From the NCBI GenBank assembly GCA_965220655.1, contig CBDCQO010000007.1:15356-79355 (forward strand): a stretch of 64,000 bases of DNA, given 5' to 3'. The position numbers and the translations under genes were made by a program. Each line of letters opens with the position of its first letter. Within the stretch, counting starts at the first letter, position 1. The notes under the pieces were generated by a model. That model made no database searches and had not been told where the DNA came from. It saw only the letters and a program-made list of their open reading frames with translations. Positions 1 through 64,000 of the stretch are shown here, one piece after another. The stretch is from Dehalococcoidia bacterium (GTDB taxonomy: Bacteria; Chloroflexota; Dehalococcoidia; Lucifugimonadales; Australimonadaceae).

Positions 1-78
1 GACCCACTCCCAGCCTGCGATGCCCAGTTCGTCCAGCGCCGCCCGCACCCGCACTTCGATGTCTCCAGGTGTATTCAC
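1..78 (-). CDS. 5' end of an unidentified gene running off the left edge (26 codons visible)
   Basis: GTG at 78-76 with GAGGGA 7 nt upstream. The frame stays open to position 1 (MNTPGDIEVRVRAALDELGIAGWEWV...). It is divergent from hpnH and too short to identify. Confidence 0.3.
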   Translation of the reverse strand, partial: MNTPGDIEVRVRAALDELGIAGWEWV

Positions 79-162
79 GGTGTTGTCCCTCGTGGCGATT
101 CTACAATCGTTACGGTTGCCTGCTAGACTGCTCACAACCGTACCGCAGGGAGCGCAACCGCA

Positions 163-1185
163 ATGGGAGTGCCTGCCTCACAAGCGTGGACAGTAGCATC
201 CCACGTGATCAAGCAACGTCTGGCGGGACGCAAACGCTATCCGCTCGTGCTCATGCTGGAGCCGCTGCTGCGCTGCAACCTCGCATGCGCGGGCTGCGGG
301 AAGATCCAGTACCCGCCGCACGTGCTCAAGCGCGCTCTGACCATCGAGCAGTGCCTGGCCGCGGTGGAGGAGTGCGGCGCCCCCATCGTCAGCATCCCCG
401 GCGGCGAGCCTCTGCTCTATCCCCACATCGGCGAACTGGTCGAGGAACTGACCCGCCGCAGGAAGTACGTGTACCTCTGCACCAACGCGCTGTTGCTCAA
501 GGAGAAGCTGGAGCAGAACGTCTTCACGCCCTCCAGCCGTCTCAGTTTCAGCGTGCATATGGACGGCCTGCGCGAGGAGCACGACGCTTCCGTCTGTCGC
601 GACGGCGTGTACGACGTCGCCGTCGATGCGATACGGGAAGCCGTCCGGCGCGGGTTCCGTGTCACCACCAACACGACGCTGTTCAACACGTCCGAGCCGA
701 TGCGCGTCCGCGACTTCTTCGACGCGATGATGGACCTCGACGTCGAGGGGATGATGGTGTCGCCCGGGTACAGCTACGAGAAAGCCCCGGACCAGGACTC
801 GTTCCTGGAGCGCGAACGGACGCAGGAGCTGTTCTCCGAGGTGCTCACCGGCAGGAAGAAGCGCTGGCGGTTCAACCAGTCGCCGCTGTTCCTCCAGTTC
901 CTCATGGGCAAGCGCGATTTCGAGTGCACGCCGTGGGGCAACCCGCTCTACACAATCTTCGGATGGCAGCGCCCCTGCTACCTGCTGCAGGACGGCTACG
1001 CCGCCACCTTCCGGGAGTTGATGGACGAAACGCCCTGGGATGAGTACGGCAGGAGCAGCGGCAACCCTCACTGCCAGGACTGCATGGTGCATTCCGGGTA
1101 CGAACCTACTGCCGTCCATGCGACGTTCACTACGTGGCGCGGTCTGCGCGACTCCGCCGTCGCCACGCTTACCGGCAAGCTGTGA
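163..1185 (+). CDS. hpnH: Adenosyl-hopene transferase, radical SAM (HpnH)
   Basis: 340-aa ORF with radical-SAM CxxxCxxC (CNLACAGC), GGEPLL, and a C-terminal WGNPLYTIFGWQRPCY...HCQDCMVHSGYE region typical of HpnH. It lies next to hpnG and shc. Confidence 0.9.
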   Translation: MGVPASQAWTVASHVIKQRLAGRKRYPLVLMLEPLLRCNLACAGCGKIQYPPHVLKRALTIEQCLAAVEECGAPIVSIPGGEPLLYPHIGELVEELTRRRKYVYLCTNALLLKEKLEQNVFTPSSRLSFSVHMDGLREEHDASVCRDGVYDVAVDAIREAVRRGFRVTTNTTLFNTSEPMRVRDFFDAMMDLDVEGMMVSPGYSYEKAPDQDSFLERERTQELFSEVLTGRKKRWRFNQSPLFLQFLMGKRDFECTPWGNPLYTIFGWQRPCYLLQDGYAATFRELMDETPWDEYGRSSGNPHCQDCMVHSGYEPTAVHATFTTWRGLRDSAVATLTGKL

Positions 1186-1188
1186 GCC

Positions 1189-1518
1189 ATGTACGAGCAC
1201 GAGCCACCGGCGGATACTGCACACCGGGGAGACGCTGACGGCGTGGCCGGACTCGTCGAGCGTGCCTTTCAGTATCGCGGCGACGTCACCGTGCGCATCG
1301 ACGACGGCAGCACCGTGACAGGCTATCTCTTCAACCGGGATGCGCATGCGAGCGAACCGTTCGTCCAGCTGTTCGAGACACAGACCGGACGCGAGGTGTC
1401 GCTCCCTTACCGCAGCATCACCGGCGTGCTCTTCACCGGGCGTGATGCCGCCGCCGCGGCGGACCAGCGTTTCGAGGCCCTGCAGGTCCGTTCAGGAACA
1501 GAACGCCATGAAGACTGA
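1189..1518 (+). CDS. Small conserved-looking hypothetical protein embedded in the hopanoid cluster
   Basis: 109-aa ORF starting 4 nt after the hpnH stop and overlapping the hpnG start by 11 nt. Third codon positions are G/C-rich. I recognise no family. Confidence 0.5.
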   Translation: MYEHEPPADTAHRGDADGVAGLVERAFQYRGDVTVRIDDGSTVTGYLFNRDAHASEPFVQLFETQTGREVSLPYRSITGVLFTGRDAAAAADQRFEALQVRSGTERHED

Positions 1519-2206
1519 AGCCGCGCTGGCCCCGCTCCTGACTATCGCCCCCACCCAGCGGGAGTTGGGAGGACTCGGTTACGGCAATGCGCGTACCCGC
1601 ACGAGCGTCGTCGGTATCGGACGCGTCGCGGGAGAACAGGTCGCAGCTCTCTTGGATGCCGCGCCGTGTCGGCTGCTGGTCTCGCTGGGATACGCAGGCG
1701 CGCTGGATCCACACCTCCATCCCGGCGACCTCGTGGTGGCGAACGCCTATCTCCACGGAGCAAGCGCGCCGGTCCCCGGCGCCCTGCACACGACCCGTGC
1801 GGCGATGCTGCTGCGACAGGCCGGCATCTCCGCCCTCGAAGGGCCGGTGCTGACCGTGGACGAACCGCTCCTTTCGCCCCGGGCCAAGCGCAGAGCGTTC
1901 CACGGTAGCGGTGCGCTGGTGGTCGACATGGAAGGACGCTGGATCGCGGAAGAGGCAACATCGAGAGGCGTCCCGCTCATCGGCATCCGCGCAGTGCTCG
2001 ACGAGGCCCACTATCCGCTGCCTTCCTTCATCGCAACCATCATCGCGGATGCCGGGCGGCGGGAGTGGGCTCACGCCGTGCGGGCGATGTCGCACCCGTC
2101 AGCGGTCAGGAGCTTCCTTCCGCTGGCGTTGAAATCACGCGGAGCGTCGCGCGCCTTGCAGACGGCCGTGCAGAGCATCCTTCCGGAGCTCGCTCGTCAG
2201 CTCTGA
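1508..2206 (+). CDS. hpnG: Hopanoid-associated phosphorylase (purine nucleoside phosphorylase/MTA nucleosidase fold, HpnG)
   Basis: The internal ATG at 1508 gives a 232-aa protein (MKTEAALAPLL...). PNP_UDP-like motifs are present (LLVSLGYAGALDP, VVDMEG). It sits between hpnH and shc. The upstream part of ORF 1340..2206 is Arg/Ser-rich junk. Confidence 0.8.
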   Translation: MKTEAALAPLLTIAPTQRELGGLGYGNARTRTSVVGIGRVAGEQVAALLDAAPCRLLVSLGYAGALDPHLHPGDLVVANAYLHGASAPVPGALHTTRAAMLLRQAGISALEGPVLTVDEPLLSPRAKRRAFHGSGALVVDMEGRWIAEEATSRGVPLIGIRAVLDEAHYPLPSFIATIIADAGRREWAHAVRAMSHPSAVRSFLPLALKSRGASRALQTAVQSILPELARQL

Positions 2207-2215
2207 GCCGGACCG

Positions 2216-4213
2216 ATGGCGAACCTGGTCGAACAAGGCATGAAGAGCCGCCTCCGCGAAGCACTGAAGCGGACGCAGGACTACTTCTTCCGTACGCAGC
2301 ACGAGGATGGCTACTGGTGGGGGGAGCTGGAGTCCAATCCGACCATGGAGGCGGAGTACATCATGCTCGCGCACTTCATGGGGTCGGACGAGGGCGACCG
2401 CATCCCCCGTGTCGCGGAAGACATCCGGCGCAGACAGTCCGAAGACGGCTCCTGGCGGATGTACTACGGCGCGCCGGGAGACCTGAGCACGTCCATCGAG
2501 TGCTACTTTGCGCTCAAGCTCGCCGGGGACCCGGCCGATGCTCCCCACATGGCGCGGGCGCGCGCCTTCATCCTGGCGCAGGGCGGGGTGCCCCGGGCGC
2601 GGGTATTCACCAAGATATGGCTCGCCCTCTTCGGTCAGTGGGACTGGAAGGGAACGCCGACCATGCCCCCGGACATGATGCTGCTGCCGAAATGGGCGCC
2701 CTTCAATATCTACCGCTTCGCGAGTTGGGCGCGCGCGACGATCGTGCCGATGACCATCATCCTCACGCTTCATCCCACGCGGCCGCCGCGCGAGAGTGCA
2801 TGGGTCATGGAGCTCTACCCGGAAGGCCCCGTCACGTTCACGCTGTCGCGCTGGAGGGCGAAGCCCTTCTCCCTCAAAGGAGGATTCCTGCTCCTGGACA
2901 AGGCGCTCCGCGTCTACTGCAATCTGCCTTTCATCCCCAGGCGGGAACGGGCGCTCGAGGCCGCCGTCGACTGGATCGTCAGCCACCAGGAGGCCGACGG
3001 TTCGTGGGGAGGCATACAGCCGCCCTGGGTCTACTCGCTCATCGCACTCAGTGCCCTCGGGTATCGGCTGGACCATCCGGTCGTCGCAAAGGGGCTGGAG
3101 GGCTTCAGAGAGCACTGGAGCCTCCCGTCGGAGGACGGCGAGGCGCTCAGGGTGCAGGCGTGTCTCTCGCCCGTGTGGGACACGTGCCTCGCCCTGCGCG
3201 GACTCCTCGATTCCGGCGTGCCGCCCGACCATTCCGCCATCCGGCGCGCCGCGTCCTGGCTCATCCGCGAGGAGATACGGGTCAAGGGCGACTGGGCCGT
3301 CTATCGGCCTCATCTCGAACCCAGCGGATGGGCGTTCGAGTTCGACAACGTCCACTATCCGGACATCGACGACTCAGCCATCATCGTGACCGACCTCGCG
3401 CTCGCGCGGATGAACGACGACGCAGGCGAACAGGCGAGGGCGGCATCCGTCGACCGTGCCGTCGCGTGGCTGACGGGCATGCAGAGTTCGAGTGGGGGGT
3501 GGGCCGCGTTCGACTGGAACAACGAGTCCCGCGAGCTGGCGGACATCCCGTTCGCCGACTTCGGCGAGCTCCTGGACCCGCCCAGTGTGGACGTCACCGC
3601 GCACGTGCTGGAGATGTACGGGATACTGGGGTACGGGATGGACCATCCGCCCGTACGCCGGGGCCTGGCATACATATGGGACCAGCAGGAGCACGACGGC
3701 GCGTGGTTCGGACGCTGGGGCGTGAACTACGTCTACGGCACGGGCGCGGTGCTGCCCGCTCTGCAAGCGCTGGGAGTGGACATGACGCAGCCCCGTGTGC
3801 GCCGTGCGGTCGAGTGGCTCCTCGCGCACCAGAACCCGGACGGCGGATGGGGAGAGACCTGCGTCAGCTATCCGGACCCGTCCCTGCGTGGGCAGGGTGA
3901 GAGTACGCCCTCGCAGACGTCATGGGCGCTCATCGCGCTCATCGCGGCGGGTGAAGCGCTCAGCGAGTCCGTCTGGAGAGGCGTCGAGTTCCTCCTCCGG
4001 CGCCAGCAGGCAGACGGAACCTGGGACGAGCCGCAGTTCACGGGGTGCGGTTTCCCCGGTTACGGCCCCGGCAACCAGCCCGAGCGGTACGAACCGCTCG
4101 GCGACCCGAACTCGCAGGGCCCCGAACTGAGTGCTGCGTTCATGATCAACTACCACTTGTATCGCAACTACTTCCCGCTCTGGGCGCTGGGGCGGTACGC
4201 GCAGGCGCTTTAG
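2216..4213 (+). CDS. shc: Squalene-hopene cyclase
   Basis: 665 aa with a DxDD catalytic motif (PDIDDSAII) and multiple QW repeats (QxxDGSW/GGW: QSEDGSWR, QEADGSWGG, QSSSGGWA, QEHDGAWFG, QNPDGGWGE, QQADGTWD). Confidence 0.95.
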   Translation: MANLVEQGMKSRLREALKRTQDYFFRTQHEDGYWWGELESNPTMEAEYIMLAHFMGSDEGDRIPRVAEDIRRRQSEDGSWRMYYGAPGDLSTSIECYFALKLAGDPADAPHMARARAFILAQGGVPRARVFTKIWLALFGQWDWKGTPTMPPDMMLLPKWAPFNIYRFASWARATIVPMTIILTLHPTRPPRESAWVMELYPEGPVTFTLSRWRAKPFSLKGGFLLLDKALRVYCNLPFIPRRERALEAAVDWIVSHQEADGSWGGIQPPWVYSLIALSALGYRLDHPVVAKGLEGFREHWSLPSEDGEALRVQACLSPVWDTCLALRGLLDSGVPPDHSAIRRAASWLIREEIRVKGDWAVYRPHLEPSGWAFEFDNVHYPDIDDSAIIVTDLALARMNDDAGEQARAASVDRAVAWLTGMQSSSGGWAAFDWNNESRELADIPFADFGELLDPPSVDVTAHVLEMYGILGYGMDHPPVRRGLAYIWDQQEHDGAWFGRWGVNYVYGTGAVLPALQALGVDMTQPRVRRAVEWLLAHQNPDGGWGETCVSYPDPSLRGQGESTPSQTSWALIALIAAGEALSESVWRGVEFLLRRQQADGTWDEPQFTGCGFPGYGPGNQPERYEPLGDPNSQGPELSAAFMINYHLYRNYFPLWALGRYAQAL

Positions 4214-4658
4214 CTGGACCCGCTCAGGCCAGACCGGCCGGCGTGGCATGCGCGACCGCGGGCCCGGCAGCGGCTCTCCCTCAACCATGACCGTCTCTGC
4301 AGGTTGAGGATACCCGAGAAAACGTCATCGTAACGTAATCATTTTTTGTCTGAAAGTCACCCTATTTTCACTTCGAAGGGCGTATGTTGAAGTGCACCGG
4401 CTCGCACACGGGCAGTCTCTGCATGGCTGCTGCGGCGAGACGGTGGGCGAGCGTCCTTTACACCCCGCTGGTCGGCGGAGCACCTGCCGCGGGGATCGAG
4501 GCTTCGTGGGGGAAGCACAGGGGACTGGGGCTCTCCCCACGGGGGACCTCCTGGGCATGAGGTAAAACTGCCCACTTTAGTGAGCCGTCCCGTTCGGCCA
4601 CACCGGCGCCTGCGCAGCGGCTACGGTGGGCTTCGTTGGGACCGATCAGGGGGTTGAG

Positions 4659-4757
4659 TTGCTGGACCTATTGCTCACAGCGCTGGCAGGTATCGTGATA
4701 GGGGCAGTGCTGCTTGTCGGCGGCCTCGTCATACATGCGCGGCGTCAACGGCCTTGA
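4659..4757 (+). CDS. Possible 32-aa single-pass membrane peptide (speculative)
   Basis: TTG start 5 nt after a GGGGG run. It encodes LDLLLTALAGIVIGAVLLVGGLVIHARRQRP, a hydrophobic helix followed by a basic tail. It is below the ORF-track length cutoff and has no other support. Confidence 0.2.
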   Translation: MLDLLLTALAGIVIGAVLLVGGLVIHARRQRP

Positions 4758-5060
4758 AGGAATTGCTCGGGCAGCCGATGACTGCTGCCAGCGCGAGAAT
4801 CTCTGCGTAGTTCACTGATCCTATCCGGACTCCATCCGTGGCCCAGAGCTTGCCCGTTGCTGCCAGGCACCGTTCACGCATGCCGTGATGTTGCCACCGG
4901 CAAGTGCATCGATCCGGGCAGGACGATGGTGGCCGTGGCGATGACGCAAGGGTGACTTCCAGAGTGTGGTTCGATTACGGTATGGTGACGTTCTGCAGAG
5001 CCGCATCGGTTTCCTGCAGTCCCTGTCGCACCCTGAGCGTACTGCGCGCGAGGAGACCGA

Positions 5061-7448
5061 ATGACACAGCCGGACGGGCCGGAACGAGAGATAGCAGAAC
5101 TGCGCGAGCGGCTGTCCAGGCTGAGCGAGGCCGGCCTCCGCATCACCGAAGACCTGGACTTCAACTCCGTTCTGCAAGGAGTGCTCGACTCCGCCCGCTC
5201 CCTCACCGGGGCCCGTTACGGTGTCATCACCCTGCAAGACGCCGTGGGGAACGTGGAGGACTTCCTCTCCTCCGGCATGACCAACGACGAGGCCCAGAGG
5301 CTGTGGACGCAGCCGGACGGGCTAAGACATTTTGCCTATCTCGGCAGTATCCCCGGGCCCCTGCGCGTCCCCGACCTGCCCGCCCACCTCAGGTCGGTGG
5401 GCCTCCCCGAACTCCGCATCCCGATGGCGGTTGGCGGCAAGGTCTCCTTCCTGGCTTTCCCCGTCCTGCATCGGGGCGAACGTGTCGGCAGCATCTACCT
5501 CGCCGGAAAGGAACGAGAGCAAGAGTTCACCCGGGAGGACGAGGAAACCCTCGTCCTGTTTGCTTCACAGGCCGCCATGGCCATCGCCAACGCCCGCAGG
5601 CACCGGGAGGAGCAACGGGCCAGGGCCGACCTCGAGACGCTGATAGATACCTCCCCGGTCGGCGTGGTCGTCTTTGACGCCGCGACGGGAGCCCCCAAGT
5701 CCTTCAACCGGGAATCCCGCAGGATCGTCGACAGCCTCCGAAACCCGGACCAAACGCCCGAGCAACTGCTGGAAACGATGGCTTTCACACGCGCCGACGG
5801 GCGCGAGGTCTCGCTGAGGGAATTCCCGATGGCGGACCTGCTCAGCATCGGCGAGACGATCCGGGCCGAGGAGATCGTCATGCGCGTCGCTGACGGCAGA
5901 AGCGTCACAGTGCTGCTCAACGCGACACCCATCCGCTCGGACGAGGGCGCGGTCGAGTCGGTGGTCGTCACTATGCAGGACATGGCCGACGTTGAGGAGC
6001 AGGAGCGGTTGCGGGCCGAGTTCCTGGCGATGGTGAGCCACGAGCTGCGGACTCCGCTCACCTCCATCAGAGGAGCGGCGACGACGATGCTGGACACCTC
6101 GTCCGAGCTTGATCCCACTGAGGTCCGCCAGCTCATGCGGATCATCGTCGATCAGGCCGACGGCATGCGCGAGCTTATCGGCGATCTGCTCGATGTGGCG
6201 CGCATCGAGACGGGCACCCTCTCGGTCAACCCCGAACCGGTCGAGGTCGCCATGCTGGTGGACCGGGCGAGGACCACCTTCCTCGGCGGAGGAGGCAGGA
6301 ATGGCCTCGATATCGACGTCGACCTGGGCCTGCCCCTGGTGATGGCGGACAGGCGCCGCGTCGTCCAGGTCATCGGCAATCTCCTCTCGAATGCCTCCAG
6401 GCGCTCGCCGGAATCGTCCGCGATCCGGGTGAGCGCGGCCAGCGAGGGAAGCCATGTGGCCGTGTCCGTAGTAGACGAAGGGAGCGGCATCACGGCCGAG
6501 CGGTTGCCCCTCCTGTTCCGTAAGTTCTCGAGGAACGAGGCAGAGGAACAAGGAGGGGACACGGGGCTGGGCCTTGCCATCTGCAAAGGGATAGTCGAGG
6601 CTCACGGGGGCCGCATCTGGGCTGAGAGCGATGGGCCGGGCCTCGGCGCCCGGTTCACTTTCACGCTCCCGATGGTCGAAGAGACCGCCAGCGAGCGCCG
6701 CTGGTCCTCCCGCCCCATACGGTCCGAGGTGGGCGCGGGTAAACGGATCCTGGTGGTGGACGACGACCCGCAGGCGCTGACGTACGTTCGGAACGTGCTC
6801 ACGGACGCCGGCTACAGCCCGATAGTGTCCGCCGACGCCGAGGAGGCACTGGGCCTGATGAAGGAGAATGAGGCCCACCTCGTCCTTCTCGACCTGATGC
6901 TCCCGGGCTTCGACGGGATCGAGCTGTTGCAGGACATCCTCAGCATCGCCGATGTTCCGGTGATCTTCCTCTCTGCGTATGGCAAGGACCACGTGATCGC
7001 CCGGGCCTTCGACGCCGGGGCGACCGACTACATCGTCAAGCCCTTCTCGCCGACCGAACTCGTGGCCAGGGTCAGGGCAGCCCTCCGAAGGCAGGAGGGA
7101 CATGACCGGGACCAGCCGCCGGAACCATACGTGCTGGGGGGGCTGACCATCGACTACGCGGAGCGCCTCGTGACCCTGGCAGGCCGTCGTGTGCAGCTGA
7201 CGGCCACGGAGTACGGCCTGCTCTACCAACTCTCTCTCAACGGTGGGCGGGTGCTGACGCACAGCCAGCTGCTGCGAAGGGTCTGGCGGTCCGAGAAATC
7301 CGGCGACATGCGGACGCTTCGGACGCATGTGAGGAGGCTTCGCCACAAGCTGGGAGAGGACGGCAGCAACCCCACCTACATCTTCGCCGAGCCCCGGGTT
7401 GGCTACCGTATGCCCAGGGCAGAGAACCAGGGCTGGGAGCAGGTGTGA
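5061..7448 (+). CDS. Soluble hybrid histidine kinase fused to a receiver and an OmpR-type winged-helix DNA-binding domain (GAF-PAS-HisKA-HATPase-REC-Trans_reg_C)
   Basis: 795 aa with no TM segment. H-box is FLAMVSHELRTPLTSIRG. ATPase G-boxes are DEGSGI and GGDTGLGLAICKGIV. The receiver has ILVVDDD...LVLLDLMLPGFDG...DYIVKPF. The C-terminus has LTATEYGLLYQL...RTLRTHVRRLRHKL...VGYRM. Confidence 0.9.
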   Translation: MTQPDGPEREIAELRERLSRLSEAGLRITEDLDFNSVLQGVLDSARSLTGARYGVITLQDAVGNVEDFLSSGMTNDEAQRLWTQPDGLRHFAYLGSIPGPLRVPDLPAHLRSVGLPELRIPMAVGGKVSFLAFPVLHRGERVGSIYLAGKEREQEFTREDEETLVLFASQAAMAIANARRHREEQRARADLETLIDTSPVGVVVFDAATGAPKSFNRESRRIVDSLRNPDQTPEQLLETMAFTRADGREVSLREFPMADLLSIGETIRAEEIVMRVADGRSVTVLLNATPIRSDEGAVESVVVTMQDMADVEEQERLRAEFLAMVSHELRTPLTSIRGAATTMLDTSSELDPTEVRQLMRIIVDQADGMRELIGDLLDVARIETGTLSVNPEPVEVAMLVDRARTTFLGGGGRNGLDIDVDLGLPLVMADRRRVVQVIGNLLSNASRRSPESSAIRVSAASEGSHVAVSVVDEGSGITAERLPLLFRKFSRNEAEEQGGDTGLGLAICKGIVEAHGGRIWAESDGPGLGARFTFTLPMVEETASERRWSSRPIRSEVGAGKRILVVDDDPQALTYVRNVLTDAGYSPIVSADAEEALGLMKENEAHLVLLDLMLPGFDGIELLQDILSIADVPVIFLSAYGKDHVIARAFDAGATDYIVKPFSPTELVARVRAALRRQEGHDRDQPPEPYVLGGLTIDYAERLVTLAGRRVQLTATEYGLLYQLSLNGGRVLTHSQLLRRVWRSEKSGDMRTLRTHVRRLRHKLGEDGSNPTYIFAEPRVGYRMPRAENQGWEQV

Positions 7449-7473
7449 GCACACCGGCCTGGCGGTGGAGTGT

Positions 7474-8880
7474 TCAGTTCAACGGAAGACGGATAGTCAC
7501 GGTCGCTCCCTGTCCGGGCCCGTCGCTTGCCACGGATACCGTGCCCCTGTGCGCTTCGGCGATGGCCCGCGTGATGGCCAGCCCCAGGCCCGTGCCGCCT
7601 ACCCCCCGGCTGCGCGACTGGTCCGTGCGATAGAAGCGGTCGAAGACGTGGGGAAGGTCCGCGGGGTCGATGCCGATCCCGTCGTCGGCGATCGAGACGG
7701 CCAGCGTATCGTCACTCTCCAACCCCGCCCTGAGCACGATGGTCCCGCCGGCATCGGTGCAACGGATGGCGTTGCTCATCACGTTCCCCAGCGCCTGGCC
7801 CATGCGCATCCGGTCGAGATCCGCCTCCGGCAGGTCGTCGGACGCCTCCAGTGACAGTGAGACCTGCCGGGCCTCGGCTTGCGGTTGCCAGCGCTCCAGC
7901 TCTGCGGTGAGCAGTTCGTGGATCGAACCTGCTTCGAGCGTGAGCCGTAACTCGCCGTTGTCCGTCTCTGCGAGCCAGTTCAGATCGGTCACGAGGCCAC
8001 GCAGCCGCTCTACCTCCTGGATGATGTGGCCGGACGCGCTTTCGGGGGCCTGGAGCCCGTCGCGCAGCCCCGCCGCCTCCAGCTGGATCACGCTCAGCGG
8101 CGTATTCAACTCATGGGAGACGTCGTTTATCAGCCGCCTGCGGAGCTCGCGCTGGGTTTCCAGGGAGGAGGTCATCCGGTTGAAGGCCACGCTCATCTTT
8201 CCCAACTCGTCCGATGACGTGACCGGGAGCCGGGTCGTATCCCCCTGGGCGATCGCCTCGGTCGCCTCCGTCAACGCCGTTACGGGGGCCGTAATCCGTT
8301 TGGACAACCAGGCGGCCAGCAGTATGGCGACGCCCACCGTCAGCGCCCCGCCGATCAGGATGATGTACAGGAGCGTATTGAGGAACCCGTGGGACTCGCT
8401 CGACAGGAACTCGCGGTTCACGTCCACGTAGACGTGGCCCACGGGCCGGTCCGCGGCGAGGTCGAATACCGCCTCACGACGTCCCGCCAGATCGGGGACG
8501 GCGGCGCCGGGCGTCAGGACGGACAGGTTGTCCCTCACCACGCGTCCGTCTGCGCCGGCCACGACGACCCGTATCCGGTCCTGGTGGAAGAGCTCCGACG
8601 ATTCGTCTTCGCCTTCTCCATGCTCCTCGCTCTCCCGGACTCCCTCGTAGACGTATCCGGCTTCGGACAGCGCTCTGTCCACCGTTCCCCAGCCGCCGGC
8701 GGCGGTGTACTCCCGGCTCAGGTCACGGGCCAGTTGCACCGCTTCATCGCCGCCTATCCGGTCTACGAACACGTCCAGCCGGGACTGTGTCGCGTAGTAG
8801 CCCACGCCGACGCTGATCAGCACGGTGAGAACGACGATAAGGACAGTCGCGCCCATGATGCGCCAGCGCAGCGACATCAC
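7474..8880 (-). CDS. Membrane sensor histidine kinase (two TM segments, periplasmic loop, HAMP, HisKA, HATPase)
   Basis: 468 aa. TM1 is ATVLIVVLTVLISVGVGYYA and TM2 is LLYIILIGGALTVGVAILLAAWL. H-box is DVSHELNTPLS. The C-terminus has GTGLGLAITRAIAEAHRG. Its start overlaps the stop of the upstream regulator (GTGATG). Confidence 0.9.
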   Translation of the reverse strand: MMSLRWRIMGATVLIVVLTVLISVGVGYYATQSRLDVFVDRIGGDEAVQLARDLSREYTAAGGWGTVDRALSEAGYVYEGVRESEEHGEGEDESSELFHQDRIRVVVAGADGRVVRDNLSVLTPGAAVPDLAGRREAVFDLAADRPVGHVYVDVNREFLSSESHGFLNTLLYIILIGGALTVGVAILLAAWLSKRITAPVTALTEATEAIAQGDTTRLPVTSSDELGKMSVAFNRMTSSLETQRELRRRLINDVSHELNTPLSVIQLEAAGLRDGLQAPESASGHIIQEVERLRGLVTDLNWLAETDNGELRLTLEAGSIHELLTAELERWQPQAEARQVSLSLEASDDLPEADLDRMRMGQALGNVMSNAIRCTDAGGTIVLRAGLESDDTLAVSIADDGIGIDPADLPHVFDRFYRTDQSRSRGVGGTGLGLAITRAIAEAHRGTVSVASDGPGQGATVTIRLPLN

Positions 8881-9554
8881 GCGTCCTCCGTCACGAATCT
8901 GTAGCCGCCGCCGTAGACGGTCTGGATGGGCTGTCTGCCGTCCCGGCTGATCTGCTTCCGCAGGCGGGCGACCTGGCTGTCGATGGCGCGGTCGAACCCT
9001 TCGAACTCGTCGTTGAAGGCCAGCGAGATCAGCTGGTCGCGGGTGAGTAATTGATTGGGGTGGCGCATGAACGTCGACAGCAGGGCGGTCTGCCCCTGGC
9101 TCAGCGTTACGGGCTCCTCATCGACGGTCACGACTCCAGTGGTCTCGTTCAGGGTGATGTTGCCGCGCGTCAGCACCTGCTGCACCTTGCCTTTGACGCG
9201 GCGGAGTACTGCCTCGGCGCGTGCGATGACCTCGTCGGGATCGAAGGGCTTGATGATGTAGTCGTCGGCGCCGCTGTCCAGTCCAGTGATGCGTTCGACG
9301 GGGGCCTCCCTGGCCGTCAGCATGATGATCGGGATGTCCGACTCCCGGCGCAGTATCCGGCACAGCTCCACCCCGTCGAGGCGGGGCAGCATCAGGTCGA
9401 GGATGATCAGGTCCGGGGCGAGGTCGCGGGCCAGCGCCAGGCCGGATTCTCCGTCGTGAGTGACCTCAGCGGAGAATCCGGCGCGTTCGAAGTACACCCT
9501 GACCCAGTTCGCGATCCTCGTGTCGTCTTCGACGATCAGTACGGTGCCGCTCAT
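8877..9554 (-). CDS. OmpR-family response regulator
   Basis: ATG at 9554 with GAGGAG 6 nt upstream (MSGTVLIVEDD...). Receiver motifs are LIILDLMLPRLDG and DYIIKPF. The winged helix has LSQGQTALLSTFMRHPNQLLTRDQL...VYGGGYRF. Confidence 0.9.
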   Translation of the reverse strand: MSGTVLIVEDDTRIANWVRVYFERAGFSAEVTHDGESGLALARDLAPDLIILDLMLPRLDGVELCRILRRESDIPIIMLTAREAPVERITGLDSGADDYIIKPFDPDEVIARAEAVLRRVKGKVQQVLTRGNITLNETTGVVTVDEEPVTLSQGQTALLSTFMRHPNQLLTRDQLISLAFNDEFEGFDRAIDSQVARLRKQISRDGRQPIQTVYGGGYRFVTEDA

Positions 9555-9656
9555 CGCTGCTCCTCTCAGAGCCACGTTGGACGCGGCGCCAGAAGAGGCG
9601 CCGCGTCCGTCTGCGGGATGCTCCGTGGTCGGATTATATCCGGCCACGGCCGGCTC

Positions 9657-11201
9657 TTAGCCGCTGCCCCGTTCGCCGCTGGAGCCGTGCTCGCCGCCGC
9701 TTCCTTCACCGCCCCCGCTGCCGGAGCCGTGCTCACCGCCGCCTTCGCCACCGCCGGACCCGCTGCCGTGTTCGCCGCCGGACTCGCCGCCGCCAACCTC
9801 GGCATGCGCCACCCATCCGGTGAACGACGCCCGCGTGGAGGGCAGGAAGACCAGTTCCACGTCGCCCGGAGCCAGGTCTATCTGGGGTGTCGGACCGAGC
9901 TCCGTCCCGTTGCTGAGGTGTACCTCGATCCTGACGTCGGTCAGCACGCCGCCGGTCGTGTTCTCCACCGTGCCCAGGAAGGCGTTGGCGGAGGCGTTGT
10001 AGTTCAGGATCAGCCGTGCGCCGCTGCGGACCGCGTCGAAGGTCTGGTCCGGGGCCAGCATGGCCGTGGTGCCTTCTTCGCTGCTGCTGCCGCCTTCAGC
10101 GCCCTTGCTACCGGAGCCTTCGCTGCCGCCTTCGCCGCCGGGGCCGTGACCCTCGCCGCCTGCGCCTTCGCCGCTGCCGCCCTCAGCGCCCTCGCCGCCG
10201 GTGTGGGGCATGGGGCCGGGGCCGGCGCAGTCGAACACTTCCATGTGGACGACATACCCGTCGAACGACACGCCCGCGAGGCTGGGCTCACTGGTGACGG
10301 ACACGCTGGACACTGCCTGCTGTCCGGGGTTCAGGTCCCCCAGCACGTCGGGCCCCAGTTCGCCCACGGTCTGCGTCCCGGACTTCAGGTGCGGTTCCGC
10401 CTGCACGTAGCAGAGCTTCTGCGAGAGCGTGTTCCGCACCGTCGCCTGGACGGCCTGGGTTGCGGCGTCGTACCGCGCGGAGATTGCCAGCCCGCCGAGA
10501 ACGCCGTTCCACGGCAGGTCGAGCGGAGTGATCGGGCTGGACATGGCTGCTTCGCGGGCAGCTTCGCCGGCGGACTCGCCGCCGCCCTCACTGCCGCCTT
10601 CGCCGCCGGGACCGTGCCCCTCGCCGCCGGCGCCCTCGGCGCCGCCTTCGCCCCCGGACTCGCCGGACTGGCCACCCTCGCCGCTGCCAACCTCCGCGTG
10701 TGCCACCCACCCGGTGAACGTCTGCGAGAACGGCAGGCTGACCGCTGCCACCTGGCCGGGGGCCAGGTCTGTCGGGGTCGTCGGGCCGAGTTCCGGTCCG
10801 TTGGTGACGTGCACTTCGATCCTGACTCTGGTCAGGGTGCTGTTGGTCGTGTTCTCGACGGTGCCGACGAAGGCGCCGGCCGCAGCGTCGTAGTTCATGA
10901 CCAGCCGCGCGCCGCCGCGGACCGCGTCGAAGGTCTGGTCCGGCGCAAGCGCTACGGCGCTGGCCTCTTCGCCACCGCCGCTGCCCTCGGCGCCTTCACT
11001 GCCTTCGCCACCGGAGCCTTCGCCGCCGGCCCCGTGCTCGCCGCCGCTGCGCTCAGAGACCTCGCTCACCGCCCCGCGCTCGGAGTCCCCGCCTTCGGGG
11101 CCCCGCTCGCCGGCGCAGCCGACGAAGACTGCCGTCAGGAACATGGCCACCAGGGCCATCGCTACCAGGAACTTTGCTATGAGTTTCTTGCGGATCATCA
11201 T
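9657..11201 (-). CDS. Lipoprotein with three repeated ~90-105-aa domains separated by Gly/Glu/Ser/His-rich linkers (putative metal-binding envelope protein)
   Basis: ATG at 11201 lies 5 nt after GGAGG. Signal peptide and lipobox: MMIRKKLIAKFLVAMALVAMFLTAVFVGC. Domains 1 and 3 are near-duplicates (LAPDQTFDAVR.GARL..NY.A...F.GTVENTT...LT.VRIEVH..NG.ELGPT...DLAPG.V......S...FTGWVAHAEVG). Domain 2 is divergent and ends GYVVHMEVF. The linkers repeat GGEGHGPGGEGGSEG. The C-terminal tail has three GGEHGS units. Confidence 0.85.
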   Translation of the reverse strand: MMIRKKLIAKFLVAMALVAMFLTAVFVGCAGERGPEGGDSERGAVSEVSERSGGEHGAGGEGSGGEGSEGAEGSGGGEEASAVALAPDQTFDAVRGGARLVMNYDAAAGAFVGTVENTTNSTLTRVRIEVHVTNGPELGPTTPTDLAPGQVAAVSLPFSQTFTGWVAHAEVGSGEGGQSGESGGEGGAEGAGGEGHGPGGEGGSEGGGESAGEAAREAAMSSPITPLDLPWNGVLGGLAISARYDAATQAVQATVRNTLSQKLCYVQAEPHLKSGTQTVGELGPDVLGDLNPGQQAVSSVSVTSEPSLAGVSFDGYVVHMEVFDCAGPGPMPHTGGEGAEGGSGEGAGGEGHGPGGEGGSEGSGSKGAEGGSSSEEGTTAMLAPDQTFDAVRSGARLILNYNASANAFLGTVENTTGGVLTDVRIEVHLSNGTELGPTPQIDLAPGDVELVFLPSTRASFTGWVAHAEVGGGESGGEHGSGSGGGEGGGEHGSGSGGGEGSGGEHGSSGERGSG

Positions 11202-11302
11202 TTCACCTCCTTCGTGAGAGATCCGTGACAACCCTCACGATAGGAGTGAAATGTGGCAGGAATATGTCGCGGGGCAGCAGTTTTCTGTGCCCCCAGCCCC
11301 TG

Positions 11303-12280
11303 CTAGCTGTCCAGCGCCCCTGCCGCGATCAACCCCGCGAACGGCTGCTTCTGTGGGGTCATGCCGTGCTCGACGGCGAAAGTCTGGACGAGGTCGATGG
11401 CCGCCGCGTTGGCGGCGAGGCCGTAGGCGTAGGGGTTGTCGCCGAACGTCTCGCGCTGGCGCTCCATCATCTCCCGCGCGAAGACGAGGGCTGACGGCGG
11501 CTCCTTCATCGCGCGCTCCATCGTCAGCCGTTGCGCCTCGACGAATGCGTCGAGCAGGCTCTTCGCCGCCCACGGGTGTGCGTCGAGCATGCTCTTGCGG
11601 ACGATGGTCGCGTGATGGGCGGGAAAGATGCCCGTCCTGGCGTAGTAACGCTCCGACTCCGCGACGCCGTCGGCAAACAGCGGAACGAAACGTGAGCGGT
11701 CAGCCAGCGGGCCGCTCGCGGGCGGATGGACCGAATACATCGCATCGAGCGCGCCGTCGGCCATCATCTGTTCGAGGTCGTTGGGCGGCGGGTTGATCAC
11801 GACTCCCTCCGGCGGACGGAAGGGCTCCGTCTGGCCGGGGATGGCGGGGTCCGGCCTGCCCTGGAACCACTCGACGTCGCGTGGGGCGACGCCGAACTCG
11901 TGCTCCAGGATGCCTCGCGTCCAGAGCGCCGCCGTCATCTGGTAATCGACGACGCCAACGCGCTTACCGGCCATGTCCTCGGGGTGGTCCTGCCGGATGC
12001 CTGAGCCGAGGCGGATCATGGTGTTCACGTAGGAGAAGGTGCGGTTGTGGAAGACGGGCAGGACGCGGTAGTCCCAGCCCAGCGGGATGGCCTGCAGCGT
12101 GAAGGACATGGACATCTCGGATATGTCGAACTCGTTGCCCTGGAGCTGGCGGCGCCAGATGTCCTGGAGCGGTATGTCGTGGTGCTCCAGCGTCACGCCC
12201 TCAGGCTTCACCTCGCTGGTCAGAAGTGGGCCGATGCGGTCCCAGGGGGTCATCGCCATCGTCAGTTTCAGGTCGGGCAT
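11303..12280 (-). CDS. 4,5-dihydroxyphthalate decarboxylase-like protein (periplasmic-binding-protein fold, cytoplasmic)
   Basis: 325 aa with no signal peptide. Motifs FDISEMSMSF, LPVFHNRTFSY and GIRQDHPEDMAGKRVGVVDYQMTAALW are shared with the paralogue at 29930..30982. The family assignment is from memory of similar annotated proteins. Confidence 0.65.
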   Translation of the reverse strand: MPDLKLTMAMTPWDRIGPLLTSEVKPEGVTLEHHDIPLQDIWRRQLQGNEFDISEMSMSFTLQAIPLGWDYRVLPVFHNRTFSYVNTMIRLGSGIRQDHPEDMAGKRVGVVDYQMTAALWTRGILEHEFGVAPRDVEWFQGRPDPAIPGQTEPFRPPEGVVINPPPNDLEQMMADGALDAMYSVHPPASGPLADRSRFVPLFADGVAESERYYARTGIFPAHHATIVRKSMLDAHPWAAKSLLDAFVEAQRLTMERAMKEPPSALVFAREMMERQRETFGDNPYAYGLAANAAAIDLVQTFAVEHGMTPQKQPFAGLIAAGALDS

Positions 12281-12383
12281 GGTTGGTTACCTCACTGCTG
12301 CGTAGGCGAATCCTATCTTCTCGAGCACCCGCCGGCACCCGCCCATCCCTTACGCTCGGATTTGCTCTGCGCCGCTATGTGTC

Positions 12384-12412
12384 TTGACGCTGGTGATAGA
12401 GTAACCTAGTCT
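12384..12412 (+). promoter_or_regulatory. Candidate sigma-70-type promoter and operator of the Phd/VapC pair
   Basis: TTGACG (12384-12389), 17-nt spacer, TAGTCT (12407-12412). The -10 region overlaps a direct repeat CTAGTC(T/A)G (12406-12413 and 12418-12425). It lies 34 nt upstream of the antitoxin ATG. Confidence 0.4.
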
Positions 12413-12445
12413 GATAACTAGTCAGGTATGGGAGCCGGAACCGAC

Positions 12446-12706
12446 ATGAGCAAGAGATGGCCTGTACAAGATGCCAAGGCGCGGTTCAGCGAGCTTCTCG
12501 AAACCGCCTGTGCCGAAGGGCCTCAGATCGTGACCAGGCGGGGTGTGGAAACTGCCGTGCTTCTCCCGATCGAGCGATGGCGGAGGCTGGAGCAGATGAC
12601 CAAACCGGACTTGAAGGACCTGCTCCTGGACTCAGACGCGCGGACCGAGAACCTCACGCCGCCGCGCGGACAGCTTCGCCACCGTACGCCCCACGCTGTG
12701 GAGTAG
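12446..12706 (+). CDS. Type II antitoxin, Phd/YefM family
   Basis: MSKRWPVQDAKARFSELLETACAEGPQIVTRRGVETAVLLPIERWRRL matches the Phd/YefM N-terminal pattern. It lies immediately upstream of a PIN toxin (4-nt gap). Confidence 0.8.
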   Translation: MSKRWPVQDAKARFSELLETACAEGPQIVTRRGVETAVLLPIERWRRLEQMTKPDLKDLLLDSDARTENLTPPRGQLRHRTPHAVE

Positions 12707-12710
12707 ATCG

Positions 12711-13130
12711 GTGTACCTTCTCGACACCAACGTCGTCTCGGAGCTGCGCCGCCCCCGTCCCCATGGCGCTGTTCTGGATTGGATTGCAGGCGTACCGGGT
12801 GAACAACTCTTCGTTTCTGCTGTTACGGTCGGAGAGATACAGGCGGGGCTCGAGATAACCCGTGAACAGGATGAACCGAAGGCAGAGGAGATCGAAGCCT
12901 GGCTGGACAGGGTGCTGGCCTCTTACGGCGTGTTACCGATGGACGCGCCAGCTTTCCGGGAGTGGGCGCGTCTCATGCACCGGAGGTCGGACACCATGAG
13001 CGAAGATGCCATGATCGCAGCGACGGCCATCGTGCACCGGCTGACTGTGGTCACTCGTAACACAGGCGACTTTTCGCAGTTCGGTGTGGAACTTCACAAT
13101 CCCTGGCTGGACGGCCAACCACCCGTGTGA
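12711..13130 (+). CDS. vapC: Type II toxin, PIN-domain ribonuclease VapC (FitB-like)
   Basis: GTG start. PIN acidic residues occur in LLDTNVVSE, EI, DAMIAATA and VVTRNTGDF. 139 aa. Confidence 0.85.
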   Translation: MYLLDTNVVSELRRPRPHGAVLDWIAGVPGEQLFVSAVTVGEIQAGLEITREQDEPKAEEIEAWLDRVLASYGVLPMDAPAFREWARLMHRRSDTMSEDAMIAATAIVHRLTVVTRNTGDFSQFGVELHNPWLDGQPPV

Positions 13131-13237
13131 TGCACACCCGTCCCATCTTCTGGCCTGATATACTCCGCTGCGGCGCGCGGCCGGGCGCTCAGCGTACGGC
13201 CGGAATGAACGCGAATCCCATTCAGCAGAGGTGAAAC

Positions 13238-13627
13238 ATGGCGAGGAAGGTGATTCACATCCCTGGCAACTGGCACGCCGGTCAGCCCATCCCTCCGGCC
13301 ACCAAGACGGGGCCCATCGTGACCTCAGGCGGCGTCAGCGGACTCAATCCCGACACCAACGAGATGCCGACCGACCTGGCGGAGCAGGCGCAGTGGGCGT
13401 TCGAGCACGTCCGCCGCATCGTGACCGAGGCCGGCGGCACGACGGACGACATCGCGCACATGAACGTCTACGTGAAGAGCCGCGACATCCGACCGCTCGT
13501 GAACGAGCAGTGGATCGCCATGTTCCCGGACGAGGAGAACCGCCCGACGCGTCACACTATCCAGTACGACGCGCTCGCGGGCGGCATGGAGATGCAGATC
13601 CAGTTCATCGCGTACGTCGGCGGATAG
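13238..13627 (+). CDS. RidA/YjgF/L-PSP family enamine/imine deaminase-like protein
   Basis: 129 aa. TSGGVSGLNPDTNEMPTDLAEQAQWAFEHVRRIV...HMNVYV is the typical RidA pattern. Confidence 0.75.
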   Translation: MARKVIHIPGNWHAGQPIPPATKTGPIVTSGGVSGLNPDTNEMPTDLAEQAQWAFEHVRRIVTEAGGTTDDIAHMNVYVKSRDIRPLVNEQWIAMFPDEENRPTRHTIQYDALAGGMEMQIQFIAYVGG

Positions 13628-13655
13628 CTTCCGGCGGCAGGGGGGAGAGGAAGCG

Positions 13656-14312
13656 ATGGCAGTTGACACGTGGGTTGAGCGGCTGCGCGAGCTGGACACC
13701 TGCGCCGTCTCGGACGCGCAGGACAAGCTCGGCATCAAGGGCACCGTCCTCGGCATCCTGCCGTTGTACGAGACGGGGCGGATCGCCGGGCGCGCCGTAA
13801 CCTTCAAGTTGAAGACGAAAGGTAACGAGACCACGACGCGCCACCTCGGCACGTCCGCCGTCGAGGCCTCCGATCCGGGCGACATCATCGTCTGCGACCA
13901 TCGGGGCAGGACGGACGTGGCGGGCTGGGGCGGCATCTTGTCGACGGCGGCGAAGACGCGCGGCGTCGCGGGAGTCATCATCGACGGCGCGTCGCGCGAC
14001 GTGGACGAGGCGAAGGGCCTCGGCCTGCCGCTGTTCGCGCGGGCGGCGGTGCCGCTCACGGCGCGGGGTCGCGTCGTCGAGGAGTCCACGAACGAGCCTA
14101 TCGAGATAGGCGGCGTGAGCCTCGCGCCCGGCGACTACGTCATTGCCGACAACAGCGGCATCGTCATCGTGCCGCAGGACCGCGTTGCCGAGGTCGTGCC
14201 CGAGGCGGAGAGCATCGTCGCGCGTGAGCAGGCGATGGCCCGCGATGTGATGAACGGCAAGTCGGTCGTGGAAGTGATGGGGATCAACTACGAGCAGATG
14301 CTCGCACGCTAG
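13656..14312 (+). CDS. RraA-family protein (4-hydroxy-4-methyl-2-oxoglutarate / 4-carboxy-4-hydroxy-2-oxoadipate aldolase-like)
   Basis: 218 aa with the RraA-fold pattern: TCAVSDAQDKLG..., GWGGILSTAAKTRGVAGVIIDGASRD, GDYVIADNSGIVIVP. Confidence 0.75.
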   Translation: MAVDTWVERLRELDTCAVSDAQDKLGIKGTVLGILPLYETGRIAGRAVTFKLKTKGNETTTRHLGTSAVEASDPGDIIVCDHRGRTDVAGWGGILSTAAKTRGVAGVIIDGASRDVDEAKGLGLPLFARAAVPLTARGRVVEESTNEPIEIGGVSLAPGDYVIADNSGIVIVPQDRVAEVVPEAESIVAREQAMARDVMNGKSVVEVMGINYEQMLAR

Positions 14313-14323
14313 GAGGAGCAGTA

Positions 14324-14971
14324 ATGACACAGACACTCACTCGTCCGGATGCCGCACTGATCGAGGCGGTACGAGGCATCGGGACCGCGACGCTCCATGA
14401 GGCCGGAGGCCAGATCGGCGCGCTGCCGTCCTACATCAAGCCGGTCGTGCAGAACTGGTACATATGCGGCCCGGCGATGACCGTGCTTTCGCCCCCGAAG
14501 GACAACCTGTGGCTGCACCGCGGCATCTACCACGCCCAGCCGGGGGACGTGATGGTCGTGGACACCGGCCATTTCCACGAGGCCGGGTATTGGGGCGAGA
14601 TCATGACGCACGCCGCGAAGCAGGTCGGCATGGCCGGTCTCGTGATAGACGGCTGCGTGCGCGACGGCTCCCTCTTGGACGAACTGTATGAGAGCGGGGA
14701 GGGCATACCTGTGTTCTCCGCCGGGCTCTGCATCAGGGGCACGGGCAAGGACAAGGAGGCCTACGGCGCCATCAATATCCCCATCCGCATCGGCGAGATA
14801 TGGGTTTTCCCCGGCGACCTCATTGTGGGCGACCGAGACGGCGTCGTCGTCGTGCCGCAGGCGCGCATCGCTGAGGTAACGGAAAAAGCCAAGGCTCGCG
14901 AGGAGAAGGAAGCGAACACCATCGCTCGCCTCAAGCAGGGCGAGCGCACGGTGGACATGTACGGCTTCTAG
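14324..14971 (+). CDS. Second RraA-family aldolase-like protein (tandem paralogue)
   Basis: 215 aa: TATLHEAGG, YWGEIMTHAAKQVGMAGLVIDGCVRD, GDLIVGDRDGVVVVP. Confidence 0.75.
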   Translation: MTQTLTRPDAALIEAVRGIGTATLHEAGGQIGALPSYIKPVVQNWYICGPAMTVLSPPKDNLWLHRGIYHAQPGDVMVVDTGHFHEAGYWGEIMTHAAKQVGMAGLVIDGCVRDGSLLDELYESGEGIPVFSAGLCIRGTGKDKEAYGAINIPIRIGEIWVFPGDLIVGDRDGVVVVPQARIAEVTEKAKAREEKEANTIARLKQGERTVDMYGF

Positions 14972-14998
14972 GGCTCGTTATCGACGAGGTTCCGCATC

Positions 14999-15028
14999 GA
15001 AGAGGCGGCGCACTGGCGCCGCCTCTTC
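14999..15028 (+). terminator. Stem-loop after the RraA pair (terminator-like)
   Basis: Perfect 13-bp stem GAAGAGGCGGCGC / GCGCCGCCTCTTC with a 4-nt loop ACTG, 28 nt after the stop at 14971. The trailing T-tract is weak (TGCGTT). Confidence 0.5.
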
Positions 15029-15108
15029 TGCGTTAACGCGCCTGCGTATCTCATTCCATCCGGGGTAATTGGGTGATACAAGCGGCTGACCCTTACGGGA
15101 GGTGTCGC

Positions 15109-15186
15109 ATGAACGCTAAGAAGATCATCATCGGCCTCGTCGTCATCGCCATCGTTGTCACGATCATCATCAACGTCGCCGGATAA
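15109..15186 (+). CDS. Possible 25-aa hydrophobic peptide
   Basis: ATG preceded by GGGAGG about 7 nt upstream. It encodes MNAKKIIIGLVVIAIVVTIIINVAG. It is below the ORF-track cutoff. Confidence 0.3.
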   Translation: MNAKKIIIGLVVIAIVVTIIINVAG

Positions 15187-15189
15187 GAC

Positions 15190-15723
15190 TCACTCCGGCG
15201 GCGGCAACACCACCGTCGCATCGCCGAGGAAGAGCGGCTCGCCGCGCAGCCCGCGCATGAACAGCTCGTGCGTGAGGTCGAGGTCGACACGGTTGTAGTC
15301 GACCAGCCGTTGCGGCGCATCGGCCCAGGCGCGCGCGTTCTGCCGGTGGTCCCACTGCACCTTCTCTTCACCGAAGGTGTAGTAGCAGAGCCTGTCCAGG
15401 CTGATGCGGCGTCCCGCAGCTTGCACGATCGCGATCATCAGGTCGTAATGCTGCTGCACGGTCAGGCTCAGCCCCAGCACGTCGCGCATCCAGCGGTCGA
15501 GGATGGGGATGTCGAAGCGCGCGCCGTTGAACGTGACGACGGGGCCGTCGAAGTTGACCACGAGGCTGTGCAATTGGGCGAGGCTCGCGGGCTCGGCGGT
15601 GTACATGCCGTAGAGCGTGCCCTGCCGCGTGCCGGTCAGGAGCAACCGGAACCCCTCCGGGAAGTTCTGCATCGAACCGCCTGACGTTTCGACGTCCAGT
15701 ACGAGGAAGTCTCCGGCATCCAT
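15190..15723 (-). CDS. RNase H-like 3'-5' exonuclease domain protein
   Basis: 177 aa. An Exo I-like LVLDVETSG is present, followed by TFNGARFDIPIL and a later NRVDLDL. Confidence 0.65.
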   Translation of the reverse strand: MDAGDFLVLDVETSGGSMQNFPEGFRLLLTGTRQGTLYGMYTAEPASLAQLHSLVVNFDGPVVTFNGARFDIPILDRWMRDVLGLSLTVQQHYDLMIAIVQAAGRRISLDRLCYYTFGEEKVQWDHRQNARAWADAPQRLVDYNRVDLDLTHELFMRGLRGEPLFLGDATVVLPPPE

Positions 15724-15799
15724 AACGGCTCGTCAGGATAGCGCAGCGGGCGGGTGCGTTGTCCCTTCTCTCCCGGAGAGAGGAGTAGGGCGGGATGGG

Positions 15800-17203
15800 C
15801 TACCGGGACGCGCCCTGCTGGAGAGGGTCGTCTTCAGGACGGGCCTCATCCTCGGACGACTCGTCCGCAGCCTCCGGCGCAGGTTCACCGGCTACGGCCA
15901 CGGGGGCGTCAGGAGCAGGCTCTGGTTCCTCCTCCGGTTCCTGCGGAAGTTCCGGCTCCGGCGGCTCCGGGAAATCGGACTCACCGTTGGCCTGGGTTGC
16001 CTCCAACTCGGCGAGCGCTTCCGCTGCTGCCATCGCTTCCAGTGCAGCCAGCGCCTCTTCTTCGGCGATCGCCCTCGACTCGGCTTCCCTCGTGGATGCT
16101 TCCCTGTTCTCCAGGATGCGGCGCTGCTCCTCTGCCTCCCGCCGCGTCCGGATGACCATTCCGTAGTGCACCGCAAGCGTGTAGATGACGCCCATGGTCG
16201 GCACGCCGAGGAGCGCTCCCGTGATGCCTGCGAGCCGCGCGCCGAGCACCACCGCGATGACGACGAGCATGGCGGGCATACGGACCGCGCTCCCCAGGAT
16301 GCGCGGGCTGAGGATGTTGAGCATGACCTGCTGGATGAACAGCAGCACCAGCAGCACCGTGAGCAGTTTGACGAAGTCGCCCGAGAGGGCGGCGATGAGG
16401 AGCGGCAGGGCGAGCGCCAGCCAGTCTCCCACGAACGGCACCGCGAGCAGCAGGCTGGAGACGAGCGCGACGGGAAGCGCGGCGGGCAGGCCGGTTGCGA
16501 ACATGACCGAAGCGGTCCCGACGCCGTAGATGAGGGAGATGAGCATCATGCCCCTGAGGTAGCTGCGGAACGTCTCGTCGATCACTCCCAGGACGTACCG
16601 CGTCTCGCGCTCGGCGTTGCGGGGGAGCACCTTCAGCGCCTCGTTCAGGCGGCGCCCGCCGTCCAGCACGACGTAGAAGGAGATGACGGTTATCAACGAG
16701 ATGGCGAAGATGACGAAGACAACGTTCCCCAGGAGCCCGATGGCGTTGCTCGTGATGCTCTCCTGCAGGTTTGCGGCGATGCTTCCCAACTGGTCGACCT
16801 GGAGAAGAGTGGTGAGGTCGACCTGTATGTCGAACCCGGCAAGGTACTCCTCTGCCGCAGTGATGAACTCGGGGATCCGGTCGACGTAGTCGGGGATGAC
16901 CTCAGCCAGGTCGATGATCTGGGTGATCGTGGCGGGAATCACGAGGGCGCCGATGACCGAAACCACTGCGCCGAGCGCCAGGTAGACGATCAGGATGGCC
17001 AGCGGCCGCTTCATGCCGGGGATGCGCATGAGCCAGCGCACCGTGTGGATGATGAGCGAGCCGACGAGGTAGGCGAGGAAGAAGACGAGGATCAGGTCGC
17101 CAAGGAAGTCCCAGACCCGCCGCATGGTGTCGACGACGAAGATGATCGCGCTGAACGCGATGACGACGATGGCGGTTCTGAACCAGAAGTTGCGCTCTAG
17201 CAT
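15800..17203 (-). CDS. AI-2E family transporter (PerM/UPF0118) with a long acidic Pro/Glu-rich C-terminal tail
   Basis: 467 aa with multiple TM helices. Family-typical segments include SFYVVLDGGRRL and LLAVPFVGDWLALALP. The last ~115 aa are EAEEQRR...PEPPEPELPQEPEEEPEP. Confidence 0.8.
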   Translation of the reverse strand: MLERNFWFRTAIVVIAFSAIIFVVDTMRRVWDFLGDLILVFFLAYLVGSLIIHTVRWLMRIPGMKRPLAILIVYLALGAVVSVIGALVIPATITQIIDLAEVIPDYVDRIPEFITAAEEYLAGFDIQVDLTTLLQVDQLGSIAANLQESITSNAIGLLGNVVFVIFAISLITVISFYVVLDGGRRLNEALKVLPRNAERETRYVLGVIDETFRSYLRGMMLISLIYGVGTASVMFATGLPAALPVALVSSLLLAVPFVGDWLALALPLLIAALSGDFVKLLTVLLVLLFIQQVMLNILSPRILGSAVRMPAMLVVIAVVLGARLAGITGALLGVPTMGVIYTLAVHYGMVIRTRREAEEQRRILENREASTREAESRAIAEEEALAALEAMAAAEALAELEATQANGESDFPEPPEPELPQEPEEEPEPAPDAPVAVAGEPAPEAADESSEDEARPEDDPLQQGASR

Positions 17204-17284
17204 CTCAGCTCGGCGGCATTCTAACTGTTCCGGGGCGTTGGTGGAACGCGGGGACCCCTGGCAACGGATTATGCCGAGGGCTTG

Positions 17285-19330
<2,046 letters not shown>

Positions 19331-19342
19331 GACCCGCCTACG

Positions 19343-19969
19343 TTACACCATCGCCAGCAGCGCCATGACCGCCGCCGACACGAGGGGCACCGTGAGGTTG
19401 TCGTCGAGCGGGACCGGCGCAAGCTCCGTGAGCGCGGCCACGATCGCCCCCGGCACGAGCCACCACATGAGCGGCACGTCCGGGTGGAGCGTGGCGAGCA
19501 GCCCCGCCCCCAGCGCCGCGACCGCGAACGCCGCCGTGCCCGCGAGCGATTTCCCGAACCGCCGCGTCCGGTGGTCGCGCACGCCGATGAGCGCCGCGAA
19601 GGGGTCGCCGACCGACAGGAAGAGCATCGCCGTTACCGCGACCTCCTTCTCGAATACGAAGACGAGGAACGTGGCCGCCAGCCACATGAACGTCGCGCCG
19701 GTGACCTGCCGGTTCTCGGCTGCCTTGAAGAACGGCAGCGTGCGCACCATCCAGTCGTTGACGCCGCCCACGAGCCCGCGCAGCACCTCCAGCGCCACAG
19801 CGCCGAGGCTTCCCGCGATGAGCAGCCACTCCACCAGCTCGCGGGGCAGGAAGAGGATGCCGAGCGGCAGCATCGACCCCGCCACCAGGTGGAAGACGCG
19901 GCGCGGCCACAGCGACGGCGCGACCGGCGGCTCGTACAGGAACTCCGCGACCGGCTCGGGGAGCTTCAT
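19343..19969 (-). CDS. Polyprenol/phytol/dolichol kinase-like membrane protein (CTP-dependent kinase / CdsA superfamily)
   Basis: 208 aa and polytopic. The C-terminal motif SVGDPFAALIGVRDHRTRRFGKSLAGTAAF resembles the GDxxAxxxGxxxG...KSxxGS motif of phytol/dolichol kinases. Confidence 0.55.
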   Translation of the reverse strand: MKLPEPVAEFLYEPPVAPSLWPRRVFHLVAGSMLPLGILFLPRELVEWLLIAGSLGAVALEVLRGLVGGVNDWMVRTLPFFKAAENRQVTGATFMWLAATFLVFVFEKEVAVTAMLFLSVGDPFAALIGVRDHRTRRFGKSLAGTAAFAVAALGAGLLATLHPDVPLMWWLVPGAIVAALTELAPVPLDDNLTVPLVSAAVMALLAMV

Positions 19970-19978
19970 CGACGCCTG

Positions 19979-21166
19979 CTACCGGGACGCCGCCTTCGAC
20001 AGCGCGCGCAGCTTCGGGACGAGGCCCGCCATCGTCTCGACGACGTAGTCGACCTCCTCCGCTGTGTTCTCCGGCCCGAGCGTCAGCCGCACGCAGCTGC
20101 GCGCCAGCTCGTTCGAGCGTCCGAGCGCCAGCAGCACGTGCGACGGCTCCAGCGACCCCGCCGTGCAGGCGCTGCCGCTCGACGCCGCGACCCCCGCGAG
20201 GTCCAGCCCCATCAGCAGCGGCTCCGCCTCGACGCCGTGGAACGAGACGTTCACGTTCCCGGGCAGCCGCGCGTCGGTGTTGCCGTTCACCTCGACCCGG
20301 TCCACGCGCTCGAGGATGCCGCTCAGCAGGCGGTCGCGCAGCGCGGCGCACGCGGCGGCGTTCGTCTCTCGTTCTCGTTCCGCTCGCTCCAGCGCGACGC
20401 TCATCCCGACGATGCCCGCCGTGTTCTCGGTGCCCGCGCGGCGTTCGCGCTCCTGTGCGCCCCCCACCTGCGTCGGTGCGAACGGCGTGCCGCGACGGAT
20501 GTACAGCAGCCCGACGCCCTTCGGCCCACCGAACTTGTGCGCCGAGAGCGACAGCAGGTCCACGCCCAGGTCGTCGACCCTGACCGGCACGGCGCCCGCC
20601 GCCTGCACCGCGTCCGTGTGTACGGCGATGAAACGACGCTCCACCGCCGCGCGCTCCTTGACGAGCCGCGCTATCTCTGTCACCGGCTGGAGCGTGCCGA
20701 TCTCGTTGTTCGCGAGCATGACGCTCACTACCGCCGTCTCCGGCCTGACCGCGCCCGCGACGTCCTCCGGACGCACGATGCCGTCGCGGCCTGGCGAGAC
20801 GTAGGTTGCCTCCCAACCGAGGCTCTCCAGCAGTTCGACGGCGTGGAGCACGGCGTGATGCTCGATGGATGTGGTCACGACGTGCCGCCCGCGCTCCTTG
20901 AGCGCGAGGGCAGGGCCCATGATGCCCGCGTTGTCCGACTCCGTCCCGCCGCTCGTGAAGACGATCTCGCCCGCACGCGTCCCGAGGACGCGCGCGCACC
21001 GCTCCCGCGCCTCGTCGAGCGCCTGCCGCGCCTGCTGAGCGAGCGCGTAGATGCTGGACGGGTTGCCGTACCGCTCGGTGAAGAACGGGCGCATCGCCTC
21101 CGCCACCTCCGGCAGCACCGGCGTGGTCGCCGCGTGGTCCATGTAGACCGTCTGCTCAGGCGTCAT
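19979..21166 (-). CDS. Cysteine desulfurase (class V aminotransferase, NifS/IscS type)
   Basis: YMDHAATTP, TSGGTESDN, SAHKFGGPKGVGLLY (PLP lysine) and SSGSACTAGSLEPSHV (active-site Cys loop). I chose the ATG at 21166. A TTG at 21184 is an alternative start. Confidence 0.9.
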   Translation of the reverse strand: MTPEQTVYMDHAATTPVLPEVAEAMRPFFTERYGNPSSIYALAQQARQALDEARERCARVLGTRAGEIVFTSGGTESDNAGIMGPALALKERGRHVVTTSIEHHAVLHAVELLESLGWEATYVSPGRDGIVRPEDVAGAVRPETAVVSVMLANNEIGTLQPVTEIARLVKERAAVERRFIAVHTDAVQAAGAVPVRVDDLGVDLLSLSAHKFGGPKGVGLLYIRRGTPFAPTQVGGAQERERRAGTENTAGIVGMSVALERAERERETNAAACAALRDRLLSGILERVDRVEVNGNTDARLPGNVNVSFHGVEAEPLLMGLDLAGVAASSGSACTAGSLEPSHVLLALGRSNELARSCVRLTLGPENTAEEVDYVVETMAGLVPKLRALSKAASR

Positions 21167-21220
21167 CTCGTGCGCGTCTCCCAACGAACTGCCTCACAGC
21201 ATACGCCTCTGCGGGATTAA

Positions 21221-21422
21221 CCCTCACCCCCAAGCCCCTCTCCCAGTGGGCGAGGGGAGCCCTTCACACCTCTCCCCCGGGGAGAGGTCGGCGCGCGGTA
21301 GCGCGGCGGGTGAGGGTGCTCCTTCCATTGTCATTCCGAGCGGAGTGCTGCGGAGTCGAGGAATCTCTCGGGCGGTCTGCTCCCCTCTCCCTCGAGGGGA
21401 GAGGGTTAGGGTGAGGGTGAAC
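21221..21422. repeat. Cluster of composite palindromic intergenic repeats (modules A, A' and B)
   Basis: Contains CCCTCACCC...CCCCTCTCCC-AGTG-GGCGAGGGG (21221-21260) and CCTCTCCCCCGGGGAGAGG plus GCGCGCGGTAGCGCG plus GGGTGAGGGTG (21266-21318). Also TTGTCATTCCGAGCGGAGTGCTGCGGAGTCGAGGAATCTCTCGG (21338-21379) and TCCCCTCTCCCTCGAGGGGAGAGGGTTAGGGTGAGGGTGAAC (21381-21422). The same modules recur elsewhere in the window. Confidence 0.9.
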
Positions 21423-22338
21423 CGGCTGGACGGAGCGTGGGGCTGTTCCCCACCGTCGCGTACCCGAACAGCTTGTACACCAGCTTCGCCGCCGTGTACG
21501 CGCACGCCTCAGGCCCCTCGTCCGGCGCGAGCTCGACCACGTCGAACCCCACGATGCGGCGGCGCTCGCCGACGGCGCGCAGGATGCGCAGCGCCTCCCA
21601 CCACCCCATCCCGCCCGGCTCCGGCGTGCCGACCGCCGACATGAACGACGGGTCGAACGCGTCGAGGTCGAACGAGACGTAGACATCCTCACCGAGCGTG
21701 TCGACGATGGCGTCGACATCGGCGATGGGCTCTGCGCCGCGCGGGAAGAGCGCGACGCCGTTCTCTCTGGCGAACGCCGCCTCCTCGCCCGTCATGCTGC
21801 GCACGCCTACGAGCGTGAGGCTCGACGCGTGGTCGAGCGTCCGCCGCGCCGCGCAGGCGTGGCTGTGCGCCCACCCCTGGTAGTCGTCCCGCAGGTCGGC
21901 CTGGGCGTCGAAGAAGATCACGCTCAGGCCGGGATGCCGCTCCGCGTGCGCAGCGACCGCCCCCGACGTGATCGAGTGCTCGCCGCCGAGCATCCCAACG
22001 AGTTTGCCCTGCGCGGCGTAGCCCGCAACCGCCTCCCGGACGCGGCCCGCCATCGCCTCCGGCCCCCCGTTGGGTTCGAGAGCGGGCGGGGCTTCGAGCG
22101 CCGGCGCGGTGTGGATGCCGGCCGCGCACGGCTCGCAGCCGAGCTCGACGTCGTAGTCCTCCATCTCGGCGGACGCCCGGATGATCGCCTCCGGCCCGCG
22201 CCGTGTCCCCTTCCGGTAGCTCGTCGTCTCCTCGTACGGGACGGGCAGCACGACGCACCGCGACCGGTCGAGCGTGTGCTCGTCCGGGTCGAGTATCAGG
22301 AACGTGTCGGGTAGGGCGGGCCGCTCGTTGCCGGTCAT
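21406..22338 (-). CDS. speB: Agmatinase / ureohydrolase family protein
   Basis: 310 aa with GGEHSITSG, FDAQADLRDDY...SHACAARR and SFDLDAFDPSFMSAVGTPEPGG. His of the usual DAHxD is Gln here. The last ~12 codons read into a repeat element. Confidence 0.85.
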   Translation of the reverse strand: MTGNERPALPDTFLILDPDEHTLDRSRCVVLPVPYEETTSYRKGTRRGPEAIIRASAEMEDYDVELGCEPCAAGIHTAPALEAPPALEPNGGPEAMAGRVREAVAGYAAQGKLVGMLGGEHSITSGAVAAHAERHPGLSVIFFDAQADLRDDYQGWAHSHACAARRTLDHASSLTLVGVRSMTGEEAAFARENGVALFPRGAEPIADVDAIVDTLGEDVYVSFDLDAFDPSFMSAVGTPEPGGMGWWEALRILRAVGERRRIVGFDVVELAPDEGPEACAYTAAKLVYKLFGYATVGNSPTLRPAGSPSP

Positions 22339-22356
22339 GGCGGCTCTCCAAATTAT

Positions 22357-22536
22357 CCCCTCTCCCTACAAGGGGAGAGGGCTAGGGTGAGGGTACTGCG
22401 GAGGCGGGGCTTGGGGCGGCTTGTCATGCTGAGCGCAGCCGAAGGCGTAGTCGAAGTATCTCTCGGGGAGCGTTATTCAATACAGGAGGGCTGCCTGAGA
22501 GATTCCTCGACTCCGCTGCGCTCCGCTCGGAATGAC
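22357..22536. repeat. Intergenic repeat modules A, B and inverted B
   Basis: Contains CCCCTCTCCC-TACA-GGGGAGAGGG-CTAGGGTGAGGGTA (22357-22395) and TTGTCATGCTGAGCGCAGCCGAAGGCGTAGTCGAAGTATCTCTCGG (22421-22467). The reverse complement of module B lies at 22496-22536. Confidence 0.9.
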
Positions 22537-22559
22537 ACGCGTGGGAGAGTGTACTCCCC

Positions 22560-22973
22560 CTACACCCTTTGCCGAACGGTCTCCCGCTCTTCTTCCACCA
22601 CCGCCTTGGCCGTTGCGGGGTCGAGGTGCTCCAGCCCGCGGTCCAGCACCCAATTGCGGACGCTCGCCATCGAGAAGAACTCGCCCACCTGCGCCATCGC
22701 ATCGTCGGCGTCGAACTCCTTGCACGAGAAGACATCGATGTTGACGTAGCCCCGGTCCGGGAACGTGTGCACGCTGATGTGGCTCTCCGCGATGATGACG
22801 AACCCGGAGACGCCCCAGTCCTCCGCTGTCGGCCCGTGGTAGGTGTAGACGGCGGGCGGCGTGATCTTGGTCATGCTGATGCGGTCCGGGAACTCGTCCA
22901 GGAACCGCCGCACGCGCTCCGCATCCGAGAGCTCGTCCGCGTCGCAGCCGTGTCCGTCAATCACCAGGTGCAT
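22560..22973 (-). CDS. speH: S-adenosylmethionine decarboxylase proenzyme (pyruvoyl-dependent, SpeH/SpeD type)
   Basis: The self-processing site motif AESHISVHTFP is present. The ATG at 22973 lies 5 nt after GGAG (MHLVIDGHG...). Upstream ORF codons translate a repeat element (IPACAGMT). Confidence 0.85.
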   Translation of the reverse strand: MHLVIDGHGCDADELSDAERVRRFLDEFPDRISMTKITPPAVYTYHGPTAEDWGVSGFVIIAESHISVHTFPDRGYVNIDVFSCKEFDADDAMAQVGEFFSMASVRNWVLDRGLEHLDPATAKAVVEEERETVRQRV

Positions 22974-22986
22974 CAGTGCTCCGTCC

Positions 22987-23639
22987 GTCATTCCCGCGCA
23001 GGCGGGAATCCAGGATGAGGGTGTCCCCCTGCACAATAACAGCGCCCCGCACTCGGGACGCCTCCGAAAGGATAGCACGACGCCTGCGCCCCTCACAACC
23101 GCGCCGCGTCCTCTGTCGCTCCTGCGAAGGCAGGGATCTCGCAGCCGGAGGGCTTGTCATGTTGAGCGAAGCCGGAGGCGGAGTCGAAACATCTCTCGGC
23201 CAGATGTTCGTGGAGGGCGGAGTTGCCAAGGCCCGGCGAAGAAAAAATTTCCCCGTGCGAAACCGCTCATCTGCGCTCATTCCGCGCTCATCCACTCCTG
23301 GCCCCGTACCGTTCATCGACCTCGCCGGACCGCTCGAAACCGCTCATTGTCGCGTCATTCCCGCTCGAAACCGCCCGATGACCGTGCACGCCATTGCACT
23401 CATGGGACCTCGTCCTTCGCGGGGACGTCGACGCCGGCGCTCCGCCGTCGGAGACAGCGTACGCGCCCCTTCCGCGTTCGTGAAAGGGGCGCGTGTCGCA
23501 CAGGCACCTGGTTCCGCCTGCGGTCTGACCCCCTCGCCCTCTGGGAGAGGGAACGCGCTTCAGCGCGGGGTGAGGGTGGTCTCGGACGGGGGCTTGGTCC
23601 CCTCTCCCTTGAGGGGAGAGGGCTAGGGAGAGGGTGAAC
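22987..23639. repeat. ~650-bp spacer made almost entirely of repeat modules (A, A', B, C), hairpins and phased CGCTCAT heptamers
   Basis: Module C: GTCATTCCCGCGCAGGCGGGAATCCAGG (22987-23014). C-like element at 23117-23145. Module B at 23155-23200. CGCTCAT at 23264, 23274, 23285 and 23341. An 11-bp stem hairpin at 23461-23493. Module A' at 23530-23579 and module A at 23598-23639. Confidence 0.85.
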
Positions 23640-25626
23640 TGGCGGGGTGAGGCACCCCCAGCCCCTCCAGCCTCCCCTCGACCGCCTCCGCCTCCAACGA
23701 CAGCCGCTCCCATTCCTCCCAGAGCAGCCCCGCCTCCTCCTTGAGCGCGCCGTACTCCTCACCCGCCGACGCCAGGTGCGCCGGGCCGTCGAACCGGTCG
23801 GGCTGCGAGAACATCGCCTCCAGCTCCGCGATGCGCGACTCGCGGTCGGACAGTGAGGCGCCCACCTCCTCTATCCGCATCGCCAGCCTGCGCGACTCGC
23901 TCCGCAGCGACCGTCGCTCGATCTCCGCGTCGTCGAGCGGCCGACCGCGTCTCCTGCCGCGGCCTCGTTCCGGGACTGCGCCGACCGCCCCGTTGACCGC
24001 TGGCGCGGCAACCCCGTTGTCGGCCTCGGTCTCCTTCCGGTAGAGGTAGTCGTCGTAGCCGCCGAGGAACACCGTGGGCTCTCCGGCGTCGATCTCGATG
24101 ATCTTGTTGGCGGTCTGCCGGATGAGCGTCCGGTCGTGCGTGATGAGGCAGATCGTGCCCTTGTAGTCGCCGAGGGCGTCCGCGAGTATCTCCCGCGACG
24201 CGATGTCGAGGTGGTTCGTCGGCTCGTCCATCAGAAGCAGGTTGCTCGGCTGCAGGAGCAGCTTGGCCAGCGCCACCCGCGCCTTCTCCCCGCCCGACAG
24301 CACCGATATCGGCTTGCGGACGTCGTCGCCGCTGAACAGGAAGCCGCCCAGCGTCGTGCGAAGGCGCTGCTCCGGCACGTCCGGCGCGGCATGCCGCAGC
24401 TCATCGAGGATCGAGTTCGCCGGGTCGAGCAGTTCGAGCACGTGCTGCGCGTAGTACGAAGTCACGACGTTGTGGCCGGTCCTCCGCTCCCCCTCGTCGA
24501 TCGGCAGGACGCCCGCGAGTATCTTCAGCATCGTCGTCTTGCCTGCGCCGTTCGGCCCGACCAGTGCCACGCGGTCGCCGCGCGACAGCGACAGGTTGAC
24601 GCCGCGATACACCGGCTTGTCGCCGTACGATTTGCTGACGTTCACCAGCGAGATCACCTCGGCGCCGCTGCGGGGCGGCTCCGGGAACGAGTAGCGCACC
24701 TTCTTCGTCGTCCGTGGCAGCTCGATGGTCTGCACCTTCTCGAGCTGCTTCAGGCGGCTCTGCACCTGCGTGGCCTTCGTCGCCTTGGACCGGAAACGCT
24801 CCACGAAGCGCATCTGCTTCTGCATCCGGCGCTCCTGCCGCGCCGCAGCAGCCATCTTGACCGCCAGCGACTGCTCGCGAGCGACGACGTACTCGTCGTA
24901 GTCGCCCTTCATGAGGACAACCTCGTCCTCCTCGATGGCGAGCACCTTCGTCGCGATCTGGTTCAGGAAGGCGCGGTCGTGCGACGTGATGAGCACCCCG
25001 CCCCGGAACCCGCCCAGGTACTTCTCGAACCACAGGTTCGCTTCGAGGTCGAGGTGGTTGGTCGGCTCGTCCAGGAACAGGAGGGCGGGGTTCCGGAACA
25101 GCAGCCGCGCGAGGCCGGCCCGCATCGCCCAGCCGCCGCTGAACTCGCTCATCGGCCTCAGGAAGTCGGTCTGCTTGAACCCGAGGCCCGAGAGGATGGT
25201 CTTCGCTTCGTACTCCCGGTCGTCCCCGCCCGCGGCCTCCAGCGCCATGTCCAGTTCGCCGAGACGCTCCAGCAGACCGGCCTGCCGCGCTGGGTCGGGC
25301 TCCGACGCCAGCGCCTCCCGCGTGGCGGCGATGTCGTCCGTGAGCGCGATCACCTCCTCGCCGGCGTCCAGCACTTCCTGGAGGAGCGGCTTGCCGTCGA
25401 ACGACGCGGGCTCCTGCTTCAGATAGCCGATGGAGACGTCGCGCCGCGTGGACACGTTCCCCGAGTCCGGCGGCGTGTCGCCTGCCAGGATGTCCATGAG
25501 CGTCGTCTTCCCGGATCCGTTCGCGCCGATCAGTGCGATGCGGTCACCGGCGTCGACGTTGAGCGTGAGCCCGCTGAACAGGGTCCTGGTCGAGTAGGCC
25601 TTGCTGATGTTGAAGGCAGATAGCAT
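23623..25626 (-). CDS. ABC-F family ATPase (two ABC cassettes, no TM domain, C-terminal coiled coil; Uup/YheS-like)
   Basis: 667 aa. Walker A motifs are GANGSGKTT and GPNGAGKTT. Signature motifs are FSGGWAMR and LSGGEKAR. The last codons read into repeat module A. Confidence 0.9.
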
Positions 25627-25702
25627 GTGGGGTTGGTGGGTGGTTAGTGTAGCAGAGGGGTGTTTGTGGGGAGGGTAGGATTACAACGAGGAAAGGAGAG
25701 TC

Positions 25703-27034
25703 TCACACACCAAAATCTCCAAGGATGCGGTCTCGGTCAAGCCACCCGTGGTTTACGAGTGTTCTTGTAACCACCCAAGATGATACTTGAAAATACTCAG
25801 CGGCTTCGTCAAAGTTTTCAGAGTCGAGGGATTTCCCGCTGAAGAAGTAGGCCAGCTCATCCCATGGGCAAAGGAACTCTTGGGCGAAAGCGCGTTGGAA
25901 TTTCTGCCGACTGGTGGTAACGTGCGTTGCTGGCATCAAGGGTTCGTCCTGTTGCGCTGCAATATAGTCACCCACCAAACGAGTCAGTGTAAAGCGGCGT
26001 CCATACAGATGACGTTGGTGCAGGGATACGCGAAACCCTTCTTCAGACTTGTCACTGCGTATACCTACAGAGAATGGGGCTCTGTGCATATCATAATGCC
26101 CGCCGCCACTCGGCTCGTCTAATGAGATTCCAAAAATGTCACCTAATGTGTTGCTCTGAATCGGCCCATCCCCCAAACCCCAAACTTGGCGAGCTGTCTT
26201 TGCGGCCTGAACAGCGCGCTGCCATGGAAGTGCATTGGGATCAAGCGACCGCTCGGCGAACCCTTTGCGAATTTCTTGATACTGAGGCGATTGCACTGTC
26301 GATCCGTGCGTCTCGACATCTTCAACTACGTCGCGCAAGTGATTAACAGTCTGATTCCCAGAACCTGCGGCTAATTCATGGATTGCATTAGTGCCGTACC
26401 GGGAGTATTCTCGTCGCAAACCCTCTAACAACCCTTCTGGGGCCTCATCAGGGTCATAGCCAAGACAAGCTTCCAGTTTGCGCCACTGACTGACCTCATG
26501 GTCGTTGCGTTCTTCAACCACTTCATTCCAGAGGGACCCGATATCTGTGTATGACGGATTTGCGACCGCTAGTTTGTCTATCGTGGCGTTGACGAAGTCG
26601 TCTATACCTTGTTCGAAGCTGGACGCCGAGACGAAGTAATGATAATCTCTTGTATAATATATAGGTTCAGCCGCACGCGGAACAGTTGGCGTACCATGGA
26701 CGGAAATAGTGTTCCAATCGCTGATGAATGAAAGATTCGGCCAGACGTACCCTCCACCTGCCGCCCCGATGTTGTGACGCATCTGCCACTCTGGAGTTCG
26801 ACTTCCGCTGTCTGGTTCCCACAGCAAACGCCACCAATTGTCTGCAAACCACATAGAGAGGTGCAGGGCGGAAAGACGGGCAAAATCATGTGAAATCACA
26901 TGCAACAGGTCCGTATTGTGTGTCAAGTTAACATCGTTAACTAGTATGGAAATGTCGGCTTGTGAAGCTCGCTCTGGCTCCTTAGTCCGACCTTTCCTGA
27001 GCCACTTGTACTGGATAGCGAAAGAACTGCTCAT
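25703..27034 (-). CDS. Islet gene B: 443-aa protein with a novel Trp-rich N-terminal region and a C-terminal ImmA/IrrE (Peptidase_M78)-like domain lacking the HExxH zinc site
   Basis: The ATG at 27034 overlaps the gene A stop as ATGA. A TTG at 27046 is an alternative start. The gene sits in a low-GC region. C-terminal segments GRRFTLTRLVGDYI and QRAFAQEFLCPWDEL match the M78 pattern by eye, except for the metal ligands. Confidence 0.75.
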   Translation of the reverse strand: MSSSFAIQYKWLRKGRTKEPERASQADISILVNDVNLTHNTDLLHVISHDFARLSALHLSMWFADNWWRLLWEPDSGSRTPEWQMRHNIGAAGGGYVWPNLSFISDWNTISVHGTPTVPRAAEPIYYTRDYHYFVSASSFEQGIDDFVNATIDKLAVANPSYTDIGSLWNEVVEERNDHEVSQWRKLEACLGYDPDEAPEGLLEGLRREYSRYGTNAIHELAAGSGNQTVNHLRDVVEDVETHGSTVQSPQYQEIRKGFAERSLDPNALPWQRAVQAAKTARQVWGLGDGPIQSNTLGDIFGISLDEPSGGGHYDMHRAPFSVGIRSDKSEEGFRVSLHQRHLYGRRFTLTRLVGDYIAAQQDEPLMPATHVTTSRQKFQRAFAQEFLCPWDELAYFFSGKSLDSENFDEAAEYFQVSSWVVTRTLVNHGWLDRDRILGDFGV

Positions 27035-27465
27035 GGTTGGTTCCAATGCGCCAATACCATACCCCGAAATGGGTCGCTTTGTGCGAGCGGGTATCCATGA
27101 TAGGTTCCTAGACCTTGATTTTCAAGCGATGCTTGGAGAGGTTCTCCATCTTCTGTAACGGCCCACACGTTCTGTGGGAATCCTCCGCGAAGCTGCGTGC
27201 TTATCAACCCTCTCCTAATCCCCTCTCTCAGCAAGTGAAGTGCTTCCTTCTTGGAATGAATGGCTACCGCGTCACACAACGTCTTGTGGGGCCGGGCTGC
27301 TGCGGGTGGATGGAGATTAAAATCTCCTGGTTTTCTCTTGTGAGCCGAGTTGCCGCCGTAATCCACGGTGGCTACAAGTTGGGCGAGTTCACTAGGATCA
27401 CATGCTTGTCGAATTGTCCGGTTGTTGTTGACCCCGCCGTGGGAGCGTCTAGGTCGGCCGCTCAT
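27031..27465 (-). CDS. Islet gene A: 144-aa basic protein of unknown family
   Basis: ATG at 27465 preceded by GGAGAG 7 nt upstream. MSGRPRRSHGG..., HKRKPGDF, TYHGYPLAQSDPF. Low GC. Coupled to gene B by a 4-nt overlap. Confidence 0.7.
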   Translation of the reverse strand: MSGRPRRSHGGVNNNRTIRQACDPSELAQLVATVDYGGNSAHKRKPGDFNLHPPAAARPHKTLCDAVAIHSKKEALHLLREGIRRGLISTQLRGGFPQNVWAVTEDGEPLQASLENQGLGTYHGYPLAQSDPFRGMVLAHWNQP

Positions 27466-27687
27466 GTGTGTCTCTCCGATTCGTGCCCTTCAGATACAGG
27501 CAATGGTATTTCAGCCGAGGCCGATGTGTCCATGTTCGCTGTTCGTTCGCTTTGCGTGCCTCTGGTCAGGCGAAGATGTTCCCAAGCGCATAATATCCCC
27601 CTCCCCCCCGCCCTGTGACACCCGCCCCTTCCGCCGCGCCGCCCCGACCGCGTACGCTGGTTGCATGGCCGTCGAACGCACAGCACC

Positions 27688-27736
27688 TATAGACCGTGTC
27701 TATACCTCACGCCCCAGCTATAGACAGGATCTATGG
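27688..27736. promoter_or_regulatory. Pair of TATAGAC-based inverted repeats (operator-like)
   Basis: TATAGAC-CGT-GTCTATA is a perfect 7+3+7 palindrome at 27688-27704. A second imperfect copy, CTATAGAC-AGGA-TCTATGG, lies at 27718-27736. Both sit between the low-GC islet and cinA. Confidence 0.35.
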
Positions 27737-28012
27737 GTCCGGCGCGAACTTCTGTTTTTGGAGGGAACCTTGCTTTCTTGGTCGCGGGAAGCAGGCCACG
27801 GCCTCGGAAACGCCCCGACCAAGGAGACCAAGGTTGCCAGATCGCATGGCCGGCTCACTCGTGGATGGCCGACCAAGATTCCCTCCCGGAGGCAGCGTGG
27901 GAATCTTGGTTCCGCCTGCGCAGGAACGACGGCCCCCATCCTGCCCATCCTGTCCATCGATGCCGATTCCCGGCTATACTCGCGCGGGTCGCCACTCCGG
28001 GATAGGAGAGTC

Positions 28013-29245
28013 ATGAACACCGAGATCATCGCCGTCGGCACCGAGCTCCTCATGGGCGAGACGCAGGACACCAACTCGTCCTGGCTCGGCCAGCGCCTGC
28101 CGGAGTTCGGGCTCGAGCTCAAGTTCGTCACCATCGTCGGCGACGACCTCACGCGCCTCACCGAAACGCTCGACCGCGCTTGGCGCAGGTCGGACGTCGT
28201 CATCGCGATGGGGGGCCTCGGGCCGACGCTCGACGACATGACGCGCGACGGCATCGCCAACATGCTCGGCGAGCAGATCACGACGGACCCGGAGCTCAGG
28301 GTGTGGCTGGAGGAGAACTTCGCGCGCCGCAACATCAACCCCATGCCGCAGCAGAACTACCGCCAGGCCGGCATCATCCCCTCCGCGGTCGCCATCCGCA
28401 ACGCCATGGGCACCGCGCCCAGCTGGTGGATAGACAGGGGCGACAAGATACTCATCACGCTCCCCGGCCCCCCGCGCGAGCTCACCAACATGTGGACCAC
28501 CGAGATCGCCCCGCGCCTGAAGGAGCGGCTCCCCGGCCAGAAGATCATGGCGCGCACCTTCAAGACCATCGGCCTGAGCGAGGCCGCGGTCGACGAGATG
28601 GTGCGCGACGTCTACGACGTCCCCGGCATGGACTTCGGCGTCTACGCGAAGCAGGACGGCATCTACCTGCGCGGCATCGCGAAGGCCGACACCGAGGCCG
28701 AGGCCCTCACGACCCTCCTCCGCGCCGAGACGATGGTGCGCGACGCTCTCGGCGACTACATCTGGGGCACCGACGAGGAGTACCCGCCGGAGCGCGTCGG
28801 CGACCTGCTGCGCGAGAAGGGGTACACGCTCGCGGTGCTGGAGTCGTGTACCGGCGGCATGATCGGCGCCGCGCTCACCGAGATCCCCGGCTCGTCCGAG
28901 TACTTCGTCGGCGGCGCCATCACCTACTCGGACGACATGAAGGTGCAGTCGGGGGTGCCGCGCGAGACTGTCGAAGCCCACGGCGCGGTGAGCGAGGAGA
29001 CCGCCCGCGCGATGGCGGACGCCGCCCGCCGCACCTACAGCGCCGACTGCGGCATCAGCGTCACGGGCGTCGCCGGACCGGGCGACCAGGACGGCGTGAA
29101 GGCGGGCACCGTCTTCATCGGCGTGTCAACGCCCGCCAGCGCGAGCGTCGTGCGCCACGAGTTCCCGTCGCGCCGCCCCCTCGTGCGCAACCGCGCCGTC
29201 ACCGCCGCCCTCCTGCAGCTCATCCGTGCCCTCCAGTCCGAATAG
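28013..29245 (+). CDS. cinA: CinA-family protein (N-terminal MoCF-binding-like domain plus C-terminal NMN deamidase PncC-like domain)
   Basis: ATG at 28013 preceded by GGAGAG. MNTEIIAVGTELLMGETQDTNSSWL is the typical CinA N-terminus. The C-terminal part has LAVLESCTGGMIGAALTEIPGSSEYFVGGAITYS. The upstream part of ORF 27368..29245 is non-coding. Confidence 0.9.
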   Translation: MNTEIIAVGTELLMGETQDTNSSWLGQRLPEFGLELKFVTIVGDDLTRLTETLDRAWRRSDVVIAMGGLGPTLDDMTRDGIANMLGEQITTDPELRVWLEENFARRNINPMPQQNYRQAGIIPSAVAIRNAMGTAPSWWIDRGDKILITLPGPPRELTNMWTTEIAPRLKERLPGQKIMARTFKTIGLSEAAVDEMVRDVYDVPGMDFGVYAKQDGIYLRGIAKADTEAEALTTLLRAETMVRDALGDYIWGTDEEYPPERVGDLLREKGYTLAVLESCTGGMIGAALTEIPGSSEYFVGGAITYSDDMKVQSGVPRETVEAHGAVSEETARAMADAARRTYSADCGISVTGVAGPGDQDGVKAGTVFIGVSTPASASVVRHEFPSRRPLVRNRAVTAALLQLIRALQSE

Positions 29246-29301
29246 TCCCCTCTCCCTAGAGGGGAGAGGGCGCGCATTGAAATGCGGGGGTGAGGGTGAA
29301 C
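29246..29301. repeat. Repeat module A' immediately after the cinA stop
   Basis: TCCCCTCTCCC-TAGA-GGGGAGAGGG, then GCGCATTGAAATGCG, then GGGGTGAGGGTGAAC. Confidence 0.9.
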
Positions 29302-29312
29302 GAGAGAGTGCA

Positions 29313-29933
29313 ATGAGAACCGGAACGCTGTCGCGAGAGACAGCTGCAGTGGCGGCCTTCATGGGAGTGGCGCTGACGGTGTTGCTGCTGCTGTCCGGAT
29401 GCAGCGGCCCCGAACCAACAGCGACGCCTACACCCACCCCCACGCCGGAGCCGACGCCGACGCCTCTGCCACCGAGGCTGGAGGATGAGCGCATCGCGGG
29501 CGATCTCGGCGCTCCCCTCGACGCTCTCCGGACGGCGATGGACCCGGTCGAGCCGGTATGGACGGTCTATCTCTACAGCGAAGACTGGCAGACGCCCGGA
29601 CGAAACACACTGATGAACGACATCTTCGAACTGCTGAAGCTGGAGAACATAGCCACCCACGACGGCTACCAGGAGCTCAGCCCGGAATCGATAGTGGCGG
29701 TCGAACCCGACATCATCATCACGGACTCGATAATCAGCGTGATCGGAAACCCTGAACTATCGGAACTGCATATGGCACTGGACGCGAGCCATATCGACCA
29801 CCACATATTCGTATTGCGCGAAGGCTATTCCTTCAGCCCGGATAGTCCGCGTTTCATGGATACCGTTGAGGAACTGGCCGCCTTTGTCTACCCGGAGGTG
29901 TTCGGCGACGACGGGCACAGCCACCCTCACTAG
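29313..29933 (+). CDS. Lipoprotein with a Pro/Thr linker and a short periplasmic-binding-protein (Peripla_BP_2)-like region
   Basis: ATG at 29313. Lipobox LLLSGC. Linker PEPTATPTPTPTPEPTPTPLPP. LSPESIVAVEPDIIIT resembles the N-lobe of siderophore/cobalamin-binding proteins, but at 206 aa it is too short for a complete SBP. Confidence 0.6.
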   Translation: MRTGTLSRETAAVAAFMGVALTVLLLLSGCSGPEPTATPTPTPTPEPTPTPLPPRLEDERIAGDLGAPLDALRTAMDPVEPVWTVYLYSEDWQTPGRNTLMNDIFELLKLENIATHDGYQELSPESIVAVEPDIIITDSIISVIGNPELSELHMALDASHIDHHIFVLREGYSFSPDSPRFMDTVEELAAFVYPEVFGDDGHSHPH

Positions 29934-30982
29934 TGCCCGCCGCCTGACGACGACGCGGCGCGCTCCTCCCGGTAGAACACCTCCTCCGGGAAGATCTCGT
30001 CCCACGGCTGCTTGCGGGCGCTGAGTCCCTGCTCCATGGAGAACGTCTGCGCCATGTCGAACGCCTTGGCGTTCGCGGTGATGCCGTAGGCGAACGGGTC
30101 GGGCCCGAACACGCCGTCGACCTCCTGCTGGAACTGCCGCCCGAACACGTAGAGCGTCGGCGGCATGGCCCGCAGCCGCTGGATGGCGAGGCGCTTGGAC
30201 GACTCGAACGCCTCCATGAGGCTCACCGCAACCCACGGGTGCTCCTCGACGATGCTCTCGCGCACGACCGTCACGTGGTGGGGAGGGAAGACCCCGTGCT
30301 TCTTGAAGAAGCGGACGGACTCCGCTTTCGGGTCGGAGAAGAGGGTGGGGAAGTCCGGGTTGTCGATCAGGTTGACGCTCTGCATGCGGTCGATGCCGGA
30401 GCCCTGGGCGGAGCCGATGCCGATGGAGGCATCGATCTCGCCGTCGAGGTACATCGAGCTGAAGTCGGTGGTCGCATGGCGCAGGTCGAGGTCTTCCGGC
30501 AGGCCGAGTCCGGCGTCCTTCGATGCGCCGGTGTGGCTGAAGTGCTCGCTGCGCTCCATGTACCAAGTCATGTCCTGCGGCTCGATGCCCCACTCCAGCT
30601 TCAGGATGCCGCGCGTCCAGAGGCCGACGGACTGCTGGTAGTCGCCGATGCCGAAGCGCTTGCCCTTCAGGTCCTCCGGGTGGTCCTGCCGGATGCCGGA
30701 CGCCTTGCGGATGTAGACGTTGGTGTAGGAGAAGGTGCGGTTGTGGAAGACGGGCAGCATGCGGTACGGGAAGCCGAGCGGCCGCATCCGCAGGTACGAC
30801 GACATCGACATCTCGGAGACGTCGTAGCGGTGGTACTTGATCTGTTCGTAGAAGACGCGCGGCACGGCGCCGGGCATCCCCTGGTAGTTGAGCGTGATGC
30901 CGTCCGGCTGCACCTCGCCGCTGATCATGGGCATGACGCGGTCGTAGGCGGTGATGGCGAACGAGAGTTCGAGGTTGGACAT
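29930..30982 (-). CDS. 4,5-dihydroxyphthalate decarboxylase-like protein (paralogue of 11303..12280)
   Basis: ATG at 30982 lies 6 nt after GGAGG. It shares YDVSEMSMSSY, LPVFHNRTFSY and GIRQDHPEDLKGKRFGIGDYQQSVGLW with the first paralogue. Confidence 0.65.
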   Translation of the reverse strand: MSNLELSFAITAYDRVMPMISGEVQPDGITLNYQGMPGAVPRVFYEQIKYHRYDVSEMSMSSYLRMRPLGFPYRMLPVFHNRTFSYTNVYIRKASGIRQDHPEDLKGKRFGIGDYQQSVGLWTRGILKLEWGIEPQDMTWYMERSEHFSHTGASKDAGLGLPEDLDLRHATTDFSSMYLDGEIDASIGIGSAQGSGIDRMQSVNLIDNPDFPTLFSDPKAESVRFFKKHGVFPPHHVTVVRESIVEEHPWVAVSLMEAFESSKRLAIQRLRAMPPTLYVFGRQFQQEVDGVFGPDPFAYGITANAKAFDMAQTFSMEQGLSARKQPWDEIFPEEVFYREERAASSSGGGH

Positions 30983-31054
30983 GGCGGGCCTCCGCACGGG
31001 CAGGGTGCGGCGATGATACCCCAGACCGCTGGCCAGTGTGCCGGGCAGCTTGCG

Positions 31055-31430
31055 CTACCCGATCTCCAGCGTGCGGAAGACGCCGCGCTGCAGGGCGGCG
31101 GTCGCGAGGAGCTGCTCCAGGACGACCTGCGCCTCGGGGGCGGCGCAGGTCCAGCGACGACGCGCCGATGGCGCGGTAGAGGACGCCCGAACCCACCTTC
31201 GTACTCACCTCGCCGCCGACCTCCTGCGGCAGGTCGACGCCGAGCGCGAGGGCCATCGCCTGCGCCTGCAGCGCGCCGACGCCGGAGGCGTGCGTCTTGG
31301 TGAGCGCGCGGCGGTTGTAGAGCAGGGTGTAGCCGTTCTTGTTGCGCTTGATGGTGACCGGGGTCTCGCCGCGCGGGCGGTTGATGAGGCGCTCCGCGTA
31401 GTCGAGCGCTTTCGTTCGGGAGAGGGCCAT
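31055..31430 (-). pseudogene. Small gene (~124 aa) interrupted by a +1 frameshift in a C5 run
   Basis: From the ATG at 31430 the frame reads MALSRTKALDYAERLINRPRGETPVTIKRNKNGYTLLYNRR...YRAIGASSLDLRR, then turns Arg/Pro-rich. The +1 frame after the homopolymer at 31136-31140 reads PEAQVVLEQLLATAALQRGVFRTLEIG-stop. Total length is 3n+1. Confidence 0.55.
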
Positions 31431-31433
31431 GCG

Positions 31434-33161
31434 CTATCCCCGCTGTACGCCCATGTTGAGGCCGAAGTAGCGGGCGACGACCGCGATGCCGAGCGTCATG
31501 AAGACGATGAGCGCCCCGACGACCGATGCTTCCTCGAACCGCCCGTCGACGATGTGGTCGAGCTGGAGTATGGCCAGCGGCCGGGTCGATGACGTGGTGA
31601 GGATGGCGATGTGGCTCACCGCGCGCGTCGCGCCGACGAACGCGAGCGTCCCCACGGCGATGAGCGTCGGCGCCATGAGCGGCAGGACGATGCGTCTGAA
31701 CGTGTAGAGCCAGCCCGCGCCCGCGAGCCACGAGGCCTCTTCCAGCTCGGCGCTGATCTGCAGGAGGTTGCTCTTGAGCAGCTGCACGCCGATGGTCATC
31801 GAGGTCACCGAGACGGCGGCTATGAGCGCCCAGTGGGTGCCGAAGAGCGGCCGCAGCAGCGGGATGTTCAGGAGCACGAGCATGAGGCCGAGACCGAGGA
31901 CAATGCCGGGGATCGTGATGGGCATCCAGGAGACGAAGTCCAGGACGTGCCGCCCGGTGAATCGGGTCCTGACGACGATGTAAGCGACCGTGGAGTAGAC
32001 CGTCATCGCGACGCCTGCGGCTCCGAAGGCGATGATGAGCGTGTTCTTCACCGAACTGAGGAAGATGGGGTCGGCCAGCACGTCCGTCCAGTTCTCCATG
32101 GTGAACGGTGAGCCGGTCACGTCGAAGAAGCCGAACAGCTTCATGAAGGTGCCGAGCATCATCATGCTCAGCGGCACGACGGTGATGAGGCTGATGAAGA
32201 ACATCGCTCCGGCGAACGCGGGCCAGCGGAACTTTCCGAGCGGGAAGAGCTGGGGCTTGAACTGGCCGGTGATGGTGGTGTAGCGCCTGCGCCTGGCGTT
32301 CCACTGCTGCAGAAGGATCAGCGGCGTCATCAGCACCAGCACGGAGACGCCCAGTGCCGTGGCGTTGGCGAACGAGGGCGGCTGCTTGGCGACCTCGCGG
32401 AAGATGAACGTTCCGTAGTTGAAGAACTGGATAGGGGGGCCGACGACACGCTCGATCTCGAAGCTCTCCAGTCCGAACAGGATGCCGAGCAGGACGACCG
32501 TCATGATGGCCGGAGTCATGATGGGCATGACGATCCGCACGAGGGTGAACGGACCGCTGGTGCCGCAGACCCTCGCGGCCTCCTCCAGCGAGGCGTCCAT
32601 GTTCTGGAACACGGGGCGGAGGAGGATGGCTTTGACGGCGATCGTCTTCGTGACGAGGTGCAGCCAGACGATGCCGGCCATAGAGTAGATGTTGAAGGGG
32701 CCGCTGCCGCCGAACAGCCCAGCCCACGCCTGGTTGAGCAGCCCGAACTCGGGCGCGAGGAGCAGGATGTAGCCGAGCACGACAGGCAGCGTGGGCAGGA
32801 AGAAGGCGACCCAGAAGGCGAGGTCTATCCACTCCTTGCCGGGGAGATCGGTGCGGGCCGTGAGCCAGGCGAGCGTGATGCCGATGGGGGTCGCTACGGT
32901 CTGGACGATGACGACGATGAGGATGGTGTTCCACAGGGCCTGGATGAGGCCGGGGTTCTGATAGGCGGACACCCAGTTGGAGATGCCCCATCCGGCGCGA
33001 GGGGTGAAGACGCCGTCGCCGATCTTGAAGCTGTCCACGAAGAGCAGGAGGATGGGATAGAGGACGATGACGCCCACCCACATGATGACGATCATGAAGA
33101 GGACCGTCTTGACCTCCACCCTGAGCAGCGCCGGGCGCAGTTGGCCTATTCGGGTTGCCAT
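31434..33161 (-). CDS. ABC transporter permease, fused double permease domain (iron(III)/polyamine-type binding-protein-dependent family)
   Basis: ATG at 33161 (MATRIGQLRPALLRV...). About 12 TM helices. Two EAA-loop-like regions are present (LEEAARVCGTSGPFTLVRIVMP and LEEASWLAGAGWLYTFRRIVLP). Confidence 0.85.
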   Translation of the reverse strand: MATRIGQLRPALLRVEVKTVLFMIVIMWVGVIVLYPILLLFVDSFKIGDGVFTPRAGWGISNWVSAYQNPGLIQALWNTILIVVIVQTVATPIGITLAWLTARTDLPGKEWIDLAFWVAFFLPTLPVVLGYILLLAPEFGLLNQAWAGLFGGSGPFNIYSMAGIVWLHLVTKTIAVKAILLRPVFQNMDASLEEAARVCGTSGPFTLVRIVMPIMTPAIMTVVLLGILFGLESFEIERVVGPPIQFFNYGTFIFREVAKQPPSFANATALGVSVLVLMTPLILLQQWNARRRRYTTITGQFKPQLFPLGKFRWPAFAGAMFFISLITVVPLSMMMLGTFMKLFGFFDVTGSPFTMENWTDVLADPIFLSSVKNTLIIAFGAAGVAMTVYSTVAYIVVRTRFTGRHVLDFVSWMPITIPGIVLGLGLMLVLLNIPLLRPLFGTHWALIAAVSVTSMTIGVQLLKSNLLQISAELEEASWLAGAGWLYTFRRIVLPLMAPTLIAVGTLAFVGATRAVSHIAILTTSSTRPLAILQLDHIVDGRFEEASVVGALIVFMTLGIAVVARYFGLNMGVQRG

Positions 33162-34246
33162 GCGCTGACCGCTCCTTCGGGCAGGTAGACGGTGAGGGTG
33201 TCCCCCTCCTTCTTCCGGGTGTCGCGCGGGAGCGAGATCATCACCGCGTTTCCCGCGAGTTGCAGGTAGCACTCGTACCGGTCGCCAACGAACAGCAGGT
33301 TCTCGATCGTGCCTTCCAGCAGGTTGGACTCGGCGCCGGGCTCTCCGCCGACGACCACGTCTTCCGGCCGCACCGACAGGGTCGCGGCATTCCCCACGAC
33401 GAGGTCCTTCGACACGTGCGCTCCCGCGATCACGCTCTGCGAACCGCCGTCGATGCTCACTTCGAGTTTGCCGGAGCCGTCCACGGAGACGACGGTGCCG
33501 GGGAGCTTCAGCATCTTGCCGAGGAAGTCGCGCACGAAGGAGTCCTCGGGCTGTTCGTAGAGCACCTTCGGTTCGGCGACCTGGATGGCGTGCCCGTCGC
33601 TCATGACCGCTATGCGGTCCGACAGGCTGAGCGCTTCCGTCTGGTCGTGCGTGACGAACAGGACGGTGATGCCGAGCGTTTTCTGCAGTTGCTTCACCTC
33701 GACTCGCATCTGCTCCCGCAGCTTCGAGTCGAGGTTGCTGAACGGCTCGTCGAGCAACAGTACGGCGGGTTCATAGATGAGGGCGCGGGCGAGCGCAACG
33801 CGCTGCTGCTGGCCTCCGCTGAGCATCGGCGCGGGGCGGGACTCGAGGCCGTCCAAACCGACGAGGTTGAGCACGCGCTCCACGCGCTCCCGTATCTCGG
33901 CGCGCTTCATCCGCCGGATGCGGAGCGGGTAACTGACGTTGTCGAACACGTTCATGTGCGGCCAGATGGCGTAGGACTGGAACACCATCCCCATCATGCG
34001 CTGGTGGGGCGGCACGAACGTGTTGCGCGGGACGGAAGCGACCAGCCGGTCGCGCACCCATATCTCGCCATTGTCCGGCTGTTCGAGGCCGGCAACGAGA
34101 CGGAGAGTCGTCGTCTTCCCGCAGCCGCTCGGTCCGAGCAGCGTGAATATCTCTCCCGCCTGCACGTCGAGCGAGACCTGGTCGACAGCCTTGGTTGTGC
34201 CGAAGGTCCTGCTCACACGGTCCAGTTGGAGGATGCTGTCCGACAT
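33146..34246 (-). CDS. ABC transporter ATP-binding protein (PotA/FbpC/MalK-like with a C-terminal regulatory domain)
   Basis: ATG at 34246 (MSDSILQLDRVSRTFG). Walker A GPSGCGKTT, signature LSGGQQQRVALARAL, Walker B LLLDEPFSNLD. Confidence 0.9.
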   Translation of the reverse strand: MSDSILQLDRVSRTFGTTKAVDQVSLDVQAGEIFTLLGPSGCGKTTTLRLVAGLEQPDNGEIWVRDRLVASVPRNTFVPPHQRMMGMVFQSYAIWPHMNVFDNVSYPLRIRRMKRAEIRERVERVLNLVGLDGLESRPAPMLSGGQQQRVALARALIYEPAVLLLDEPFSNLDSKLREQMRVEVKQLQKTLGITVLFVTHDQTEALSLSDRIAVMSDGHAIQVAEPKVLYEQPEDSFVRDFLGKMLKLPGTVVSVDGSGKLEVSIDGGSQSVIAGAHVSKDLVVGNAATLSVRPEDVVVGGEPGAESNLLEGTIENLLFVGDRYECYLQLAGNAVMISLPRDTRKKEGDTLTVYLPEGAVSAWQPE

Positions 34247-34328
34247 CGAAACCCCGGCGTAGTGCTCGCCCGATCGGGAAAGCCGTCTGCCGGTGAGGCG
34301 CATCACGCCTCACCGGCAGTGGTCAGCC

Positions 34329-35549
34329 TTACTGTATCAGGACGCCCTGCACCAGTTCCGTGAACCGGGCGCGGTCTTCCGCGAGCGCCTCGTCCTGGCT
34401 GAGCCGGAACGTCGTGAGGTCTTCTTCCGTTACGGTCAGGTTGCAGCGCCCGCACTCGACGTCCTTGCGGCGGCTGTTGGTGGGCACCGCCTCGTTCCAC
34501 AACTGCTGGTGCTCCTTGGTGAGCAGCCAGTTCACGTACACCTTGGCGGCGTTGGGGTGGGGCATGTTGTTGTGCAACTGGAGCGATTCGCAGGCGTTGC
34601 TGAGGCTCGGGGCCTCTTGCGAGAGCGGCGCGATGTGGCTGAGGTCGACGCCCTCCGCGGTGAAGTCCCGGAGTTCGTTGGTGTCGACGGTCGTCGCTAT
34701 CGCGTACTGCCCGCGAAGCAGGAACTCGATCTGCTGGCGGTGGTCGCGGATCACGACGGGTTCGTTCGCCAGGAGGTCGTTGAGCCAATCCTCTCCGTAC
34801 TGGAGCATCTGCATCATCATCGTGTTCTGGGCTGCCCCGCCCTCGGAGCTGATGGCGATGATCTGGCCCTTCCACTTCGGGTCGGCGAGCTGCTCGACGG
34901 AGTTGAGTTCCGACTCGGGGACGAGGTCCCGGTTGACCCAGAAGCTCTCTCCCGCCGAGGAGGTAAGCACGATAGGCCAGGCGAACTGCTTGGTCTTGTC
35001 CAGCCAGACGCCGTCAATGCCGCCGAGCCAGACGTCCGGGTCGCGGACCTCCGGCAGGATGAACCACTCGTCGAAGTCCAGCGGCGCGTGGGTGCTGTTC
35101 GTGTGCATCGCGCTGAACGTCGTGGTGTCGGCGCCGCCGATGCGGATGTCGAAGTTGTGCTGTCCGAACCCGGCCTCACGGACGACGAGCGGCCAGAGGT
35201 CGCGGCTGTTGAACGGCTGGTGCTCCAGGGTGATGTTCGGGAACTGCTCGGCCCAGCCCTCGTTCATGGCGCGGCGGCGGCCCTCGCCTCCGCAGGAGGT
35301 GACGACTACTTTGCCTTCCTCCTCCGCCGCGGCGATGGTCTCTTCCCACCGAACTTCCCACTCGGGGCGCGACGGTGTCGGCGTTGCCGTTGCCACCTGG
35401 ACCGGCATCGGCGTTGGCGTGGCTTCGGGTGGCGGAGTGGGCGTGGGAGCGGGGGTTGGCGTTGCGGTGGGGTCCGCTCCACAGGCAGCCAGCAGCGCCG
35501 TCATGGCTGCCAGCAGTGTCACTAACAAAGTACGTCGTAACCGCATCAT
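34329..35549 (-). CDS. ABC transporter substrate-binding lipoprotein
   Basis: Signal and lipobox MMRLRRTLLVTLLAAMTALLAACG. Pro/Thr linker TPTPAPTPTPPPEATPTP. It is the first gene of the SBP-ATPase-permease array. Confidence 0.8.
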   Translation of the reverse strand: MMRLRRTLLVTLLAAMTALLAACGADPTATPTPAPTPTPPPEATPTPMPVQVATATPTPSRPEWEVRWEETIAAAEEEGKVVVTSCGGEGRRRAMNEGWAEQFPNITLEHQPFNSRDLWPLVVREAGFGQHNFDIRIGGADTTTFSAMHTNSTHAPLDFDEWFILPEVRDPDVWLGGIDGVWLDKTKQFAWPIVLTSSAGESFWVNRDLVPESELNSVEQLADPKWKGQIIAISSEGGAAQNTMMMQMLQYGEDWLNDLLANEPVVIRDHRQQIEFLLRGQYAIATTVDTNELRDFTAEGVDLSHIAPLSQEAPSLSNACESLQLHNNMPHPNAAKVYVNWLLTKEHQQLWNEAVPTNSRRKDVECGRCNLTVTEEDLTTFRLSQDEALAEDRARFTELVQGVLIQ

Positions 35550-35603
35550 GGTTCCTCCCTGTTCGTGTAGTGCGGTGCTGTGTTCGAGGGCAGGGGATGC
35601 ACG

Positions 35604-36875
35604 TCAGCGTGCGGCAGCCCCCACTTTCAGGTACTGCCTCCACGATGCGCGCCAGTCTTCGCCCGCGGGCACGATGGCGTCCGCGCAGATCAGGTCCTCG
35701 TAGTCGTTGCGGGCCGGGTCGTGCGTCACGTTGGGCGGTTCTGCGCCGTCCTGTACGGCGCGGATGGCCTGCAGCAGCAGGCGGCGGTGCGCGGCGATAG
35801 CCTTGTCCGTCGTGCCGAGGTGCTCTACCGAGCGGTCCTGTATCCCTCCCTGCGTCTCGGTCGCGTACTGGTCGTGCACGACGAAGAAGCGGCCCATGCC
35901 GATGAAGCTGGTGGCGACCATCTCATCGCGGTCCTGCATGAAGCGGTTGGAGAGGTTCCGGTGCGGCACCCAGCCGTCGCCCATCTGGGAAAAGAAGTCC
36001 TCACGAAGCTGCTCTTTGTCCAGCGGTCCGCCACGCTTGAAGTTGACGCGGAACTTCCAGTGGTGGGTGTCGTCTATGGGGACGTGCCAGTTGATGTTGA
36101 AGCCGTCCACGCCCTGCGGGTTCGGCGCCATGTTGGGATAGACGAAGTTGGTCACGCGCACGTAGCTCGCTCCGTCGCCGCCGTCGCGTACGGAGAATAT
36201 GCGCAGTCCGAAGAAGGTCTCTTCCACCTCGATCGTCGGGCTCACGTCGTGGGTGAAGTAGGAGTTGGAGGAGCCGGTGCCGCCCACGACCGCGCGCGCC
36301 CGTTCGTCCTCGCGCAGGAAGCGGTGGAGGTAGGAGAGGTGCACGGGGTCTATGTTGCCTTCGTTGCCCTGCAGGTAGTTGCAGGCGGAGAAGACCTTGG
36401 ATGCGAAGACAGACTCCTGAGGGGCCGTCAGGAACTCGTAGGCGGGGAGCAGCGGCGGCTCGCCGGGGCCCATGTAGGCGAGGATGAGGTCGCCGGCTTC
36501 GACGCACGGGTAGGCGGGGTGCCTGACCTTGTCCTTGAAGGTGCTGCCCTCCCGCTCGCCGGGCTGTTCGAGGCAGTTGCCGTGGACGTCGTACAGCCAG
36601 CCGTGGTAGAGGCAGCGCAGCCCGCCGTCCTCGATGCGCCCGTAGCTCAGGTCGGCGGCGCGGTGCGAGCAGTGGATACCGAGCAGGCCGAGCTCGCCGT
36701 ACTGGTTGCGGAAGAGCGCGAGGTCTTCGCCGAGGATCCGCACGTGCAGGGGAGCGCCACCGGCCGGCAACTCCTCAGCGAGGGCGACAGGGTGCCAGTA
36801 ACGGCGGAGCATCTCGCCGCCCGGCGTGCCCGGCCCCGTCTGGGTGAGTAGCGCATTGTCTTCCGGGCTGAGCAT
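35604..36875 (-). CDS. Rieske [2Fe-2S] aromatic-ring/demethylase-type oxygenase, alpha-only (phthalate-family type)
   Basis: Rieske motif CSHRAADLSYG...CLYHGWLYD. Mononuclear iron motif NYLQGNEGNIDPVHLSYLH. Confidence 0.85.
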   Translation of the reverse strand: MLSPEDNALLTQTGPGTPGGEMLRRYWHPVALAEELPAGGAPLHVRILGEDLALFRNQYGELGLLGIHCSHRAADLSYGRIEDGGLRCLYHGWLYDVHGNCLEQPGEREGSTFKDKVRHPAYPCVEAGDLILAYMGPGEPPLLPAYEFLTAPQESVFASKVFSACNYLQGNEGNIDPVHLSYLHRFLREDERARAVVGGTGSSNSYFTHDVSPTIEVEETFFGLRIFSVRDGGDGASYVRVTNFVYPNMAPNPQGVDGFNINWHVPIDDTHHWKFRVNFKRGGPLDKEQLREDFFSQMGDGWVPHRNLSNRFMQDRDEMVATSFIGMGRFFVVHDQYATETQGGIQDRSVEHLGTTDKAIAAHRRLLLQAIRAVQDGAEPPNVTHDPARNDYEDLICADAIVPAGEDWRASWRQYLKVGAAAR

Positions 36876-37010
36876 CGCCGTTCTCCTCGCAGCGTCGTTA
36901 CTCTGCCGACCGTACCCTCGAGGGCAAACTAGCCCAGCACCCAGGCAAAGTCAATATAAGGATTGGAGGTTACCTGCATCGCACGGGCGCAGCGGTACGA
37001 TTCACGCGCA

Positions 37011-37039
37011 TTGACAGGGGAAATGGCAATCCATACATT
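37011..37039 (+). promoter_or_regulatory. Candidate sigma-70-type promoter for the Rieske oxygenase gene at 37093
   Basis: TTGACA (37011-37016), 17-nt spacer, TACATT (37034-37039), 54 nt upstream of the ATG. It lies in the AT-richer divergent spacer between two oxygenase genes. Confidence 0.45.
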
Positions 37040-37092
37040 CATGGAAGACGCTTGGATAGACGGGCACAGGAGCTGCTGCACGGGAGGAACCG

Positions 37093-38403
37093 ATGCTGAC
37101 TCGTGAAGACAATGAGTTGATGACTCGCGTTGGCCCCGGCACGCCGATGGGCGACATGATCCGGCAGTACTGGACGCCGGTCATGCGCTCATCCGACCTG
37201 CCTGAACGCGACAGCAGCCCGGAGCGCATCCGGTTGCTGGGTGAGGACCTCGTCATACTGCGCGACACCAGCGGACGGGTCGGTCTGATGGCGGAGAACT
37301 GCTCGCATCGCGGGTGCTCGCTCTTCTACGGCCGCAACGAGGAAGACGGCCTCCGCTGCATCTACCACGGCTGGAAATACGACGTGACCGGCCAGTGCGT
37401 GGACATGCCCAACGAGCCCGCGGCAAGCAACTTCAAGACCAAGGTGCGGCAGCGGGCGTACCCGTGCATCGAGGCGGGCGGCATGGTGTGGACGTACATG
37501 GGGCCGCGCGAGACGCCCCCGCCGCTGCCCGACCTCGAGTGGATGTCGGTGCCGGAATCGCACCGGCGGCTTACCCCGTTCCAGCGGGAGTGCAACTGGG
37601 TGCAGGCGCTGGAAGGCGACATCGACACGAGTCACCTCTACTTCCTGCACGGCAGGCTGAACCCGGACGACCCTCCGTACATGGGCGTCTGGCACACGGA
37701 CAAGCACCCGAAGCTGGAAGTGGTGCCGACGAACTACGGCGTCGTCTACGCGGCCAACCGCGAGGAGGACCCCGAGACGACGTACTGGCGCGTGACGCAG
37801 TTCATGTTCCCCATCCACACGCTCTTCCCCGGCTACCCGGACGGAACGGTGCCGGGACACATCTGGGTGCCGATGGACGACTACCACACCATCGTCTGGA
37901 CGGTGCTGTGGAACCCGGTGACGTCGCTCGAAGAGCTGATGGGGCCGACAGGCGCGATGGCACGGGGCGGCAGCGGCGTCGGCGAGTTCCTGCCGAAGGA
38001 GGCCGACGGCCTCTCCTGGTGGCGGCCTGCCTTGAACCGGGGCAACCACTACGGGCAGGACCGCGAGGCGCAGCGGGAGAAGACGTTCACCGGCATCCCG
38101 ACTATACCGCTGCAGGACCAGGCCGCTACCGAGAGCATGGGGCCGATCTACGACCGGACGCAGGAGCACCTGGGCACGTCCGACGCGATGATCATCCGGG
38201 TGCGGCGCAGGCTGATCCGCGCGGCGCGGGAGCTCCGCGACCTGGGCGTGACGCCGCCCGGCGTCGACAACCCGGAGTGGTACCGCGTGCGGACGACGTC
38301 GGCGACGCTGCCGAAGGGCGCGGACTGGCTCGACCAGTTGGAGGAGTGGCTGAACGCCCGGTCCAACGAGATCCCCGAGGCGAAGCTCAGGGTCCCCGGC
38401 TAG
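37093..38403 (+). CDS. Rieske [2Fe-2S] oxygenase, alpha-only (paralogue)
   Basis: CSHRGCSLFYG...CIYHGWKYD and NWVQALEGDIDTSHLYFLH. Confidence 0.85.
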   Translation: MLTREDNELMTRVGPGTPMGDMIRQYWTPVMRSSDLPERDSSPERIRLLGEDLVILRDTSGRVGLMAENCSHRGCSLFYGRNEEDGLRCIYHGWKYDVTGQCVDMPNEPAASNFKTKVRQRAYPCIEAGGMVWTYMGPRETPPPLPDLEWMSVPESHRRLTPFQRECNWVQALEGDIDTSHLYFLHGRLNPDDPPYMGVWHTDKHPKLEVVPTNYGVVYAANREEDPETTYWRVTQFMFPIHTLFPGYPDGTVPGHIWVPMDDYHTIVWTVLWNPVTSLEELMGPTGAMARGGSGVGEFLPKEADGLSWWRPALNRGNHYGQDREAQREKTFTGIPTIPLQDQAATESMGPIYDRTQEHLGTSDAMIIRVRRRLIRAARELRDLGVTPPGVDNPEWYRVRTTSATLPKGADWLDQLEEWLNARSNEIPEAKLRVPG

Positions 38404-39305
38404 AGCGTGCCGGCAGCCTGGGCCGCGGCGACGTCGTCGGGGTGGCCCCAGGTCTCGAAGCCGCCGAGGCCCTGCTCCTCGTTGAAGCCCATGCAGCTGA
38501 TCCAGCGACCGGTGATGCCGCTGCCGTCCTGTTCGGCGAGGTGAAGCGCGAGGGGAACGACGTTGTCGGCGCGCACACGGCGCGGGGTCCAGTTGGACCG
38601 CTCCTGTCCCAGCTTCATCCGTATCTCGTGGCGCACCTGCTCCTGCTCGTCGGAGCCCGTGGTGGCGGTGTGTCCGGGGAGCATGACGTTTGCGGCGATG
38701 TTGTACTGCTGGAGCTCCTTCGCGAGGTAGATGGTCATGGAGCCCATGGCGGCCTTGGCGGGCTGGTAGGCGCCCTCACGGCTGAGGCCATAGAAGACAG
38801 GCTCGCCCTGGCCGGAGGCGTGGGCGTTGAGCAGCTGGCTGGACGAGGAGTTGATGATGCTGCCGCTGCGCTTCTCGATCATCGGCTGGACGAACCGCTT
38901 GATGACGCGGAGGTTGCCGAAGACGTGCGTGCCGAACATCTTCTCCCACTCGCTGATGTCGGTCTCGAGGACGGTGACGCTGCCGTGGGTATCGAGGTAG
39001 AGGTCGCGCTGGCGCGTGCCGCCGTTGTTGATGATGACGTCGACGGTGCCGAACTTCTCGATCGTCTTCCGGTACGCCTCATCGACGTGCGACTGGAGCG
39101 TGATGTCCATCGTGCAGACGAGGGCGTTTGGGTTCTCCCTGATCTCCTCGAAGAAGTCGAAGTCGTCGTTGGAGACGCCGGTGGGCACCCACGAGAGGTC
39201 GGTTGCAACGACCTTCGCCCCTTCCTTCAGGAACGCGCGGACCATCTCGCGCCCCATCCCGCGCGCGCCTCCGGTGATGAGTACGACCTTACCTTCTACC
39301 GACAT
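38400..39305 (-). CDS. Short-chain dehydrogenase/reductase (SDR)
   Basis: ATG at 39305 lies 5 nt after GGAGGG. The cofactor motif is TGGARGMG. The catalytic Tyr/Lys is in AYQPAKAA. Confidence 0.85.
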   Translation of the reverse strand: MSVEGKVVLITGGARGMGREMVRAFLKEGAKVVATDLSWVPTGVSNDDFDFFEEIRENPNALVCTMDITLQSHVDEAYRKTIEKFGTVDVIINNGGTRQRDLYLDTHGSVTVLETDISEWEKMFGTHVFGNLRVIKRFVQPMIEKRSGSIINSSSSQLLNAHASGQGEPVFYGLSREGAYQPAKAAMGSMTIYLAKELQQYNIAANVMLPGHTATTGSDEQEQVRHEIRMKLGQERSNWTPRRVRADNVVPLALHLAEQDGSGITGRWISCMGFNEEQGLGGFETWGHPDDVAAAQAAGTL

Positions 39306-39426
39306 GGCTGCCCTCCTTGCGCACAGATCTATCGAATGGCCTGACTCTACCAGAGAAGCTGTGCGCAATCACGGGAAGGGCGCCCACGAGGGGCGCCCTT
39401 GGATGTGTGGACTCCCGTGCGGTGCC

Positions 39427-41250
39427 CTAGACGGCGCACTCGCCTTCGCCGCGCTCCAGCTTGTAGAGGATGGTCTTGCCCCAGTCGATGTAGGTGTCGA
39501 GGTTCTCCTTGTTGAGAGCGCCGACCTCGCGGAACTGCCCGGCGAGCTCCTCGAACGGGGCGGTGCCAACGCGGTCGACGAAGTCGTTGAACGACTCGCC
39601 GTCCTCGCGGTTGGACTGGTAGTGGGCGAGGATGCCGTCCATGAAGGCGGGGACGCGCTTGGCGGGCACCTTGGCCTTCACGCGGTGGCCGAAGCGGACG
39701 GGGTCCTGGTTGCCGTAGTTGCCGGCGAGGAAGACCTCGTAGGCGGGCACCTGGTTGCCGTCGCCCTTCGTGGCCGCGCCGTGGAAGCCGATGTTGGCGA
39801 TGTGGTGGCGGGAGCAGCCGTTGGGGCAGCCGCTGACCTTGACGTGGAGGCCCTTGATGCCGGGGTCGTCCACTCCGTGGCTGCGGATGCTGCTCCGGAG
39901 CGCCTCGGCGACGCCCATCGAGGAGGTGATGCCCATCTTGCAGCTGTCGGTGCCGGGGCAGGAGACGACGTCCGTGATGGAGTTCGCGCCGTCCTCGGCG
40001 AGGCCGGTCGCCTTGAGCGCGGCCCACACGTCGAACAGGTGGCCCTCCGGCACCCAGCGGTAGAGGATGTTCTGCTCCGTGGTCGCGCGGATGCCGCCCG
40101 CGTACTTCCGCCCGATGTCGGCGAGCACGGGGAACTGGTGCGCGTAGATGTCGCCGAGCGGCAGGGTGACGTAGACCGCGTAGTAGCCGTCCTGCTGCTG
40201 CGGGTGGGCGTTGTCCCTGCGCCAAGCGAGGAACTCCGGCTCGTCGTGCGCTTCGACCGGCACGAGGGCAGGGGGCTCGTCGATCATCTCCGGGGGGAGC
40301 TCCATCCAGGGCGTGGGGTCGAAGTCGGCCTGCGCCCAGTCGCCCCGCATCTCCTCCTCGACCTCCTCGCGGAAGGCGTCGATGCCGATGCGGTCGACGT
40401 AGAACTTGATGCGTGCGCGCATGCGGTTCTTGCGCAACTCGTCGGTGCGGTGGAAGACGCGGATCGCGGCCTCGGCCACCTTGAGGTACTCGCTGACGGG
40501 CACGAAGTCGTAGAGCGTCCAGGCGATGCGGGGCATGATGGACGTTCCGCCGCCGATGCGTATCTCGAAGCCCTTCTCCGGCTCGCCGCCGTCCTCGTTA
40601 TCGCGGAGCTTCGGGATGAAGGCGAGGTCGTGGATGTCGGCGACCACGTCGTCGTTGCCGCCGCTGGAGAAGGAGGTCTTCCACTTGCGCGGGAGCGCCT
40701 GCGTGTACTCGTGGCGGACGAAGTAGCGGGCGTAGGCCGCGAGGTAGGGGGCGACGTAGAACGGCTCCTCCAGCTTCACGCCGGAGAGCGGGTCGCCCGC
40801 GACGTTGCGGACGGTGTTGCCGCACGCCTCGCGGGTGATGAGGCCCGCGTCGCCGAGGATGCGCATGACGTGCGGAGTGTCGGCGAGCTTGACGAAGTGG
40901 ACCTGCAGGTTCTCGCGGGTGGTGATGTGCCCCTTCTTGAGCGGGGCGTACCCGCTGACGACATCGCCGAACGCCTCGAGGTGTTCAGGGGTGAGCGCGC
41001 CGCCGGGGATCTTGATGCGCATCATCTGCACGTCCGGCTGGCGCTGACCGTAGACCCCGCGCACGAGGCGGTACATGATGAACTGCTCCTCGGTCGGCCA
41101 TTCGCCGTTGAGGTAGCGGGTCGCCTCCGTCTCGAAGTCGTCGACCTCCTCGGGGACGTAGGGCAGTACGCTCTTCGAGTAGTCGTACTGCCTCTTCTCC
41201 TCGATGGTCTTGGTGCCTCGGATGATGGGGCGGGGAGCGGTGCTGGTCAT
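39427..41250 (-). CDS. Ferredoxin-dependent sulfite/nitrite reductase (siroheme-[4Fe-4S], NirA/SirA type)
   Basis: 607 aa. Cluster and siroheme cysteines are in SCPGTDSCKMG and SGCPNGCSRHHIANIGF. Duplicated NIR_SIR ferredoxin-like halves are present. Confidence 0.85.
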   Translation of the reverse strand: MTSTAPRPIIRGTKTIEEKRQYDYSKSVLPYVPEEVDDFETEATRYLNGEWPTEEQFIMYRLVRGVYGQRQPDVQMMRIKIPGGALTPEHLEAFGDVVSGYAPLKKGHITTRENLQVHFVKLADTPHVMRILGDAGLITREACGNTVRNVAGDPLSGVKLEEPFYVAPYLAAYARYFVRHEYTQALPRKWKTSFSSGGNDDVVADIHDLAFIPKLRDNEDGGEPEKGFEIRIGGGTSIMPRIAWTLYDFVPVSEYLKVAEAAIRVFHRTDELRKNRMRARIKFYVDRIGIDAFREEVEEEMRGDWAQADFDPTPWMELPPEMIDEPPALVPVEAHDEPEFLAWRRDNAHPQQQDGYYAVYVTLPLGDIYAHQFPVLADIGRKYAGGIRATTEQNILYRWVPEGHLFDVWAALKATGLAEDGANSITDVVSCPGTDSCKMGITSSMGVAEALRSSIRSHGVDDPGIKGLHVKVSGCPNGCSRHHIANIGFHGAATKGDGNQVPAYEVFLAGNYGNQDPVRFGHRVKAKVPAKRVPAFMDGILAHYQSNREDGESFNDFVDRVGTAPFEELAGQFREVGALNKENLDTYIDWGKTILYKLERGEGECAV

Positions 41251-41274
41251 CTGCTTCTCCTTCGGGATAAGAAA

Positions 41275-41315
41275 GCGCCCTTCTCGTGGTTTGCTGAGAA
41301 GGGCGCAGTTTTTTG
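41275..41315. terminator. Strong GC hairpin with T/A tracts on both sides (bidirectional terminator-like), 25 nt upstream of the reductase start
   Basis: GCGCCCTTCTC-(10-nt loop)-GAGAAGGGCGC. On the plus strand it is followed by AGTTTTTTG. On the minus strand it is followed by TTTCTTAT. Confidence 0.5.
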
Positions 41316-41466
41316 CGGCGTGCGAGAACTGTCGGCCCTATGGTCGACAACAACAAGCGCACATCGTGACGGCGATGTTCATCTCGCGGGGCAGTATAGC
41401 ACACGCTGGCAAGAGGGCGCTATGGGGGTGCTCAGGAAGGGGGCGGCCAACCGGCCGCCCCCAGAG

Positions 41467-41516
41467 GTTCACCCTCATCCGCGCTTTCAGCGCGCCCTCT
41501 CCCCTCGAGGGAGAGG
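41467..41516. repeat. Repeat module A' (inverted orientation) just downstream of the aldolase gene
   Basis: GTTCACCCTCATCC, then GCGCTTTCAGCGCG, then CCCTCTCCC-CTCG-AGGGAGAGG. A separate 10-bp GC hairpin lies next to it at 41439-41462. Confidence 0.9.
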
Positions 41517-41525
41517 TGACAGCGC

Positions 41526-42314
41526 TCACGGGGCGACCATGTCGCCGGAGACCTTCTTCTTGTAGGAGTTCCAGACGCCGTCGCGCGGGGGGTTGCCGCC
41601 GATGCTGCGCATGAGCTCCTTGAAGTGCGGGTACTCGTGCTGCGGCGGACGGTTCACCGATTCCATGACGAGTTCGTCGGAGAGGTAGGGGTGGTCGGAG
41701 CCCTTGGCGACGAGGCCCCAGTAGTTCATGCGCGCCTGCTCCTCCAGCTGGAGCATGCTGACGACGGAGTCCTGGGGGTCCTTGCCGGTCATCGAGGCGC
41801 CGTGCCCCTTCATGAGGACGAACTTGTGGTCGCCGAGGCACTCGGCGAGTTCGAGGCCTTCCTCGTGGCTCCAGACGGTCTTGGTGTGCGGGTAGATGGG
41901 GTGGGGCTGCTCCATGACCATCTGCGCGCCCTCCTGCGCCATCGGAACGATCGGCTCTTCGAGGACGGTCATGAGGACGACGTTGCGCGGGTGCACGTGG
42001 ACGACCGAGTTCACGTCCGGGCGCGCCTTCATGATGGAGGAGTGGATCTTGACCTCGGAGCACTGGGTGGACCGGGCGGGGCCGTCTACCTTGTAGCCGT
42101 CGAGGTTGCAGACGATCATGTCGTAGTACTGCATCTCCTCCAGGGCGTCGATGGTGTAGCCCCGGCCCTTGACCACGAACAGCTCGGGCTGGTTGGGGAC
42201 GCGCATGCTGACGTGCCCCAGGGCGGCGGTCACGCCGGTGGCGAGGCCCATGTGGGAGAGGATGCGGGTTGCCATGGCGACTTCGTACTTGATCTCGTCT
42301 ATCTCTCGGGACAT
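41526..42314 (-). CDS. Class II aldolase/adducin-family protein
   Basis: 262 aa with GHVSMR, SEVKIHSSIM, VVHVHP and MKGHGASMTG, which match the metal-binding His pattern of the family. Confidence 0.8.
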   Translation of the reverse strand: MSREIDEIKYEVAMATRILSHMGLATGVTAALGHVSMRVPNQPELFVVKGRGYTIDALEEMQYYDMIVCNLDGYKVDGPARSTQCSEVKIHSSIMKARPDVNSVVHVHPRNVVLMTVLEEPIVPMAQEGAQMVMEQPHPIYPHTKTVWSHEEGLELAECLGDHKFVLMKGHGASMTGKDPQDSVVSMLQLEEQARMNYWGLVAKGSDHPYLSDELVMESVNRPPQHEYPHFKELMRSIGGNPPRDGVWNSYKKKVSGDMVAP

Positions 42315-42413
42315 CGGGGCCTCCTTGTGTGGCGGGTGCGCGGGGATGTTACCACCTATTGAGACAGGGTCAAACGCGCGAGGACTTATGGTTGGCCGTC
42401 TGTCAGCACCTGC

Positions 42414-43133
42414 CTACAGGACCTCCTCTTCCCTGAGGGCCCATATCTCTATGTCGTGGTCGTGAAGTTTCGGGACTCTCTCACGCATCCACTCCTCTAG
42501 ATCAAGGCGGCGGCCGGGTTCTTCGTCAGGGGCATAGAAGAATAGGTATCGATGCGATACCGGGAGCCCCATGATGCTCACGCAGTTCTTACTGAGCGCT
42601 GCGTTGCTGCCCTCGCTCGTTGCTGCGAAGGCTTGCGCGGCGACATCAGGGCGATCGTAACTTACTACCGGGGTTTTCACATGAATGCCCATGAAGACGT
42701 ATTTCGAATCAACGAATTGGGGTAGTGAGCCCGGCGCGAAATCCCCGTGTCTTATTTGCCACATGCGATAGTCAAGATCTTTAAGCCACCCGTCATTGTC
42801 GATGAGATGAGTTTCTTGGGTCAGCCCGAAGTTGAGGGCGAAACGGCATTGATGCCTTTCGAGGAGGTAGTCTGCCGCCGCAAGAATGGTCATCACCTTG
42901 AATGTCCGGTAGAGCTGCTCCACCATAGTGGGATGTCGTCCGCTCAGGGCGTTGTAACCCATACGCTCGAACTTGAGCGCGTGGAGGAGGCGCATGGGAT
43001 TCTCGTTGATGCTGCTGAGGTTGATGCTGTTGAGGTTTTCGCCCGCCTGCCAAGCCCCAAGCCGAACGAGTTTGCGGAGTTCTTCAACCTCGCGGCTTGC
43101 TGAGACGATCGGAGTCAGACGCTTCAGAGCCAC
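42414..43133 (-). CDS. Orphan 239-aa protein of unknown function in a low-GC patch
   Basis: GTG start 9 nt after the upstream Rieske stop. It is a continuous ORF with no family recognised. A local line count gives 26/60 G+C at 42661-42720. Confidence 0.6.
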   Translation of the reverse strand: MALKRLTPIVSASREVEELRKLVRLGAWQAGENLNSINLSSINENPMRLLHALKFERMGYNALSGRHPTMVEQLYRTFKVMTILAAADYLLERHQCRFALNFGLTQETHLIDNDGWLKDLDYRMWQIRHGDFAPGSLPQFVDSKYVFMGIHVKTPVVSYDRPDVAAQAFAATSEGSNAALSKNCVSIMGLPVSHRYLFFYAPDEEPGRRLDLEEWMRERVPKLHDHDIEIWALREEEVL

Positions 43134-43142
43134 AGCGTATCC

Positions 43143-44417
43143 CTAGAAGAGCTCCAGGTCCTTCGGCTGAGCGGCGACCCCCTCCGGCACCCAGGTGCGG
43201 AGCACCTCCTCGATCATGGGCACGATGGGGCTGTCCCCGCCCTCGCCCGGGCGGTAGCGCCCGTCCGGCTTGATGCCGTGCTTGACGCTCTCCATCGGCA
43301 GGGCGATGTGGTTGGCCTTCGCGGGGTCGCGGAAGACGTTCATGGGATCGCCGCCGTCCTCGACGACCTTCATCTGCTGGCGCAGCATCTTGCGGAAGAG
43401 GATGAGGCCGATGTCGGACTGGCCGAGCATCTCCTTGTCGCGCTGGGCGACGGCGCCCTGGGTTATCCAGCACATGTAGTCCTGGTTGAAGGTGACGCCG
43501 GTGTAGAAGCGCCCGTCCGGCTCATAGAGCGGCACGTAGCGGTAGGCCGCGACGTCCTGCTGCGGCACGGGGGTGCCGGGCTTCGCGCGGTAGACGTAGT
43601 AGGACACGTGGTAGGTGTTCTCGTCGTCGATGGGCACGCGCCACTGCGTGGTGGTGCGGACTTGGTCGCCGACGAAGAGGATGTTGGGGAACATGATGGG
43701 GTGGCCCTTGGCCCAGTCCTCGCCGTCCTCGGGGAAGCCGAGCTGCAGCCTGCGCTTGATGATGCCGTACTCGAAGGCGTCGAACGCGATCTTCATGGTC
43801 TTGGGCTGGCTCTCCGGCGGGGCGGCGACGCCGTTCCGGACGTAGTTGCCGAAGTAGAAGTGCAGCCACTCCGTGTGGACGGGGTCGACGGAGTTCTCCT
43901 GGCACTGGAGCCAGTTGCAGGGCAGGTGCGAGATGGCGATGTCGCGCACCGCGTCGTCGTAGGTCAACTGCTCCCAGTGGGGGAGCAGCGGCGCGGGCTG
44001 CGGGCCCATGTAGGCGAAGATGAGCCCGCCAAGCTCCTGCACGGGGTAGCCCGCGACCTTGACCTTCTCCTTGAAACGCCCGTCCGGGTGCACCGTCTCC
44101 TCGAACGGCTGCTCGATGCACTGGCCGGTCTCGTCCATCATCCAGCCGTGGTACATGCAGCGGAGGCCGTTCTCCTCCGGTATGCCGTAGGAGAGGTCCA
44201 CCCTGCGGTGGGGGCAGAAGCGGTCGATGAGGCCGAGCGTTCCGGACTTGTCCTTGTAGAGGACGAGGTCCTCGCCGAGGATGCGGACGGCCTTGGTCGG
44301 GCGCTCGATCAGCTCGCCGGCCGCTGCGATGGGGTGCCAGTAGCGGCGCATGAGTTCGCCCATCGGCGTTCCCGCGCTGACCTGGGTGAGTTCTTCGTTG
44401 ACGTGGCTTGGGATCAT
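43143..44417 (-). CDS. Rieske [2Fe-2S] oxygenase, alpha-only (third paralogue)
   Basis: CPHRRVDLSYG...CMYHGWMMD and NWLQCQENSVDPVHTEWLH. Confidence 0.85.
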   Translation of the reverse strand: MIPSHVNEELTQVSAGTPMGELMRRYWHPIAAAGELIERPTKAVRILGEDLVLYKDKSGTLGLIDRFCPHRRVDLSYGIPEENGLRCMYHGWMMDETGQCIEQPFEETVHPDGRFKEKVKVAGYPVQELGGLIFAYMGPQPAPLLPHWEQLTYDDAVRDIAISHLPCNWLQCQENSVDPVHTEWLHFYFGNYVRNGVAAPPESQPKTMKIAFDAFEYGIIKRRLQLGFPEDGEDWAKGHPIMFPNILFVGDQVRTTTQWRVPIDDENTYHVSYYVYRAKPGTPVPQQDVAAYRYVPLYEPDGRFYTGVTFNQDYMCWITQGAVAQRDKEMLGQSDIGLILFRKMLRQQMKVVEDGGDPMNVFRDPAKANHIALPMESVKHGIKPDGRYRPGEGGDSPIVPMIEEVLRTWVPEGVAAQPKDLELF

Positions 44418-44456
44418 GTTCTCCTACACCTCGTAAGTCGTTCGTCGTCGGTACTG

Positions 44457-44497
44457 AACCCTCACCCTAACCCTCTCCCAGAGGGGAGGGGATGAGG
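44457..44497. repeat. Repeat module A (inverted orientation)
   Basis: GAACCCTCACCCTAA-CCCTCTCCC-AGA-GGGGAGGGG-ATGAGG. It lies between the amidohydrolase stop and the Rieske start. Confidence 0.85.
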
Positions 44498-44505
44498 CGC
44501 GGCTA

Positions 44506-45609
44506 CTACGCGTCGCCCAAGCGGTAGAAGCGGCGGGCGTTCTTGTGGAGGATGGCCTCCTTGTCCTCGTCGGTGAGCTGCGGGTTGTCCAGGAGCTCCT
44601 GCAACTCGTGGCGGCACGTCTCGGTCGTGACCTCGTGGGGGAAGTCGGTCGAGAAGAAGAAGGGCTTGTTACCGACCTGGCTGACGGCGAACGCGATCGC
44701 GGGCTCCTCGCCCTCGCAGCCGATGAAGAGGCGGTCGTTGTCGATCTGGCGCCGGATGTACTCGTGGACGCTGTCGCCGATCTTGGGGCCGAGCATGTCG
44801 TCGTCGCGCAACTGGTACTCCATGTGGGTGCTGTGGGAGCGGTCGAAGCGCTCCAGGCACATGACGAACCAGCCGATGCCGCCCTCCAGGAAGCCGAAGC
44901 GGGCGTTGGGGAAGCGCTCGAAGACGCCGTTGAAGACCATGCCCGCAAGGGCGATAGCCTGTCCGGCGGGGTGGCCGAGGGCGTGGATGGGGGCGTAGAC
45001 GTTCATGTGGTCGAGCCCGATGCCGCTGTGCGCTCCGCCGTGGACGGCGATGGCGCAGCCGAGGCGGTCGGCCTCCTCGTAGACGGGCCAGTAGATCTTC
45101 GAGCCGAGGTGGTCGGGCAGGCCGAAGGAGGGGAGCATCGCGCCGACGAAGCCGAGGTCCTCGACGCAGCGGCGGAGCTCCTTCACGGCCTCGGCGGGTT
45201 CCTGCATGGGGATGAGGCCGACGCCGTGGAAGCGTCCGTCGCGCTTGCAGTAGGTGTTGTAGAGCCAGTCGTTGTAGGCCTGCGCGGTGGCGATGGCCCA
45301 GTCGCGGCTGACGATCTTGCCGTAGGAGAGGGCGGTGGTGGGGTAGAGGACGGTGGCGTCGATGCCGACGTCGGTGAGGAAGACTTCCCAGCCGTCCGGC
45401 CCGACGAACGCGCCCTTGCGGTCGCGGCGTCCGGGGGTCTCGACGAAGTGCCCGGCGTGGAGGTGGTCCAGCGGCGGGAAGAGGGAGGAGTTGAGGTTGC
45501 GCGCCGGGTTGTCGCGGAACTTGGGCGGGAGGTACTCGGCCATCGCCGGGATGTCCTCCATGATGTGGCCGTCGCCGTCTACGATGATCTCCAGGTTCGT
45601 GGTGGTCAT
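44506..45609 (-). CDS. Amidohydrolase_2 family metal-dependent hydrolase/decarboxylase (ACMSD-like)
   Basis: 367 aa. IVDGDGHIME is the HxH-type metal site. AVHGGAHSG and a C-terminal FSTDFPHE are present. Confidence 0.8.
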   Translation of the reverse strand: MTTTNLEIIVDGDGHIMEDIPAMAEYLPPKFRDNPARNLNSSLFPPLDHLHAGHFVETPGRRDRKGAFVGPDGWEVFLTDVGIDATVLYPTTALSYGKIVSRDWAIATAQAYNDWLYNTYCKRDGRFHGVGLIPMQEPAEAVKELRRCVEDLGFVGAMLPSFGLPDHLGSKIYWPVYEEADRLGCAIAVHGGAHSGIGLDHMNVYAPIHALGHPAGQAIALAGMVFNGVFERFPNARFGFLEGGIGWFVMCLERFDRSHSTHMEYQLRDDDMLGPKIGDSVHEYIRRQIDNDRLFIGCEGEEPAIAFAVSQVGNKPFFFSTDFPHEVTTETCRHELQELLDNPQLTDEDKEAILHKNARRFYRLGDA

Positions 45610-45679
45610 GTGCTTCCTCCCGGTTGCGTTGTTCGTCGTGCGGTCTCGTGTGCGCGGATTCTAGCAGGTCGCGTGCAGG

Positions 45680-46042
45680 TCACACGCGGGTGGGGCCGTC
45701 GGGTCCCGCGGGCTCGCCGATCGGCGCTTCCCGTCCCGCGAGGAGGGAGTCGATGTCCGGGTCGTCGCGCTCGTGGAGGAGGGCGATGGGAACAGCGGGT
45801 AGCGTGGTGATGCTCACGCCGATGTGGACGCCGAGACGGACGGAGTAGCGCGCCGCGGCCTCGTTGTCCGGCGCCTGGATGATGCTGACGAAGTCGTAGG
45901 GGCCGAGCACGGCGTAGAGGCCGAGGCCGGTCACCTCCGGCACGCGCACCTCGGCGGCGGCCTCCGCGATGGAGTCCGGGTTCTCGAGGATGGCGTGCTG
46001 CCCCTCCGGCGTGAGCTTCATCAGGAGGATGTAGTTCGCCAT
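45680..46042 (-). CDS. GYD-domain protein
   Basis: ATG at 46042 follows GGGAGAG. MANYILLMKLTPEG...LGLYAVLGPYDFVSIIQAPDNEAAARYS is the typical GYD pattern. The rest of ORF 45680..46714 is an upstream artefact. Confidence 0.75.
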   Translation of the reverse strand: MANYILLMKLTPEGQHAILENPDSIAEAAAEVRVPEVTGLGLYAVLGPYDFVSIIQAPDNEAAARYSVRLGVHIGVSITTLPAVPIALLHERDDPDIDSLLAGREAPIGEPAGPDGPTRV

Positions 46043-46129
46043 GGCGCTCTCCCTGTGGACAGGATGTGCGGATTCTAGCAGGCGGCGTGGAGTAGCATAC
46101 GGTACGGACTTCAGAACCGGGGGTATCGG

Positions 46130-47260
46130 ATGGACTTCGCTTCGCTGCGTGACTCGATCGCCTGCATGGAGTCGATGACCTACATGAACGCGGGCTGGGC
46201 CGGGCCGAGCCCGTCGCAGGTGGTGGAGCGGATGCGGGATGCGGGGGCGCGCGAGAGCGCGGGCGGGCCTGCCGGGCCGGAAGGCCGGGCGTTCGCGTCG
46301 GCGGTGGAGGAAGAGGCCCGGACGGAGGCTGCGGGCCTCTACAACGTCGACCCGGCGGACGTGCTGATCACGCACGGGACGTCGGAGGGCGTTGCCATCG
46401 CGCTGTTCGGGCTCGACTGGCAACCGGGCGACGTGCTGCTCACGACCGATCTCGAACACCCGGGCATCGACTCGCCGGTCGCGGTGCTGGAGGAGCGCGG
46501 CGTGGAGATCAGGCGCGCGTCGATACCCCCCGACGCTTCGGTGGACGCGTGCATCGAGGCGTTCCGGTCCGGCCTGGACTCGCGGGTGAAGGTGGCGGCG
46601 CTCAGCCACGTGATGTTCACGACTGGCCTGCGGGTGCCCGCGGAGGAGATCGTGGCGGCGGCGCACGAAGCAGGCGCGCTGGTGCTCTTCGACGGGGCGC
46701 AGACGGGAGGACATATCGCGATGGACTTCGCCGCGATGGGCGTCGACTTCTACGCTACGTCGGGGCAGAAGTGGCTGATGGGGCCGACGGGCAGCGGCGC
46801 GTTCTACGTGCGGCCCGACCGCAGGGAGCTGCTGAAGCCGCTGCTGAGGCTGTCCGGCACGGGTTTCCGGTCGGGGCTGGCCCAGTACTCGCTGGCGTCA
46901 CAGGGCGTCGCTGAGCGGGCGGGGTACGCGGAGGCGGTGCGCATCAATCGCGAGTTGGGCCCTGAGCGCGTCGAGGAGCACACCCACCAGCTGGCGTCGG
47001 CGCTGCGGGCGGAGCTGTCCGGTATCGGCGGGGTCAGTATCACCGGGCCTGTCGACGGCCCCACGGCGTGCGCCATCACCGTGATCAGCGTCGAGGGCTG
47101 GGAGTCGCCGGCGTTCGTCGAGGCGCTATGGGAGACGCACCGGATCGTGGCGCGCTACGTGGCGCATCCCCCCGGTGTGCGGATCTGCACGGCGGCGTTC
47201 AACAACGAGAGCGATGTCGAGCGTGCGGTCGAGGCGATAGCGGAGCTGGCCGGGCGTTAG
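46130..47260 (+). CDS. Class V aminotransferase-fold PLP enzyme (cysteine desulfurase/kynureninase-like)
   Basis: 376 aa with THGTSEG, LFDGAQTGGH and ATSGQKWLMGPTGSG (PLP lysine). Confidence 0.75.
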   Translation: MDFASLRDSIACMESMTYMNAGWAGPSPSQVVERMRDAGARESAGGPAGPEGRAFASAVEEEARTEAAGLYNVDPADVLITHGTSEGVAIALFGLDWQPGDVLLTTDLEHPGIDSPVAVLEERGVEIRRASIPPDASVDACIEAFRSGLDSRVKVAALSHVMFTTGLRVPAEEIVAAAHEAGALVLFDGAQTGGHIAMDFAAMGVDFYATSGQKWLMGPTGSGAFYVRPDRRELLKPLLRLSGTGFRSGLAQYSLASQGVAERAGYAEAVRINRELGPERVEEHTHQLASALRAELSGIGGVSITGPVDGPTACAITVISVEGWESPAFVEALWETHRIVARYVAHPPGVRICTAAFNNESDVERAVEAIAELAGR

Positions 47261-49068
47261 GGGGATAACCCGGCGGGCAGTCCTACCGGCACGCCGTACT
47301 CGCCGTTCGTGGCGCGCACCTCGTAGCGTGTGCAGATGCCGCTCTCGGAGGCGTCGAAGTCCCAGTACATGTCGTAGGCCGAGATGCGGTGCGTCTCCGC
47401 GTCGAGCGTGATGCCGACGCGGAGCGTCGCGCTGCGCGCCCAAGGTGGGGGAGGGACGTTATCGAGCGTCCCATCGAGGCCGATGTCTCGCTGCGAGGGG
47501 CGGGTGACGCGTATGTCGCCGGGTCCGGCATGGGCGATGACGTTCAGGAGCATCTCGACGGGGTCGGTGAACGCGAGGCGCCAGGGTGTCGCCTCGTAGA
47601 CCTGTTCCAGACTGTCCTTCTTCCACCCGCTGGCGGTCTCCCTCCAGCCCGTCCAGCTGGACGGAAGCGCGTGGGTCAGGATGAGGCCGCCCGAACGACC
47701 ATCGAAGCGTACGAGGGTGGGGTAACCGCGAACGAACCGGCCGAGCGCATGGCTGCCCGAGAACTCGCGCTCGCAGCCCCGGTCGGGCCATCCCCCACGA
47801 ACGTCGAAGCGTGCCGTGCCTGCGTCCAGCATCGCGGCGTAGGCGCGTTCCGCGAGCCGAATGCCGTCGTCACCATGCGCGATTGGAGGAGGATCGAGCA
47901 GTTCGTCGGCGAACACGATGAGCCGTTGGACCTCGGGCATCGCCATGCCGGGCCGGACGAGCGGGTGCGCGTGCAGGCGCAGCAGGGCCTCGTCGGAGTC
48001 GCTGAGCATGGGCAGGCGGAGCGCGGCGTTGACCGACATCACGCTGCGTACGGCGGGACGGTGGTGCATCGCGGCGAGCGCGTGCAGGGCCTCGTGGAGG
48101 GTCGCGTGTACGATCTCATTTTCAGTCAGCGGGGCTTCCTGCGGGCCGTTCAGCCAGACGCTCATGGATGCGCTCGTGATTGCGCCGTCTTCGTAGGATT
48201 CGGGCCCTCCGCAGCCGACCGTGTCCTGGCAGAAGGCGTCGAGGCCGAGGCTCGCGGCCCGCGTCGACGGCACGCCGACGTACGCCTTGAGCGTGGCCTC
48301 CGCTTCCGTCTGCACCCACTCGACGTCGAGGTCCAGCAGGAGGGCGAGGTCGTTCAGCACCTCTTCGAGGATGCGCACGTAGCGCGGGTCGCCGGAGGGG
48401 TCCGCCCAGACGCGCACGGGCGCTTCGGGGTCCCATTTCAGCACGGTGCCGGACGTCCACCCGCCGCACCCGCCGAGGAAGTCGTTCTCGTACGCCGCCT
48501 CGCGGCGCGGCCTGTCGCTGAAGCACTCCCAGACGTCGCGCTCGACGCCGACGATGCGCTCGGGCACGACAACCGAGTTCGACGACGTCCCGTCGTCGAG
48601 CACGGCGCGCAGCTCGGTGCCCATCGGCACGCGCAGGCGGAGGGCTGCCTCCTCGCGGCCGACGCCGCCCGGCAGGACGAGGCCGTCCAGCGGACCGCCG
48701 CAGCCGCTCACCGGTCCGCCGTTCAGCGTGCATCCCACCGTGACGACGGGGGCGTCCTGCGCAGGAGTGTCGCTGTCGTTGCGGAACTCGATCGACAGTT
48801 CGACCTCCGCCCTGCCGTCCTGCCGGTAGCCGAATACCGTCAACAGCGCATCAAGCACGAACACGGGAGTGGGGTCGTCCGGCGTGGGAGTCGCAGTGGC
48901 CGGGACAGGGGTGAACGTGGCGGTTGGCGTGGGAGGAGGCGCGAGCGTCGCGGTAGCAGTGGGCGTCGGCGTTGAATCGCAGGCAACCAGCAGCGCCACC
49001 ATGACGACGGCGCCGGCGAACGCGGTCAGCGCAGGGGCTCCACGCGCGAGGGGGCGCGGGCGGTTCAC
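47257..49068 (-). CDS. Lipoprotein with a metzincin-like zinc-binding motif
   Basis: The GTG at 49068 overlaps the upstream stop as GTGA. Signal and lipobox NRPRPLARGAPALTAFAGAVVMVALLVAC. It has a Pro/Thr linker. HEALHALAAMHH fits HExxHxxxxxH, with Ala in place of the usual metzincin Gly. Confidence 0.7.
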   Translation of the reverse strand: MNRPRPLARGAPALTAFAGAVVMVALLVACDSTPTPTATATLAPPPTPTATFTPVPATATPTPDDPTPVFVLDALLTVFGYRQDGRAEVELSIEFRNDSDTPAQDAPVVTVGCTLNGGPVSGCGGPLDGLVLPGGVGREEAALRLRVPMGTELRAVLDDGTSSNSVVVPERIVGVERDVWECFSDRPRREAAYENDFLGGCGGWTSGTVLKWDPEAPVRVWADPSGDPRYVRILEEVLNDLALLLDLDVEWVQTEAEATLKAYVGVPSTRAASLGLDAFCQDTVGCGGPESYEDGAITSASMSVWLNGPQEAPLTENEIVHATLHEALHALAAMHHRPAVRSVMSVNAALRLPMLSDSDEALLRLHAHPLVRPGMAMPEVQRLIVFADELLDPPPIAHGDDGIRLAERAYAAMLDAGTARFDVRGGWPDRGCEREFSGSHALGRFVRGYPTLVRFDGRSGGLILTHALPSSWTGWRETASGWKKDSLEQVYEATPWRLAFTDPVEMLLNVIAHAGPGDIRVTRPSQRDIGLDGTLDNVPPPPWARSATLRVGITLDAETHRISAYDMYWDFDASESGICTRYEVRATNGEYGVPVGLPAGLSP

Positions 49069-50436
49069 GCCAGGCCGAGCTCCTTCTCCGTGGCGGTGAG
49101 GGAGCGCTCGAAGATGTCGGCAATGTCGTCGATCTCTTCCGCGGTGACGCAGAGCGGAGGCGCGAAGAAGACCTGGCGCGTCGCGCGGGTGTAGAGCCCG
49201 CCGTCCAGCAGGCGCTGGTTGAGGCCTTCGACCGCGCCGGGGGTTTCGGCGAGAGGCGTCTTCGCCTCCTTGTCGGAGACGAGGTCGATGGCGCACATGA
49301 GGCCGAGGCCGCGCACGTCGCCGACCGTGGGGCGGTCGCGGAGCGCTTCGAGCCGTTCGAGGAGGCGCTTGCCCATCCGCTCCGAGTTCCCGATGAGGTC
49401 CTCACGCTCCATGATGTCGACGTTCACGAGGCCCGCCGCGCCGCCGGCGGGGTGTCCGCCGTAGGTGATGCCGTGGCGGTACGTCGTCTCCGGCCCACCC
49501 TGGAACTCCTCGAACACGGCGTCGCGCACGACGCACGCGCCGACGGGGAAGTAGCCGCTGGTGATGCCCTTTGCCATCGTCATCATGTCCGGGACGACGT
49601 TCCAGTGCTCGACGCCGAACCACCTGCCGGTGCGGCCCCAGCCGGTGATGACCTCGTCCGCGATGAGCAGCACGCCGTGGCGGTCGCAGATGTCGCGGAG
49701 CATCGGCCAGTACTCGGGGGCGGGGATGGCGACCCCGGCGGAGAAGGAGACGGGCTCCGCGATGACGGCGGCGACGGTCTCCGGCCCTTCCTCGACGATG
49801 ATGTCCTCGACGGCCTGCGCGCACTTGATGCTGAACTCGGACGGCGAGAGCGATTCGTCCTCGCGGCGGTAGTACGCGGGCTGCGGGGCGGCGAGGAAGT
49901 TGTCAGGCAGGATCTCGCCGTAGCTGGGGCGGTCGAGGACGGCGGAGGTGGAGACGCTGAGCGCGCCGCGCGTCGTGCCGTGGTAGGAGCCCTCGCGCCC
50001 GATGAACTTGCGCCTGCCGGGCTCGCCGCGATTGTAGTGGTAGCGGTAGGCGATCTTCAGGGCGGTCTCGACCGCCTCGGAGCCGCCGCTGGTGAAGTAG
50101 GTGCGGTTGAGATCGCCGGGCGTGTGCGAGGCGACCCTTGGCGGCGAAGCGCACTACGGGCTCCGAGCCGTACTTGAACGTGTTGGCGTAGTGCAGCTTG
50201 CCCAGCTGAGCGGCGACGGCGTCCACGATCTCCTGCCGTCCGTGGCCGACGTTCACGAGCATCAGCCCGGCGATGCCGTCGTAGCCCCACCTGCCGTTGC
50301 CGTCCCTGATCCGGATGCCGTCGCCCTCGTCCATGAACGTGACGCCGTTCTCGGCGAGTTCGCTCCAGTCCTGGGTCGGCATCCAGAGGTGGTTGAGGGC
50401 CGCTTCCTGCAGTTCGTCGTGCGGGTTGGTGGTCAT
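49065..50436 (-). pseudogene. Class III (omega-type) aminotransferase interrupted by a +1 frameshift in a G3 run
   Basis: The N-terminal part (ORF 49903..50436) is good up to ...GSEPVVRFAAK. The frame of ORF 49065..49703 is open upstream and reads VASHTPGDLNRTYFTSGGSEAVETALKIA...AEPV...MLRDICDRHGVLLIADEVITGWGRTG...TMAKGITSGY. The junction is AAG-G-GTC at 50135-50137. Total length is 3n+1. Confidence 0.8.
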
Positions 50437-50446
50437 CGTGTGCTCC

Positions 50447-51268
50447 TTACGGCCCCTGTTCAGCGGCGGGGCGTCCGAGCTGGGGCCACGCGGCGGGCGC
50501 CGCCGCAGCCTCTAGGCGCTGTTCGATGGGCAGGCTCTCGTCCCACTTCGAGGCGATGATGCGTCGCCCGGTGGTGCCGTCGGCCTCGTCGGACGCGAGC
50601 CAGACGATGGGCGCGCGCATCACGATGGGCTGGATGAGGGCGTCGCGGTCGCGTACGTCGGCGTCCGAGATGAAGTTGGTGTTCGTGGCCCCGCCGGGGA
50701 TGAGGACGTTCGCCGTGACGCCGGAGCCGTCGAGCTGCTTGGCGATGATGGCGATGAACGACTCGTGCGCGGACTTCGATGGGCCGTAGGGGAGGTTGCG
50801 GATCATCGTGTCCAGGCTCGTCGTGACGCCGACGATCCGGCCCCATCCCTGCTCGCGCAGGTGGCCGATGGCGGCGCGCGCCATGAGGAACGGGCCGTTG
50901 GTGTTGACGCTGAGCGCGTGCACCCACTCCTCCGGCGGCAGCTCCCAGAACCCCCCCGGGCGGCGGCTGGGCACACCCGCGTTGTTGATGACGATATGCA
51001 GGCCGCCGAGGCCCGCGATCGTCTCGCTCACGGCGCGCTGTGCGTCGTCCCAGCTGTTGACGCTGCCGACGACGGGGAGCGCGCAACCGTCGCCACCGAC
51101 CTCCCGCGCGTCGTTCGCGTTGCGCTCCAGTTGGTCGGCGTCGATGTCCATGAGGGCGACGCGCGCGCCTGCTCCCGCCAGCGCGAGCGCCATCTCGCGC
51201 CCCATGCCCATGGAGCTTCCCGCGCCGGTTACGAGCGCGACCTTGCCTTCGAGCGGCTTGTCCGCCAT
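50447..51268 (-). CDS. Short-chain dehydrogenase/reductase (SDR)
   Basis: ATG at 51268 lies 5 nt after GGAGGA. TGAGSSMGMG, NNAG and YGPSKSA are present. Confidence 0.85.
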   Translation of the reverse strand: MADKPLEGKVALVTGAGSSMGMGREMALALAGAGARVALMDIDADQLERNANDAREVGGDGCALPVVGSVNSWDDAQRAVSETIAGLGGLHIVINNAGVPSRRPGGFWELPPEEWVHALSVNTNGPFLMARAAIGHLREQGWGRIVGVTTSLDTMIRNLPYGPSKSAHESFIAIIAKQLDGSGVTANVLIPGGATNTNFISDADVRDRDALIQPIVMRAPIVWLASDEADGTTGRRIIASKWDESLPIEQRLEAAAAPAAWPQLGRPAAEQGP

Positions 51269-51339
51269 CCACGTCCTCCTGCGTCGCCGGGTGTCACTCG
51301 CAAGCCTATCACGGAGCAGGACGAGGCGGTGACTGTGGG

Positions 51340-51903
51340 CTACGGCACGACGCTGAAACCGGGTGGCAGCGGCGCACGTCCCGTCAGCGCGAACGCCACC
51401 TCCGCGCCCGTACCCTGGCGCACCGCGTAGTCGGCGAGCGCGTAGAGCGTGGCCCGGACGCACTCCGGCGGCGGGCCGGCGTCCACCCCCAGCGCGTTGG
51501 CGACGTCGATGGTGTGTATCGTCAACTCCGCGACGCGGGTGGAGAGGTAGCGCGAGAGCGGACGCACGCCGCCCGGCGTGTGCATCGGATGGTCGTCCGG
51601 CAGGCGTTCCACGAGTTCGAGGACACGATCCGCGAGCGCGCGCAGCGCACCCACCGGGTCGTCGCCGAGCGCCTGCCCCGCCTGCCGTCCGCGCTCCGCG
51701 ATCTCATCCGGGGTGCCGAAGCCGCTTCGCGTCGTTCCCTCTGTGGCGTACTCCTCGACGAGCAGGATGGCGCGGCTCGTGTGCCCGACGAGGTCGCGGA
51801 CGTTCCAGACGCCGAGCGCCTCGTTCGTCCATGCGTCGTCAGGCACCCGGGACGCCGTATCGAGGAAGAACGCGACCGCTTCGCTGAAGGTCTCTTTGCT
51901 CAT
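51340..51903 (-). CDS. DinB/MDMPI-like protein (mycothiol-dependent maleylpyruvate isomerase N-terminal domain family)
   Basis: ATG at 51903. WNVRDLVGHTS is the conserved His of the family. 187 aa. Confidence 0.6.
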   Translation of the reverse strand: MSKETFSEAVAFFLDTASRVPDDAWTNEALGVWNVRDLVGHTSRAILLVEEYATEGTTRSGFGTPDEIAERGRQAGQALGDDPVGALRALADRVLELVERLPDDHPMHTPGGVRPLSRYLSTRVAELTIHTIDVANALGVDAGPPPECVRATLYALADYAVRQGTGAEVAFALTGRAPLPPGFSVVP

Positions 51904-51941
51904 GCCCTGCCTCCGCCAGCACCTCATTGTTTGCGAGCGTC

Positions 51942-53165
51942 CTACTGGAACACCCCGTCGTCCGACAGTGCACGGAACTCGCTCTGGGGCATGCCGAGCA
52001 ACTCGCGCATGACGTACTCCGTGTGCTCGCCGAGCAGGGGAGCGCGGCGGTACTCTGGCGCGGCTTCGGAGAGCTGGAAGCAGTTGGCGTCCGAGGCGTA
52101 GCGCCCCATCTCCGGGTGGTCCATGAACACGAAGTGGCCGCGATGCGCCTCCTGCGGGTCGTCGAAGAGGTCGCGGCAGTCGCGCACCGCGCCGGCGGGG
52201 ACACCCGCGGCCTGGCACGCCTGCATCACCTCGTCCGGCGAGCGGCTGATCGTCCACGTCTCGACGGCGTCGTCGAGCTCGGACTCGCGCTGCTTGCGTC
52301 CGTCGAGCGTGGCGAGGCCGGGGTCGTCCGCGAGGTCGGGGCGGCCTATCGTTCGCGCGAGCGCGCGCCATTCGGTGTCGGTGGGGCAGGCGATGGCGCA
52401 CCAGCGGTCGTTGCCGTCACAGCGGTAGACCGCGTGCGGGGCCATGTCGGGGTCGTGGTTGCCGTTGCGCGTCTGGATGCGCCCGTTGGCGAGGTAGTCG
52501 AGCACGGGCGGCCCCGCGAAGTAGAGCGCGGCTTCCAACTGCGAGAGGTCCAGGTACTGCCCCTGGCCGGTGCGCCGCTTGTGGTCCAGCGCGGCGCAGA
52601 CGGCGGCGAACGCTATGTGGGGGATGAGGAAGTCCGTGTACGCGCCGTAGGGACTGACGGGCACGCGGTCCGGCCAGCCGGTGAAGTTGGTGTGGCCGGA
52701 GAGCGCGGTGAGGACGGGGCCGAAGCCGGGCTGGGAGTCGTACGGCCCGCCGCGTCCGAGCATCGACGCGCTGAACATGACGAGGCCGGGGTTGTGTTGC
52801 CGCAGCGCGTCGTAGCCGAGCCCCCACTTCTCCATCGTGCCGGGCGTGAAGTTCTCGGTGACGACGTCCGCCCACTCGGTCGCGAGGCGGAAGGCGAGGT
52901 GCCGCGCGCGCTCGTCACCCATGTTGAGTCCGAGTCCGAGCTTGCCACTGTTGTAGTTCGCCCAGTAGCCGCTCCGGTTCGTCCCGGGCTTGCCCTCGGC
53001 GAACGGCAGGCCGTGCCGGATGACGTCGGGACGCAGCGACGACTCGACACGCAGCACCTCCGCGCCGAAGTCGCTGAAGTAGCGCGTGGTCATGGGGCCG
53101 ATGACGACCCAGCAGAAATCGAGGACGCGCAGCCCCTCGAACGGCTTGGCGGACGGCTGGGTCAT
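51942..53165 (-). CDS. Family III CoA-transferase (CaiB/BaiF)
   Basis: The ATG at 53165 overlaps the upstream stop as ATGA. GLRVLDFCWVVIGPMTTRYFSDFGAEVLRVE is the typical N-terminus. Confidence 0.85.
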   Translation of the reverse strand: MTQPSAKPFEGLRVLDFCWVVIGPMTTRYFSDFGAEVLRVESSLRPDVIRHGLPFAEGKPGTNRSGYWANYNSGKLGLGLNMGDERARHLAFRLATEWADVVTENFTPGTMEKWGLGYDALRQHNPGLVMFSASMLGRGGPYDSQPGFGPVLTALSGHTNFTGWPDRVPVSPYGAYTDFLIPHIAFAAVCAALDHKRRTGQGQYLDLSQLEAALYFAGPPVLDYLANGRIQTRNGNHDPDMAPHAVYRCDGNDRWCAIACPTDTEWRALARTIGRPDLADDPGLATLDGRKQRESELDDAVETWTISRSPDEVMQACQAAGVPAGAVRDCRDLFDDPQEAHRGHFVFMDHPEMGRYASDANCFQLSEAAPEYRRAPLLGEHTEYVMRELLGMPQSEFRALSDDGVFQ

Positions 53166-54388
53166 CGCACGGCCCCCGATGCGCGCAGGCCCTGTATCTC
53201 GTCCGGCGGGAAATCGAGGCCGGTGAGCACTTCCTCCGTGTGCTCGCCGAGCCTCGGCGCGCGGCGGAGCTGCAAGGGGCGCTCGCTCGACTTCACCCAC
53301 GGGCCGAGGGTCGTCATCGCGCCGCCGTCGGGCGCCTCGGTCTCGCGGAAGAAGCCGCGCGCCGCGAGTTGGGGGTAGGAGCAGACGTCGGCGGGGTCGT
53401 TGACGGGGAAGAGGAGAACGCGCCGCTTGATCGCCTCTTCGGAGAGGTAGCGCTTCGTGCGGGAGCGGAAGAACGCCTCCAGCGTTTCGCTCATCGCGTC
53501 GAGCACGTCGTCGGGCAGTTGGCCGAAGCCGTACGCGCCGAAGTCGGTGCCGCTCAGCAGCGGATGGCCCTCGCCGTGCTCGTCCATCCATTCGCAGAGG
53601 GCGGCCATGCCGCGCCCGCCGGTCGCGCCGCCGGGCTGGATGTAGTTGACGTAGCCGTCGGCGCACTCGAAGTTCACGCGCAGGTTGCGTCCGTCGCCGA
53701 TGGGGCGGAAGGGGCCCGAGCGCTTGAGGATGATCTCGTTCATGTCCCAGAACTGCGGCGCGTGCGAGAGCGTGCGGGTGAGCGCCTGCTGGCAGGAGAC
53801 GTCGACGTGCTGGCCGTGCCCGGTGTTGATGCGGTGCGCGTGCGCCGTCATCGCGCCCGCCGCGCCCGCCGCCCCGCCCAGCGTCCAGAACTGCGGCACG
53901 CTCACGCGCAGCGGCGGGCGGTCCGGGTCACCGGTGAGGTGGGCGAAGCCGCTGAGCGCGGAGCCGGTGAGGTCGGTCGCGGCGAAGTCGCGGTAGGGGC
54001 CGTCCTGCCCGAACGGCGTGATCGAGACGTAGACGAGCGCGGGGTTGAGCGTGTGGACGTCGTCGTAGCCGAGGCCGAGGCTGTCGAGGTAGCCGGGGCG
54101 GAACGATTCGACGAGAAAGTTGGCAGAGGCGATGAGCCTGCGCAGCGCCTCGCGCGCGGCGTCCGACTCGATGTCGAGCGCGACGCTCTTCTTGTTCGCG
54201 GCGTAGAGCTGCCAGAAGAGGCTGCTCTCAACACCGGGCTCGTCGCGGTGGAAGGGGCCGATGTGGCGTGCGGGGTCGCCGGTGGTGGGCTCGACCTTGA
54301 TGACTTCCGCGCCGAGGTCGGCGAGGACGCGCCCGCAGAAGATGCCCCGGTCGTCGGCGAGGTCTATGACGCGGTACGGTGAAAGCAT
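53162..54388 (-). CDS. Family III CoA-transferase (CaiB/BaiF), second copy
   Basis: YRVIDLADDRGIFCGRVLADLGAEVIKVE. 408 aa. Confidence 0.85.
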   Translation of the reverse strand: MLSPYRVIDLADDRGIFCGRVLADLGAEVIKVEPTTGDPARHIGPFHRDEPGVESSLFWQLYAANKKSVALDIESDAAREALRRLIASANFLVESFRPGYLDSLGLGYDDVHTLNPALVYVSITPFGQDGPYRDFAATDLTGSALSGFAHLTGDPDRPPLRVSVPQFWTLGGAAGAAGAMTAHAHRINTGHGQHVDVSCQQALTRTLSHAPQFWDMNEIILKRSGPFRPIGDGRNLRVNFECADGYVNYIQPGGATGGRGMAALCEWMDEHGEGHPLLSGTDFGAYGFGQLPDDVLDAMSETLEAFFRSRTKRYLSEEAIKRRVLLFPVNDPADVCSYPQLAARGFFRETEAPDGGAMTTLGPWVKSSERPLQLRRAPRLGEHTEEVLTGLDFPPDEIQGLRASGAVR

Positions 54389-54390
54389 CG

Positions 54391-55518
54391 TCAGGACAGG
54401 CCCGGCTGGAGGCCGAGCGCCGCCGCGAGCCTGCGGCGGTGGTAGCGGGGGCTGCCGAGGTGGTGGTAGAGGGTGCGGGACATGCGGGTGTGGAGCGTGA
54501 GGCCGTACTCGCGGACGATGCCGACGCCTGCGTGCACGTCGTGCGCGGCGTTGCAGGCGAGGTAGTAGCCCTCGCTCGCGAGCGCGGCGGCCATGTGCAC
54601 ACCGCTCTCCGCTGGTCGTCCGGTGTCAAGCTTCCACAACGCCTCGTAGGTCGTCCAGCGCGCGGCGTCGAGGTGGTTCACGATGTCGATGATGTGGTCC
54701 TGCACGCGCTGGAAGCGCCCGATGGGCTGCTGGAACTGGCGGCGCGTGCGGCTGTACTCCAGGCACATCTGGAAGACGCTCTCCAGCCCGCCGACCTGGT
54801 ACGCAGAGAGCACGGCGGTCGCCTTGAGCATCGCGTGCTCGAACGCGTCCCAGCAGTCCGCCGCGCCGCCGAGCAGCGCTTCCTCACCCACCGCGACTCC
54901 GTCCAGCCGCACTTCGCCGAAGCCGGTCGAGAGTCCGCTGAGCGTCCTGCACGCGACGCCGGGCGCGTCCGAGGAGACGATGAAAAGGCCGACGCTCTCG
55001 CTGCCGGTGCGGGCCGCAACGATGAGATGCGTCGCCTGCACGGCGTCCGGTACGTGGAGCTTCACGCCGCTGAGGGTGTAGCCGTCCGACGTTTGCGTCG
55101 CAGTCGTCTGCACGTCGCCGCGCTCCCAGCCGTACTCGGGTTCGGTGACGGCGACGGCGAAGACTGCGTCGCCGCTCGCGATGGCGGGCAGGTGTGCTGC
55201 CTGCTGCTCGGCGGAGCCGCATTCCTGCAGCGCAAGCGCCGCGAAGACGCCCGACGAGAAGTGCGGGCCGGACACCGGGCCTCTGCCGAGCTCCTCGAAC
55301 AGGACGCCTGCGTCGCTGAACGAGCCGCCAACGCCGCCGTGCTCCTCCGGTACGAGGCTGCCGAGCAGACCAGTCGACGCGAGCGCGGGCCAGCCCTGTG
55401 CCGCCCCTACGGTCTCGGCGTCGATGGAGACGAGCGTCTCCTTGGTGAAGTCGCGGCGCAGCAGGTCCTGGATGGTGGACTGCAGCATGCGCTGCTGTTC
55501 GTTCAGGAGCAGGTCCAT
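54391..55518 (-). CDS. Acyl-CoA dehydrogenase family protein (divergent C-terminal motif)
   Basis: 375 aa with overall ACAD-fold pattern. The C-terminus is LYHHLGSPRYHRRRLA instead of the usual YEGTxxIQ. Confidence 0.75.
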   Translation of the reverse strand: MDLLLNEQQRMLQSTIQDLLRRDFTKETLVSIDAETVGAAQGWPALASTGLLGSLVPEEHGGVGGSFSDAGVLFEELGRGPVSGPHFSSGVFAALALQECGSAEQQAAHLPAIASGDAVFAVAVTEPEYGWERGDVQTTATQTSDGYTLSGVKLHVPDAVQATHLIVAARTGSESVGLFIVSSDAPGVACRTLSGLSTGFGEVRLDGVAVGEEALLGGAADCWDAFEHAMLKATAVLSAYQVGGLESVFQMCLEYSRTRRQFQQPIGRFQRVQDHIIDIVNHLDAARWTTYEALWKLDTGRPAESGVHMAAALASEGYYLACNAAHDVHAGVGIVREYGLTLHTRMSRTLYHHLGSPRYHRRRLAAALGLQPGLS

Positions 55519-55521
55519 CGC

Positions 55522-56757
55522 TTAGCGCAGCCTCCCCGGCTCCTCCCGGACGTCGCGCCCGATGCCGAGCCGCCGCGCGATGATGACCCGCTGGATCTCG
55601 GCGGTGCCGCCGGGGTGCTGGTCGACGATGGCGCCGCGCTGGTGCACCTCGACGTGGCCGTCGGCGACGGCCCACTCGTCGGGCGCTTCGACGAGCGCTT
55701 GCGGGCCCATGACGTCGAGCACGGCACGCGCCTTGGAGAGTTGGCCGCGCTTCTGGTAGAGGTACGCCTGCGCGCCCTCGTAGGTGAGCTGCTGCCCCTG
55801 GCCGCGCCAGGCGTAGTTGCGGAAGTGCAGCAGACGCGTCACCTCAGCGTCGACGTAGAAGTCGACGAGGCGGTCGCGCACGTCCTGGTCCTCGAGGAGC
55901 GGCCTGCCGCCGCGCTTCGCGTTGCGGGCGTAGTCGAACACGCGCTCGGTGAGCGGGTCGTCGCGGACGGCGCTGCGGAGCAGCCCGTGCTCGATCTCCA
56001 GGTGCGTCCCCGCGACCTTCCAGCCGTTGCCCTCGCCGCCGACGAGGTTGAACGCGGGCACGCGGACGTTGTCGAAGTAGACCGTGTTCTTGATGCCGCT
56101 CGCGGCCCCGCGCTCGCCGCCGACGAAGAGCAGGTCCATCTGCTCGACGGTGATGCCGGGCAGGTCCATCGGCATCATCAGCCAGCCGAGGTTCTCGTGG
56201 CGCGGCGCGTCCGGGTCGGTGACGACGATCATCCACGAGTATTCGGCGCCGTGGCTGCTGCCGACGAATATCTTGGTGCCGTTGACGACGTACTCGTCGC
56301 CGTCGCGGATGGCCGTCGTGCGGACGCTTGCGAGGTCGGAGCCGGACTCGGGCTCGGTGAGCAGCTGCCAGGTGCGTATCTCGCCGCGCAGGATCATCGG
56401 GAGGAAGTGGGCCTTCTGCTCCTCAGTGCCCCAGACGAGGATGGCGACGCCGCCGAGCTTGCCGCCCGTGTCGTAGTAGGGCGGGAGCGGCATGTTGTAG
56501 CGGTCGAGCTCCTCCTCCAGCGCCATGGCGAGCTCCATGGAGAGGCCGCCTCCGCCGTACTCGGCGGGCATCGTGGGATAGAGCCAGCCCTTCGCGCCCA
56601 GCCTGCGCCCGAACTCGCGCTGGAGTTCGTACTCCTCGCGGGTGAGGTTCGCCGGGTCCGGGTGGTCGGGGATGCTGGGGACGTTCGCCTCGATCCAGGC
56701 GCGCGCCTCTGCGCGGAACGCTTCCTGCTCAGGCGTCCATTCGAGTTCGAAGTCCAT
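55522..56757 (-). CDS. Acyl-CoA dehydrogenase family protein
   Basis: 411 aa. The C-terminal HPGGTAEIQRVIIARRLGI is close to the ACAD YEGTxxIQRxIIAR motif, but with Gly at the usual Glu position. Confidence 0.8.
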   Translation of the reverse strand: MDFELEWTPEQEAFRAEARAWIEANVPSIPDHPDPANLTREEYELQREFGRRLGAKGWLYPTMPAEYGGGGLSMELAMALEEELDRYNMPLPPYYDTGGKLGGVAILVWGTEEQKAHFLPMILRGEIRTWQLLTEPESGSDLASVRTTAIRDGDEYVVNGTKIFVGSSHGAEYSWMIVVTDPDAPRHENLGWLMMPMDLPGITVEQMDLLFVGGERGAASGIKNTVYFDNVRVPAFNLVGGEGNGWKVAGTHLEIEHGLLRSAVRDDPLTERVFDYARNAKRGGRPLLEDQDVRDRLVDFYVDAEVTRLLHFRNYAWRGQGQQLTYEGAQAYLYQKRGQLSKARAVLDVMGPQALVEAPDEWAVADGHVEVHQRGAIVDQHPGGTAEIQRVIIARRLGIGRDVREEPGRLR

Positions 56758-56823
56758 GGCAGGCGGATGTTAGCAGATGGCAGGTGTGGGAGAAGCCGCG
56801 GACCTCGCCTCTAGCGAACTCCC

Positions 56824-59800
56824 CTACAGCGTGATCTTCTTGTAGAGCTGCGGCAGGCGGCGGGGAAGTTCCATGATGTCCGGCAGCACCTCGTAGTTGA
56901 GGTCGCCGGTCATGGTGCGGAGGTAGTCGTGGCCGTTGCGGTCGACGGTGAGGCAGAAGGGCGTGATGTCCAGGTTGCGCGCCTCCATGAGGGCCATGCG
57001 CGTGTCCTGCACCGCGTACTCCTTCTCGACACCCTCGCGTGAGTACCCGCGGTCCTGCGGGCGGCCGTCGCTGATGACGAACATGAACTTGGTCTTGGCG
57101 TCCACGCCAGCGAGTTTGGAGGTCGCGTGGCGTATGGCCGGGCCCATGCGCGTCGCGTGGAGCGGGGCCACCTTGTCCATGCGGCGCTTCACGCGGTCAG
57201 AGAAGAGCTCCTCGACCTCCTTGATGACGTAGAACTCGACGTTCTCGCGTCCGAAGCCGGAGAAGCCGTAGACGCCGTAGCGGTCGCCGATGGTCTCCAG
57301 CGCATTCATCAGCAGCACCATCGACTCCTTCTCGACGTCGATGATGCGCTTGTAGGGACGGCGGGCGGTCTCGCCTCTGCGGGCGCGGAGCCACGCGGTG
57401 TAGGCGACCGGGTCGCCGGGCGCATTCCAATCGGACTCCCGTGAACTCTCCTCGACCGCTTCAGCGGTCGACGCGCTCATGTCCAGCAGGAAGACGACGG
57501 CGACGTCGCGCTCGTCCTTGTTGCGGCGCCAGTAGATGCGCTCGTCCGGCGTCATCTTGTTCCGCAGGTCGATGAGCGCCTCGATGCCGGCGTCGAGGTC
57601 GACGTCCTCACCCTCCGGCAGGCGCTTCACCTTGCGGTACATCTCCGGGCGGACGGACTCGAACTGGCGCCTGATCTGCTCGATGAGCCCGGCGTAGGAG
57701 TGCATCGTCTCGTTGTAGAAGGCGGTCTCGCCGGAGACGGCGAGGCGCTCCTGTACGATGCACCAGCGCGGGCGGTAGTCGTTGGCGCGGAAGTCCCACT
57801 CGTCGTAGGCGTAGGAGCGCGGCTCCAGGGCTTCGAGCGGCCCGCCTTCCTCGTCGACGTGCGGTATCTGGTTGTAGCCGGAGCCCGCGGGGTTCTGCGG
57901 AGCGTCCGCGCCCATCTCCTTCATCATGTTGGCAGCGACGGTGGTCACCTCGGCGTCGTCCGCGAAGTCGATCTCCGTGGACTCGCGCAGCGCCTGCTCG
58001 AGTTCTGCCTGCGATATCCCCTGCGCGCTCTCGGAGCCGTCTTCTTCGCCGGGCTCGGCCTGCCCCCGCATCTGGGCGAGCAGCTGCACCATCTCCGGCT
58101 TGAAGTCGCCCCGGTAGTCGACGTCGTCCGGCGATTCGTACTCGTCGCCCGACGCCTCTTCCTGCGCTTCCTCGGCCTCAGCGCGCAGGCGCTCGACTAT
58201 CTCTTCGAGCGTCGGTTCGTCGAAGCCGGCGTTGGAGAGGTCGACGTCTTCCCAGTCGTCCAGCGGCACGAATGCGTTGGGCACCTGGGAGAGCGTGTAG
58301 TACATGCGAAGCGCGGCCTCGGCGGAGTCCTCAACCGTGGCGTCGCGGTTGCGCACGCTGCGGAGCAGGCCGGCGAGCTGCCGCGCCTGTGCGGCGTAGG
58401 TGGAAGGGATGCGGGCGCTGCTCTGTCCGAGGCTCTGCCGGATGAGCATCTCCATGAGCGCCTGCTGGGCCGGCATCATCTCGATGGGGCCGCGCGAGGC
58501 GAGGGCGTCGTTCTGTACGCGTTCGTAGCTCGGCGCGAGTCCGCGGTACTGCTCCACGATGCGCTGGTCTATGCGGGCGCTTTCCGTGGTCGAGAAGAGG
58601 TCGGCCGCCATCGCGCGGACCGGGAAGAGGTCGAAGAACGAGGCGACTTCGGTCGTGCCCGGAGTCGCGCCGAGACCCTCCGCTATGCCCTCACGGTAGT
58701 CGTTGAACCCTGCCGAGGGCGCGTGGAAGTCGAAGTCGAAGCTCTGGAACTCCAGGTGCCCCACCTGGTGCGTGGTGACGACCTTGAGCCATGCGAAGTT
58801 CTCGCTCTTCGTGTCGCGCAGGTCGACCGTGGGGGGCAGGAAGACGCTCTTGCCGTCGGTCGTGGCGAACTCCACGGAGACCCAGCCGATGTTGCGGTGC
58901 GTGATGTCGGTCGATTCCTGCAGTTCGACCTCGGTGCCGGCGAGCGCGTTGGAGTACATGCGGAGGAGTCCGTGCACCTTCTCCAATTCGATGCTGGACG
59001 AGAGCTGGTCGAGCAGCGTTTCCGCGCGGGCGGACTCCAGCCGGAAGTAGGCGATGCCCGCGTCCGGGTTCTCCTTCAGGAACTCGAGGCCGCGCCCGAA
59101 CCAGGTGTCCAGCTGCGCGGGGCTGATGCGGTCGAGCACGTTGGGCGCGGTGCGCAGGAAGGCGCTGACGGCCTCGGCGGAGGTGTCGGCGAGGTCTTCG
59201 GCGCGCTCCAGCACCATCGTCTGCAGCTCCTGGGGGAGCAGCCCGAGCGACTGCGCGCTCTCCACCATGAAGGCGGAGACGTTGCCGAGCCCCTGGCGTG
59301 CGAGCCGTTCGCTGAGCGCGAAGTAGCGCGGGCGCAGGCGGCGGTCAACGCTGTTGCCGACACGGGTCGCGGCCTCGAACGAGCCGCGCACCTCGCGCCA
59401 GCTCGTCTCCGCGAGCACTTTGGCGAGTGAGATCAGCTCCTCGCGCTCGCTGACGGCGGGCAGCACGCGCTGCCCGAGCACGAGCGCCTCGGCGGCGAGG
59501 TCGTAGGAGCGGCTCGCGAGCGTCTGCACGAGTGAGACGAACAGCTGCAGCTCGTGGAAGTTGACCTGCTGCACGAGTTCGTCGCTCACGTCGAAGAAGC
59601 GCGCCGCGAGGCTGGACGATTTCCAGGTGCCCTTGGAGAGCCCGCGTCCGAGCCCGGCCCATCCGGCGATGTGGCGCGGGGCGAGGGTGGGGAGGACACG
59701 CGGGCTGGCGCGGAAGAACGACGCCGCGATGACGGGCGCCTCAGCGGTGAGTTCGATGCCGCTTTCGGCCCACCGCTCGAACTGGGTGAAGCCGATGGTC

Positions 59801-60015
59801 TGCACGACCTGCGGCGATGCCTTGAAGTACTCCGTGGCTGCTTCCCATGCGCGGGGGCCCTGCGATGCGATACGGACGCCCTGCTGCGCCCAGCGCAGGG
59901 CAGGAGCGGGGCCCAGTGCGTCGGCCACCTCGTCGGCGACCGCTTCGTAGGCGGAGATGAGAGCAGACGGGTGCTTCTTCAGCTCCTCGATGACGCTGTC
60001 GTGCTCGTTCGTCAC
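56824..60015 (-). CDS. CbbO/NorD-like von Willebrand factor A protein, unusually long (1063 aa)
   Basis: The GTG at 60015 lies 5 nt after GGAGAAGGAG and overlaps the Nudix stop as GTGA. The C-terminal VWA has a MIDAS motif (VVFLLDMSAST) and ISDGRPQD. The long helical N-terminal region resembles CbbO/NorD. The upstream 161 codons of ORF 56824..60498 are an out-of-frame artefact over the Nudix gene. Confidence 0.8.
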   Translation of the reverse strand: MTNEHDSVIEELKKHPSALISAYEAVADEVADALGPAPALRWAQQGVRIASQGPRAWEAATEYFKASPQVVQTIGFTQFERWAESGIELTAEAPVIAASFFRASPRVLPTLAPRHIAGWAGLGRGLSKGTWKSSSLAARFFDVSDELVQQVNFHELQLFVSLVQTLASRSYDLAAEALVLGQRVLPAVSEREELISLAKVLAETSWREVRGSFEAATRVGNSVDRRLRPRYFALSERLARQGLGNVSAFMVESAQSLGLLPQELQTMVLERAEDLADTSAEAVSAFLRTAPNVLDRISPAQLDTWFGRGLEFLKENPDAGIAYFRLESARAETLLDQLSSSIELEKVHGLLRMYSNALAGTEVELQESTDITHRNIGWVSVEFATTDGKSVFLPPTVDLRDTKSENFAWLKVVTTHQVGHLEFQSFDFDFHAPSAGFNDYREGIAEGLGATPGTTEVASFFDLFPVRAMAADLFSTTESARIDQRIVEQYRGLAPSYERVQNDALASRGPIEMMPAQQALMEMLIRQSLGQSSARIPSTYAAQARQLAGLLRSVRNRDATVEDSAEAALRMYYTLSQVPNAFVPLDDWEDVDLSNAGFDEPTLEEIVERLRAEAEEAQEEASGDEYESPDDVDYRGDFKPEMVQLLAQMRGQAEPGEEDGSESAQGISQAELEQALRESTEIDFADDAEVTTVAANMMKEMGADAPQNPAGSGYNQIPHVDEEGGPLEALEPRSYAYDEWDFRANDYRPRWCIVQERLAVSGETAFYNETMHSYAGLIEQIRRQFESVRPEMYRKVKRLPEGEDVDLDAGIEALIDLRNKMTPDERIYWRRNKDERDVAVVFLLDMSASTAEAVEESSRESDWNAPGDPVAYTAWLRARRGETARRPYKRIIDVEKESMVLLMNALETIGDRYGVYGFSGFGRENVEFYVIKEVEELFSDRVKRRMDKVAPLHATRMGPAIRHATSKLAGVDAKTKFMFVISDGRPQDRGYSREGVEKEYAVQDTRMALMEARNLDITPFCLTVDRNGHDYLRTMTGDLNYEVLPDIMELPRRLPQLYKKITL

Positions 60016-60659
60016 GCCGTCTCCTTCTCCTGCTCCGCATCTTCGGGGCGCAGGTCCCGCAGCAGGTCGAGCAGTTGCGCGAGGATCCAGGCCGTCGCGC
60101 CGAATACGAGGTTGGGGCCGTGCACGTACGCCTTGCGCTGCAGCAGGCTGCCGTCCGGCTGGAGCCTTGCCTCGTGGCGTTCCGCGGCGTCGGTCAGCAG
60201 ATGGTCGAGCGGTATCTCGATGATCTCGGCGACCTCGTTCTCGTCGACCTCGAACCGGTACGGATGCGGAATGACCCCGACCGTGGACCAGACGAGGTAG
60301 TCCGTTCGAGTAAGGACAGGTTCCAGCGAGCCGACGACGTCCACGTCCCCGGGGGCGATGCCCATCTCTTCGTGCGCCTCGCGCAGGGCGCAAGCGAGCA
60401 TGTCCGGGTCGGTCGGTTCGTACTTGCCGCCCGGGAAGGCGATCTCGCCCTGGTGCATGCCTACGAACTGCGAGCGCACGTTGAGGATGACGTGCCACTC
60501 GCCGTCGTGATAATGCAGCGGGATGAGGACGGCTGCAGGCCGCGCGCCGTCCGCGTTGGTCGGAGCGGAGGGCTCGTGGTCGGCGAGCGCCGCGCGCAGC
60601 GCCTCGATGCGGGAGGCTGCTTCCGCCGGTATAGGCGTTGTCTGCAAGGTGGCCGCCAT
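60012..60659 (-). CDS. Nudix hydrolase with a CoA-pyrophosphatase (NudL/NUDT7-type) signature
   Basis: The ATG at 60659 shares one base with the upstream TAA (TAATG). The Nudix box is GGKYEPTDPDMLACALREAHEEMGI. It is preceded by VRSQFVGMHQGEIAFPGG. Confidence 0.8.
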   Translation of the reverse strand: MAATLQTTPIPAEAASRIEALRAALADHEPSAPTNADGARPAAVLIPLHYHDGEWHVILNVRSQFVGMHQGEIAFPGGKYEPTDPDMLACALREAHEEMGIAPGDVDVVGSLEPVLTRTDYLVWSTVGVIPHPYRFEVDENEVAEIIEIPLDHLLTDAAERHEARLQPDGSLLQRKAYVHGPNLVFGATAWILAQLLDLLRDLRPEDAEQEKETA

Positions 60660-61528
60660 TACGGGAAGATGGAGGTCACGATCTCCATCACGCTCGCCTG
60701 CGTCTCGTGGTCGTCGGTAAGGCCCCACACGACGGCGACCTCACACGCCCTGCGCGGTGCGATGCCGTGTTCGATGAGCTTGCCGGCGTAGATGAGCAGG
60801 CGCGTGCTGACGCCTTCCTGCAGCCCCTGGCCGATGAGGTTGCGTATCTTCTCTCCGAGCAGCGCGAGCTGCTGGGCCGTGGTGCGGTCGACGCCGCTCT
60901 CGTGCTCGATGATTGGCCCTTCGAGGTCGCGCGGCGGGAAGTCGAACTCGATGGCGATGAAGCGCTGGCGCGTCGAGTGCTTCAGGTCTTTCAGCGCGCT
61001 CTGGTAGCCGGGGTTGTAGGAGATGACGAGCAGGAAGTTGGGGTGCGACTCCAGCACCTCGCCGATCTTCTCGATGTGCAGCAGGCGGCGGTGGTCGGAG
61101 AGCGGGTGGATGAGCACGGTAGTGTCCTTCCGCGCCTCGACGACCTCGTCGAGGTAGCAGATGCCGCCGTGCTTGACCGCACGGGTGAGGGGGCCGTCTA
61201 TCCAGCGCGTGCCTTCCGGTTCGAGCAGGTAGCGCCCGACGAGGTCGCTCGCGGTAAGGTCCTCGTGGCAGGCGACGGTGACGAGGGGCGACATCTGTTC
61301 GGCGCGCCCGTCGCGCTTGCGGGCCTGGTTCAGGCGCCACGACATGTACTCGACGAAACGCGTCTTGCCGGAGCCGGTCGGGCCCTTGAGGAGGATGGGG
61401 ACGCGCTGCGCGTAGGCCGCCTCGAAGATGTCGATCTCGTCGGCAACTTCGAGGTAGAAGGGTTCCTTATCGATGAAGTACTCTTCGATGTTGTGCTGCT
61501 GGTAAAGCTGGGTCGCCTGGTTTGCCAT
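60659..61528 (-). CDS. CbbQ/NirQ/NorQ-type MoxR AAA+ ATPase
   Basis: ATG at 61528 ([18 protein letters not shown]...). Walker A is [11 protein letters not shown] and Walker B is [25 protein letters not shown] segment is typical of CbbQ/NorQ. Confidence 0.85.
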
Positions 61529-61536
61529 GTGTCGCA

Positions 61537-62136
61537 CTACCTTACGGACAGGATTCTCTCTTCCCACAGTCCCTGAACGCGCGCCCGCAGGTCTTCCGGC
61601 GAACCCGAGTTCTCGATGATAGCGTCTGCCTTGCTCAGCGCGGCCTCGGCCCCGCTCTGCGCCTCCGCGCGCCGCCGCACGTCTTCGGGAGTCAGCCCCC
61701 GCTGCTGCAGGCGTTCCAGCACCGTTGCCGGGGGCGCGGAAACGACCCACACCTCGTCCGCGAGGTCGTCCCACTTCGCCTGGTAGAGGAGTGCTGCGTC
61801 GATGACGACGGCGTGCTCGCCGTTCTGCCGGTGCTGCTCGATCGCCCGTGCCACCTGCTGGCGGATGAGCGGGTGTATCGCGGCGTTCAGCCAGGCGAGC
61901 GCCTGGGGGTTGGCGAAAACGAGCTCCCCGAGCCGGGCGCGGTCTATCTCCTGGTCGTCGTTCAGTATGCCGCTGCTGAATATCTCGACGAGACGCCTCC
62001 AGCCGATGGTCCCTTTCGCGTAGGCGCGGTGTCCCTCTGCATCGGCGTCGATAACCACTGCGCCGAGGCTCGCAAGGATGCTCGCGGCCTCACTCTTGCC
62101 AGTGCCGATCCCGCCCGTCAGCCCGATGACCCGCAC
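61537..62136 (-). CDS. coaE: Dephospho-CoA kinase
   Basis: [14 protein letters not shown]-loop at the N-terminus. I chose the GTG at 62136. The ATG at 62181 is an alternative start. The stop lies 8 nt before the cbbQ-like start. Confidence 0.8.
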
Positions 62137-62236
62137 GTTGCCCCGGAGCCTCCGTTTCCGCGCTGCACCCTCCCGGTGCATAGCGCAATGGCTGAGTTTA
62201 GCACGGAACACGAGAGCGGCATAGAAGGGGAGTGCT

Positions 62237-62506
62237 TTAAGGGAAGAAGCGGTAGATGTCGCTGCGATGTAGGAATCTGACCAGTACCACCACACTCCCT
62301 TGAACGGCGAGGCCGAGGCGGTAATCGCCTATCCTGATCCGGTAGTGAGGGTCTCCCGTAGCCGTGATCCTTGCGATGCCCGGGATTGCAGCAACGTTCG
62401 TTGCCGCTTCGATGCTTTCGGTCGTTCGCTCTACCCTGCGGCGTATGCTCGCGCTGCGAACACGTTTCAGATCGCGGATGAAGCTAGGCCTGGTCTCGGT
62501 CTCCAT
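62237..62506 (-). CDS. Type II toxin, RelE/ParE superfamily
   Basis: 89 aa. The C-terminal YRIRIGDYRLGLAVQGSVVVLVRFLHRSDIYR is the classic RelE/ParE pattern. Confidence 0.8.
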   Translation of the reverse strand: METETRPSFIRDLKRVRSASIRRRVERTTESIEAATNVAAIPGIARITATGDPHYRIRIGDYRLGLAVQGSVVVLVRFLHRSDIYRFFP

Positions 62507-62654
62507 CCTTCTCCCGCAGCACTTTCCTGGCCTCTTCTATGCTGACGGGCTCTTCCTTCAGCCCCTCTGCTATCGCCCGCGACAGGGCGGCATCTTCTGC
62601 TTCTACGCTGTCGTGTACCTGGTCTGCGTAAGCGGCCTTCTTTCGGAGTTCCAT
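62484..62654 (-). CDS. Putative cognate antitoxin (56 aa, acidic)
   Basis: ATG at 62654 preceded by GGAGGA. It overlaps the toxin start by 23 nt. I recognise no family. Confidence 0.55.
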   Translation of the reverse strand: MELRKKAAYADQVHDSVEAEDAALSRAIAEGLKEEPVSIEEARKVLREKDGDRDQA

Positions 62655-62749
62655 GCGGCTTCCTCCATTTGTATAGCCAGTGTAGCACGAGGGTAAGGCG
62701 AGAGACCCTCGCGCCACTCCCCGCACTGTCCCTGTAGAATCCGGGGAAG

Positions 62750-64000
62750 ATGACGAACCTGCCGGACGTGCGGCCCGCCTCCGCGACGGGACCTGAACTG
62801 CGCGAGCGGACGCTGGAACTGCTGGAGTTCCCCCGCATCCGCGAGGCGCTGGCGAGCCATACCCGCACGCCGATGTCCCGCGAACGCGCGCTGGCGCTCT
62901 CGCCCGTCTACGACGCCGCGGCTGTTGCCGAACTGCAGCAGGAGACCGCCGAGGCCGCGCTGCTGCTCGACGAGTCGCCGTCGCTCGCGCTCTCCCACGA
63001 CCCGCGTCCGCTGGTCCAGCGCGCCGCGATGGGCGGCATGCTCCTCGGCAGCGAACTCATCGCCGTTGCCGACGGGCTCGACGCGGCGCGTTTGGCCAAG
63101 GCGCTCGGAGGTGCAGCGCGCTCGCGGACGCCGCTCCTGCGGAGCCTTACGCGGAATATCGCGGACCTGCGGCCGCTCGAGCGCGAGTTGCGCGCGAAGC
63201 TGACGCCGTCCGGCGAACTGAAGGACGACGCCAGCCCGCTGCTGCGGCAACTCCGCTCCGAGAGCCGCGACGCCTACCACCAGGCCTCGGCCGGGCTGCA
63301 GGCGTACGTCGACTCCGACCTCGGCGCGGAGGTGCTGCAGGACAACCTCTACACCGTGCGCGGCGGCAGGCTCGTGCTGCCGGTGAAGGCCGACTTCAAG
63401 GGCAGGATGCCCGGCATCGTCCACGGCTCGTCCGACTCCGGCGCGACGCTCTTCATCGAGCCGTTCTCGAACGTCCACCGTACGAACCGCTGGCGTGAGG
63501 CGGGCGACGCGGAGCAGGAGGAGGTGCGGCGCATCCTGCAGCGCCTCACCGTGAGCGTGGCGCGCCGCGCGGCGGAGACGATGCACGCGCTGGAGATGGT
63601 CGCGCGGCTGGACGCTGCGCTTGCCAAGGCCCGCTACGCCCGGACGTACCGGGGCGTCGCGGTGGGGGAGGGCGACTCGGTGCGGCTCGTGGAGGCCCGC
63701 CACCCGTTGCTCGGCGCGGCGGTCCCTGTCTCGCTCGCGCTGGAGCCGCCGGTGTCCGTGCTCGTCGTGACCGGCCCCAACACGGGCGGCAAGACCGTCG
63801 CGCTCAAGACGCTCGGCCTCATGGCGCTCATGCGGCAGAGCGGGCTCATGCTCCCATGCTCGCCACAGACGTCGCTGCCGCTCTTCGACGGCGTCTACGC
63901 CGACATCGGCGATCAGCAGAGCATCGAACACGCCGTCTCCACGTTCAGCTCGCACGTGACGGCCATCGCCGGGATACTGGCGCACGCAACCCCGCGCTCG
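62750..64000 (+). CDS. mutS2: Endonuclease MutS2, N-terminal 417 codons (continues beyond the window)
   Basis: The frame is open from the ATG at 62750 to the window end. It reads ELLEFPRIREALA..., RGGRLVLPVKADFKGRMPGIVHGSSDSGATLFIEP, and Walker A VVTGPNTGGKTVALKTLGL. It is absent from the ORF track because no stop lies in the window. Confidence 0.85.
   Translation, partial: MTNLPDVRPASATGPELRERTLELLEFPRIREALASHTRTPMSRERALALSPVYDAAAVAELQQETAEAALLLDESPSLALSHDPRPLVQRAAMGGMLLGSELIAVADGLDAARLAKALGGAARSRTPLLRSLTRNIADLRPLERELRAKLTPSGELKDDASPLLRQLRSESRDAYHQASAGLQAYVDSDLGAEVLQDNLYTVRGGRLVLPVKADFKGRMPGIVHGSSDSGATLFIEPFSNVHRTNRWREAGDAEQEEVRRILQRLTVSVARRAAETMHALEMVARLDAALAKARYARTYRGVAVGEGDSVRLVEARHPLLGAAVPVSLALEPPVSVLVVTGPNTGGKTVALKTLGLMALMRQSGLMLPCSPQTSLPLFDGVYADIGDQQSIEHAVSTFSSHVTAIAGILAHATPRS

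Follow-up and report, generated by a model that had tools for sequence, protein, structure and literature searches.

A conserved coaE–Q–Nudix–O operon encoding a putative NorQD/CbbQO-type remodeller

The genes coaE, Q, Nudix and O, encoding dephospho-CoA kinase, a MoxR-type ATPase, a Nudix hydrolase and a long VWA protein, respectively, are a conserved operon in the window (the whole 64-kb stretch of DNA that was analyzed). To judge from the gene content of related loci, the core of the system is Q together with the long O. By analogy with NorQD and CbbQO, we tentatively propose that the operon specifies an undescribed remodeller of the same type, which acts on a housekeeping client and in this clade would be coupled to the hydrolysis of CoA-type nucleotides; we give this proposal somewhat less than an even chance. 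Its link to CoA is plausible.

Operon structure and conservation

All four genes were located on the minus strand in the order coaE–Q–Nudix–O, as read directly from the sequence of the window (Table 1). The coaE stop codon TAG (61539–61537) is separated by an 8 nt spacer from the Q ATG at 61528. The Q stop codon TAA (60661–60659) overlaps the Nudix ATG (60659–60657) as TAATG, while the Nudix stop codon TGA (60014–60012) overlaps the O start codon GTG (60015–60013) as GTGA. This reading confirmed the genes, junctions and motifs given in the initial annotation; all quoted motifs were recovered, among them RSQFVGMHQGEIAFPGG. The start of coaE was ambiguous (ATG at 62181 or GTG at 62136), with relatives favouring GTG.

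Table 1. Features of the coaE–Q–Nudix–O operon (coordinates in the window).
Feature	Coordinates	Strand	Evidence
coaE, dephospho-CoA kinase, first operon gene	61537..62181	–	PF01121 and TIGR00152 matches
Q, CbbQ/NorQ-clade MoxR AAA+ ATPase, 289 aa	60659..61528	–	AAA_5 and CbbQ_C, PDB matches
Nudix hydrolase, CoA-diphosphatase clade, 215 aa	60012..60659	–	NUDIX domain, NCBIfam, PDB matches
O, NorD-type VWA adaptor, 1063 aa, GTG start	56824..60015	–	Weak Pfam VWA, NorD match
O residues 1–340, family-specific all-helical repeat region	58996..60015	–	AF2, 19 helices
O residues ~400–620, central helical domain	58156..58818	–	Invariant columns, confident predicted model
O residues ~621–729, acidic low-confidence linker	57829..58155	–	pLDDT < 50
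O residues ~790–836, predicted finger	57508..57648	–	Alignment to NorD
O residues 837–1063, VWA with intact MIDAS	56824..57507	–	VWA match, NorD alignment

Conservation was surveyed in the best 80 of at least 584 species genomes with an O relative, all of them species-level Dehalococcoidia, SAR202 or Chloroflexota. The order coaE–Q–Nudix–O was present in 78 of these 80 loci, including ones with O identity as low as 47%; one exception carried an insertion (L014), and the other had no Q and coaE nearby (L018). The Q–Nudix–O order also recurred in metagenome loci and is not unique to this contig, a possibility left open initially. Median gaps over about 80 related loci were 5 nt (coaE/Q), 14 nt (Q/Nudix) and –4 nt (Nudix/O); thus, the tight packing noted at the outset is not due to chance, and the spacing suggests translational coupling of the four genes. 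Q was directly preceded by coaE in 79 related loci. The literature searched contained no description of a Nudix gene inserted between the genes for a MoxR ATPase and its partner VWA protein.

Comparison with more distant lineages revealed that coaE is joined to Q and the long O in Chloroflexota branches only. In at least 16 loci, including those of MAGs labelled Deltaproteobacteria and Pseudomonadota, Q and the long O occurred without Nudix, phosphoesterase or coaE; therefore, the core machine does not require the hydrolase or coaE in cis. Nudix as an obligatory machine part was rejected on the same grounds, as Q and the long O lack it in many lineages. In a sister branch, a non-homologous calcineurin-like phosphoesterase replaces Nudix just upstream of O: four loci had the arrangement coaE–Q–(...)–Metallophos_2–O, one of them with a TGATG stop/start overlap into O. 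This replacement suggests a functional tie between O and a phosphohydrolase and lends some support to the analogy with an activase accompanied by an inhibitor hydrolase.

The cassette occupies a conserved place in the core genome. The window, with MutS2 at its right edge, and three related loci (L001–L003) had MutS2, NifU, CinA, AdoMet_dc, arginase, DsbH and AI-2E neighbours in common; another locus adjoins EF-Tu and ribosomal genes (L089). This wholly housekeeping neighbourhood is also what would be expected if the gene order were merely inherited within the class, Q–O being an orphan chaperone and coaE and Nudix being CoA-homeostasis genes with no functional coupling to it. The occurrence of core Q–O pairs without coaE or Nudix, of coaE–Q–O without a hydrolase (L086, L120 and L126) and of Q–Nudix–O without coaE (L142) agrees with such an explanation. 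However, order and near-zero spacing are kept down to about 40% O identity, the Nudix gene is placed between the two partner genes, and drift alone does not easily explain a non-homologous phosphoesterase abutting O in the same slot. We consider inherited synteny without coupling rather unlikely.

Protein components of the system

Q matched AAA_5 (1.3e-28) and CbbQ_C (2.4e-28) in Pfam. Its 58% identity to solved CbbQ (5c3c, E 2.9e-102) substantiated the earlier assignment to true CbbQ/NorQ-clade MoxR ATPases; the match to NorQ (9qhd) had an E value of 1.3e-87. Walker A (GPTGSGKT, residues 49–56) and Walker B (CYLDEV) were identified, as well as the helix-2-insert (H2i) motif, GRXLL/IXXXXT as defined in PMC13036017. 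Relative to CbbQ, an insert of 12 aa follows the Walker A helix; its length varies from 12 to 35 aa across the family.

CoaE matched PF01121 (1.7e-44) and the TIGR00152 equivalog (160.6 bits, cutoff 65.55). The gene is probably the sole, essential copy of the cell, and its place in the operon could be a matter of expression only. A ParE/RelB-like toxin–antitoxin pair adjoins coaE in this window only.

Within the Nudix superfamily, the CoA diphosphatases group together as one clade (PMC5389931). The NUDIX domain of the third gene product was matched in Pfam (1.7e-11), and all five of its PDB matches were CoA diphosphatases: three NUDT7 constructs (the best with 1.1e-22), Nudix hydrolase 11 and D. 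radiodurans 1nqz. The protein retains an intact catalytic RExxEE box. Of the CoA-pyrophosphatase signature initially ascribed to this protein, the grouping with CoA diphosphatases and the RS...G...FPGG part stood, whereas the central Arg of NudL/NUDT7 did not: the family motif reads RSx3[G/E/S]xHxGx3FPGG, and the best NCBIfam match, CoA pyrophosphatase PRK10707, scored 104 bits, under the cutoff of 134. The substrate may thus be other than CoA itself.

O is long compared with the solved NorD chains (638 and 646 aa), as had been remarked, but ordinary within its own family, in which more than 120 full-length homologues span 1057–1128 aa. Its sole Pfam match was a weak C-terminal VWA. The PDB profile search matched residues 730–1061 to NorD 9qhd (E 1.7e-36) and NorD VWA chains were the top Foldseek matches, in agreement with the C-terminal VWA/MIDAS reported previously. 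Pfam, PDB profile and Foldseek searches matched no family or solved structure to residues 1 to ~720, which are confined to the O family. Residues 1–340, modelled by AF2 with pLDDT ~90, contain recurring W..G / FFRASP-like units and are missing from a ~730-aa paralogue family. In the central domain (pTM 0.75, pLDDT > 90 over most of its length), THQVGHLEF (H416, Q417, E422) and FxxxExxRxD are invariant in the aligned Dehalococcoidia members, while H420 is not kept in distant ones; neither a PDB profile match nor a fold match with E < 1 was obtained for this domain.

Ahead of the VWA lies an acidic linker similar to those of ChlD and CobT. It varies in length and sequence across the alignment and corresponds by position to the NorD linker, which is essential for function (PMC13036017). 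The finger region aligns with residues ~403–448 of P. denitrificans NorD, the finger as defined in PMC13036017, and contains the conserved columns P790, E791, R794, G802, D806, W829, R831 and N832. The VWA part was aligned to NorD residues 476–643. Its MIDAS comprises DMSAST (residues 845–850; 57466–57483), completed by T955 and D983, with D845, S847, S849, T955 and D983 invariant; an insert of ~35 aa after the MIDAS strand varies or is missing among distant members. AF2 modelled the linker, finger and VWA with low confidence. The finger region, intact MIDAS and NorD-like C-terminus identify O, at the sequence level, as a NorD-type partner of Q.

As NorD is the closest characterised relative of O, and cNOR receives its non-haem iron through the action of NorQD (PMC9976466, PMC13036017), Q–O might load metal in the manner of NorQD, CoxDE and Mg/Co chelatases into a conserved metalloenzyme encoded elsewhere, e.g., a respiratory oxidase, with the CoA genes being incidental. 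The intact MIDAS and the H-x3-H-x-E motif, invariant in the central domain of Dehalococcoidia members, fit this role. Nevertheless, the His motif is not kept in distant long-O proteins, the N-terminal and central domains are not similar to the NorD N-terminal domain, neither the window nor any locus with annotated neighbours had NOR or oxidase genes nearby, and the hydrolase slot is left unexplained. Metal insertion is therefore improbable.

Client and proposed mechanism

Rubisco, nor and cox genes were not found in the 64-kb window. As initially observed, no Rubisco or NO reductase lies nearby, which holds for the flanks of relatives as well; Rubisco and cNOR were rejected as clients. The first ACAD gene starts at 56757, 66 nt 3' of O, and domain search confirmed the two ACADs and two CoA_transf_3 proteins described downstream. 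These same-strand genes had been put forward as clients of Q–O, with Nudix and CoaE processing a released CoA ligand. The adjacency is repeated in relatives whose O is at least 79% identical; however, it is missing from every locus under 79%, several close relatives have ~830 bp between O and the first ACAD, and the genes are part of a lineage-specific block of ~27.5 kb between O and CinA which other lineages, L001–L003 among them, lack. The acyl-CoA dehydrogenases and family-III CoA-transferases are thus very improbable clients. Given the conserved core-genome synteny of the cassette, the most probable client is a broadly conserved cytoplasmic enzyme whose gene lies elsewhere.

MoxR–VWA pairs occur in some conflict systems, and the toxin–antitoxin pair lies beside coaE; yet that pair is confined to this window, PADLOC gave no match for O, Nudix or CoaE and only weak generic AAA matches for Q, and the cassette is stably placed in the core genome at every locus surveyed, with neither variable presence among close strains nor a defence-island location seen there, so that an anti-phage role is scarcely credible.

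For the favoured remodeller, the features of Q–O contact, judged against PMC13036017, are present: the H2i motif in Q, and the finger-homologous stretch and conserved C-terminus in O. By inference from NorQD and CbbQO, a Q hexamer would engage one O via a finger-in-pore contact and the O C-terminus, and ATP hydrolysis would twist or stretch O. O would hold the client with its MIDAS and with the N-terminal domains peculiar to its family. NorD and CbbO have mutually unrelated N-terminal domains, to which target selection is attributed (PMC9976466). The client would thereby be opened, letting a cofactor or metal enter or a blocking ligand leave. More speculatively, in Dehalococcoidia a nucleotide-diphosphate hydrolase would be made together with O, namely Nudix here and the calcineurin-like phosphoesterase in the sister branch. 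It would most likely destroy a CoA-type or ADP-containing ligand, released by or kept out of remodelling, and CoaE in the same transcript might tie the system to CoA supply.

Comparison with known systems

The best NCBIfam and PDB relatives of Nudix were E. coli NudL, NUDT7/NUDT8/NUDT19 and D. radiodurans DR1184. The spacing from FPGG to the RExxEE box is identical to that of NUDT7; in contrast to these CoA pyrophosphatases, all members of the cassette family have G, E or S in place of the signature Arg. CoxD/CoxE/CoxF, BchI/BchD, CobS/CobT and RavA/ViaA follow a similar logic, an AAA+ ring with a VWA/MIDAS adaptor maturing or modulating a specific enzyme, but belong to other AAA+ subfamilies, while Q has CbbQ_C; cox, bch, cob and frd genes were not nearby.

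NorQ/NorD (PDB 9qh4–9qhg; PMC9976466, PMC13036017) are likewise encoded by an adjacent gene pair and resemble Q and O (residues 730–1063) at the E values given above. Both NorD and O consist of an N-terminal domain, a long disordered linker and a VWA, and both have the YxEWDxR hairpin, a finger region, the MIDAS motif DxSxS and the C-terminal LPxxY tail; NorQ and Q share the H2i motif GRxLLxxxxT. O, however, is ~420 aa longer than NorD, and its first ~720 residues resemble the NorD N-terminal domain neither in sequence profile nor in fold. Q has Ser in place of the P-loop Cys that serves the disulfide switch of NorQ, norCB is absent, and the Q and O genes are separated by Nudix, with coaE upstream.

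The CbbQ/CbbO Rubisco activase (PDB 5c3c, 6l1q) includes the closest relative of Q and is the same MoxR–VWA partnership. It differs in that Rubisco genes are not in the window or related loci and in lacking the insert after the Walker A helix. Conceptually, it offers an analogy for the proposed system: remodelling frees an inhibitor that resembles a nucleotide or sugar phosphate from its tight binding, and a separate hydrolase would then degrade it.

Operon structure and identity of the encoded proteins

The cassette is encoded on the minus strand in the order coaE–Q–Nudix–O, where Q is a CbbQ/NorQ-type MoxR ATPase and O its NorD-type VWA partner of 1063 aa. As read from the sequence, 8 nt lie between the coaE stop codon TAG and the Q start; Q and Nudix share the stop/start overlap TAATG, Nudix and O the stop/start overlap GTGA, and a gap of 66 nt separates O from the first acyl-CoA dehydrogenase (ACAD) gene. 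The coordinates, junctions and motifs quoted in the initial annotation, including RSQFVGMHQGEIAFPGG, were all located in the sequence. Two minor corrections to it concern gene bounds: coaE may begin at the GTG at 62136 instead of the ATG at 62181, and Nudix spans 60012–60659. CoaE was identified as dephospho-CoA kinase at the level of an equivalog HMM (TIGR00152). A scan of the minus strand for promoters and terminators inside the operon, uninformative for this phylum, found none, and an Rfam search of the 50–64 kb region for riboswitches or other RNA elements gave no match.

Coordinates of the cassette, of other features of the window and of features in related loci (L-numbers)
Feature	Sequence	Position	Strand	Matches and remarks
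coaE	window	61537–62181	−	ATG start, possibly GTG at 62136; PF01121, 1.7e-44; TIGR00152, 160.6 bits (cutoff 65.55)
coaE stop TAG	window	61539–61537	−	Q start at 61528
Q	window	60659–61528	−	AAA_5 and CbbQ_C
Walker A of Q	window	61361–61384	−	GPTGSGKT
TAATG	window	60661–60657	−	overlap of Q and Nudix
Nudix	window	60012–60659	−	NUDIX; best NCBIfam match CoA pyrophosphatase PRK10707, 104 bits (cutoff 134)
GTGA	window	60015–60012	−	overlap of Nudix and O
O	window	56824–60015	−	weak C-terminal VWA as the sole profile match
Two ACADs, two family-III CoA-transferases	window	downstream of O		identified by profile searches
Block between O and CinA	window	~29.2–56.8 kb		~27.5 kb
Class-III aminotransferase, two ORFs	window	49065–49703; 49903–50436	−	C-terminal and N-terminal parts of PF00202
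Low-GC bin	window	26–28 kb		GC 0.548 (~0.67 elsewhere)
447-aa ORF	window	25703–27046		no Pfam match
Hopanoid-type cluster	window	163–4213	+	radical SAM with DUF3463, PNP_UDP_1 phosphorylase-family protein, squalene-hopene cyclase
ParE-toxin/RelB-like antitoxin pair	window	62237–62726	−	between MutS2 and coaE
MutS2	window	62750 to window end	+	
Metallophos_2 in the Nudix slot	L124	7225–7866		
Metallophos_2 in the Nudix slot	L129	7120–7716		
Metallophos_2 in the Nudix slot	L148	7154–7822		cyclophilin-type PPIase also between Q and phosphoesterase
Metallophos_2 in the Nudix slot	L154	7189–7767		cyclophilin-type PPIase and SDR also between Q and phosphoesterase
Tandem ~300-aa ORFs, at least 7	L086	10184–17171		directly after a Nudix-less coaE–Q–O

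Q consists of PF07728 (AAA_5, 1.3e-28) followed by PF08406 (CbbQ/NirQ/NorQ C-terminal domain, 2.4e-28), both over the cutoff, and Walker A, Walker B and the helix-2-insert motif GRXLL/IXXXXT were all read in its translation. It matched the crystallised CbbQ of Halothiobacillus (5c3c) with an E-value of 2.9e-102 and 58% identity; the NorQ proteins solved in 2026 were nearly as close (1.3e-87). After its Walker A helix, Q has 12 residues inserted relative to CbbQ; among family members, this insert differs in length. Judged by sequence, Q is a member of the CbbQ/NorQ (CGN) subfamily of MoxR AAA+ ATPases, and a hexameric state and partner-modulated ATPase activity are predicted for it. In NorQ, the helix-2-insert motif GRxLLxxxxT grips the finger of NorD (PMC13036017). 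The Walker A sequence of this Q differs from the family consensus GPTGCGKT by a serine; this lineage thus lacks the cysteine of the inhibitory P-loop disulfide of NorQ (PMC13036017).

Residues 730–1063 of O are homologous to NorD (9qhd, E 1.7e-36), with the span 730–1061 aligned to NorD 350–643. Common to both proteins are the YxEWDxR hairpin, a finger-aligned stretch (O ~790–836, corresponding to the finger 403–448 of Paracoccus denitrificans NorD), an intact MIDAS and the C-terminal tail; the MIDAS residues (DxSxS...T...D) D845, S847, S849, T955 and D983 are invariant. In a Foldseek search with the AlphaFold model of O, confidence of which is low for the linker, the finger and parts of the VWA domain, NorD VWA chains ranked first. 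With its VWA/MIDAS domain, pre-VWA segment and finger, O is by homology a NorD/CbbO-type VWA partner protein, and all sequence features needed for a finger-in-pore contact between Q and O are present. Public annotations call it "hypothetical", "VWA domain-containing" or, by transfer, "NorD".

The first ~720 residues of O had no Pfam match. The AlphaFold model predicts with confidence a helical repeat (residues 1–340) and a helical domain (~400–620), the latter followed by an acidic disordered linker. A profile of residues 330–640 matched nothing in the PDB, and NorD was missing from its results even at E up to 10; a separate model of the central region (pTM 0.75) gave no fold match with E < 1, the full model matched VWA folds only, and neither model matched NorD's N-terminal domain. 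A phmmer comparison of the O N-terminus with NorD yielded insignificant fragments only. Homology of the N-terminal and central domains to the NorD N-terminal domain was rejected for lack of PDB-profile and fold matches; a zincin-like protease was rejected on the same lack of matches and because HQxxHxE is not kept in distant members. O lacks the N-terminal homology of NorD proper and, in the window and the annotated flanks of related loci, also the norCB neighbourhood of NorD proper and the association with Rubisco genes of CbbO proper. NorD and CbbO have mutually unrelated N-terminal domains, which are thought to choose the target (PMC9976466). Since the first ~720 residues of O are likewise unlike known families, O looks like a third kind of adaptor, judged by its model and by the comparison of its N-terminus with NorD.

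CoA diphosphatases convert CoA or acyl-CoA to 3',5'-ADP and (acyl-)4'-phosphopantetheine and carry the CoA signature LLTxR[SA]x3Rx3Gx3FPGG upstream of the Nudix box. The corresponding segment of the Nudix protein, ILNVRSQFVGMHQGEIAFPGG, contains the R-S, G and FPGG of this signature, with its central Arg replaced by G; across the Nudix proteins of the cassette family, this position is E, G or S. The Nudix box itself, GGKYEPTDPDMLACALREAHEEMGI, has spacing identical to that of NUDT7, and RExxEE is kept in all family members. The top NCBIfam match, PRK10707 (7.4e-30), stayed under the curated family cutoff, and all five PDB matches were CoA diphosphatases—three NUDT7 constructs, Arabidopsis Nudix hydrolase 11 and 1nqz from Deinococcus radiodurans. 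CoA diphosphatases form a single clade within the Nudix superfamily (PMC5389931). The relationship to these enzymes and the intact RExxEE, yet with the central Arg replaced, make a CoA-like substrate likely but not certain.

Conservation of the cassette and the wider family of O

In a scan with one genome per species, at least 584 genomes contained a relative of O. The best 80 of them were all MAGs labelled Dehalococcoidia, SAR202 or Chloroflexota, and coaE–Q–Nudix–O was kept in 78 of these 80 loci, down to 47% O identity; one of the two others has an insertion between Q and Nudix, and the second is without nearby Q and coaE. The order proposed from this contig is thus not confined to it. Median intergenic distances were 5 nt for coaE–Q, 14 nt for Q–Nudix and −4 nt for Nudix–O. 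The cassette is a conserved operon, and its spacing suggests translational coupling. Q was found upstream of O in ~80 loci from genomes and, where the upstream context was sufficient, in most of those from metagenomes; a single small gene separates the two in the cassette clade. The description of O as a "giant" does not hold: more than 120 full-length homologues are of ~1060–1130 aa, so that its length is the family norm. Scanning of longer homologues for fusions with Nudix or CoaE revealed VWA domains alone.

The cassette is located in conserved core-genome synteny, with MutS2 and NifU on one side and CinA, AdoMet decarboxylase, arginase, a DsbH-like thioredoxin and an AI-2E transporter on the other; in one lineage, it adjoins the cluster of EF-Tu and ribosomal protein genes. 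The Q–O pair is part of the core genome in a bacterial class that is large, abundant worldwide and for the most part uncultured (SAR202 and other Dehalococcoidia). The ParE/RelB pair was present in none of the 170 related loci fetched, which indicates a recent insertion adjoining the presumed promoter region of the operon.

A search of 1.84 billion cluster representatives with the O profile retrieved 1986 clusters at E up to 1e-30; contexts of distant members were sampled by exact look-ups and a metagenome scan, and taxon labels are sparse. O HMM scores in the cassette clade were mostly at least 1300 (788 in L089). A sister group with ~41–42% O identity, Chloroflexi/Dehalococcoidia where named, had coaE–Q–O or, in four loci, coaE–Q–(cyclophilin/SDR)–Metallophos_2–O; the gene directly upstream of O in the latter encodes a calcineurin-like phosphoesterase (PF12850, 2.4e-27), the stop of which overlaps with the O start in TGATG in one locus. 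Locus L086 (~32% O identity) had coaE–Q–O. Three of the tandem ORFs that follow it were scanned without a Pfam match, and the precomputed annotation gives no Pfam family for any. More distant long O proteins (scores 340–575) occurred with Q alone in at least 16 loci. Some Q–O pairs without coaE or hydrolase come from MAGs with the labels Deltaproteobacteria and Pseudomonadota (clusters P0247 and P0239; loci L091, L092 and L138), so that the adaptor family extends beyond Chloroflexota. No Q adjoined some of the long O genes, of varied score or identity, nor the genes of an O paralogue family of ~700–740 aa (typically ~730 aa; L084, L085, L105–L107) in which the N-terminal helical repeat is missing. 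In L084 and L085, the neighbours of the paralogue are a thioredoxin-reductase-like gene and sulfate-assimilation genes (PAPS reductase, NIR_SIR, TauE).

By these layered arrangements, Q and long O are the ancestral unit. It was joined by coaE within Chloroflexota, and the slot just upstream of O was filled afterwards by a phosphohydrolase, the folds in the two sister branches being unrelated. Some metallophosphoesterases, among them LpxH, UshA and ADPRibase-Mn, are able to cut the nucleoside-diphosphate-X bonds that Nudix enzymes cut; the replacement would therefore be consistent with analogous chemistry.

Neighbouring genes and candidate clients

ACAD and CoA-transferase genes followed O only where O identity was at least 79%, and in those relatives an extra ~830 bp often lay between O and the first ACAD. 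They form the O-proximal end of the ~27.5-kb block that separates O from CinA; in L001–L003 this block is absent and CinA lies less than 1.5 kb beyond the O stop. The block encodes an ABC transporter, three Rieske/LigXa_C oxygenases, a NIR_SIR (sulfite/nitrite) reductase homologue, two SDRs, a class II aldolase, an amidohydrolase, aminotransferases, two CoA-transferases and two ACADs, and looks like a catabolic island. With this distribution, the adjacency to O is a lineage-specific insertion outside the conserved unit. The split of the class-III aminotransferase into two ORFs could reflect a frameshift, with the gene now a pseudogene, or a mistake in the assembly. Elsewhere in the window, the low-GC bin coincides with the 447-aa ORF and may be foreign DNA; a hopanoid-type cluster lies near the left end.

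Genes for Rubisco, NO reductase or cox were found neither in the 64-kb window nor, for the related loci that were examined, in their annotated flanks, in agreement with the initial report of no Rubisco or NO reductase nearby. A Rubisco, nor or cox locus just outside the window was also rejected: MutS2 occupies the right edge, beyond which a relative with 99% identity has NifU. We failed to find a client gene among the neighbour ORFs clustered in 80 metagenome loci: with crude ORF calling, in which antisense ORFs of high-GC DNA contaminate the clusters, the recurrent clusters inspected were housekeeping genes (CinA, enolase, phosphoglycerate mutase, M16 peptidase) or such artefacts.

Proposed function and alternatives

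By analogy with NorQD and CbbQO, a Q hexamer would hold one O via its finger and C-terminus, O being bound to the client by its MIDAS together with the N-terminal region peculiar to its family. ATP-driven rotation would stretch the linker between the VWA and N-terminal domains and open the client, so that a cofactor or metal could enter or a blocking ligand leave. More weakly, the co-translated hydrolase may clear a CoA-type nucleotide that is released by remodelling or has to be kept off the client, and CoaE in the same transcript may tie expression to CoA supply. The remodeller part of this scheme is very probably correct, while the CoA-ligand part is tentative; taken together, remodelling plus hydrolysis of a CoA-type ligand has a little less than an even chance.

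The strongest alternative, though somewhat unlikely, is inherited housekeeping synteny with no functional coupling; Q–O pairs lacking both extra genes fit it, but the replacement in the hydrolase slot and the spacing, still tight at ~40% identity, speak against it. Less probable still is a NorQD-like metal-insertion chaperone for a metalloenzyme encoded far off, to which the CoA genes would be incidental: O has its closest relative in NorD, but neither NO reductase nor an oxidase is nearby. The ACADs and CoA-transferases, proposed as clients in the initial annotation, are contradicted by synteny and very improbable. A defence system is the least credible of all, given the stable core-genome location and a PADLOC search in which O, Nudix and CoaE had no match and Q had weak generic AAA matches to RtcR models only.

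In the Q–O unit, very probably a MoxR/VWA remodeller, both the architecture of the adaptor and the partnership within the operon are new. In the literature searched, no paper described CbbQ/NorQ with Nudix or a MoxR ATPase with CoaE, and in our analysis this was the sole MoxR/VWA pair found to share its operon with genes both for a CoA kinase and for a CoA-type nucleotide hydrolase. To our knowledge, MoxR/VWA pairs are widespread and clients are known for few of them: Rubisco, cNOR, CO dehydrogenase, fumarate reductase and chelatases. Two unrelated enzyme families in the hydrolase slot of sister clades provide a testable handle on the ligand or cofactor step served. Should the CoA link fail, Q–O would still be a clearly delimited orphan chaperone whose client merits a search; should it hold, the logic of an activase with an inhibitor-clearing enzyme, which is not known outside Rubisco, would reach CoA-dependent metabolism. 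A bolder and unlikely version makes the cassette a third functional class of CbbQO/NorQD type: an activase that serves a housekeeping enzyme dependent on CoA or inhibited by it, the remodelling cycle being obligatorily paired with a dedicated hydrolase of the released CoA-type nucleotide (Nudix here, metallophosphoesterase in the sister clade), with CoaE rebalancing the CoA pool. If true, it would do in the CoA world what Rubisco activase does together with an inhibitor phosphatase.
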